Of a DNA stretch of 53,646 bases, positions 1 through 53,646 are shown piece after piece. Position 1 is the first letter of the stretch. Every line of letters starts with the position of its first letter. The position numbers and the translations under genes were made by a program. Source of the DNA: Catajapyx aquilonaris (Eukaryota); contig JYFJ02000689.1 of assembly GCA_000934665.2 (NCBI GenBank), forward strand, positions 62,001-115,646, written 5' to 3'. A model generated the notes under the pieces. The model made no database searches. It was not told where the DNA came from and worked only from the letters and a program-made list of their open reading frames with translations.

Positions 1-259
1 TACACAGTGTATGTGGTGCGTGAAGGAAGACAGATCATCTTCTGAGGGAGAGATCCAAAGAAGGTCGTCCCCACCATGTGATGTCGCTCTTATAAAATGA
101 CGACACAACGAAACTATAACTGTGAATTCGTCACCCTGCTGCCGGCCCGCTCTAATTTAACGTCTCTCCTGTATAATTAAAGGTAATGACCCCCACAAAG
201 AGTGTAATAAATAACCAGAATAAAGAAGGTGCATAAAATACGACGCAATTACGGCTGAC

Positions 260-670
260 ACCCAGAGTAATTACAATGGGGGTAATTGTTGCGTTTAAAA
301 ATTATTTCTCGACAGTGACGCACGAAAAAAATGACGAAACGCGAGCTGACTTCTACATATTAATAATAAATCGCAAAAAAAATGTGTCTCACTATATTTA
401 TATCATCTGGAAATGTAACAATGCGCTTTTTTTTGCACTAAATTTGTGCCATCCTGTTAATGACTAATTGTAAAAAGTTCATTTCGTCGCACTATTTCTA
501 TCAAGAACGGTTCCTTATCTGTAAATGCAACAATTGCGTATTTTTTGCACATTTTGGCCAACTTCATCTACATATTAATGATAAAAAGTAAAAATGTTTA
601 TTTAGACCGATTATTTCTCTCAAAAATGCTCCTTGTCTGTAAATGCAACAATTGCGCATTTTCGCCAATT
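260..670. repeat. Degenerate ~120-bp tandem repeats (probable non-autonomous TE remnant)
   Basis: Recurring tctg(g/t)aaatg(t/c)aacaa(t)tgcg at ~405, ~518 and ~635, plus recurring cttc..ctacatattaat and cactattt.tatca motifs. Confidence 0.5.
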
Positions 671-1248
671 TTGGCCGGGATACCGGAATATTTGAGCAAC
701 GTTCAGGTTGCTGACCTGCCAACCACAACGTACCTCACCTGTGGTACCTGTTATAACAAGAGATTCACTTCAAGCATAACTGCAATTTTTTTTATTTAAA
801 AGCAACACCTTCAAAACGAATCTCAAAATGCCGGAACTGCATATTATTAAATTCCATCCAGTTTCCCCACAGTCAATTAATCAGCGGTTAACAAAAACTC
901 TTCGTTATAATGTTCGCCCCCCTGCAAAACCAACGCTTTGTGACAAGAGGGTCATATTAGTCTTCAACACATCATCACTCCTCCGTAAACTTCTTAGGGT
1001 GTCGCCAGGGTCCCCCCCCAACAATGGTTGGGTTCATCATCAGAAGCTCAGGATTGGCCACAGCTCGGATGATACCAAGATCCTGGTTGGTCGAAAAGAG
1101 GCAAGTCCAGCAGTGGTGGCAGATGGTGCGGATGACTCCTGCTGCACTCCTTCCGTGCTGGTAACGGTGCAAAGCCCGCCCTTTTCTGGACAAAGCTACC
1201 AGTGCGCCGGAAGCGTTGGCCGCTGGCGGACCACTGTTGCCTTAAACC

Positions 1249-4200
1249 ATGAGCCATCAACTTGTGATAGTGCTGGTGCTGGTGGTGCTGGGTACTGTGG
1301 ACGCAGGTTCCAGACGACAATCCAAACCGATCAAGATGAACGCGACTGAAACTGTGACGCCAAAGAAGACCACTGTTGGGACATCGCAGAGGACAACTGT
1401 TGGGATATCCACGAAGACAACGACATTGAACACCGCATTAAAATCAACTATTATAATCGCAAGGACAACCCCATTCACAACCACAACCACAACAACAGTG
1501 CCTCCAACCACCACCGACATCACTACCCAAACACCATCGTTGGAGAGCCGTACAGGCGAAGAACAAGACGAGTACCTACTGTATCCAAAGGCCGACAGCA
1601 GCCAGGAGCACACACCTCATCTGAAGGTAACACCATGATGTTGACACTTTCCTCCACTAGTGCGACAATCATTTTGCGTCTTATAGTACTAATAATTGTC
1701 GTCAAATATTTATCAACTATGTCATATCCACAGTGATACACATCCTTTATCGTGATTGCTTCACGCCCTGACTCCCACAGTGACCATGCCAGCATGACAT
1801 TTCGCCGTTACGTATACCTCCCAAAAAAAAACGAGGTCCTCCCCTTTGCATAATTTTTATGTTAATATAGTCAGCATTCATGCGAGACACATAAGGACAG
1901 TCCAACATACCATCTATAAAAAGGAGGTTAGCAAAAAAGAAACGCTATGAAAACACCGCAATCCGTACAACTGTAGCATCAAGAGTCACGTCTTAAGAAT
2001 GCTTCCAAAAATCACAAACATTACTCTAACTGTATACGTCCTATGTGCATTTTCTGACCACACACTTCGCCCCCCCATCCAAAAAATTCCCCAAATTACG
2101 CCCCTCTAATAAGCATACTCTTATGTAATTATTATGCAATGGACGTGCTCTAATGACTTGTGGCAGATAACATTCTTTGCAAAAAAATACATATATTTTT
2201 TAGAAGGCCAAATCGGTTCCGGTTGCTGGTTGTTGTGGCCCAACAACCAGCCGCAAAAACCCCTTAGGCAAAACGGTTCTGCTGGGGCTTGGACCCATCA
2301 TCATCGCAGCACTAGGTCGACTCGAAACAGGAGAAAACAATTTTTTTGAGCCCCCAAAAAATGGCATTCCTACTGAAAAATTGCGGTAACGCTATTTTCG
2401 CACATCGAAACTGCCGTTGGGTAAGGTCACGTTGTGCTAAAAAGGACGATAATTTGACAGCCCATGTAGTACCATACTCCACGCTTTGTAATACTTTTCT
2501 CGGTGTTCAAGTTAGTGGCAGTTACTAACTCCCATAAGCAACTTTCTTTAGCTGAAGGCTGGTGGCATCTGCAGCTCATCTTAGCAATAATTATTCTTAG
2601 TAGGACATGCTAAAGTTTAGAGACAGTAACAAACTCCAATAAACCAGCTTCCGTTAGCAGGTCCTGCAAAAATTGGCAGCGCCTGTTAAAAATTGCATGT
2701 TAGTAGCAGCTGCTAAAGTTAGTGGCAGTTACTAACTTCAATAAAGGAATGTCACTTTGTTCAGCTAAGGTTGGTGACATCTGCAGCTCATGTAAGCAAA
2801 TATGTGTTAGTAGCAGCTGCTAAAGTTAGTGGCAGTTACTAAATCCATTAAAGCCACCATTTAGCAGGTTTTGCTAAAATTGGCGGCGCCTGTTAGAAAT
2901 TGCATGTTAGTAGCACCTGCTAAAGTTAGTGGCAGTTACTAACTTCAATGAAGGAATGTCACTTCGTTGAGCTAAGGTTGGTGACATCTGCAGCTCATGT
3001 AAGCAAATATGTGCTAGTAGCATCTGCTAAAGTTAGTGCCAGCTACTAAATCCATTAAAGCCACTTCCTTTAAACAGGTTCTGCTAAATTTGGCGGCGTC
3101 TGTTTGAAATTACGTGTTAGTAGCATCAACTGAAGTCATCAGTCTATAGCAGCCTCCAATTTAGTGGTTGCTATTAACTGATAAGGCTCGTTACGCCTAA
3201 GTAAACGTAACATGTAACGTCTAAGTAAACGTAACATGTGACGTCTAAGTAAACGTAACATTTTGCAAACATGTCATGTCTAAATAGACGTATAAATCGT
3301 CGAGATACGTTGGTTTTAATTTTTAGATGCGGTTTTTGTCGACCTTCTACTAACGTTAGTGTCAGCTACTAAAATAGAAAAAAGTTACTCCTAGCTTCAA
3401 ATAGCACATATCGCAGCTTTAATAGACGCGTTTATTCGTAATGATACACTTAGTGGCAGGAACGTCACTTTGGCTAAAGTTGGTGGCCCCTACTAATATT
3501 AGTAGCAGCTGCTAAAGTTAGTGGCAGGTCCTTGACTTTCATAACGCAACTTTTCTTTAGCTGTTGGTGGCGTCTGATCACGTTCACAATTATGTGTTAG
3601 TAGCAGCTGCTAAAGCTAGTGGCAGTTACTAACTTTAATAACGCAACTTTTCTTTAGTTGTTGGTGGTGTCTGATCACGTTAACAATTATGTGTTAGTAG
3701 CAGCTGCTAAAGTTAGTGGCAGTTACTAACTTTAATGACGCAACTTCCTTTAGTATGTCCTGCTAAATTTGGCGTCGTCTGGTAGTAAGTGTTCATAACA
3801 TCTACTGAAGTTATATGCTAATGGCAGCCACTAATTTAGTGACATTAGTACGTACTAGACCTAATCACCTGTTAATAGCTACTGCCAACTTTAGTAAAAC
3901 GCTCATTTTCCATAAATTTTACGTCCTTTTTAATACAAAACAAAACCACTTTAAGAAGCCCCTCCTCACACGTTAGGTGTTAAGTTACACATGTACATAT
4001 GACTTATTCTTCACGTCCATTTCTCTTCCCCCAAAATGCCCTTGATTCTCACGGTTCCTTGGCATGATTCCGGGGGGGCCCAACCCATGACCTCCTAACG
4101 GAAATACGATTTCTGCAAAAAGAAGTACCCCTTTCCCTTACTTTGATCCTCGACCTTTTGCACAAAAAAAAAGTGAGCAAAAATTTCTCACCGCAAATAC

Positions 4201-7200
4201 CCACCCTGCAAAAAAAAAGAGTAGAGGTAATGATATCGAATATCATCACGGAATCTCGCTAATAAGGCCCCCACTTTTTTGTGCAAAAAAATTCGCCAAA
4301 TAAGTAGGTCGTTTTTTGGACGTTTTCTTCCACCTTTCAAAAATACCTGTATCCTGCCTTGTTACCTTAAAAAGTACTGGAGAAATTATCGAAGTCACGT
4401 GTAATCAAACTCTCTTCTCTTCTTTTTTTTTTTTTTTTGCGAAAGGTCCGCCAAGGAATTAGATTTTGGGGAAGGTCCGTGGGAAAGTCCACCATTTGGG
4501 CTGCTTAGTTAACGGTACCTGCCTTTAAAAGGTCAGGAGATCTCTTAAGAAGACGTGAAGAGCAAACACAAGGTGTATTTTTTGTATACCCTTGTTTATT
4601 GTTGTGCTGTGTTGGCCACTTACAAGTTCCAAATAGTAGACTTGTTCTGGCCTAGATTGTTTCGCAAAAAAAATGGAAAGAATTTGTTGCAAAAAAAACA
4701 TGCCGGAATAATTTATGCAAAAATTTTCATCCTTCAACACGATATTTTTTTTTGCAGAAAAATATTAATCCAACACCAATGGAATCGAATAGGTTTTTAA
4801 AAATTAATTTCATAATTTTAATATTTGTCAATAACCCAGATGTCTCCATTATTTTTGTGTAATTTTTAGCAAATGAGAAACTAACACAATAACTAAAAAT
4901 CCGACATTATTTTTGTACTAGTGCATGTATAAAAATTGGCGTAAAATTTTGATCCACCTACACGATATTTAATTATTTAAAAATATAAATCCAACTTGTA
5001 AGAAATTGCGACCCTCAAATGGTGTAATAAATATATATTTTTTAAACTAAGAAATAGCGCCAATTAATGTTTCAAATTGGAAAATTAACCCTAATAAGCC
5101 TGAATTATTTTCTGTTTGATATGTAAAATATTTTTTTCTATTCGTGAACAAATGAACTCACACACAAAAAAATCTAACATTATACCCGTTTCCTTTATAA
5201 GTTTATATAAATATATTATTGTGTCATTATTAAAATGGGCCAATCAGATTCCTGAATTATTTTTGGGCAATTTTAAAAAAAAATCATGAAGAAATGAACT
5301 TACACAATAACTGCAAATGTTACATTTGTGCAAGTGTCCTACAATTTCAATAAGTGTCATATAATTTTTTTTATTAATCTCGGGTGTATCAATTTCACTA
5401 AATATTTTATATGTTAAATTTCGATAAATTCTGCAGTAAAACGTCCAAACTATTTATTTCCCCTGACCGTGACCTACCGCAATTAAAGCCATCAAGATAA
5501 TTTTGTACCGGCCTTACATAACCTCTAAGAGTGTAATTAAGGAAATGGACTAGGTTTGATGACATGCCCAGATTGCAATAAGTAGAAACAAGGCCCCCCG
5601 TTAGACACCCAAAAACAAGAGCAGAGATGAATACAACAAATGCAGGAAACTCCGATCGCAATGGGCGATAACCACTCTTTTGGAGGTCAGCAGGCTAATC
5701 AGCGGCTGTTTCGCAGGGCCTCCGACTATAATTTGCCATCATAATCATCATCATCGTTTCAGAGGCGAGGAAAAATATAGAGGCCGGTTGTTGAGGGGGG
5801 GGGGGGGNGGGGGGGAGGTGGCGGAAATTTTTCTGGGTCACCTTTCTTCCCTTGCCAAAAAAAAAATTGCGCAAAAATTTAATAATTGCCAAGAAGCTAC
5901 TGACCAACCACTGGCATATTTGAGCCTATCAGCAAAAGTGCATCGGAGGATTTTTCTGCGATATCATTTTCCAGCACAGTGCACCAGAGTCTAACGGTGA
6001 AGAAAAGCTAATGGCACGCGAAATGCTTCCTCAGGCGTTGCATTTTGGCGCAATCACATGCCAATCGCAATTTGCACCCAAAAAAAGACCACCACATTTT
6101 AAATATTTTTGCAAATTTTTGCTCGAATTTGAGTATGTCAGTCAGAGTGTGTAGCTGCCTTTACTCCTTTCCATGTACAACAAAATGACGGATTGAGTCA
6201 TCTGTTTAAAACGTCACGTCCTGACTTTAATACCAGGCTGCCGTGCACCACAATCTCGTATTCAAATGGTGGGGGCCTGTAATACTTTGACCACATAATC
6301 TTTCCCCCAAAATCTTTCCCAAACAACTTCCTAATTACACCCTGAGGTATACGGTATACAGATGAACCTGAAAAGGTTCGGAGGGGTATTCAACCCCCCT
6401 GGTATATGTCGCCATGTGGCGACATAACAAACACTCTTGGTGCCCTAATGAAACAGTAACCGGTACCGGTGATACCATATGTCACTCTATAAATAATACA
6501 TCGCGAGACAGTTACATATGTAGCTTCCGAAATGTTATTTCTGTCACGATTCGACTTCTGTCAGTACGTTACCGTTTTACTTTTTTTCTTTCTTTTCCTA
6601 TACAGGAAGAGCACGACGAGACCAACGTGCTGGAGCCCACCAAGTACCACTATTACCCGCACAACCAGCACCTTTACTTCCTACCAGAATGTGCCACGCA
6701 ACAGGTAAAGTTCCGGTACAACACAAGCACGTATAACAAAATAAAAGATTGAGCCATGGGTATTTTCACAACAATAAAAGAAAATTAATAATCTTGCGGG
6801 AAAATGCTGCCTGCCATGGTTGGTTATAATAGGCTGGATTTTTCTCAAGGCTTTTTTAATCTCCGTGCCAATCTGCGCAAAAGTCTTTTCACTCAACAAA
6901 ATGACCCTCGACAGGTTTCTTCACACCAATCCCACCAGTCTACATCATTGTAATGAGAACACCTCAATTTTTGCATACGGAGGCGGAGACCGTGAGATTA
7001 TTTCATGTGGCGCTGAATAATTAAAAATTAAAATTTCTCATACTCTTTTGTAAAAAATAATGTGAGTCTACAAATTTTCATATATTTAGAGGTAAAAAAA
7101 AATTTAACGTACCTGTGTTGAACAAATCTGTTTATGAACTCAGATTCGCGAAATTTTGGACAAGTATTCAGCCAGACCACCCAGTACAAGCCCTTATCCC

Positions 7201-8745
7201 TTTTTCATTAAGATGACAACGGTGTTTTTAGCAAGCCATACCATATGCTCGGTGTGACTTTTTGCACACCTTGACAAAAGCTTGTTTACTTAACCATACT
7301 TTGGTCACATCCGAACGAGCCGGCTCACCATCCGTGATAAATACCCTAAGAAAAAGTGGCGACACTTCTTTTTATATATATACATATTATAAATATACAC
7401 ACTATACAAATTGCACAAAAAGGTACCGCTTCGACCGCAAGAATTACACGGGTGCAAAAATTCAACGAAACCGAAAACATGCAAAAAGGAAGGTGTCACT
7501 TTCTCATTATAAAGGTGCCTCCGCCACAGTACGTGCGTAATAAATCTTTAGAGGAAAAATTTTTAAGGTACAAAAATTTTTCTTCTATGGAAAACCTTCA
7601 GGTGGCATTGAACTTCCTTCCGCGACAAATCCGGTCATGATCCCACGTTGTTCTTCGGTGGATTATTCGCCTTAAATGTTTTGCCAAAAAAAAAATCGCA
7701 TGTTCCGGATGAACCTATACCATTGGACATGCTATACCCCATCAGGAAGTTTAAAAAAACCCTGGGTTTAACAACTGTACGTTTTTAACACTTTTCCCTC
7801 CCGTCAATAGCTGTCCTTGGTTCGCGTGCCTGGCCGCTACTTTTTTCTCAAACGTTATCCTTTGAGCATATTATAGTGACTTCTACAAAATGCACAGTTT
7901 CAAATCCCGCGGTTGTAATTTCGCCCCCGGTGCAGTATGACCTCAGGAAACTCAACTGTGCTTTCACTTGCCGGGTTTTTTTTTCATATATTATTTTACT
8001 GTATAAACCCGGCAAGTGAAAGCACAGTAAATATTGTTTTCATAATAGTAAAGCAAAAATCCGTTTTCTTCTTGTTTAGAGCGACCGTTCGTATAGAAGG
8101 TGAATCTGATTAACATGATATACGAAAGATGATGAAATGTTTTTGGGGCAAAAAAAAAAATTGCCTTTTCAACAATGTACGGACATTTTGACGTCTAAAT
8201 ATTATTGTGGACCCGGATATGTGTGGCACCAAGAACCGTAATTTTTACGATCCCATTGTTTTCAATTATTGCTTATTATTCGGCCGCACAGTGGAACACA
8301 AGTAGCATTGGGCATGAAAAGTAATACGTTTTAAACCGCTCCAATTAACGCAATACTCCTGCTTATTACGAAACCCTCCGAAAGTCTTAAAATCTACATA
8401 ATAAATGTTGGATAAGGCATCATCATAACTGCTACATTACATTATAATCATAATTAAATAATAAATACCGGTAATATAAAAATAGTAATATTTAAAATGC
8501 ATTATTATTATTATTGTTGTTGTTTTGTTGTAGCATCAAGCACAATTTGTTTTTTATTTTGTTATATTTATATTTTTTTATTATTATTCTGTTATATTTA
8601 TATTTTTTGTTATTATTTTGTTATATTTCATTTTTTAATCTTAATTGTAATTTTAAATTTTTATTTTGCTGTATTTTTTATGTTGTTGTATTTTTATTTT
8701 GTTATATTTTTATTTTATTTTTAATTCTAATTGTAATTTTAAATT

Positions 8746-8788
<43 letters not shown>

Positions 8789-11562
8789 GGTGGTGGTGGT
8801 GGTGGTGTCTGTTTGAAGTGCTAATTTTCGTTTCTGAGTGCACATTTTCAATGTAACAATGGTCAATTACATTTTATTTATTTTTTCCCCTCCCCCCCCT
8901 TCCAGGTGTGCAGTGCAGTGTACCTCCGCCTGAACTACACCCAGCCTCTGTGTGCGTGTCCGGAAAGACACAAGGACCCGTGCTCGGTCAGCACCAACAC
9001 AAACGACAGGCACACGCTCGAGCTCATCACGGATCTGCACGAAAAGGTGATCCACAATTTAATAACGGCGGCACTGGACTAATTAAAAAAAGAAAAAAGA
9101 AACGCCGCAGCCTATGCCTCTCTCTCTCTAATGTACAGTACATCAAGCTTTATAGGAGACGACCAAATGACCGGCGACGACACGCTCCAGATGGCCCATG
9201 GGCAGTAAAATGTATCAGACAATGGGTCAAGATTGCACCTCGTGCGATGACTACCTGTCTTGGAAAGTCACGCCAATAATAATAATAATCATAAGGTTCC
9301 GCTAATGGGAAATATGGCTTGGGAAAAAAAAAAAAGAAACTTGGCTACACAAAAAAAAAGTCACAAAAAAACGGTGCCCCTCTTCCGGGCCGTGTGTCCG
9401 TCTCACGTGATACGTCCGCAACACACGGGGTCTGTTATCAGCACAGTCGGGACGTCCATTTTACCACGCTGTCGTCCCCATTAAAACAGCAACATTGTAT
9501 GGCACGCACCAACGTTTATTGTTGCAAACAGATAACCGTTGCATATTTTACTTTCTGTTTGTTTTGCGTTATTCAAATTTCCTGCCTGCTGCTCGTCAAA
9601 GAAGATGAGTTTCACGCAGGCGTTGCTCGGGTTATGAAATTCTTTGAATTAATCAATCTATCGATGCTACATCTTCGCCTCCTGCGGCCAAGGATGACCT
9701 TGGAGGTCAAGTCCAATGTGCTAAAAACCTTCCCCGTTAAAAACTACCCCTAATGATCCACCTGGGGCATATGTCGATGCCTCCGCAATGAATTGCATCG
9801 GGAACGTACAGACATACGTTTGGATAGATGTATTAGAGATGTGGATAGCTGTCAACGTAGTACCACATCTCTCACATAAATGGTGCGGTCACCCAAAACT
9901 ATCAGTAGTGATGACTTGCCCCAGACAAACAGAAGCACACATGTACAGTAGTACTATTCTTGTTGCATATATGGCGCATCTGCACACTACTGCAACTCTC
10001 ACTGGCTGATGACTCACCCCGGACAAAAAAAGAGGCACAATAATTGTTTCTCTCCAAAATTTGTGTTGGTCACATCTCCCTGATTCCCTAGCAAAGTTTG
10101 CTATAGAGAGAGACTTGCTTTCACTTAGTCCTCCATCCTCCAAAAGTGGTAACGGGACACGTGCAGCACGGTTGCTAAAAATTCAATTCGCATGATATGG
10201 ACACTCATTCAGAAGCGAATTGATTCTGGTACGGTTTATTTCCATTCATAGAAAATTGGGAGCTGAACTGAACTAGATCTGGTCCCCAAATGTCGGCTAT
10301 GTTCGTGGCAGACAAATTAACCTGGATTTCGAAGCCAATTTTATTCACTTGGGCTATTTAAAAAAAGGAGGGGGGGAAGCATGACCTAAAGGGCAATTAT
10401 TTGCAAAATCTCCTTTTTTATCCGAAGAAAGTTGATCTGCAAAAAGTAGTTCAATGTAATATTGTTTTACGAGGTCCAAACAGGGATTACGAATTTTATA
10501 AAACAGTTTTTAAATATCCAAAAATATTTAAACATTTTAAATACTTAAAAACAAGTATTTAAACAAGAAATAAGTGCTTTTAATACTTAAAAACAAATAT
10601 TTAAACATTTAAATAAATATGAAATAAAAATTTCAAAATATTTAAAATTATAATAATAAATCAATATGACCGTATAAGTATTAAAATAACTAAATATTTA
10701 AATATAAGAATAGTTAAATAAAATAATAAATATTTAAATAAAATAATAAATATTTAAATAAAATAATAAATATTAAATAAGAATTTCAAATCATTTAACA
10801 TAACAATTAATCAATGACTGTACAAATATTAACATAAGTAAATATTTAAATAAACAAATTTTTAAACAACTATATTTAAATAAACAAACAAATTTTTAAT
10901 GAAAGAAACACTTCAATTAAAAAATATTTAAATAACTATCTATAAATATTTAATGAATTTTATTAAATAAGTAATCACTGGTCCACATGGCTGTCACCTT
11001 TGTTGCAATTGTTGCTGTGCCTTGCTTTTAACCTGTCGTATTGTTGATAAAATTATAATGTACGTTGGCTTATGTCGCTTCGGTTTTATCGAGTTGACCC
11101 TTCATAACAATGATCCTTGTTCCAGCCCTTGACAATCATCAAGACTTGCGAATTGGTGCAGGATGTGCGGGAGTGCAGGACACCGAGGGACTGGTCCATC
11201 CTGGCACTTCAAAATGTCCGAACGGGCAAGTCGCACTACCTGGTCATCTGCAGGTGTCCGAGAAGCGGGTTTCTCGGTGAGTACGCTGTGCAAACTGTGA
11301 GTACGCCGTAATTGACACGACCCATTTCAGACGGACCAATGGTTCACAACCAGCCCATATACGCAAGGGTGCCGGGAATAAGAGTATACGGGATGGTCTG
11401 CAGGAAATCGAATTACAACGCGGGAAGACGCCGAAGATACATCGGTAAGTCGTGCAAACGATGCAACAAAGAACTGTACTAATCACTGCTACAATTTCAG
11501 AACCGAACCCATCATTTCCGTGGCACAAACTACAAAGGCTGATTGAAAGTGCGAGGATATGA
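1249..11562 (+). CDS. Secreted Cys-rich Argos/giant-lens-like (scoloptoxin-11-like) protein with Thr-rich mucin-like N-terminus, ~314 aa; exons 1249-1626, 6606-6704, 8906-9046, 11126-11276, 11331-11444, 11501-11562
   Basis: Signal peptide MSHQLVIVLVLVVLGTVDA and Thr-rich stalk. GT-AG introns with matching phases (0,0,0,1,1) give a continuous frame: LPECATQQ|VCSAVYLRLNYTQPLCACPERHKDPC...|PLTIIKTCELVQDVRECRTPRDWSILALQNVRTGKSHYLVICRCP...|DGPMVHNQPIYARVPGIRVYGMVC...|PSFPWHKLQRLIESARI*. Cys spacing recalls Argos-type domains; the family label is from memory. Confidence 0.8.
2505..3900. repeat. Tandem-repeat-containing element (minisatellite/MITE-like) in intron 1 of the Argos-like gene
   Basis: More than 8 copies of ttagtagcagctgctaaagttagtggcagttactaa in alternating ~105-135 bp units; internal 21-bp tandem (gtctaagtaaacgtaacatgt) at ~3195-3295; an inverted motif copy at ~3870-3896. 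Confidence 0.8.
7955..8028. repeat. Perfect 24-bp inverted repeat with 26-nt AT-rich loop
   Basis: actgtgctttcacttgccgggttt (7955-7978) and aaacccggcaagtgaaagcacagt (8005-8028). Confidence 0.9.
8500..8807. repeat. AT-rich low complexity followed by (GTA)n(GTG)n microsatellite
   Basis: Repeated ttttgttatattt tracts; gta x~11 then gtg x~9 at ~8748-8807. Confidence 0.9.
10500..10970. repeat. AT-rich low-complexity simple repeat
   Basis: Repeated aatatttaaata and aaataataaa units. Confidence 0.85.
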
Positions 11563-11932
11563 AGCCATCGCTTGGTGCATGCCAAGGACGCTAACTGTGA
11601 TTTCATAAGTTATATCAATGCAGACTGCCGCAATAATGTGTACTTGCATCTTTTTTGTGTGTGTGCGCGAGTGCAGAAATTGTCCGGCCAGACATTTTTT
11701 TAGTGTACCTGCTCATTTTTTTGGTCCAGAGTTGGCCTCGCGTGTATCATGCTGTTGGGACTTATACAGACGGTTAGGTTCTTGTGGGTTGAGGGTAGTG
11801 TCTGCCGGTTTTTACATTTTGGTGCCCCTTTTTTTGGTGGATGTTTGTCCCAACAGCCGCAACTTGTTAAAATACAGTGTATGGATTTTCCTGGCTCGTC
11901 TTTTCATTTAGCTTGGCTACAGTGGTACTCAC

Positions 11933-14900
11933 CTAACATCTCGGAGTTCACTTGGATGCTGCAGCTGTACATAGCCATCATCAGTCGAGGCGGCTGAGCG
12001 AGAAACGCTTTACGACAGGCCTCCTTAACGACAGACATGATCTGACCGGAGAATGGCCCATACGGTTGGCTGCCTTCCCTAAACAGGCGGAACACATCAT
12101 CATTTTATAACAAAACCGGTAGAGCAACAGCTTACCCTGCAGCGTCTTTCTCATCCGCAGAATCGCTGATCCTCCAGGTCTCAACCACGAAGCATATTCC
12201 CATCATTGGCTCCTCGCATAAGGGGCCGGCTAATGTGGCCATTTGAAACCCGTTAACAAAGTTGCTGTCAAAGTCGGAGAGCGGACTGGAAGCTTTCTTC
12301 AGATGCGGATCCCACACCGATGGTCGGTTGTACCCGCTGATTCGGTTCAACAGAATGTTCGGTCCGCACCTGCGAGGACCCACGCTCCATATTCGGTGTG
12401 ACGCTTCATGCCATTCGTCGCCTGCTTCGTCAAACGCGGAATCAAGTTCGGTCTGAAGTGTCTTGAGCGACTCGATCGTCTTTTCCGAAAGATGCGGGCA
12501 GTCGGATGAGCTCACTTCTCTGTCCATTGCTCGTAGGAGATCCGGATTTTTTTCCAGGATTGCGGTCACTGCTGGTGGAAGCGGGACTGCACGGATCCGG
12601 ATAACCGAACGCTTGTTGGGGGTTCGAATCTCCACAGTTCCAGATGGATCCGCATCAGGGTCGCTCTTGAGTAGGAAAAGAACTCGTACAGTACAACTTT
12701 ACAGAGACATTGTCACATACCGTACCTTTTCTATTAACTGGTTCGTGTCCTCAATCGCTTCGTTAACCATGTCCATTTTAGGCACTGGAACTACAGTCTC
12801 TCGGAATGGTACGATCGGTTTGGACACATTAATTTCGATTTTCGCAAAGCTGCAAATAGCATAATGTAAAGTACACATTTCATGTTTGATCCAACCTGTA
12901 CTGACCTCTGTTTGAGATCGTCAAGACATCGCTGCAAATGAACTTCCCCTGCCGTAACAAGCACGTGCTCTCCTGTCTCCTGCACGTACACCTGCACACA
13001 TGCGTCCGACTGATTCAGCAGCTTTAACCCTCTGACCAGCTTATGCATGTCCGTCGTGTGGGCCGGCTCGACAGCGACCCGCAAAATGGGCACGGCCATC
13101 AGATTCAGTTCGGTAAAAGCAGGGCAAGCCACGGTCGACGACAAGGTAGCGGACTTCAGCACATGATGTTCAAGACCTCCGATTCCAAGTACATTTCCGG
13201 CCGGTACTTCCTCTAATGATTCGAGCTCACGACCCATTAGTAAGTACAGGTGCGAGACTTCGACCATGGTTATGTGCTGCGTTGATTTCAGGTCCTTCAG
13301 CGTTAACGTCGGATCGATTTCAATACCTGACTTCATCTGAAATTTATATCACATTAGCGTACGTAACGACCATAAACTAACAAAGAGTTTACCTGTTCTA
13401 GTGCGGATTCAGGTTCATGCTTCGGCCCCAAAACGTACAGCTTCTGTCCTTTCCTTATTGTACCGCTGAATACCCGTGCGAACGCCACAAACTGAGTCAT
13501 GTCTTCCTCCTCTTTTGAGCTTTCCTCGTCCTTTTTGGCTTCCTCCGACTTTTTAAGCTCCTCCACTTGCGCTTCAGTCATTTCTTCTCCAGATTCCTTC
13601 TCCGCCGCACTCTGAGCAAGCCTTTCCGCATGCCTTTGCCTCGCAACCGCTCGTCTCCGGGCCAGTTCCTCGGTAGTCAAAGGCTGCATCTTATTCTGCG
13701 GTAAGCTCGCCTTGTCAACCTGTAATTATCCGAAATTAAAAACAATGCAAACTGTGGCGCCTCGCCGACTTACAGGAAACATTTTCGATATGAACACGAT
13801 GAGAGGCGCATCCGCAGCGGACGAGCAGGCAACAAAAGCGTCCCGCAAGTTCTGGGTCTCGGCTGGAAGGCTGTTGAACCGCCGCATTTGCGAGCACATA
13901 AGCTTCTCCGCTCTCTCTTCGATCATTCCCATAGGATTTGGCAGCTTGTGGCACACCATTTCTAGTGTAAAATTTGTTGTCATTAACATGTAACCTTGCC
14001 TAACCACAACTTACCTAAGATAGTAGAAGACAATGGTAACCACTGGCTAAACACAGCTTGCAGTTGAAGTCGATGATCCGAATGCCTCATGTCTCTCTGA
14101 CTCACATTTAGGCCCAAACTTGACACTATTTTTTCCATTGCGATACGATCCTTCCGTACGACTATGGCGTCGTATGCAGCCCATATGTTCTCCAAGACCA
14201 GCTGTACGAACAAGGGCTTCTTCGCCTTCTCCTGGGCTCCCCGCATGACTCGTTTGGACTTGGAGTTGAAGTAGAAGTCGCCCCAAAGTGTCTTTTCCAG
14301 GACGGATCTGTTCAGTTTCAGCTTCGTCGAGTACAGCGATGCGAAGTCGGTGACTCTACAGGAGCGAGCTGTTAGCCGTATTAATGACGGTAAAGCGAGA
14401 GTACTTACCGGAAACCCCAACCGTCGACGGCGCTTGCAAAAGCAACGTTTCCTTGATCAGGCGAGAAGTACAGATGCGAATCATCCATCTCGTCCAGCCC
14501 CAAATTCCAATCGTAAACTTGATCCGCATCGCCTCTCTCCACTTTCTCTTCACTTTTGTTGCTGTCGACTCGTCCCATCACGTCGACCGAGAAAAGTTCA
14601 GCCGTAACCGCATTTACCTACAAATCCAGCAGATTAAGTACAGCAATTACACCTAAAAACGGACACCATACTTGCTCTAAAATTTGTGTCAGATGTACGT
14701 AGGCATCGAGCGGCGTAAACTTCATCTCCAGGATTAGGCGATCAATTTTGTTAATGACCAGAACCGGCTTGATACCTTCGATCCATGCTTGTTTTAAGCA
14801 AATCTGTAAGTTAAAATAATTAGGCCGTTCTTATATAAATTTTAATGCTGCGGTAGCAACCTTTGTTTGAGCGCAAACTCCTTCGACGACATCCACTAAC

Positions 14901-15306
14901 ACGATGGCTCCGTCGCAGATTCTGACAGCCGTCGATACCTCGGAGGAAAAGTCGACATGTCCAGGCGAATCGATTAGGTTAATTAGATATTCCTGCTCGT
15001 CTTGCGATACATGCGTTAATGCGATTGCGCTGCTCTTCATCGTAATACCGCGCTCCTGCTCGTCCTTCCTGCTGTCCAGATATCTGCCGGAAACATAACG
15101 TGTTAACATTAGTTCGTTAACGCTTTTTCAATAATTACTGACTTCAGTTTCCCTGCCAGCCTCTGCGAGATGATCCCGTTGCTTGCGACGAGACTGTCGG
15201 CTAAAGTTGTCTTCCCGTGATCCACATGAGCCAGAATACATATGTTGCGGACATTGCTCGGATTGTGCTGCAACGACGACAGCTTCTCCGTGCTAACACA
15301 CGGCAT
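11933..15306 (-). CDS. EFL1: Elongation factor-like GTPase 1 (EFL1/EFTUD1/Ria1), multi-exon; final exon(s) not found in this window
   Basis: ATG at 15306: MPCVSTEK...[151 protein letters not shown]. About 10 short GT-AG introns keep the frame. The last visible exon ends at a donor G|GTGAGT (11933/11932). Confidence 0.95.
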
Positions 15307-15409
15307 CCTGCAATCACAACAAATATATTCAGAAATGTGGTACTTCTTGCACTTGTTTCTGTGCAAAAAAAACTTCGTAATTAGACTTGTAAAGTAATTA
15401 AAAGTGTCA

Positions 15410-15780
15410 GCATGCCGGGACTTTAAATAGAACGAACCTGGCTGTTTTTTTTCTTTTGTGAGGGCTTGGGCTTTACCTGATGGTTTATCTGCCTCTGGGC
15501 GTTCCTGTGGGCCGGTAGGTTTGGGGCGGAACTCGGGGCGGAACCAGGGGCAGCTCCGGAGCTCTCTAATTACAATTAAAAGTAAATGAGAGTTGGGCAT
15601 GCCGGGACTTTAGACACTTGTTTTTTCTTAAAGAGTAGAAGGAATGTTGGGTTGTTTGTGGCTTACCTGATGGTCTAATGGCCTCGGGGCGATCCCATGG
15701 GCGACCCTAGGGTCCAATAGGTTCGGAACTAAACCTAGGGGCAGAACCTAGGGGCGGAACTAGAGGCAACGGATCACCTG
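15410..15780 (-). repeat. Two tandem copies of a ~190-bp module (GC-rich exon-like block, CAG|GTAA donor, conserved TAAAGTCCCGGCATGC), probably EFL1 5'UTR exons
   Basis: + strand gcatgccgggacttta at 15410 and 15597; ttacctgatgg donors at ~15476 and ~15666; ggggcggaac sub-repeats; an acceptor ttgcag|G lies just before the EFL1 ATG. Confidence 0.65.
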
Positions 15781-15949
15781 AAGATGTTGCACATGCTTAT
15801 GAAACATGCATATTTTTTTAAATTCATATTTATTAAAAGCAAGCCTCCCCTCTGTTGCTCTCTAAAATTATTTAAACGTTAAAAATGGCATTTTAATGTT
15901 TAATATTTAATAATTTTTTATATAACTAATTTCGAGATACATCTGGTCA

Positions 15950-16280
15950 CCTTTTTCGGCCGGTAGATGGCACGGCGTGGTATTGACCTACAAATTCTTA
16001 TAGAATTGGCTTGGCGTGACTCTGTCCTTACAAACTCATGACCTAGGTGCATGTAGTTCCCCCATTCTAATAACGGCAGGACACAACAGGTTCACTCTCT
16101 ATAGTACAGGTGGGCTTTGTCCGGGCGGAAACTCATCACCAACGTGCAATACTTGTGACCTTGGAGGATAGAGTGGAACTGGACAACCGGAAGTGGTCTG
16201 TCACCGAAAGTTGACCATTTAACCTAATCAGGGTCCGCTGAATCCGAATCCGAAAACCGTTTGTCGCTATCTCTTGCGGT
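15950..16280. promoter_or_regulatory. Putative EFL1 promoter region
   Basis: CCGGTAGATGGCAC (15960-15973) is a 13/14 match to the CTCF consensus CCASYAGRKGGCRS; ETS-like ACCGGAAGTG at ~16186; GC-box gggcgg at ~16123. Motif-level evidence only. Confidence 0.3.
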
Positions 16281-16489
16281 TTAAGCCCTGACACATGTCC
16301 ACGGACGGACACACGAACAGAGCCGTTCTACAACCACATTTTTCGATGAGTAAAAGTCATCTTTGTTTGTCTGTAATTTTATTTGTAAAATAATTAGTAA
16401 AGCTACAATGGTCAGAATGTAATGTAGCCATTTTTTTTTTTTGGGGGGGGGGGGGGGGNGGGGGGGACATAAAATGTATACATAGCACC

Positions 16490-17599
16490 TCATTTCTTGT
16501 CAATATTATTTGACTTTTTGCTGTCAACGGGACGCGGCATCGACGACGGTACCCATTGAAGCATAAAGTCATGGCTGTCGATCGTCGGATCCTCCAGAGC
16601 ACCGCGAATGTTGTCATCGACCAGACTCATGTGAGATGCTCCTGGGATCAATTTCCCGCTGGACTTGTTCTCCTTCGGCGATTCTTCAGCAGGCATCTTC
16701 AGATTCACATGAGACACTGAGGATTGTTCGCTGGACTCATTGGACTGATTCCGACTCATCCATTCGTCGGACTGCTTCTCCTCTTGGGACATCATACGCA
16801 CCACGGCCGGCTGGACCATCATGGACAGTTTGGGCATTTCGTCTACGACAGTGCCTTCAGATGCCTTCGGTCCATCCATAGGAGCCAGCAGTGTCACCAG
16901 AGACAAGTCGGGCTCATCGCTGCTCTGGGACATCCAAGTCAGGACGCTAACCTGTGAGTCCGAACGACTCAGACTCCCCTCGGGCGTACCCTGCTCGCTG
17001 GGAACAGTCGACACTGACGTCCCGCTTACTGTCCAGGACCTCACGCTAGGCTCGGACGCCTCGGATATGAGGCTGGTCCTGGACAATCCAACAGACAGCA
17101 TCTCCATTTCGGTCATCAGATGCTCGCTGGACAGCCCGAGCGTCCGGCTTATGTCGGATGCCTCGCTTTCTTCCTCCGTCTCGGACCCAACGCTAATACG
17201 TGATACGGTCGTCACGGCGATGTCGGACGTCCCGGAACTCAAGCTGGACGTCTCAGCAGCCGCCTCTGAATCCTCCGGTCCTAGCTCGGACAACGCGGCC
17301 GTCAACTCCGCCTCGGACATCCAGGCGATCGGGCTAATCTCGAACAGCGCGTCCGCCAGGTTCGTCCTGGACATCCAAGCAGTCGGACCCTTCTCGTACC
17401 TCTCCGTGATCTCTTGGCTAATCCTGTCCTTCCTGTCCTGTTCCGCCTTCTGCAGAGTCTGGAGTGCTGCGCGGGTCATTTCGGCCTTCACAGCATCCAG
17501 GACGCTGTGGTCCTCAGTCTTCGTCTTCTTCTTTGTCCGAACTGCTTCGTCTAAGTCGGGGACACCTTCGATTGGTCTTTGGTCGAACAGGGTGTCATG
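16490..17599 (-). CDS. Uncharacterised Ser/Glu/Thr-rich, probably disordered protein; large terminal exon (~370 codons), upstream exon uncertain (possibly ~17710-17894)
   Basis: Long GC-rich ORF beginning after the acceptor ttcctgcaacag|CATGAC (HDTLFDQRPIEGVPDLDEAVRT...), stop at 16490; repeated WMS motifs; no recognisable domain. Confidence 0.6.
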   Translation of the reverse strand, partial: HDTLFDQRPIEGVPDLDEAVRTKKKTKTEDHSVLDAVKAEMTRAALQTLQKAEQDRKDRISQEITERYEKGPTAWMSRTNLADALFEISPIAWMSEAELTAALSELGPEDSEAAAETSSLSSGTSDIAVTTVSRISVGSETEEESEASDISRTLGLSSEHLMTEMEMLSVGLSRTSLISEASEPSVRSWTVSGTSVSTVPSEQGTPEGSLSRSDSQVSVLTWMSQSSDEPDLSLVTLLAPMDGPKASEGTVVDEMPKLSMMVQPAVVRMMSQEEKQSDEWMSRNQSNESSEQSSVSHVNLKMPAEESPKENKSSGKLIPGASHMSLVDDNIRGALEDPTIDSHDFMLQWVPSSMPRPVDSKKSNNIDKK

Positions 17600-18074
17600 C
17601 TGTTGCAGGAAAATTTGGGTTTAAAAAAAACACACACAGTCGAGGAGATGGTAGCAGAACCTGAAGCTAAAATTAGCCTCATAAGGCCTTCTCTACGAAT
17701 AATTAGGCACCAACTTGCCAAAAATCATTTGGCATCGAAGCGACATCCAACGGTGAGGTGCAGAAGTAAGCGAGTCACCACCCAGGAGGTGGCGCCCTGG
17801 CGCCCGGAACGGCGGAAATGAGAACTCCGTGGAACGGACGTGGTCGGGTTTCTTTTGCGTTGTTTTAAAAAGTTTTACAAAGTCCCTCGGCATCGTTTCC
17901 AAAAAATAAAAGTGGTTTGCAAACATAGAAAACACTGGCAAAATTTGGACACCACTCCCAAATCTGTAGGCCGTACGGTGCGGGAGGAGTTTCCATAACA
18001 GTCGGCTTTTAATAATGTAGATTATCGCTCTAATGGACTGACAAGTGCGGAGGCTAGTTTCAGCTTCATGTCTG

Positions 18075-21000
18075 CTACCTTTCAGTTGGCCAAATAAGAT
18101 TATTCAGCATTACTATAACTTCAGCCGGATGCTTCTTCACGATCAGTTCGTCTGCCATCGCGAGCCCTTGAGACAGAGGAAGGAACACCGACTTCTTCAT
18201 GTACCTGCGTAGAGGCATGTCCCACGATGCCAAGTGGGCCTTCCTTGCAGCTTTAACTTCGTCCAGTTTTACGGCCTGTTTAAGAAAACTGGCGGTCACA
18301 AATTGGGGAGCAAATAATTATTAACAACAGAAAAGAAGAAGAAAACCTGCCCATTTTATCTGCTGGATCTTCCTGGCATCCTCGATGGCCAACAGCTTCG
18401 CCAAGGCCTCTCCTTCCTTCTTCCTCTCCTTGGCCAGCTCCACTTCCTTGGCAGCCTTCAGACGGGCTTCAATCACCTCGGGAGGATCGCCTTGAGTATA
18501 ATGAGAGGCAGGTCTTGAAACTTCAAGGAGTAAGGTAGCAGACCTGAGGCTCAAATTAGCCTTTCGAACGACTCATGACGAGAGGATCGAGTTTGAGCTT
18601 CAGGGCTGCTATACCAGACTCCTGCTTTTCCTCGACTGCTCATCGAAACTGACCGTAGTTCTTCGGCTTCCCGACGAAGTCCTTGATGAGCTGCGTGATT
18701 TTGAGGAACAGCTCGTCGCTGTCCACGTGGAAGGTGCACGGGTTCAGTCCCTCCTCGTCGAAGAACTTCACCACCTTGCTGTACGGCTGGTTGTTCATAC
18801 GGTAGACCTTCAGGTAGGCGGCGAATCGGTCCTCGGAGAAGCGGGTCATTGCCAGCGTCTTCTCCGGAAGATGTCTCATGCGAGTTATCAGGAAGTTGTC
18901 GTCCGCGTCCAGATAGAAAACATAGTCTGGAAAACAAAAATAGTTGAAACACTACACCGTTGTAATATATACCAGACAGAACTTTTCTAACCTGGCATGA
19001 TGGCCGCGACTTCCAGGGATTCAATTTCGTCGCCTCCAGATGCTACAAAGAGGGCCTCTGCGTTCCTGAGGGTGGTTGGGTATCCGTCCAGGACGAAGCC
19101 TTGGTTCTGGCATGGGTGGCTCAACAGCTTCATTTTCATCAGTCTATATATAGAACGGGAGTCAATTCAGCAAAAAAATCTTCAGTCCCATTGAAGTCTC
19201 ACGGAAGATCTTTAGCCTACTACGCGACGAATTGGCGGGGGTGGAAGAGGGACAGAACGAATGGGTTGGACAGAATATTGGCAAAGCCACGATAGCGTTC
19301 GTTCGAGCAGCCTCTGTTCCCCTCCCTTGTGAAGGGTGTCCCTCTTGGGTGTGCCCGTGTTGGCTCCCCGCCACTCCGTCGCGTAATAGGAAAGATCAGC
19401 CCAATTCGAATATAACGAGCAGACAGAGCGTACTTGGTGAGCATTTCCTCGGAGAGGTTGCCATTGTTATCGGCTAGGTCCGTCTCCAAGTCGAGGAGAA
19501 ATTGCTTCGCCTCCTCTATTTCATTCTCCAGGTCTGGGTCCCTGTCGTCTTCATCCTCGGCGTCCTCCTGGGAGGCGTCGCGGTCGTCGTCGTCTTCGTT
19601 CACAAAGGTGATCTGGGACATTATCGTCAGCCGAGCCCTCTCCGAGGCCACTATGGCGTTGGTCTTCGCGTGGTGAAGCTTGAAGTGTTCGCACAGGTTG
19701 GCGGCCAACCCGGTCTTTCCGACTCCAGGTGGTCCCAAAATGCATATCTTCACGGCCTTGAAGATATGGGAGGGGTGGAAAATAATATTAAACATATATC
19801 TTACCTATAAAAGGGAAAGTGGGGCGGCATGGTAAAGATCATCCCAACACCTACCTCAAGTTTCCTCCAGAGCTTGAACTCATCCACCAGCTTCTTCGAC
19901 ATTGGAGGAAAGCCTTCTTCGTTCGTCCACATGATGCTCAGGATGTCCCTGGCCACCACGGGTTCGAACTGCAGGTTGACCATGGCCTTGTCCATCTCGT
20001 CCCTCGTGAACCCTTCCACTGAATTCGGGGCCTCGGGCACTGGCCCATTTGTCACCAAACCTGCCCCGAGTGCTCGGCTGATGGTCCTCACTATGATCTT
20101 CTGAGTCATCCTCACCATGTCGGTGGCCAGTATGTACGTCGGTTCCGGATGCAGCTCGATGAGGTTCTGCACTATCCTGAAGGAGAAAAAAAAAAGTATA
20201 TAACCTTTTGTGCCTCTCAAAACGAACCCAATTATTGTCACTTACATAGCTACATCCAGCACATAGATGGTGGGGACGAAGTTTTTACCAGTTCCAAATA
20301 ATGTGAGTATAGGTGTGTTGTGCCAAGCATCTTTGAACCACTGGTGAAAGACCCGTTCTCCCATGCCATACACAACTCCACAGCACACCACATAAGTCTT
20401 GAATTTACCAATCTGAAGAACAACAAAATAAATAATTTCGTTATTACTTGGACATAACCTATGTGAAATGTAAGTCAATAACCTGCTTTCCAGCATGAAT
20501 CACTTTCTTCTCAGCAGTAAGATGATCCTCAAAGTTATCGTGGGCCTTCCTGCGTGGACAGTCAGATTCGGTGAAGAAATTGTCTTCATCGTCTGCTTCG
20601 CCCTGAAATTTCACCAAAATGTAACAGTGTACCTTGACTATACAACAAGTCTTATAGTATTATCTCTACATAGAGCAAATTGAGAACCTGACCGAAGCTC
20701 CACCAAGCTGACTGTTGGCCCAGGTCATGACCGTTGACAGAAGGATGAACCGTCTCTTCACCTTGGTTGCTTTCAAGGATTTGCACAGTAGCTCCAGTAC
20801 AGTTTCCATCTCTTGGATCTGAGAACGATCCTCTGTGATGTCGTACACAATCGTGTTGTAATTGCACAATTCGCGAGCCATACGTTTCAGATCAGTGTTG
20901 TCTAATATACGTGAGACATGACTGGGTGGTATATCATCCGGGTTTTTGAGTGTTCCAACCACCTTGTAGGTTCTTCCATTTCGATTGCCCTCCAATGCTG

Positions 21001-21241
21001 CTTCGGCTGACACGATTGAACCCACTATAGTGTTAGCCAGGTGCTGCAAAAAAAACCACAGTTTAAAATAACCATCCTATAATTATACATCATATTATTT
21101 TACCCGCACCAGAGACACATGCTTGCTCAGGTAGCTGTCGACGTGATTCATGAACACAACGTTCTCCTCCACTTCCTCGTCACAGTTCCAAGTAATACCA
21201 TCTTCTCCTGTGTCTGTCGCCTTATTTGCTCTCGTGTCCAT
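18075..21241 (-). CDS. AK7: Adenylate kinase 7-like (ciliary/flagellar), ~10 exons
   Basis: VFMNHVDSY, FILLSTVMTWA, RRKAHDNFEDHLTAEK, FKTYVVCCGVVYG, FVPTIYVLDVA, P-loop KICILGPPGVGKT, PCQNQGFVLDGYP, GKPKNYG and a C-terminal Dpy-30-like MPLRRYMKKSVFLPLSQGL; the exons splice in frame. Confidence 0.88.
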
Positions 21242-21879
21242 TTCGAGTGCTCACAATATTATAGGTTCTAAATGAGAGTCTGACACAACAATTTTAGGCC
21301 TTGATAATGAATCAACACTCACTTTTGCTAGTTACCTAGTTATTATAAATCAACAAATAAACATTCTGGCCGCCTTAATTATGGATATTGAAATTTTGTG
21401 GTACCTATACAAATTTATTAATTTTATGCAGTACAGTACTGCACAGCTCCCACCGAGGCTATAAGATTTGATTAGGCGAATGTGCGATCGATCCACAGTC
21501 CATATTAGCACCCTTCAAATAGGCCTCACGACTATACGCCACACACATGAAGGCGTTGAAATTAGTGAACAGGGCACTTTGTTAAAATTAGTATGACCTT
21601 AAGATAATTGAGTTACGGAGCATAATTTGAGGTAAGTGCAGTAGGAATTAATAGTCTTGTTATTCCCTCGCTGCCACGCTGGCAGTCTATAGTTCCACCT
21701 CTTAAATCACTTAAAGGCTCTATGCTGCTGAGTGCCCTTTGGGAACAATAAGCTTCCAGCAAATTACCATAGGCTCATATCTGATTTGGTAGCTAATGGT
21801 CGTTGCTGAGTGCTTCTTAGAAATTCTGCGCAGTATTAAATACGTGGCACCGAATAATAATGTTAGTGAGGCAGCAGTC

Positions 21880-23295
21880 ATGGGGTCTATTGGACGTGTG
21901 TTGGTATGGCTGGTGATCACCGTGGGAATAGTGTTGGGAAATAACATTATCCTGGACAAGGATTCGGAGGAGGACGAGTCTATGTCCCGACTGGTGGGAC
22001 ACGTCCTTCGGAGGGTGGATCTGGCTGAATGCACGCTGGTCACCGCCACCGATTCAGTCTCCTTTAGCGTCCCGATTCAGAAGCTCCTGATCGGACACTC
22101 GGACAGGTACCTGCTGCAGAACAAGTCGGATGCCCTACCAGTCATTCTACCTTCGGCGGAATCATACTCAGTCATGAATATCGGCCTGCCTTACATGTTC
22201 GCCTATGGAGCGGGTCTGACCCGAATCCCCAGACGAATAGTGACCTGGAAGGTGATCTTCATGCCTTATCCCCTCCTGGTTTGGGCCTTGATTGCATTCA
22301 GCTTGATCACGCTGTTCATTTCCTCTCGTTACATATCCAGATGGAGAAGCACATCTACCACCAGTACTCTTTCCCTCTCAAAATCAGTGGGTCTCATTTT
22401 GCGAACTCTGATGGAGCAAAGCATGAATTTGACAGGAACCCATTTCTCAATCGCTTTCACAGCGGGTATGCTGATGTTTGTCACTGTGATCATCACCGGT
22501 TACAAGGCCAAACTAGTGTCATTCCTAACCTGGCCTCCGGAAGAGTTTGTTCCAAACACCGTACAAGAAGTGATTGATTCCCAATGGGATGTGGAAGCAG
22601 ATGTCTTGAACTATCTTCTCATACACCATTATGGGAAAGGATCCGAAGATCCCCATCTTACTGCAATATGTGAACGTCTGAATTTAATGGGAACTATTCA
22701 GGATTGTTTGCAGAAAACACCATGAGATAATGTAGTGCGCTTCGGATTGAGCATTCTCATGAAGCGAGAAACGTATCTTCACACTAGTAGTAACGGGGCA
22801 CTGAAGCTTCAGTACATCAATGAAAGGTTGGCACCTGGGTTTGCCTTTACTGGCACTGCTAAGGGCCAAACCCAATTGTTTCGAATTCTAAAAAAAGTTG
22901 CGAACATGCTTATGGAGGGCAATTTAATGGATACGTTCATCGAGCACGAGAAGTACATGAACTTCATCCGCAACCTCAAGAGGATCAATGAGGCGGAAGA
23001 GATCGCTGCCAAGACGTACGTTCGAGATGAAGTGATGACAATGGCCAAGTTGGAAGCTATATTCAACATGTGGATTCTTTTCCTGTTGGGTTGCACCCTG
23101 GTGTTGGTGGCGGAAATAGCAATTTTCCATGGTATCATCAGATCCTCTGAAAGAAGTGGCACTATTGTTTCCTCCTACATTAACCGTTGCATTAACCCAC
23201 GAAATATTTCGAACCAAAACATCCCTGATCAAACTGCAAAGATATCCGCTTCATCAAAAGTAACACATATGGACAATGGTCACACTCGAAATTGA
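21880..23295 (+). pseudogene. Intronless divergent ionotropic receptor (IR)-like gene with one in-frame TGA (22723-22725) and a shortened N-terminal/S1 region
   Basis: Signal peptide; IR-type pre-M1/M1 (WKVIFMPYPLLVW), pore (LRTLMEQS), M2 (IITGYKAKLVSFLTWP...PNTVQEV), S2 and M3 (MTMAKLEAIFNMWILFLLGCTLVLVAEI). ORFs 21796-22725 and 22735-23295 share one frame. Confidence 0.75.
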
Positions 23296-23583
23296 TCTTA
23301 TGTATATTACTTATTCAACATAATATCAATAAGAAATTTACGGGGAAAGAGTAACAAGTCTGACGGGGTAGAGAGCCATTATAGGAGCTCCTATATGGAT
23401 TGGTGATATAATTTGGGGGCATAAAATGATTTCTGTTCATGTAACATCTTTGCATTTTGAAGGGGGTCCCGTTTAAGTATGAAGTGGATGCCAGGGTTAA
23501 ACATAATTTGAAATGTTTGTTTGTTTTGCCATTGGATTAAGAGACACCACTCATCTTAATGATCCCTTCCATATATTTGACAG

Positions 23584-24281
23584 GTGCCAAGAAATTAAGG
23601 AGCTGAATCTGAATGTGTTCACCGCATATGATACACCCCATCCCTTGGATGCGTTTGCACAAAGTCCAAAGCTTGAGAAGATCACTCTAAATTTTGATAA
23701 TGACAGATCCTTCCCTCTTGACCATTCCATCAAAAAGAATTGGCCTAAACTGACTGAGGTTGAACTGGGTTCCGGTATGATGTGTGACCAAGAATTACGG
23801 GCTGTGTGTGCTGGTGCTGCAGGACATCTCAGGAAACTCATAATTGGTCCCTTGCGTCATGCCGAGCCATGCGAGCTTCTCAACGAGTGCTGTCAACTGG
23901 AAGACTTGGAACTGGAACTTAGCTGTGATGTTTTCATGAGAAATCTGGAGATGAGTGTCAGCCAGTTGAGAAATCTCCGCCGCCTGGCAGTGAGAAGCTA
24001 TGACGAGGTCACAGCGGATAGAATCATCTCGTTTTTCTCGGCCCAACTAGTGGTTGAAAAACTGGAGCATCTCAAACTGGACGGTTTCAATGGCCTAGAT
24101 GACCCCTGCCTTTCTGTCATTGCTTCCAACTGTCCCCAGCTGGCCAGCATTTCCTTGGGCGCCTGTCCCAAAGTCACCAAGGACGGACCTACTGCTCAGC
24201 CTCTTTTCTAAATGCAAAAAACTCATGTCGGTTGAATTAAATTCAGATCGGTACACTTCACCGAGCCAAATTACAGAGTAA
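23584..24281 (+). pseudogene. F-box/LRR (cysteine-containing LRR)-like fragment, frameshifted near 24188
   Basis: Repeats such as CCQLEDLELE, LRNLRRLAV and LEHLKLDGFNGLDDPCLSVIASNCPQLASISLGACPKVT continue in another frame as LLLSLFSKCKKLMSVEL. Acceptor ttgacag at 23583, but no upstream exon or F-box seen. Confidence 0.6.
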
Positions 24282-26077
24282 GATCGATAAAGCCCTCTTC
24301 CCACGAGTTGTCTCAGGAAAGGTCAGTGAAAATGTAGTCTTGAAAAGGCAAGGCATGTTTTGTACAAGGTTTTTTTTTTTTTCCAGTTGTAGTTTGCAGT
24401 TATGGTTTTTTTGATCGAGGTTATTACTCTTACTTAACTTTTGTGTAAGATGTAAGCAGTTGTAGTGTCTATGCTGTTTTCTTTACATACAAAAATTATT
24501 ATTAAAAAGCACATAGCATGAACATAAAATATCCCTGCCTGCCTGCAATGTGCCTTACATATGAACCTCTGCTGGGACCGGTTGAGTTTGTAAGGACTGT
24601 CAATAAAGATTCTTTTGTTCTAATTTAATAACTAATTTAATTAACTGGGTGACAGTGCAATGAGGACACAGGTTAACACTTTTATAGAGAATCAAATTAA
24701 CGGCCTGGCTCAAACTATAACTTGCAGAACACCGGTAACAGTGAGAGATTACTTCAATCACTTCTGCAGTAACATTTTAGCGGAGTCCACCGTGCTTGTC
24801 TTCGCCATTTGCTGCCTTCCTCCTCAGCTGGTTACTCGTCTTTACAGCTTCAGTCGTAGGGCAACTTCACCTCCGCCGAAGCATTCTCCTAAAATGCATT
24901 AATGTATTGGAGATTATGCAACCAGCCGTACCTGTCGCTGTAATTAGCAATTGCGGTGTAGTCCCATCCACAGGCCTCCATCGCCTTCGTACTCTTGAGA
25001 GTGAGACACGGCAGCTCTCCTGCACCACAATCACTCTCTTATTCTGCTTCTAAACTACCGCGCACCAACTTCTTACTGTTAGTGTCACTCAAGCAGAAGT
25101 TCCAAACAACCCCAAATATCCGTAGCGACCATCATCAACAAGAAAGATACCAACAGAATGATGAGAATGCAGAACTCTTTATTATCCAACAACATATCTG
25201 GGTAACGGTGCAATCATGACACTGTTGGGATAATAATAATAATTTAAAATTAGACCAAAATTAACTGCAAAAGTAAACTGGGGATTTACTGTATTACATT
25301 CGCCTTCGAAGCATTCTGGTGCCTCCTCCTTGAGACGCAGCCGCCATGTCTCCTCCACCGTCACGTCTCCTTCCTCCAGCTCCTCCTCCTCCTCCTTGAC
25401 CCCCAACGAGGTCATGGCCCTGCAGGTCACCCAATCACCTCAATCCACGTCCCAACCTTGGAGGGTCGGCCAAGAGGAACATTCGGATGTGCCTGCCGCA
25501 CACTTCACAACAAAAGGCCTGCCCTTCCACCCTCACACCTGAGCCCTCCTTCCCCGTACTGAGCATGCCCTGCACATCAAACCCTAGTTACCTGCACTCC
25601 TCCCAGGGTAATTACACGTCTAATTAAACGTCATACACTGTTTGGAAGTTTATGAAGTTCAGAAATTTCAGAACAATCTGTGCCATCTTGGAATATGAAC
25701 AAGTGACGGTCGTCCAATGGTGCGAACACAAAAATCTGTTATCATAATCAGCCTGTTAAATAAACGTTAATTATAATATTAAATGTCTCCACTTTAATTA
25801 CATGCTATGAACGTCTGTTTTTTTTTCTTTTTTAAAAAAACACTGAATGTTATTTATCTAAGGATTTGAACCCGGGATATTCAAACAAAGAACTTGTGAT
25901 TTTTTTTAAAAATTTTTATTTTAATCAACTTTTTCTATTAACCTTTTTTTTTTTTAAAAAAAAAAAGTTGTAATATTAAAGATACAAAAAATACATTAGA
26001 ATAAAAAAGAGAACGATGAAATTCACGCTAAGGAAAACAAAAAGTAAGCATGTCGCGACACCATCTACGGTTACTTT

Positions 26078-29000
26078 TTAAAGGTAGTCGGACAGGTTAG
26101 CAGGTACACTTGTTACGATTGGGGCCGTGGGGAGGCGGTTGTCAGTCGATCTGAAGGAGAGTCGGACTTCAGATGGGGTCGGAAGAGGCGGTCTGTAGTG
26201 CCACAAGGGCCTCTTCTTCAGAGGCTTAATATCTTCACCAGCCTCCTCAACAAGCGAGGGATCTACGCCTTCCATCCCGAGATGGAGGGACAGGTCATCT
26301 CTGGGGTACATGGCCCACAACCTTGCTAAGCGACGATACTCTGCTGTCTCCAGTTGTTCTTGCTGAGGCTTAGTGTACCTGGAGAGAGAAAAACAATAAG
26401 TACGTAGCGTAGATACCTCACAGTAGTTACTCACAACTTCAGGAGAAGCGAAGAGCAGACCACCGTAACCGAGCTGAGGGCCATTGCTGCTGAGGCCATC
26501 CACGGCTGAATGAAATTAAGCCGGTCACAATATTGATAACTATTCAGTATTCAGAGAGTAAATATTAACACTCACTTGTAGATATATATTCCACGGAGCA
26601 AACACACCTGCCGCTAGCGGTATTCCGATGAGGTTATAGAAGCTAGCGAACACAAAGTTCATCCGGACACGCCGCACCGTAATGCGGGATAGATCCAGGC
26701 AGGCCACCACGTCCAGCAGGTCGTTCTGCAGGTTTAAATTTGTTGTAGCCTCCGCATATGTCGGTACGTAACGACTACTCACCCTGACGAGTACGACATC
26801 CGCAGCCTCGATAGCAATGTCAGTCCCAGATGAAATGGCAATCCCGACGTCGGCTTGTGCCAGTGCTGGTGAGTCGTTCACTCCGTCTCCGATCATAGCC
26901 ACTCGCTGTCCGGTACTCTGAATCTCCCGTATCTTAGCCACCTTATGAGCCGGCAGGACTTCTGCATACACTCGGCTAATCCCCACCTGCTTGGCGATTG
27001 CGGCTGCGGTCTTACGGTTGTCCCCTGTGAGAAGCACGACCCCAAGACCCATCTTTTTGAGCGTAAAGATGGCCAGCTGAGCCTCGGGTTTCACTTTATC
27101 AGCCACGGACAGCATTGCCACCAAGCGATACTCGATTGCGCAGAGGACCACCGTCTGCCCCTGCTCTTCCATCTCTATCATGCGGCGGTTAGCTTCAGCC
27201 GGGACGTTAATCCCGTGATTCTCCATCCAAGCGCGGTTTCCTATCACAACCTTTCAGTCGGAAAGAAAAAAAGTGGATAAATCTCAGCACGGTATCAGAA
27301 GCAGGTAGTACGCACATTGTACCCGGACGATGCGGATGACTGGGTATTAGTCGAATCCATTGGCAAGAAAGTGTCAATGTCCACTCCCCCGATGATAATC
27401 GATTCAAAGGACCTTCCAGCCCCCTTCCTGTTGGCTGACTGATTGTTGTAGGGCACGAGACGGCTGGATTTCCCGGCAGCCTGTAGCATCTGGTCTATCC
27501 TGGACACCTGGCACTTCAGCCCGCAGCCAGGAACGGCTTGGAAATCGTGGCAAACCCCGCTGATTTCAGTCTGCAGTGTGTCCTTGGCGTAGCGGACTAT
27601 GGCCGATGCTATTGGGTGCTCGCTGTAGGCCTCGGCAGTTCCGGCTATGCACAAGAGCTTTGGAAGGGAGCACATGGACTCGTTGACGAACAAGCAGATC
27701 CGGGTCAGGCTTGGTACGCCGTACGTAATTGTGCCAGTCTTGTCGAACACAACGCTCTTAACCTGCCGAATATTTCATATGTAATTTTGTACAACATTGC
27801 GGTTGAATCTACTTACTTTATGGGCATTCTCAAGCGCTTCGGCACCCTTGATGAGTATGCCGTTGGAGGCTCCAACGCCAGTTCCGACCATTACGGCTGT
27901 GGGTGTGGCCAGCCCCAAGGCGCAGGGGCAAGCGATGGATAAGACGGTTATGGCGTATCGGAAGGCACGTTGAAAGATGATCTCATGGTCGTTGAAGTAG
28001 TCCAGTTCCGTCTCCTAAAAGATCCTCAAGGTGAAATGACGCCGATTGACAGTTTCAACAAATACTTACGGTAGGGCTGAGGTAACACAAGCTCACGTAA
28101 CCAAGCACAGTCCACACAAGCAGAGTCCCTAATGATAAGCCGATCACAATTGGGACAAAGTATCCGGCCACCGTGTCCGCCAGTTTCTGTATGGGCGCCT
28201 TGATGGCCTGAGCGTTTTCCATCAACTTTACTATCTGGGCCAGTGTTGTCTCCTCTCCGATGTGGGTTGCCTCAATTATCACGACGCCACACTGGTTGAT
28301 GGTTCCGCCTATGACCACTGACCCTGGTGCGCAAATTGGGGCAAATAATTAGAAAAGAATAACGTAACATTGATAATAAACAAACCTCACCGACTTTCTT
28401 CGGCACTGGCATCGACTCTCCAGTGATAAGTGACTCGTCGCAAGTCGAATTTCCATGCAGAACTTTGCCGTCCACAGGTACTTTAGACCCGGGCATGACC
28501 TGAAACAACTTAATTAATTTCACGTACAGGTAAGTCTTAATGTACCCACCTTAAGGAAGTCTCCACGCTGCACAAGCTCAACTGATATTTGCTGCTCGCT
28601 TAATATCTCGAATGCTCCGCCGACTTGTACGAGTATGGCTTCAGTCGGCTGGAGGGACAGGAGTTTGGCCAATGCCTCGGACGTCTTGCGCTGTATTTCA
28701 AGCGAGAATTATTTACGCAACAATGACGCTATGCATTACCGACCTTTGCAACATTTTCCATCCACCTTCCGAGCGAAATGAAGATCAGCAGCATGGGTGG
28801 CGTGTCGAAAAACGTCATGGGACTAGGCATTAACTGCATGATCATTGCCGCTATCAGGACACACACGGAATACACGTAGGACACGGTAGTGGCCAGCATC
28901 ACTAGGACGTCCATGTTCAGCGCATTATGCTTCAAGCCAATGTATGCCGCTATGTAAAAGTGACGCCCACCGATGAACTGCAAAAAAGTGAAGAGTGAAT

Positions 29001-29987
29001 TGTTTCAATCGCATGTTACTATCTCGGAAGGATCTCACCTGCACCGGTGTTGAGAGCAGGAAGAGAAGAAGATTTTCCAGCGACAAACCCAGCATGATGC
29101 AGTACGGCAATTTGCAGTGTTTTGCGTGACGTTCTGACTTGGGCGCAATGTACATGAAGTACGCCATGACGGCCATGCAGGGGATGCCAAACACTAGCGA
29201 TACGAAGAAGGCGTATTTCCACTTCTGGATTTCCTCGTGGTGGTCCAAGTAGGTCGAGTCGCGAGGTCCACCTGTCATTATCTCCACTTGGAAACCTAGG
29301 TTCTGAAAAAACAGGATCTGTACAAATATATTCACATTGATTATGATAAGATGCACTGACCTCTATTGTGTTAAGAATGTCCCGGGTTCCTGTTATGTCC
29401 GGATCAAACTTGAACAGGCCGATCTCTGTGGCAAGTGCGACCGATGCGTAATTCACACCAGGGATTTTCTTCACGTGGGATTCGATGTTCCTGACACAAG
29501 AGGCGCATGACATTCCCTTGATCTGAAGCTCCACTTCGCCTTCGCCTCTTGGAGGATAGTTCTCAGCATCAGCAGGGAATCCCAGGTCGGTTATGGAGGA
29601 AGCTATCCTGGCCGCAGAGGTCTTGTTGGGGTCGAAGTGGACCTCCGCAGTGGCTGCCACGAGAGCTACCGACGCACTCTCCACTCCGTCGATTCTTCGG
29701 GCATGTTTCTCGATAGCAGACACACAAGAAACGCATGTCATCCCCTTAAGCCGCAGAACACACTTTTGGAGTTCGGAATCCACTGCATCCTCGATTTCCG
29801 CAGAGGATCCAGATCTAACTGCACCTTCCCCGGATTGCAGCACATCTGCGACACCTTGTTTGCTTCCCATTGACACTTGCTTATTGGCACAATTGTTGCA
29901 CCTTGTGCCTTCAACGTGAAGCATGGATTCCGCCACATCCCCCTCATGTCCAGGCCTTGTTGGTTCATTTGTTTCACTACAACTCAT
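26078..29987 (-). CDS. ATP7: Copper-transporting P1B-type ATPase (ATP7-like), ~12 exons, intact frame; 2 complete plus 1 degenerate HMA domains
   Basis: GMTCVSCV and [11 protein letters not shown] motifs, [64 protein letters not shown] and MALSS transmembrane Cu ligands; all introns checked are GT-AG and in frame. Confidence 0.93.
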
Positions 29988-30060
29988 GGTCGTTGCAATA
30001 CCAAGTTGCTCAGCTTATCAAATCTGGTTCAGACTCTGTGTTCGCACTGGTTGCAGGCAG

Positions 30061-30340
30061 GTCAATGCGATAGCGCTCGTCTAATTATTACCCCATGCTC
30101 ATGTCTGCCGTCCAGGTGTCTGCGGACAAACAACATTCCATTAATAATTCGCTAGCCCTGCATTAATATTACTGACCTGCCTTCTCCAGCAGGCCTCCCT
30201 TCCCTTGCGATGAGTCTATCGGCCAAGGTGGTCTTCCCATGATCCATATGGCCTGATATGCTGTGCTCATCACTGTGGTTAAGCTACAAGACACACGGTT
30301 TCTCCGCTGTCATCAGCCGCACCATCCAGGTCACCAACTC
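30061..30340 (-). pseudogene. Decayed duplicate of EFL1 coding exons 1-2 with retained intron (30120-30176)
   Basis: [61 protein letters not shown] aligns to EFL1 [63 protein letters not shown]; same phase-2 intron starting GTCAGTAAT. Confidence 0.85.
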
Positions 30341-30828
30341 TGAAGAAAACAATGTGGTAATTAACATGTCAGTATGTACTTTTGTATTGTATCTATGCCT
30401 ATTTATGTATTTTAATATGTACACTAGGCCGGCTTGGATGCACTTTAGCCCCCCGCAAAATATTGCAGGTTTCCGTACATTTCCGGCACACATTTCCTGA
30501 AGCTCCTCGTCCATGGTCTGAGTCGAATGACACTATTCCTTTGGGTGGAGAAACATTTCCTTCAAGTGTAATTGAATTATGAAATTGCAAGTAATTAACA
30601 ATGAATTATATTTAAATTGGCAAGTGTTCCATTGTTGACACTTGTGTACGTACTCCTTTTTTTTGGAGGGTTTGGGGGATACCCCCGTTGTGTTGGGGGA
30701 GGTCACCTGAACCACGACAATAATAAAACAGTTGTGCGTGTACAGTATGTACTCCAATATGACTGTGTAAGAAGATGTGTAATTATTTAGTGCTTTTTAA
30801 AAAAATGCAAAAAACATTATGAGAAACC

Positions 30829-31010
30829 GCATGCCGTGACTTTAGACGCGTGTTCTAATCCACAATAAGCAGGGGCAAAACCGGGCCTTTTCCTAATGCG
30901 GGGCTTACCTAATGAGCCACCTGGCCCCGGGGCGATGCCTAAGGGCCGTCCTGAGGGCAGGAAAAGGGTACAGGGGGCAAAACCCTGGGCAGCTCAGGGG
31001 GCGAAGAGAA
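30829..31010 (-). repeat. Third copy of the EFL1-upstream module
   Basis: gcatgccgtgactttagac (30829), ggcttacctaatg (donor ~30908) and ggccccggggcgat match the 15597-15695 copy. Confidence 0.7.
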
Positions 31011-31483
31011 TCAGACGAGTGAAGAACGTTCGAACATGTTGCGCCCAACTGGTCACAAACCGACAACACTTTTTTAATTCCATTTGCTGCACATGAAAGG
31101 CCACCATAAATTATTATCTAACCATATGACTCAAAATATTTGTTAATAAAATATTTTATATTTAATTTATTTATTTATTTTACATGGCCCCTGGTTGGTG
31201 GTTGACATCGCAGCCTGCAGATGGCAGGGGGAAGTCGGGCGCAGGTGTCGCCATCTGTCGGGCATATTCCCTACTCTTGAGGGCGGGCGGCCGGTTTCGG
31301 TGGGAAATATGAAAGCCATGATGGTTGCTGCACAGTATTCTATAGTGTATGTTAACTCAAAGAATGACACTTCGTCAAGAAACCGTGAAGGCATTCGAAT
31401 TTGGCTGGCAGCAGTATCAAAGCACCCAATTGTTTGCGACGCAACATTGCCAACCGTCCGTCGTCGGGAGGCCAAGGTCAAGA

Positions 31484-31855
31484 GGCTCGATCTAGGCCCA
31501 CAGGATGACCCAAAAGTCTGTAGTATACAATCATACGAACTGCAGGTAATAATATCATAAACATTGTTAGTTTCCAGGTACACATTATTGCCACATGAAC
31601 CGGATGAACGGTGTTAACCTACCCTTGGGTTCTGGTGCTGGATAAGCGGAGCCGGAGTAGAAGAGTTGGTGGAGGTTTCACATAGGATGAATTCAGCAGA
31701 GTATAAGTCTGTTCTTGAAGAATCCATGCTTCCATCAGTACGTGCCGTATACCCATCAGAGGAGATGCCAATCATTCATTTTGTTCAAGACAACTCGTCG
31801 GTGCACACCTCGCGAGAAACATCCCAATGGTTCAAGGAACACCCCGATATCGTAC
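31484..31855 (+). mobile_element. Tc1/mariner transposase fragment (duplicated at 36657-36950)
   Basis: [55 protein letters not shown], a Tc1 DDE second-Asp region. Confidence 0.8.
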
Positions 31856-31869
31856 CCTCTCCATGTCCA

Positions 31870-32080
31870 CGTGTGGAAAGGTCTGCAGTGGCCATTATTC
31901 GACCACCTGGCCATGGGGGTTTTGTTTCTTGAACAATGTGGTCACAGCTGCAAAGTATGCTCTTCAAATCATCACATGCATGCTGCTAAGCGTGTCTTGA
32001 TTGTTGACTGGGATGTTCATCATGGAAATGGGGCACAGCGCGTGTTTGTGCTTTATATGTCAGTACATCGATATGACGAT
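31870..32080 (+). pseudogene. Class II histone deacetylase (HDAC6/10-like) catalytic-domain fragment with small deletions and frameshifts
   Basis: [11 protein letters not shown] / [17 protein letters not shown] / [20 protein letters not shown] / [10 protein letters not shown]. Confidence 0.8.
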
Positions 32081-32149
32081 AGGACAATGATCGTGGCGGA
32101 AGCACTACCACCAGCCCAGCCTACAGCACCTACTGGACCAAGGAGGGGC

Positions 32150-32485
32150 CACCACGTGATTGCCTCTGCCACCGTCCAAACCTCAATATACGGAAAGAGC
32201 TGGACAGCCCTGCTGGATGGGGGAGCTGTCTCTTCCGCCATCGACCGACGAGTCTGGATGGCCATACCCGACCTCTCTCACAACCATTCCTGCTCCCGGT
32301 ACGACGCCGCATCAAATTGCCAAATCAACTGACTGTGAGTGTCGTCCCTCTCGGACGCGTGACCTTGCCGATTCAGCTGGGAGTTTTGGTAGTATGGAGG
32401 CCCTTTCTCGTCGTGGAGGACTTGATCGTCCTCATAGTCATCGCCATGGACATTTATGCAGCTTATGGTTGCATCATCGATGGAT
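32150..32485 (+). mobile_element. LTR-retrotransposon aspartic protease remnant
   Basis: [15 protein letters not shown] ... PLGRVTLPIQLG...FLVVEDL..IVIAMD...YGCIID. Confidence 0.6.
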
Positions 32486-32669
32486 TGCTCCAGCCTGCTG
32501 TTTTCCGGCACCGTCGTATGGAACGAGAAAGACGTGCCCACTCCACATCCCTTCAGAATATACCATTCCGCATGTTTGAGAAGATACCCGTCCCATTCGA
32601 GGCCTTCTTTCTTCGGAGAATATCCGTAGAAGGGGTCACTCCCAATGTGACAGAGCTCCAGATGACTGG

Positions 32670-33135
32670 TATGTACAAGAGGCAGGAAGAGCTGGAAGCC
32701 AAGCTGGTAGCCCTCGAGAACCAATCCAGACGGAACAATTTAGTCTTTTTTGGTATTCCGGACGTTGAGCAAGAACAGTGGTTCGATACCGAAGAGAAAG
32801 TGAGGCTTCTGATCCAAGAAAAGAAGCTACATTTGGACCCCGCATCCATTGAAATTGAAAGAGCCCGTAGGTTAGGCAAGGTGACGGGTCACCGGCCGAT
32901 TGTGGTAAAATCCCTTCGTTTTGGAGACAGGGAAGAGGTAAAGTCGGGTAAAGTCCAACGCCCGAAACCTGAAGTCAACACACTACGGGGTCAGTGAGGA
33001 CTTCGCCCTCCCCACAAGGCAGGCACGCAAGCAGCTGATGCCCTGCCAGCCCTACCTGATTCAAGCAAAGAAGGGAGATTACCGAGCTCATCTGAAAGTG
33101 GACAAACTGAGGGTGAATGGTGCATGTATCCAACA
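32670..33135 (+). mobile_element. LINE ORF1 (coiled-coil + RRM, transposase-22-like) remnant
   Basis: LEAKLVALENQSRRNNLVFFGIPD...TEEKV...IEIERARRLGK...RPIVVK. Confidence 0.8.
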
Positions 33136-33481
33136 GATAAAGGCGAAACAGCCATGTATACACTTACAATAAAATATTTATGTTGCATGATTCCAATTCA
33201 ATTTACCAATTCAATACTGCAATGATTTTGACAGATTTTTACGACACATTCAAAATGTATGGTGCACCATGCCAGTAAATCATCAACACCTATCAATTTC
33301 AGGAGTTTTATCACTGCCGAGTCTTCTTATGTTACATAATGAAGGACATTTTATAATGATGATCGCAATATCTATTTTGTATGGGATAATCATGACAACA
33401 GCATTGGTCTGATTGTCACAAAATAATTCGAGGAAATGGTGCTGTCGATTGAATATCCGTTCTGTAATGGAGTTAAATATT

Positions 33482-33736
33482 AATATTGTGAAACATGTTC
33501 ACTGAGCTTGATATTAAAGAGAGAATACCGTCCTCTGATCTGAGTATTTTCACAAAATAAATGAAAATGTTTATTATATATGAAATATTAATTTCTGGAG
33601 GATATTATTATTGGTCATAATTATGTACTACAGGCAGGTCAATTCTCTAACACCGGTTCATACTCCTTCCGTGCCTCGCATCGATGACAGGGTGGATGTT
33701 TGGAAGGATCCCGTTACTTTGACACCAAAGACCTAT
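33482..33736 (+). repeat. ~250-bp direct repeat, second copy at ~37875-38119
   Basis: tattgtgaaacatgttcactgagcttgatattaaagaga...gacaccaaagaccta is near-identical at both loci. Confidence 0.9.
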
Positions 33737-34969
33737 AACATCTGGACATTGCCAAATAGACGGCGCGGAGGTGAACAAACGACAAAACTGATTTTACAGT
33801 TGTAAAAGGTGCCAAGTTTTTAAATCGACAAGCATGCAAACATAGAGAGGCAACATGTGAAAACGACGACAGGTATGAAGACCACACCAGATATGATAAG
33901 TTCCGGCCTATGTGGGCACAAGTGCCTCAAGAGTCGAAACCTTTTGGGAAGGGAAAAATGTTAAAAAGAAGCTTAAAAAGGCTAAAGAATGAGTGGCAAC
34001 GTAATGACAAGAACTGGATTAATAATCGATCAGACCAATCAATCCAAGGTGTTTTATAAGGATTGTTATTCACGTTTTCATGTAGGCTATGTTGAAAAGG
34101 TGACAATATTGACAAAAGAGATAGAATTGAACCCATTCCAGTTCCAGGCTAGTTCCAGCTAGTTCCAGGCTAGTTCCACGCCAGTTCCAGGCTAGAAGAC
34201 TGCACTCGCTGAAGAAGTGCAGGAGAAGTCTAAGAGTGAATGTACCTGGACGAATAGTATTGTTTGATTTTCTCTTTTTGCCTCCTGAGCAAAGACATTG
34301 AGATAACAATCATACAATAGCGTCATTGCTCCCGAGTCTTGTAACATTGGTACAGCTGTATTTGAGCTAATATGTACACCCAGAGCATGTATCCATCCAA
34401 TATGGCCCCTGGGGAATGAAATCAGGACGAGAAGAAAGAATCCGTCCAATTATGAGCAGTGAATCAAATAGTAATGATTGAAGATAACTATTAACGATTA
34501 TACAGTATATTGTGACAATCTTGCAGCAAAAATATCTACTCAATAACTATTCACAGCAGAAGGCTCCTAGCCGTGAAAGGAAGAGCCGACCCAGTCTACG
34601 TAAGACTAAGAGCTGACGTGGACATTGAGTGTTTTTATTTTTACGCGCATAGTGAAGTGGAGACATTGGATGACGTCACATCGTAATGTGAGTGTGCTGT
34701 TTGGGACCTTAAAGAAAACATCGGTCCAAGATAAGAAACGATCCGCATCTGGTACAGTCTGTTCAGAGTTGGGCCCCGAGCGAATACTACTAAGTCACCG
34801 ATCACCTACTTTAGGTCTGATTGTACCGTGTCCCAAACCCAGCCTGACCTTCAAACGAATGGATGGCAGCAAGACAAGACCGTGAAGCTGCCCAGGGGTA
34901 CACCCACGACAGCCTCATCAACATCGGTTCCAGTGTCATTATCAGCGATGGCCAGTGGCAACAACTATT

Positions 34970-36432
34970 TGTTTGTTAATACTGTGGTGTGTAACAGCCC
35001 GCATAAATGCATCACTCATAAAGCCATTGAAATACTATTAATTCTTCATTAGCAATTATTGTTGTCATATTTCTTGTGGTAGATAACATATTGTAGCCTT
35101 ATGGTTGCCACTTGCACCATAAAATTTCAATCAACAAATCACTCATTACATCCAGGCTTTGACCTTCCCCGACCACCACGCTTTGATGAAGACACGACCC
35201 TAGATGAGGAGACAAATTCCACACCCAACAGGACACAAGTTGCGGAATGTACGTACTCTACACTTTAATTCATCTGGCGGAAGTGTTGCAGTAACTGGGT
35301 GCTCTTTTATTTCTCAGCAGGCGACAGAATCCTGCTTAGCCCACGAGTTGTCATCAGTGACACAGAAGAGAGGACGAGAGCAGCTGCCTTGCCCCCTTCC
35401 ACCACATATGATGTATAGACACAGGTAGGCCATTTACCAGTATTACTCTGCATATGGTAGTAAAAAATTATGCTATTTGAAATGGTGATAGAGTGGCGTG
35501 GCCATTTAACATGTAATACAGAACTAACCTAATATGCAGTTGATGAATATATTGATTAACTGATTTTTAGGTAATCTTCATGGTGTACGTGGCGGTGCTG
35601 CCGAGAAATGGAATTCTTCCCACTTAACTCTGCTGACGAACAGTTGGCCAACACTGGTAATAAAATAATGTTGTATAAGCTATCCCATCAATACCTTAAC
35701 AAAGGTGCTTAGTCAGGGCCATTCCTTTTCCAGCATTCAATAGGAAAGCAATGCATGTTTGGATGACCATAAAGGAACAGAATAAACAAATAATTGCGCA
35801 AAATAGTGCCATCTTGGCATTGTTGAAGAATGGCAAGGAAGAAGCTGTGCAGAAGCTGCATAGAAAAGTACCACTTGGTTGTCCCACACTTCCAATGGAC
35901 AGCATCGATGACGTGACTAAAATGGAAGTTTTTTTTTGAGTAACGAGAAGAATTATGGCCTAATGGTAAGTCAAGTAATATTGTAATGTATTATGTTGTA
36001 AGTAACTGAAAATCATTAATGAATAACCTACAGTCTTTCTGCCTCAGCTTGGATACATAAGTGCACAATGTATTTCTTTCTTGAACTCAAATTGGAATGT
36101 TTTCACTTTTAGTGTGAATACCACCTGTCCTCACTCGGTGGAAATGGACTGGCAAATTCTGTCAACAACATACTAAGAGAGACTTTCACAAACAATCTGG
36201 CTGCAAGGTACAGTTGGAAAGGAACACGAAATGAAAAACATGCATTTGTTGGATTGACCTTCTCAACATACTGTCATAACACGTAAGTAATGTGATGTAA
36301 TGCACAACTCTTTCTGGTCATAAGGCAAACATTAGTCGCCCTGTCAATTGGAAATAATTATAACATTATTAAGGGGATTTTATGAAATCTTGGGATATTA
36401 CATCGAGAACATTCTACAGGAGGAGTACAAAC
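34970..36432 (+). repeat. ~1.45-kb direct duplication (copy 1) carrying intron-containing DUF4806-like TE-associated gene remnant
   Basis: Near-identical to 44072-45590; exons encode KVPLGCPTLPMDSIDDVTKME / LSSLGGNGLANSVNNILRETFTNNLAARYSWKG. Confidence 0.85.
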
Positions 36433-36539
36433 ATAAAAGGAGTAGGAATTAATTGACTTTTTATAAATGACAGATGAACACGTGGATCAGCGGAAGTTGT
36501 CACCTAATCGTCCTAGTAAATACGAGTTCCTACTGAGAG

Positions 36540-36950
36540 GCTGCTGAATGTGTCTGATGACGAGTTCTGGGAGAATGTGGCATGGCCAAACGAAAAGGTT
36601 TTCGTGTCATCTGCTGATGGACGCTGTATGTCATGCATGGCGCCCAGACGACAAGCGGCTCGATCCTAAGTAGGCCCACAGGATGACCCAAAAGTCTGTA
36701 GTATTCATACTGTAGGTAATAATATCATAATCATTTTTAGTTTCCAGGTACGCATTGCCACACGAACGGTGTTACCATTGGGTTCTGGGGCTGGATTAGC
36801 GGAGCAGGAGTAGAAGAGTTGGTGGAGGTTTCACCTAGGATGAATTCGGCAGAGTATAAGTCTGTTCTTGAAGAATCCATGCTTTCATCAGTACGGGCCG
36901 TATACCCATCAGAGGAGATGCCAATCATTCATTTTGTTCAAGACAACTCG
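36540..36950 (+). mobile_element. Tc1/mariner transposase fragment, second and longer copy
   Basis: FWENVAWPNEKVFVSSADGR (first-Asp region), then the same GAGVEELVEV...FVQDN segment as 31484-31797. Confidence 0.75.
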
Positions 36951-37229
36951 TAGTCGCTTCCGCGTGGTGTGCCCTGGTAACGTTTCCTGTGAAACGGCTA
37001 AACGACTCTGACTAGTGATTGGTAATGAATGAATACCGAGAAGCCCATAATACCCTTATTCGTCCTTATTAGATAACCCCCCGAATTAAAAAGCGAAATG
37101 ATGGGGGCACGTCAAAAGGGAGTGCCGCAAAAGGAGGGCAGCAGAGAACAATGACAAGTTCGTTCGTCTACAAAACATCTCCGCATGATGACACATCCCA
37201 AGTAAGTTTAGACAATCGGGTGATCATGA

Positions 37230-37530
37230 AAGCTCGCATTAGGAACATGCCAGCGATGCTCCTGATTGATACCGGAGCTAAAGCATAGCTTCCTGAAAGA
37301 TGATTTTGCCAGCCTCTGTTTGAAACTACGTGCAAGAGAGATGGACGTCCGGAGAACGGTACTGGCTACATCCCTAAATGTGAAATATATTCGACAGGCC
37401 AATCCTTTGAGGTGGATCTATATACCTCCTTCCCTTCGCCAACGTGGATGGGGTCCTCGGACTGGATTGGCTGCAGGCTTATGATCCGCTTATTGACTGG
37501 AAGTCACGTACAATGAGCGTCACGATCGGC
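37230..37530 (+). mobile_element. Gypsy protease remnant
   Basis: MLLIDTGAK..SF and VLGLDWLQAYDPLIDWKSRTM. Confidence 0.7.
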
Positions 37531-38299
37531 AGAGTAACCACCGACTTGGAAAGGTGTGACCCCGAGTATTTAGGCGAATGGTAACGCATGTGCCCTGCTG
37601 TCTTGTGAATCACTTCCAGCAGCATCCAGTCACGTCAGCGCCCCTGTTCCCGACCAAGTAGAGTGGGAACAAAGTCATGTGCTCCTGCTCTTCCTCTGCA
37701 TCCTCATGAACCTGCTACTGCATGTTGTGTGAACAGCAGTGTTTGGTTTCATCTCCCAGAGTGACAGTTTTAGTGCATTCTTCTGTTGACGAGGACTTAT
37801 TGTTTCATCATTCTCTTTTGTAAGAGTTGTCAGCAACATATTTAGAATCAAGTTTACTGTAATGGAGAAAAATATTATTGTGAAACATGTTCACTGAGCT
37901 TGATATTAAAGAGAATACAGTACTCTGATCTGAGTATTTTCACAAAATAAATGAAATTGTTTATTATATGAAATATTAATTTCTAGAGGATATTATTATT
38001 GGTCCTGTGTACTACAGGCAGGTCAATTCTCTAACACCGGTTCATGCGCCTTCCGTGCCTCGCATCGATGACAGGCTGGATGTTTGAAAGGATCCCGTTA
38101 TTTTGACACCAAAGACCTAACCTCTAATTAATATGACCAAGTACTACTGCCACACAGGGCATTAGGAGGTCTCCTGACAAAGTATTGTCAGCACTTCTTA
38201 TACGAAGGTAGCCTACATCTTCACAATGATGTGCACATACCACCAATTTCAACTCTGAAGCAGCCTCAAACATATCCGTTTCTCTGGAGATGTGACTGA

Positions 38300-38960
38300 T
38301 GTTGCGAAGGACAACTCATTTCGCTGAGACACTCCAGCAACAGACATCTCATTTCATCGCCGGCCTCCAGCGCAATTATGGTTCTTTGAGTGACTTGAGA
38401 AGGCTCATAAGCATTACGTTCCTATGTTTATGGGAATGGTTGCCACAGGATGACGACATTTTGGACAAAGTGAAGAATCAGGTTTCTAATGCACCAGTCC
38501 CGGTGTACTTGGATCACAAAAGTATGAACCAGTGCAACTGAATATTGCAGTCTCTCACCCCAAATGAGCTTGTGATTGACAATTTATTTACCACCTGACT
38601 ACCAGTTCGTCCTGTCAAACCGTACGTTGAGGCACACCAGAAATCCATCTCAGGCCGAGGACAACAGGACAATCCACATCCATAAATGCGATATCTCAAG
38701 AGATTCGCACCACCAAAGAGACACGAATATTACGTGCTACTCCCTGATTCGAGTGGCAGTTGGTGGATATAGCTGGAGCCGAGGCTGGAGTGACCTCATC
38801 CAGGGCTCTGAACACTACAGCGCCCGTTTTGACTCATCGACTGTGAAATCGATTTTCATATACAGTGAACAATCGTATCGGCCTTTATGTGGTGGTGTGA
38901 AAAACGGACTTACGCGATAGTGGTCGAATGCACCTTACATCGTCAGGTCGACCGCCCTGC
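38300..38960 (+). mobile_element. Degraded Gypsy RT/RNase H linker fragment
   Basis: SHFIAGL..LRRLI...WEWLPQDDDILDKVKNQVSNAPVPVYLD. Confidence 0.55.
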
Positions 38961-39479
38961 GATTAGAATGCGTGTGATTCTTTTTGGTTGCAAGTGCTCC
39001 TTTGATCCATGAAGCTGTGCACACGCAAATATGTAAAAAGGGGGAAACAACGTCCTTCTGGATATCGATTACATTTTCATCTTTCCTAACTGTCACTTCT
39101 CTCTCAGACTGTCCCTGCAGCAAATATGGCCGAAACCCCTCCACCGCCTGATGACCAAACAATCGAAGTGGAGGTACGTGTGCGACGTCAAGCCAGGCAA
39201 AAACAAATAAAAAAATAAAAAAATGTCCATTCTTATTTTAATTGCAGATTGAGCGCAACACAAGTTCCCGCTTTCTCGACGCCCTTCACGACACACCAGG
39301 AGTTGGCAACCTCCCAAGTGAATCGAATTGCCCTTGGTTTCAACCAGTCGACCCTCGTCGACTTGACTGGCGGCCACCAATCACAGGCGAGTTCCGGACG
39401 GTCTATTGACAGTCAACGCATTCGACGTTCAACCGGAAGCAGTGATTCACCCAATTACTTTCAGAGAATTGAAGGCAAC

Positions 39480-39630
39480 ATCCCCGAAACCAATCTGGAC
39501 TGCAGAAGAAGTGGCGTGCCTGATCGGCGCAAAGGGCAAACACAACCAATGGCCAGAAATCCCCGCAGAAGTGAACGGCGTGCATGGGAATAGCAGGAGC
39601 ATGCATGCAGTGAAATGCAAATGGAGCACG
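39480..39630 (+). mobile_element. Myb/SANT-like DNA-binding fragment (Harbinger accessory type)
   Basis: KPIWTAEEVACLI...QWPEIPAEVNGVHGNSRSMHAVKCKWSTL. Confidence 0.55.
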
Positions 39631-40060
39631 TTACAGGTCCGCAAGTGGGTCAATGAGTACAACATCGGTACCGGGCTCAATCCTGCATTCTTCCGGAAGC
39701 TGGAAGGGAGGGTTGCTGAGATGTCAGCCACGGAAGCCCAGTGCACGCTTGCCATGGATGCAATGTCGCTGATGGCATGGACTTAGTACGACTCCAAACA
39801 CGATGTGGTGGAAGGATACCAGGACCTGGGCTCCGAGGGTCGCACGTAGTCAGTGGCGACTGAGGCCCTGGTGTTCATGGCTAGGGGGTTGCACCAACAT
39901 TGGAAGGTGATGGTCGCCTACTACGTGTCCCGTGGGTGCGTCAATACGAACACTTTCAGCAAGCTGCTTGACCAAGTGGTGCAGAAGCTGCATGAAACTG
40001 GGTTGGTGGTTCGGGCGGTGGTGTGTGACCAGGCTCCGACTTACCGAGCAGTGTTTCGGA
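39630..40060 (+). mobile_element. P-element/THAP9-like transposase fragment with two in-frame stops
   Basis: CTLAMDAMSL..*YDSKHDVVEGYQDLG..*SVATEALVFMARGLHQHWKVMVAYY...LHETGLVVRAVVCDQAPTYRAVF. Confidence 0.85.
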
Positions 40061-40072
40061 ACAACCTCCTAC

Positions 40073-40169
40073 TAAAGGGTTCCATATAGAACTGAGTAAG
40101 GTTCTCCCTGGGTGACGGGCCAAAGAACCTTTCAAGGTTCTTTTTCGCACCAATATTTCTAAGAGCGTA
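40073..40169. mobile_element. Terminus of a non-autonomous CACTA/EnSpm-like DNA element
   Basis: aagggttcc..agaac, aaggttctcc and aagaacctttcaaggttc subterminal repeats ending tttctaagagcgta; resembles CACTCTTAGAAA-type TIR families as recalled. Confidence 0.45.
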
Positions 40170-40900
40170 GGCCTTGGTTTACCTCTTCGGTATACCGTTG
40201 GCCATTCCCTACTTCACCTATCTATCCTTTATTCTCTTTTCTTTGGCGATATAATAAATGAGGACTTGAACTTGGCCCACATGTGTCAGATGTTGTACCT
40301 GTTTTGGTCACATCTACGTGGTGTCAGAAGTGGGATCCACAGTTCTACCCTCAAGTATCGCCTGTCGCACCTAACTATTTTTACATGGGGGAAGATCCCA
40401 TTGGCTTGTGTACATATCTAGTCGAGACCGAGTGCCAACAGCCTCTCGTCTCTTTTCCCTTACCGGACGGAAAGGTGCACGAAGCCCTTGCGAGCCAACC
40501 CGCTCCTGTCCAGAACGAGCCTTACGTCGTCTTGTTTCCCCACGTACCCCAATGGCACATATCTGCTAAAAGCAATTCCCTGCACCGTTATCCCTTCCGA
40601 GCAATATCCTGCTCATTACCCTTCCGAGCTAACCCGCTTTATTTCTCGTATCCTAGTGGCGCATATCTGCTAAAACCGTTATCCCTTCCGAGCAAAATTG
40701 CTCTCCTTTTTCCTTGCCACACCAAGAGTCTCCGTACCTATCCAGCAGGGAGAACAAAAGGAAGAAAAGACTCTACGAGTACGCAACTCTACTAGCGCAC
40801 CCACTAGTACGAGAAAGAAGATACACATACACTCTGGATGCGTAAAATCCTACCACGGAACCAGGGATATACGTATCACGTGTACTTTGACACGTTACCA
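40170..40900 (+). mobile_element. Partial LTR, primer-binding site and leader of an LTR retrotransposon
   Basis: TGGTGTCAGAAGTGGGAT at 40319-40336 (complement of a tRNA-Leu 3' end, a common Gypsy PBS); AATAAA at ~40253 upstream; short tandem repeats at 40558-40695. Confidence 0.65.
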
Positions 40901-41479
40901 GGACTCGTCTCGCAGATCAGTGCATCGACGAAAGATGTCTCGACCCCACCTGTTTCACTTCTCTCTCAGACTGTCCCTGCTGGAGCAAATATGGCCGAAG
41001 ACCCTCCACCGCCTGATGACTAAACAATCGAAGTGGAGGTACGTGTGCGACGTCAAGCCCGGCATACCATAACAGCTACTACCCTCCATCACTCCATCAC
41101 AGTGAATGTCTCGCCGCCGACACCACCAATCAAGACTGACTCCCCTGAGCTGTTCAGTGTCGAAGCACCCGATAAGGATGTGAATCTCCGCAGGGAGGAA
41201 TGAGAAAGGGAGCGAGCGCAGGAGGCCAATTATGGCGTGTATTCATCTTCAAGCCATGCCGAATATATGAATCTGCATTACACGAAGGTGGGGCAATAAC
41301 ACTATGAGTGCAATGTCGATGTACATGCTGTGTGAGCAGCTCCCATTCATGATAAGGAAATTTGTATCAAAGACATCGCCATATTTGCTGAATTTCATTC
41401 GGATACTTCAGATTTCTCAGTTGTTATTGTGGGCAGTAGTCTAACTGAGTGATGACAGCATATAGGGCAGCTCAGATTG

Positions 41480-41700
41480 GAAACCACAGAATCTTTCAAC
41501 AGTTGTACCCAACACATAAAAACAATAACACCAAAGTTTCATTTCATGCCACATTTCTGTGAGCAGGTTCAGAATTTTGGACCAACAAGGTATCAGTCTT
41601 GCATGAGATTGGAGGCACACTACAATATACTGAAATGCAAAAAGTATAAGAACTTCAAAAACATTGCATTTGGTGTAGCATATTTCCACCAGAAATGAAT
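41480..41700 (+). mobile_element. CMC (CACTA/EnSpm/Mirage-like) transposase C-terminal fragment
   Basis: TPKFHFMPHFCEQVQNFGPTRYQSCMRLEAHYNILK...NFKNIAFGVAYFHQ. Confidence 0.75.
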
Positions 41701-43389
41701 GTGCCGAAATTTGTTGGGCGAGGAAGGTGGCAAAAATGCATTTTTTTTTACAGGGAACTACGAACATAGAAATCGCTGAGCAGGCTGAGCATGAGGAGAG
41801 GGATTTAACGGGAATTCTTACCCCTTTGGAGCGCTGCGTCTTGACCCGAGATGGCGTTACTGTTGCCCTATTCTCCCAATGTAAAAGCATTTTTGGAGAT
41901 TTTCTCAGTTGCAAATGCACCAAAAATTATGAAAATCGCTTCGTTAGATAGCCGGGAGCAAATACTATATGGTACATTCGTTCGTGTTGGACATACGCTT
42001 GGACATACGCTGGTTCACGAGCAATACTACTAGCTTTTCTGACGTCAGCTCCCGCCCCTTTCGTCCCTTCTCAGAACTGTGACGTACTCACGACCATTCC
42101 CTCCCGGATCGTGCTTTTTCTTATGGAAGAGTTGAATTTTCAAACTTTAATTACAAATTCCTGGATGCGGTGAAAAATATGCAGATTTTTTTCCAGATTC
42201 CTCGACACACTGTCATTGACATATATAATCCAATCCAACGACATGCACGAGGAAATATATATTTTAAATGCGAGAAATGCGCCCAGATAACTCATCATTA
42301 GCATGTCGAGTCAAAGTATAGGAGGCCCATGATGGCCTGAAATGTGATGAGTGGCCCGGTCACTATCTCCGTGCCAATTTACGAAGGTTCAAAAATTCGC
42401 TAACGGCTCGGAAAAGGCAGGGTTGCCAATTTTATGCAAGATACGTGAACAATAATTCCAATCAGAGGTGGCACGTGCTGAGTGGCTTCCAATTGAAGGG
42501 TCAGTTTAACATTGCGACTTTTTCGCACTAAGTTGTTTATCGCGGAGAAGTTACTTTCGAACAGTTACTTTTAAAATATTACATGCTAATAGTACGAACG
42601 TGCACTAGTTTTTTGAGACCGCGAATTGCATCTCGGACAAGCCCAATTATTGGAAGAGGTCAGTCCAAAATTTCCTCAGCAGCCGGACGGACTTCGCCCA
42701 AGTTCCGGCCCAGGGTTGTGGAAATCCCTGGAGGCTAGGTATACAGTATACGTGCAATGTGTCACCTGTTTAATTTTATTTTTCGCTAATAAGTGGCATC
42801 TCTTGTTAGTTGCAGAGAAAGCCGATCAAGATTCCTTCGATGCAGATGTTTTCGTGGAGGAATTCTGGTCAGGCCGCCCCGACGGAGGAAACCTGGCGGA
42901 CATGGGGGGAATGCAATGAACGTTTCACCATTTGCTCAGAAAAATGTGGAGAATAACATATCCAAAGTTCACGGCGATTGGTGGGGAGGAACCCGCCGCC
43001 ATCTTGGAAAATGGCGGCGAAAAGGGGTGTTTTGGTTTTAGATTTATCTCGTAAATGACTGCATGCATGTGGATTTATGTAGAATGCAGAATGAAAGATC
43101 CCACTAGTTCGCACATATTCAGTCCCTATCATTTTTTTGTAGAGGGAATAGCTACAAAGTTATCGCCGATTGTATTGACGCCACATAACCACCCTATACG
43201 AGGATATTATGCACATATGCTGTTTCTACTCAAGTAATTATGTGAATAATAGTCACTTATCATTACTTACTCTAATAATAGAGACGAGCTGTCATTGAGA
43301 AATGGTTGGTAATGATAATGGCTATTATAGCTATTATCAGTAACTATTATTAATAAAAACACGTAATCCTGTATTGTTCCTGTTCCTGT

Positions 43390-43480
43390 ATTGACCACTT
43401 CAAGTCATTATTTTCTTCGGGGTCATGTCAAGGCTGTGGTGCACCAAACTGAACCACTGACTCTGGTAGCCCTTACGGCT
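43390..43480 (+). mobile_element. mariner-like transposase C-terminal sliver
   Basis: HYFLRGHVKAVVHQTEPLTLVAL resembles the DFFLWGYLK..VY...P.T..EL motif. Confidence 0.5.
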
Positions 43481-43720
43481 GCACGACCTGGTATAAAATG
43501 TAGTTTGTTTATTTGCCCAATGTGTGTGCGCTTGAATGTACTAGGCAAAGTTCGTCTGTTTGTCCTACGTGTGAGCACGAAATGGGTGTGAAATGCGGTT
43601 TGTTTGTTTGTCCAGGTAGCACTCTGATAGCCACTCAATAGCGTTGCGGAATTTGAGGGGAACTCATCATCATCGAATGGCGACGAGGCTCGACGAGAAG
43701 TTGCTGTGACTTATTTCTAG

Positions 43721-45713
43721 ATGATTTCCAGAAGGCCCGCTGCAAGGCAAAGGATTCTGAATGGCTCACAGATCTGAATACCAGCACTCATGTGGGAGAG
43801 GAAGGCGATTATTTACCCAGGATAAGGCGAAGCCATCGTCGCAGAGTGAGAAGACATACCATCGATTCAGAAGGCGATGATGATGAAGCACTGCCAAAAA
43901 CACGCCACAATAAGAAATCTGCTATCTAGGTAAAGGTATGCCATCTAGCAAAACTACCAATTTTTTGTCTCAATCATCTGCCACATACTTTATGTCCAAG
44001 TACATCAACAACTATAATTATTGCTCATTCACGAAACGAAGTAATAAAGCGGAATGTGCATTGTGCCAGTATGTTTGTTAATACTGTGGTATGTAACAGC
44101 CCGCATAAATGAATCACTCATAAAGCCATTGAAATACTATTAATTCTTCATTAGCAATTATTGTGTCATATTTCTTGTGGCAGATAACATATTGTAGCCT
44201 TATGGTTGCCACTTGCACCATAAAATTTCAATCAACAAATCACTCATTACATCCAGGCTTTGACGACCTTCCCCGACCACCACGCTTTGATGAAGACACG
44301 ACCCTAGATGAGGAGACAAATTCCACACCCAACAGGACACAAGTTGCGGAATGTACGTACTCTACACTTTAATTCATCTGGCGGAAGTGTTGCAGTAACT
44401 GGGTGCTCTTTTATTTCTCAGCAGGCAACAGAATCCTGCCTAGCCCACGAGTTGTCATCAGTGACACAGAAGAGAGGACGAGAGCAGCTGCCTTGCCCCC
44501 TTCCACCACATATGATGTATAGACACAGGTAGGCCATTTACCAGTATTACTCTGCATATGGTAGTAAAAAATTATGCTATTTGAAATGGTGATAGAGTGG
44601 CGTGGCCATTTAACATGTAATACAGAACTAACCTAATATGCAGTTGATGAATATATTGATTAACTGATTTTTAGGTAATCTTCATGGTGTACGTGGCGGT
44701 GCTGCCGAGAAATGGAATTCTTCCCACTCTGCTGACGAACACTTGGCCAACACTGGTAATAAAATAATGCTGTATAAGCTATACCAGCAATACCTTAACA
44801 AATGTGCTTAGTCATGGCCATTCCTTTTCCAGCATTCAATAGGAAAGCAATGCATGTTTGGATGACCATAAAGGAACAGAATAAACAAATAATTGCGCAA
44901 AATAGTGCCATCTTGGCATTGTTGAAGAATGGCAAGGAAGAAGCTGCATAGAAAAGTACCACTTGGTTGTCCCACACTTCCAATGGACAGCATCGATGAC
45001 GTGACTAAAATGGAAGTTTTTTTTTAGTAACGAGAAGAATTATGGTAAGTCAAGTAATATTGTAATGTATAATGTTGTAAGTAACTGAAAATCATTAATG
45101 AATAACCTACAGTCTTTCTACCTCAGCTTGGATACATAAGTGCACAATGTATTTCTTTCTTGAACTCAAATTGGAATGTTTTCATTTTTACTGTGAATAC
45201 CACCTGTCCTCACTCGGTGGAAATGGACTGGCAAATTCTGTCAACAACATACTAAGGGAGACTTTCACAAACAATCTGGCTGCAAGGAACAGTTGGAAAG
45301 GAACACGAATTTGTTGGATTGACCTTCTCAACTGTCATAATAACGCGTAAGTAACGTTATGTAATGCACAACTCTTTCTGGTCATAAGGCAAACATTATT
45401 AGTCGCCCTGTCAATTGGAAATAATTATAACATTATTAAGGTGATTTTATGAAATCTTGGGATATTACATCAAGAACATTCTACAGGAGGTGTACTATGG
45501 GCGCCAAAAGAATTGACCGACGTTGATGGGTATATGGCACTATATACCCATCAACTCCGGTCAATTCTTTTGGCGCCCATAGTACAAACCAACATAGCAG
45601 GAATCACTGCTGCTGAAGTCATAAAAGCCATACAAGTGTACTTGAAACATGCACCAGAGGGACTTGCAAAGGAAAGGAAAAAGGCTCGAACCACTTCAAG
45701 TGGTACGAATTAA
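43721..45713 (+). pseudogene. DUF4806-like multi-exon TE-associated gene remnant (copy 2, more complete)
   Basis: Extra 5' exon DDFQKARCKAKDSEWLTDL and 3' AEVIKAIQVYLKHAPE; frameshifts and a MITE insertion; 44072-45590 duplicates 34970-36432. Confidence 0.65.
45495..45582. mobile_element. 88-bp palindromic MITE with TA target-site duplication
   Basis: TA[ctatgggcgccaaaagaattgaccg...cggtcaattcttttggcgcccatag]TA; the paralogous copy shows the empty site (gTAcaaac at ~36425). Confidence 0.9.
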
Positions 45714-46269
45714 GTAATCCTCCTCATCAGGACTGATCCTAGGAAATGGTGAATGTATAAAGCTGGTTCAATAAGTCAATTTATTAACCCCTTCGACCCC
45801 AGATCGGCCCGAACCACACAGTTTTTGGCTTACGGGTACTCCGAAGATACGGACAAGATATTTTGCAAAAAATAACAGCTATACTTACGAGATCTGGGAA
45901 AACCCTATGAATGTGTCTGGAACCATTTTACTCGTCTAGAAGTCCCTAAATTAATTTCCAAAAAAGGGCTATAATAACTCGAAATTGGACTACTGCGGCC
46001 CAACTTTGGCTGATTTGATTACGAAATGCGTGAAAAGATGCGAAATAACAACCTTGAGTACCATACTAGAGGAATTTGCTGAAATCGTCGTACTTTGCGA
46101 GAAATTAATTACTCGTAATACTTATTTGCAGCTTTTTGGCACTTCGGTAAACTCCGCATACAGTTCTCCAAGGTTCTCTAGGTACATATTCAGGATATTT
46201 TAACATATTTCATAATTTTAATCTTTCTGGCCCAGCCACCTAGAATCTAGGCGTTAAGAACTCGACGGC

Positions 46270-49200
46270 AGAGTACAGCCAGCTTCATACATACAGGATG
46301 TATATTATGTAAGGCGGAGAGGCTCGCCAACTCTTGAACAGGAAGGACGTGCCTTTTGGCTCTCAGCTCAGCTGGGTCAGCATAACGAAGATAAGACGAT
46401 AAAATGAGTTCCACTACCCCATTGTCGGTAGAGGCCCTCACACCAATTCTGGAAGAACTCAAGACGTCTCTCATCGCAGAGTTGAGGACCAGCCTGGTTC
46501 AAGACGTTGTGGCCCCCCTATCCAGGAAGGTTGATGGTATAGCAACGCAGATGGCAGTCCTAGAGGAACGGACAAAGTCGAATGGGACTGAAGTAGAAGC
46601 CCTGAAAAACCAGCTGGTGGCAATACAGAACCAGAACAGAGCTGGAGGACCGACTACGCCGTTCCAATTTGGTGTTCTACGGAATCCCGGAAGAACGTGA
46701 AGAAAATTGGGCCGAGGCAGAAAGAAAGGTGATCAAGTGCATCAGGGACTTCCAGCTCAACCACCGATTGACAGAGCGCACAGGGTAGGGGGGAGACGGA
46801 ACCAGATCGGATCCCAGCCCAGACCATTAATTGCGGCATTCACCTACTACAAGGACAAGGAGTTTATCCGCAGAAGTGCCAAGAATCTTGCCGGAACATC
46901 AATCGCAATACGCGATGACTTCAGCTGGGAAACGAGGAGGATACGTAAGAGTCTTCTTCCCCACCTGAAAGCAGCGAAAGAAAAAGGTGACAACGCTTGG
47001 ATTAGTCACGACAAGCTGTGGATCAATGGAACAAGGCAAGTCATCAACGAAGACGGGGTCCCGGTATACCAGGGGGCGCACCCCGCCCATCGTACGCACA
47101 AGCTGCCAGGCAAGATCAGAATGGTAACACGACATCACACCAGCCCAATGCAACTCGCAACGACAAGACTTTTGGAGACCTGGTGTATGAAGAGTAAAGT
47201 GCCATTGGACCAAGAATATGATGACTTTCAAGTGCCTGCACGTAGACAGGCCCATTTTGGACGGGCGGCTGGTGGGCTATGGCTCCGAGTGAGTAAGGTA
47301 TTAAAATGTAAATTGTACGCCTCCAACCCTTGTAGTATATTTATCACAACTGATTTTTTGGAGAAAACTGTGGGGAAAGTGACCATTGGTTTAATTTATT
47401 TACCACCAAATAGTTATTTCAATGAGGAAATTGATAGGGTCTCCGAAATTGTAAGGCAGCTTCCGGTGGACACACATTTGGTCTTAATGGGAGACTTTAA
47501 CGCCAGATTGGGACAAACTGAGAATGTTTGGTTAAATGAAGGAGCACGACAAGTCTCAGTTTTTGACCAAAGTGCTGCATTGGATTCAGTGACTAACAGT
47601 CGTGGAAGACAGTTAAGGAAACTACTCAGTGACCACGCCCTGTTCATTTTGAATGGGGCGGTGGCAACTGATTATCCAGGTAGATTTACGTATTTGTCAT
47701 CCAGGGGTCAAAGCACAATTGATTTCAGGCTGGTTACTCAATCTATGATTCCAATGATTCATTCGTTTGAAGTGACAAGTGTGGTGGGCTCAGATCATTT
47801 GCCAATTGCTCTGGTTTGTAAGTTCGAAAACATAAACCCAACCCAACGTAGACTGGAATCCACCACACAACTCAAAATAGCCATCCCGGAAGGCGCGGGC
47901 TAGATTTTTTAGTTGATCCTATTAATAACTGTCTGTCAAATATACCAATGGAAGTAATATCGTTGGAGGGATTGGCTCTGGAATTCAGCTCAAGGCTCCA
48001 AAGAGTATTGGTTGAAGAAGGGATCTTAAAAATACGAAGGCCATACTGTGGGGGGAAAAAAACCCCAATCCTTTACTTTGGAAAAAACTCGGTAACTTGG
48101 GAATCGGTGGTCGATTTCTTTCCTTGATACAATGTATTTATGCAACAGCCACGATCATAAGTGAAGAGGACATACTTCCGGTTCGAATAACTAAAGGTGT
48201 TTTACAAGGTGATTCACTGTCCCCAATATTATTCAATCTTTTTTTAGCGGACCTGAAGGATAAACTACTAAGTAGTGGCATTCCGGGTGCTAATTTGGGA
48301 CCGAATTCAGAAGATATTCACTTTTTGCAATTTGCTGATATAGTTCTACTAGCTCCGAATGAGTTATATTTAAAGAAAAAAATATTACTTATAAGTTCCT
48401 ATTTGGCCGAGTTAAAACTGATTATAAATGTTAATAAGACGAAAGTAGTGATATTCCGCAAAGGGGGACCGTTAGCAAAAGGAACACATTTCCGTATGAA
48501 TGGTGAATCATTGGAGATAACAGCCCATTACAATTACTTAGGCGTATTATTTTCGAGTTCTGGAAAATTTAAGAAGGCAGCAGCGTCTAGAGTGGACAAA
48601 AGTAAAATGGCAATTGCAGCACTTTGGCCTACCCTCACGAAGTTGAAAGTAAGACACCTTGTAATTGCATTTAAATTATTCGATGCGCGTATCGCCCCCA
48701 TCGCTTTATATAATTCCTTCATATGGGGTCTGGATTATTTGGATACACTTGAACAAGTGCAAATGTATTTCATTAAAAAATTCTTAGTACTCCCCAGCTG
48801 TTCAGCTGGATATTTTGTCAGACTTGAGACTGGGCGCAGGCCATTAGCACTTCGGATAATGAAAAATCTAATTAAATGGTTATTGAAAGTAAAGAAGCTG
48901 CAACCGGACTCACTGACAAAAAGATGTTTCGATTACGAAGTAAATAAATCACCATGTGGAAATTCCAAAAGTTGGATTGGGTTTGTGTCGAGAGAATTCG
49001 AGAAGATGGAAGTGTCCGCCAACAGTTGGTTGGCGGATGAGAACGTTAATTCAATATTGGGTATGCTCACCACATATGCGGACAGTTTAATTCAGAGAGA
49101 TTTCTCAAATTTAAAGAAGTCTAAGAGATATGCACATTATTTTTTAATCAAAGAGTCCCCCAGCAACCCTGTTTTTTGCCTGTTGTTTCCCTTCCTTTCT

Positions 49201-49395
49201 TTATCTTTCTTTTTCACTGCTCAAACTGCATTGTACATTAGGCACACAATTACGATTTGGTTTGTTTTGTTTTTTGAAATTGTTTTGATGTATGTTCAAT
49301 ATTATATTGTAAGTCTCATAGTATTGCAAAGGAAGGCAAGTGCTCTCCGTCAATAGGGGAAAAACCCCAGACGATAATAAAAATTATAAATTAAA
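46270..49395 (+). mobile_element. Degraded non-LTR retrotransposon (RTE-X/CR1-group-like): ORF1, APE endonuclease, truncated RT
   Basis: ORF1 from 46404 (coiled coil, IDRAHRVG...RPLIAAF, IRDDFS); EN motifs GLIYLPP, LMGDFNAR, FTYLSSRGQSTID, GSDHLP; RT motifs KGVLQGDSLSPILF, QFAD-IVL (one Asp missing), YNYLG; N-terminal RT deleted; A/T-rich tail at ~49375. Confidence 0.88.
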
Positions 49396-49678
49396 TTATA
49401 TTATGTAAGGCTGAAATAGTCTGGAAAAAAACATGCTGGGCAACACTTGACCATCTGGGAAACAGACACTATCGGCTGCCGATGCCGGTGCCAAATAGAA
49501 ATCCCCTCCCACGTGTTTAATAGCTGCACGTGTGATACACCTCGCGTGGCGACCTGAAAAATTGGACCGTGCTCTATTCACAAGTTGCCACATGTGCCAC
49601 ATTTTTTCCTCTCGACAAAAGTACACAAAGCAACGAAAACATGCCATTCTAGAAAGGTCCAGAAAAGGACTTGTGTCT

Positions 49679-49775
49679 GCAGCACTGTCTTCGACTGTCT
49701 TCCTACACCTCGCTCCTCCTTATATTGCACATAAGGAGGAGCGAGGTGTAGGAAGACAGTCGAAGACAGTGCTGC
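49679..49775. repeat. Perfect 45-bp inverted repeat with 7-nt loop
   Basis: gcagcactgtcttcgactgtcttcctacacctcgctcctccttat-attgcac-ataaggaggagcgaggtgtaggaagacagtcgaagacagtgctgc. Confidence 0.95.
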
Positions 49776-49922
49776 GGAGTTTTTGATAGTGATACGGATC
49801 TGATACGGACCTTGCGACAACTCCAGGATGCTATTAGGCATATGTGTACCAATGAGATAAGAACAATCACTAATGGTTTTGATGTTATTCAGATATTCCT
49901 CCCTTAATTTTGTTATTAACTG

Positions 49923-50295
49923 TGTAGCGCCAAAACTAGTTGTCTATGGACACTACGACTCTACGATGACCCAGTCCGGGCTTCCGCCGACTGTCCCGTC
50001 GGGATGGTGGAAGCTCTTACAAATACCACTCACATACAACATACGATATATACACTACGACCATAACACACACATACACCAACGCACCGGCGGCGCTCAC
50101 AAGCGGGAGCTGGCCAGGTATAGACACCAGCATATCGACATGTCCCTGTCCAACAATTAAAACAAACAATTCAACATTACACCTACACTCAGGACAGGAC
50201 AAGTCTAGTCAAAACTTATTAAATTAGAGCAGGGCTCAAGAGCTACCTTCCCCTTTGACTACTCAGACCAGACTGACTTGAATTGTCCCGGTGCA
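49923..50295 (-). mobile_element. Putative 3' LTR (~373 bp) of the Gypsy element
   Basis: On the - strand a polypurine tract AAAAAGGGGGC (50296-50306) is followed by TGCACCG...; the segment ends GGCGCTACA (TG..CA with imperfect terminal IR). Confidence 0.7.
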
Positions 50296-51108
50296 GCCCC
50301 CTTTTTATTGAGAACACTGTTTACAAAAATGATGATGAATCGATGGTGATATGTGGGTGAGTGAACAATAAGAAAATAATACAAAATACACTTGGTGAAA
50401 CTATGGTGATATATGTAAGTGTATGAACAATGAGAAATACAGTACAAAATAATGTCTTCTCTCTTTCCTGGGTCTTACAATAGTCCTTCCTCCGGTAGAA
50501 GAACGACCAGTCCTTGACGGACTGTCGTTCCTTCGTCCATCGATGACCCGGAGTCTGTCGTTCCTTCGTCCATCGGTGACCTCGAGTCATCCACCTTTGG
50601 CCATGGCTCATGTCCGAGGATATGAGGTCCCCAGACCGGGTCCATCGGTGTATCGCTCCCTGCCAGTTGATAGCGAAGTCCATCATCCATGGATTCTTTA
50701 TCTGTAATTGCAGCCACTGAAGGTTCCTGCATGGTACCTTGCACGGCAGCGTGATTTCGTGGAGTGCATAGCCATCTGGAGCACTGGTGTTCTCTACTTC
50801 TCTTGTTTCGGCTGGTTGGGAAGGTGATTTCTGGTATTCTCCTGTTGGACTGCAGAGTGCAGACGGAACCAAATGTCTTCTTCTCTTTGTCCTCTTCCCC
50901 CCCCTCGGACGACACCACAGCTTCTTCCCCGGGGCCATTTCAGGAACAAAAATTTTTCTGATGCTGACTGTACGACTTCTAATAACTTAATAAGGAGTGT
51001 TGGTTGTAACCAGGGTGATGTTACAATATGGTAATCAAGTGTTACCAACAAGTACACTGATGACGTATGGATGATATACGAATGATGGAATACAGTTTGA
51101 GTAAAAGT

Positions 51109-53646
51109 TTAAGTAACCAACGGTGTGACCTCAGAGACCGTTGGAAAAGGAGTGGAAGGAAAATACTTCCTCAACCGGTCTCTATGTACCAGTTGTGTTT
51201 TGGGACTGCCCATCTTTTGAATGTCAAATATGACTGGGCTTCTTTGACTTAGAACTCGATAGGGACCATCCCATGGACTAAAAAATTTATTGCTTAGTCC
51301 TACTGGGCATTGTGGTCGATTAAGGAGAACCAAGTCACCTTCTCTTATGTGCCTTGGGCGAACGCCTTTGTCATGTGTCCTCTTTTGCTTCAAAAACGCT
51401 TGGTGTATTTTTTCTTTTACCATTTGATAGGTAGTTTGTAAGGTGGTCGTAATACGATATGCAAAATCGGACATCGAATTGGTGGGTGGACGTCGGATGA
51501 CATCAAAAAATGGGAATATAATGTCTCTCCCATGGTTTAAGAAGAAGGGTGTTTCTCGTATGGACTCATGTATGGCTCCCCTATATGACATTAAGACAAG
51601 GGGGATTTCTCTGCCCCAGTTCATGTGATTTGTGTCTACATAGTAACTTAGCATATCACATAAAGTACGGTTAAATCTTTCTACAAGGCCATTGGCTGCT
51701 GGATGATAGGCTGTCGTTTGCAAAGCTTTTACCCGAAGAAGGGTGTGTATGCCTTCCATAACTTTAGAAGCAAAGTTTCGGCCACGATCTGTTAAAATTT
51801 CATATGGTACCCCATGCCTCGCTATCACTTGGTACACCAACACCTCTGCAACAGTTTCTGCTTTCTGGTCGGGAATGGCAAATGCCTCTGGATATTTCGT
51901 TAAGAAATCTGTTATGACCAATATGTGTCTGTTCCCATTGTGAGTAGTGGGTAGAGGACCAACAAGATCCATAGCAATTCTCTGGAATGGTTGTGACACC
52001 TCTGGGTACTCCTGTAGCGGAGAATCACCTCTTGGTTTTGACTGCTTGCGGCGTTGGCATGCGTCACAAGTTTTGCAGAACTGAATAATATCTCTGACCA
52101 TACCAAGAGAACGACTGCTGTATACGTCCGATCATTTTCTTCACCCTCAGATGTGCGGAATAAGGTGGATTGTGGTTTTGACACAGGACCTTATACACTA
52201 AGGATCTAGGAACGACCAATACGTCACGGCCTTTCTTCCGTACATACATAATGTCATCCTCTATGAAGAAACCTCGATATTTGGGTTGGTCATTAATGAT
52301 GCCGTTTAGAATTTTCTTACACTGAGCATCACGTTCTTGTTCCCAGCGAACCTTGTCTCTATCCCAAATGGCAGAGAAATCCTTAGTGATGGCCTGGATC
52401 GATATACGGCTTAATGCGTCAACATTTGAATGTTGGCGACCAGGTCTGTGTACAATTTCGAAATCGTACTCCTGTAAAGCAAGTGCCCATCTTGCCAAAC
52501 GTGAGGAGGGATCTTTTAAGTTCAATAACCAACGCAATGGAGCATGGTCGGTTATTACAGTGAACTTTCTGCCGTACAGATGACAGCGAAAAGACTTTAT
52601 GCCCCAAACCACTCCGAGACACTCCCTCTCAGTTGTGGAATAATTCCTCTCTGGTTTTGTCAATTGCCTACTGATATATGCTAGAGGATGAATGCCGTCC
52701 TCGAACTTCTGCGACAATGTTGCTCCAATTGCAAAGCCTGAAGCGTCAGTGGACAAAATGAACTCTTTAGAATAATCTGGACACCTGAGAACTGGATAAG
52801 TAGTGAGTGCCTCACGCAAAGTATTGAAGGCTTTTTCTTGTTCTATTCCCCAACTAATAGATTGTTGTCTTTTGCTACTCAGATTTCTCGTGAGTGCTGT
52901 GAGAGGTCTTGCTATGTGAGCAAACCCTTTTACAAACCGCCTGTAAAACCCAGCGAGACCAAGGAATGCTCTAACCTCTTTGACTTTTGTCGGCCGTGGG
53001 TAGTTTTTGATAGCCTCGACCTTCTTTGGGTCAGGTTTAACACCTTCGCTGGAGACAATATGGCCTAGATATTTTACTTCTTTCTTGAGAAAGTGGCACT
53101 TGGTTAGTTTTAATTTCAAGCCAGCTGACCTAATTTTCTGGAAAACTTTAGCCAGCCTGCGGATATGCTCCTCAAGTGTCTGGGAAAAAATAATAATGTC
53201 ATCGAGGTACACTAGACATATTTCGTCTTTCAACCCAGCAAGAGCAGTGTCCATTAACCGTTGAAAGGTACTTGGAGAATTTGCAAGACCAAAGGGCATG
53301 CGCTTAAATTGATACCGATGATTTGGTAATGTAAAAGCAGTTTTCTCCTTATCTTCCTTCCGAACTGGGATTTGCCAGAAGCCAGAGTGTAAGTCTAGAG
53401 AGGTGAAATATTTAGAACCTCCCAGATGATTCAATGTGTCTTCAATTGTTGGTAAGGGATAAATATCTCTCTTCGTCACCTTGTTCAGACGTCGATAATC
53501 AACACAGAATCGAAGAGAACCATCTGGCTTTTGAACGAGAACCACTGGTGCTGCCCATGGTGATGTAGTTGGTTCAATGATGTCTGCCTTTAACATGTCA
53601 CATATGCATTTCTCAACCTCTTTACGTTGAGACTCAGGAACCTTAT
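51109..53646 (-). mobile_element. Ty3/Gypsy pol (RT-RNase H-integrase), one frameshift near 52100; continues past the window edge
   Basis: SPWAAPVVLV, RFCVDYRRLN, LDLHSGFWQI, MPFGL, YLDDII, TDASG, ERNYSTTERE, TDH; integrase CKTCDACQ, IAMDLVGP, LTDRG, TTAYHPAANGLVER, WDGPY. Confidence 0.96.

Follow-up and report, generated by a model that had tools for sequence, protein, structure and literature searches.

The window analysed here is a 53,646-nucleotide stretch of the Catajapyx aquilonaris genome (GCA_000934665.2, contig JYFJ02000689.1, positions 62,001 to 115,646; coordinates below count from its first letter). It carries an intact gene for an ATP7-like copper ATPase and, just before the start codon of this gene, a decayed copy of the 5' end of EFL1. 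Both fragments lie on the minus strand in the same orientation and each is truncated at the junction, one being decayed and the other intact. The features of this junction and the parental EFL1 sequence are the following:

26078..29987, minus strand: ATP7-like P1B copper ATPase gene, 12 exons, 1078 codons, introns of 50-82 nt
29988..30045, minus strand: junction stretch, with an in-frame TAA at 30017-30015, zero upstream ATGs (uATGs) and no good acceptor
30046..30119, minus strand: remains of the beginning of the following EFL1 exon (HLDGR...TSAIALT), with a frameshift; EFL1 homology ends here
30120..30176, minus strand: relic intron, 57 nt, GT..AG, phase 2, homologous to the EFL1 intron 15142-15084
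30177..30339, minus strand: relic of EFL1 coding exon 1, with the start-codon homologue at 30325, a TAG at codon 14 and a P-loop remnant
15084..15306, minus strand: coding exon 1 (15306-15143) and 59-nt intron of the real EFL1, the parental sequence

An intact ATP7-like gene behind a decayed EFL1 5' end

At its N-terminus the ATP7-like protein has a degenerate HMA remnant, then come two HMA domains that are intact and the TGES, CPC, DKTGT, SEHP and GDGVND motifs (residues 82/158 for GMTC/GMSC, then 448, 563, 607, 647, and 870). Pfam recognizes HMA (E 5.6e-28, two stretches), E1-E2_ATPase, and Hydrolase in it, and the combination of CxxC HMA domains with P-type core motifs is that of P1B-1 copper-transporting ATPases (ATP7). 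With canonical animal ATP7s (ATP7A/ATP7B-type P1B-1) it shares the two core-adjacent CxxC HMA domains, the core motifs, and the C-terminal tail, at 61-64% identity to arthropod ATP7s over residues 75-1000. The best identities in a search of a protein collection were 49-60% among 1052 matches, with no closer ATP7. Insect ATP7s resemble each other more than they resemble this protein, by about 10 identity points; EFL1 shows no such excess divergence. Its coding sequence has no lesion in 3237 nt and is interrupted by 11 correctly phased short introns.

The N-terminus is where the protein departs from its relatives. Only 74 residues precede the penultimate metal-binding domain, against 270-411 in five insect ATP7s, so that this N-terminal region of the insect proteins, with its three further metal-binding domains, is absent. 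A comparison of two full-length queries with the window, including the 23.6 kb upstream of the gene, revealed no further ATP7 exon, every match outside the gene having E ≥1.2. When six arthropod ATP7 N-termini were compared with the window, all 38 HSPs outside 29300-30020 either extended within the ATP7 gene or had E ≥0.24. The in-frame TAA precedes the ATG by 10 codons, and from this TAA to the domain remnant no AG reaches more than 1.5 as an acceptor, the median of true sites being 6.4. The product would be a copper pump with only two core-proximal metal-binding domains. In ATP7 these two domains are described as the most important for function, and autoinhibition is reported for the peripheral domains (PMC10973460), so such a two-domain form could be active and less restrained.

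In the adjoining sequence 30339-30046, EFL1 coding exon 1, the phase-2 intron behind it, and the first part of the following exon are present as a decayed paralogous copy. The initial annotation had recognized a remnant of EFL1 coding exon 1 at this place, and both blastn and shuffle-tested alignments bear it out. In a blastn search of 29900-31300 against the window, 30250-30196 matches 15228-15174 with 80% identity over 55 nt (E 6.7e-8), accompanied by weaker colinear matches in the intron and exon 2 (30176-30105 versus 15142-15069) and further upstream (30854-30829, 30939-30902, and 30998-30974 versus 15622-15535). The alignment beyond the P-loop, on which that annotation had made its case depend, is significant on both sides: with scoring suited to ~70% identity, z is 6.4 upstream of the P-loop core, 10.9 downstream of it, and 7.3 for the intron alone, and none of 1000 shuffles reached the score in any of these three segments. 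Under a harsher scheme, the score was reached by 26/500 shuffles for the 5' part of exon 1, 255/500 for its 3' end, 6/500 for the intron, and 1/500 for exon 2. Identities to the real gene are 103/145 in exon 1, 39/57 in the intron (24/42 in its interior), and 53/70 in the exon-2 part. The two introns are alike in phase and nearly in length (57 versus 59 nt), and both read GTCAGTAAT...GCAG (30176-30120 versus 15142-15084), as had been noticed before.

The frame of the relic is dead. The CAG>TAG change pointed out by the initial annotation is located at codon 14, the small deletions amount to a net 15 nt, in frame, in exon 1, and the exon-2 part, which keeps the TSAIALT peptide as described, is frameshifted (net -7). 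A nonsense codon and frameshifting gaps thus fall within ~220 nt at 57-76% identity, and homology is over after ~80 codons; with these lesions the relic does not qualify as a functional EFL1. There are no further EFL1 exons near it. The real EFL1 is intact 15 kb away and continues downstream to at least 11922, with Pfam GTP_EFTU, EFG_III, and EFL1 domains. Like an unprocessed (duplicated) pseudogene fragment, the EFL1 piece has retained an intron and DNA from upstream while carrying a stop and frameshifts. The homologous intron (z 7.3, 0/1000 shuffles) and the preserved upstream module (see below) identify it as a copy made at the DNA level, and an origin as a processed (retro-) pseudogene is ruled out by the presence of this intron and of the non-transcribed upstream module. 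What sets the EFL1 piece apart from an ordinary pseudogene fragment found in isolation is its point of truncation, which coincides exactly with the beginning of an intact, co-oriented gene that lacks its own 5' end. EFL1 homology stops at ~30046, within the second coding EFL1 exon, and ATP7 homology starts just past the ATG at 29987-29985 on the same strand; the distance between the two is ~59 nt, shorter than the ~75 nt given initially.

Taken together, these comparisons show at the DNA level an EFL1 5'-end duplicate abutting a 5'-truncated ATP7 copy. The arrangement bears the signature of a chimeric gene of the Sdic type, composed of an EFL1 5'-end relic and an ATP7-like gene. The two parts have met different fates: the EFL1 part has acquired a stop, in-frame deletions, and a frameshift, whereas the ATP7 part is fully open and has kept every catalytic motif. 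Since the pump has no coding lesion beside a lesion-bearing relic, it is probably under selection and transcribed from something upstream. At its origin, ~1.0-1.2 kb of the neighbouring EFL1 5' end (the module, coding exon 1, the short intron, and ~75 nt of the next exon) was duplicated and ended up head-to-tail before an ATP7 copy devoid of its own 5' end, that is, of its promoter and of the exons for the first three metal-binding domains. The proposal of a local EFL1 5'-end duplication joined to an ATP7 copy is accordingly well supported in its structural half by the intron, the module, and the co-oriented truncated ATP7.

A simple retained tandem duplicate can be rejected as the origin. A tblastn search of all ORFs of at least 25 aa from 1-26500 against 30000-53646 gave 7 matches at E ≤0.01, of which only the EFL1 exon-1 relic is meaningful; the AK-like gene, the iGluR-like gene, and the remaining EFL1 exons all lack a copy in 30000-53646, from which this rejection follows. 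There is likewise no sign of a terminal-inverted-repeat element carrying the relic, because a search of 29000-40000 for inverted repeats gave 0 pairs.

The upstream module and the splice signals

The duplicated segment extends upstream of the coding relic, where the following features are found:

30826..31000, minus strand: relic copy of the ~190-nt EFL1 upstream module
30829..30844, minus strand: conserved 16-mer TAAAGTCACGGCATGC, a candidate cis-element
30902..30914, minus strand: CATTAGGTAAGCC block with a 5' splice-site-like GT at 30908 (donor matrix score 7.0)
30375..30825, minus strand: spacer not represented at the real EFL1 locus; it would belong to the putative first intron 30908-30340
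15395..15790, minus strand: upstream module, present twice in tandem before the real EFL1 (family D19, three-way alignment)

That the module also precedes the real EFL1 had been stated in the initial annotation; the relic copy aligns with a local score of z 8.6 (0/500 shuffles), and the real gene turns out to have two copies in tandem. In a three-way alignment of the relic with 15585-15790 and 15395-15590, pairwise identity over aligned columns is 113/154 between the relic and the distal copy and 107/137 between the relic and the proximal one. Within the window, the module occurs only before the ATP7-like gene and twice before the real EFL1. The relic is GC-rich and ends in the 5' splice-site-like block and the conserved 16-mer. 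Allowing at most one mismatch, CATTAGGTAAGCC has two matches in the window (30902..30914 and 15660-15672; expected 0.11, with 0/100 shuffles giving ≥2). The TAAAGTCACGGCATGC pattern is restricted to the three module copies (expected 0.04, with 0/100 shuffles giving ≥3). The module relic 30826..31000 is the candidate promoter and non-coding first exon. An RNA gene or tRNA-derived element was rejected as its identity, Rfam giving 0 matches at gathering scores and ARAGORN 0 genes.

Local alignment of the spacer 30375-30825 with 15600-15340 revealed no homology (z 0.4, 148/500 shuffles), and because these ~450 nt have no EFL1 counterpart, promoter and exon are further apart than in the parent. Upstream of the module, the similarity between 31400-31021 and 16300-15791 is weak and partly of low complexity (z 3.0, 4/500), and we take it as unproven homology.

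Splice sites were scored with position matrices derived from 20 introns of the window, leaving out a doubtful 42-nt EFL1 intron. All 20 measure 50-82 nt, a class into which the 57-nt relic intron fits. The relic donor CAG/GTCAGTA is excellent (score 12.0, top 0.03% of GT), and the module block TAG/GTAAGCC, with its GT at 30908, falls in the top 2.3% of all GT. The acceptor before relic exon 1 (AG 30341-30340) is strong, scoring 7.2-10.2 (top 0.4-2.0% of AG). The tract described as shared at this acceptor, TACCACATT, is indeed common to both loci, but the spacing differs, the AG following it after 11 nt in the relic and after 26 nt in the real EFL1 (AG 15309-15308). By contrast, the acceptor of the relic intron is weak, with scores of -2.1 to 2.5 that are matched by 36-60% of all AG and undercut by only 1-4 of the 20 true sites. 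The initial annotation had stressed intact splice sites beside a dead coding frame. GT and AG are kept and the frame is dead, the acceptor being the weak one just described. As an argument for function, intact splice sites beside a dead frame are weak on their own: given the divergence, one intron would keep both its GT and its AG under neutral decay with a chance of ~0.3, and neither the survival of the GT/AG pairs nor that of the 16-mer (15/16) goes significantly beyond neutral decay, both figures being rough estimates rather than formal tests. The putative 295-nt leader contains 7 uATGs versus 4.8 expected from composition, that is, no depletion; all seven uORFs end at least 75 nt before the main ATG, and the last 100 nt before it are devoid of uATGs.

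Possible roles of the EFL1-derived DNA

The single most likely reading, which we hold tentatively and at somewhat less than even chances, is that the EFL1 relic is transcribed and spliced as a non-coding leader of the ATP7-like gene. Transcription would start in or near the EFL1-derived module, and the EFL1-derived exon with its 57-nt intron would be transcribed and spliced by joining 30177 to 30119, probably with a further junction joining 30909 to 30339. The result would be a ~295-nt non-coding leader with short uORFs preceding the ATG at 29987. Several observations favour such a leader: the excellent relic donor, the strong upstream acceptor, the absence of a native ATP7 5' end, uORFs that all finish ≥75 nt before the ATG, and a 57-nt intron of the right size class. 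Others go against it, namely the weak acceptor of the relic intron, the seven undepleted uATGs, the ~450-nt spacer absent from EFL1, and the survival of splice sites and 16-mer within neutral expectation.

A second reading is less probable, and we regard it as possible but doubtful. The chimeric DNA would be the same, but transcription would begin no more than ~130 nt before the ATG, within the relic or shortly after it, leaving the relic outside the mRNA; the EFL1-derived DNA would then be at most a proximal promoter and the intact splice sites neutral survivors. The last 100 nt without uATG fit such a start site equally well, with the seven undepleted uATGs all lying above, as does the weak relic acceptor. 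An AT-rich TAATAAT at ~30092-30084, where the real exon reads GGTATTACGATG, could be TATA-like. There is precedent in the Sdic promoter, described as itself built from a former exon (PMC3395120), and most Drosophila promoters are reported to lie within 50 bp of gene sequences (PMC5460883). On the other hand, a start so close to the ATG leaves the excellent donor and the strong upstream acceptor without a role, no recognizable core-promoter match has been established there, and the EFL1 promoter would have been the only ready-made one at the birth of the chimera.

A more far-reaching reading, in which the ATP7-like gene is the only copper-exporting ATPase of the species and lost its native promoter and three peripheral, reportedly autoinhibitory domains when the EFL1 5' end was inserted or duplicated before it, appears improbable. 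Were it true, a ribosome-biogenesis promoter would drive an essential metal pump from behind a leader rich in uORFs, the two-domain form being constitutively less restrained, and its faster protein evolution (62-64% identity versus 70-76% between insect orders) would be an aftermath of this event.

It is very unlikely that exon 1 of the ATP7-like gene is instead an internal exon, with the promoter and the exons for metal-binding domains 1-3 more than 23.6 kb upstream, beyond the window, and with the EFL1 fragment lying as inert DNA inserted into a long 5' intron. Big insect genomes often have large first introns, and some true acceptors in the window score as low as the AGs at 30014 or 29977. 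However, the in-frame TAA at 30017-30015 is followed only by weak AGs (≤1.5), the 23.6 kb upstream contain no ATP7 N-terminal exon, all 11 introns of the gene measure 50-82 nt, and the domain right after the ATG is degenerate. The ~10-point excess divergence from insect ATP7s, not seen in EFL1, also argues against this reading, and finding a ~1-kb same-strand fragment ~60 nt from an exon in an intron of more than 23 kb would be a coincidence of roughly 0.3%.

There is just as little to recommend the idea that the relic exon and intron are spliced as a leader from a promoter other than the EFL1-derived module, such as the repeat unit at 31493-33735 or an AT-rich stretch at ~31130-31190. This repeated unit is younger (copies 92-98% alike) and lies ~470 nt upstream of the module, and the ~450-nt non-homologous spacer shows that the region was remodelled; yet the conserved blocks of the module are kept, and nothing positive points to any other promoter. 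Finally, mere adjacency, with the ATP7-like copy an untranscribed or dying duplicate and the relic unrelated debris in a rearrangement-prone region (a 34-residue HDAC-domain piece lies inside a repeated unit just upstream, and transposons occupy 39.8-53.6 kb), is extremely unlikely: the gene is open over 1078 codons, its 11 short introns are correctly phased, and every catalytic motif is there, while the relic beside it gathered a stop and frameshifts in ~220 nt.

Comparison with known chimeric genes

Chimeric genes of this sort are well documented, and the locus opens no new kind of mechanism. If the spliced-leader reading is true, it would be a clean, old, non-Drosophila case in which a 5'-truncated duplicate was rescued by capturing a promoter and a 5' exon, with a coding exon and intron of the donor fossilised as a spliced untranslated leader while the parent still stands 15 kb away. 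It would also constitute a natural experiment on ATP7 regulation, in which the pump keeps the two core-proximal metal-binding domains.

In Drosophila yakuba, 76 chimeric genes have been described among 1116 tandem duplications (PMC5460883). There, as here, the 5' part of one gene has been fused to the 3' part of another, promoter and transcription signals coming with the former (PMC5460883). As described, those chimeras are young, segregating, and supported by RNA-seq, and they still have the duplicated segment in its second copy (PMC5460883), whereas the EFL1-ATP7 locus has no second copy of the intervening genes upstream.

The locus also resembles Sdic of Drosophila melanogaster (AnnX-Cdic): each was made at the DNA level when segments of two neighbouring genes were duplicated and fused, and each had the 5' end of its coding parent lost and refashioned. 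Sdic takes its promoter elements from an AnnX exon and its coding sequence only from Cdic (PMC3395120). At both loci the coding region comes from one parent only, and a former exon of the other becomes non-coding regulatory or 5' sequence. According to the same source, Sdic is less than 2 Myr old, tandemly amplified, and testis-specific, with an experimentally tested promoter (PMC3395120). The EFL1 relic differs in being old (24/42 identical positions in the intron interior), in being seen as a single copy, and in keeping the upstream module and the intron of its donor.

The EFL1 relic and its junction with the ATP7-like gene

The window is eukaryotic, with introns, and its proteins point to an insect or a near relation of the insects. 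The real EFL1, a decayed copy of its 5' end (the relic, 30339-30046) and the ATP7-like copper pump gene all lie on the minus strand with descending coordinates. Of the 197 ORFs (stop to stop, at least 75 aa), 136 were scanned against Pfam (61, mostly antisense or overlapping ORFs in gene bodies, were omitted by hand), which gave the following map.

15306 downward, minus strand: real EFL1
16.5-21 kb: low-complexity and AK-like gene
21.8-24.2 kb, plus strand: iGluR-like and LRR-like ORFs
29987-26078, minus strand: ATP7-like gene
~31.98-32.08 kb: isolated HDAC-domain fragment
39.8 kb to window end: transposons

The initial annotation had recognized a remnant of the EFL1 5' end upstream of the ATP7-like gene, an observation confirmed by blastn, shuffle-tested alignment and sequence details. 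In a blastn comparison of 29900-31300 with the window, the top relic match paired 30250-30196 with 15228-15174 (80% over 55 nt, E 6.7e-8), and weaker colinear matches fell in the upstream module, an element of ~190 nt, in the relic intron and in the exon that follows it. Since the P-loop is conserved throughout translational GTPases, the decisive point is homology reaching past it. Under a scoring scheme tuned to ~70% identity (1000 shuffles), the alignment was significant both upstream (z 6.4) and downstream (z 10.9) of the P-loop core, with 0/1000 shuffles in each case, and likewise for the relic intron alone against the EFL1 intron (z 7.3, score reached by 0/1000); a harsher scheme applied per segment was weaker (26/500 for the 5' part of exon 1, 255/500 for its 3' end, 6/500 for the intron, 1/500 for exon 2). 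Relic and real EFL1 are identical at 103/145 positions in exon 1, 53/70 in the exon-2 part and 39/57 in the intron, whose interior has 24/42 (Jukes-Cantor 0.64). Because homology between introns is not explicable by protein conservation, the relic is a DNA-level copy of this genome's EFL1. Both introns, of 57 nt in the relic and 59 nt in the parent, are phase 2 and read GTCAGTAAT...GCAG; the relic carries CAG>TAG at codon 14, its small deletions are net in-frame in exon 1 (15 nt), and its exon-2 part is frameshifted.

The module precedes both loci, with one copy at ~30826-31000 and two in tandem before real EFL1 (15395-15790), and its 16-mer and 5' splice-site-like 13-mer occur in the window only at these copies. 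With 115/138 identical positions, the two real copies resemble each other more than the relic copy, which matches them at 113/154 and 107/137; the module was therefore probably doubled at EFL1 only after the relic had arisen by duplication.

The relic and the ATP7-like gene are both incomplete: EFL1 breaks off within coding exon 2, and ATP7 is truncated ahead of the last two metal-binding domains. They meet in the same orientation within ~60 nt. Judged from sequence, this layout is that of a chimeric gene formed by partial duplication, which supports the structural half of the earlier proposal, namely that an EFL1 5'-end copy was joined to an ATP7 copy. Upstream of the relic, none of the genes that separate ATP7 from EFL1 was found in a surviving copy, which rules out a retained plain tandem duplicate. 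The ~220 nt of the EFL1 part contain a nonsense codon and frameshifts, whereas the 3237 nt of the ATP7 part contain neither; if both parts date from one rearrangement, the pump would have been held by selection, with transcription from upstream EFL1-derived DNA. In the best-described parallel, Sdic, the coding region comes from Cdic only and promoter elements partly from an AnnX exon (available text of PMC3395120), and the general process has been described in tandem duplications of Drosophila yakuba (available text of PMC5460883). The ATP7-like/EFL1 chimera would be another case of an already known kind of chimeric gene.

The ATP7-like pump

Modelling from GT-AG junctions and tblastn matches spreads 1078 codons over 12 exons; the 11 introns measure 50-82 nt, and the frame closes with TAA at 26080-26078. 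The predicted protein has two CxxC HMA (metal-binding) domains, followed by TGES, CPC, DKTGT, SEHP and GDGVND. Only 74 residues stand ahead of the penultimate metal-binding domain, versus 270-411 in five insect ATP7s, and they resemble an HMA domain that has collapsed. Of the metal-binding domains, the core-proximal pair is described as most important for function and the peripheral ones as autoinhibitory (available text of PMC10973460), so a form with only that pair could be active. Over residues 75-1000, identity to insect ATP7s is 62-64%, compared with 70-76% between insect ATP7s of different orders. The window EFL1 is 63-68% identical over 671 residues to six insect EFL1s, themselves 64-74% across orders (two thrips EFL1s, of one order, are 86% alike), and one of its exons best matches polyneopteran and thrips EFL1 (73-78%). 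The lack of a comparable deficit in EFL1 suggests that the ATP7-like copy is evolving faster than expected.

The relic as a candidate spliced leader

We regard it as nearly an even call that the relic serves as a spliced leader of the ATP7-like gene, transcribed from the EFL1-derived module. In favour of a leader, by matrices built on 20 introns of this window, the relic donor (CAG/GTCAGTA) ranks among the best 0.03% of GT dinucleotides and better than its parent (GAA/GTCAGTA), the acceptor ahead of the relic exon is strong (top 0.4-2% of AG) and the module ends in a further donor-like site (TAG/GTAAGCC, top 2.3% of GT). The relic intron is of typical length with TTAAT ~20 nt before its 3' end, and ~450 nt without EFL1-locus homology would fall within the first intron. 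Against a leader, the relic intron acceptor is poor (1-4 of 20 true sites score lower). The initial annotation had stressed intact splice sites in a dead frame; the sites are indeed present, but they are no proof of function, since one GT/AG pair would survive by chance at this divergence with a probability of roughly 0.3 (a rough estimate).

Also against a leader, the putative 295-nt spliced sequence contains 7 upstream ATGs (4.8 expected), that is, no depletion, although their ORFs all stop at least 75 nt before the main ATG. The absence of depletion, together with a last 100 nt free of upstream ATGs, is consistent with transcription starting inside or after the relic, a rather unlikely but serious alternative. 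That the leader is spliced as proposed but driven by some other upstream promoter seems improbable. A similarly low probability attaches to a full-length ATP7 that contains the relic in one long intron: two full-length queries found no further ATP7 exon in the window, including 23.6 kb upstream (all matches outside the gene had E of at least 1.2), and of 63 HSPs from six arthropod ATP7 N-termini, 25 fell within 29300-30020 and the other 38 extended within the gene or had E of at least 0.24. An in-frame TAA stands 10 codons above the ATG, and every AG after it scores at most 1.5, versus a median of 6.4 for true acceptors. A functionless adjacency of relic and pump is very improbable.

Repeats and other features

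Transposon remains (Pfam) comprise the following.

39850-40086, plus strand: TNP-like RNase H domain
46701-49353, plus strand: LINE-type endonuclease and reverse transcriptase
51112-53644, minus strand: LTR-retrotransposon pol (RT, RNase H, integrase), long open frames

An 85-nt repeat pair (39115-39199 and 40980-41064, 94% identical, 1.9 kb apart) adjoins the TNP-like fragment. Just upstream of the relic module lies a ~2.2-kb unit (31493-33735) with a shorter second copy 5 kb off (36671-38119; blocks 92-98% identical); its first copy holds, within a 213-aa ORF, a 34-residue histone-deacetylase-domain fragment (~31979-32080, Pfam E 1.3e-9), a further gene fragment carried in a repeat. A ~1.4-kb repeat (34970-36428 and 44072-45495; blocks 95-100% identical, spacing ~9.1 kb) probably represents two mobile-element copies. 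Between the AK-like gene and EFL1, a Ser/Glu/Thr-rich open frame of 376 residues (16493-17620, minus strand), without Pfam match, may be a terminal exon belonging to the upstream gene, and a long C run with one N followed by an A run (16440-16470) looks like a site of uncertain assembly. Repeats of ~100 and 207 nt, tandem and dispersed (families D2 and D6), occupy 2654-3728.
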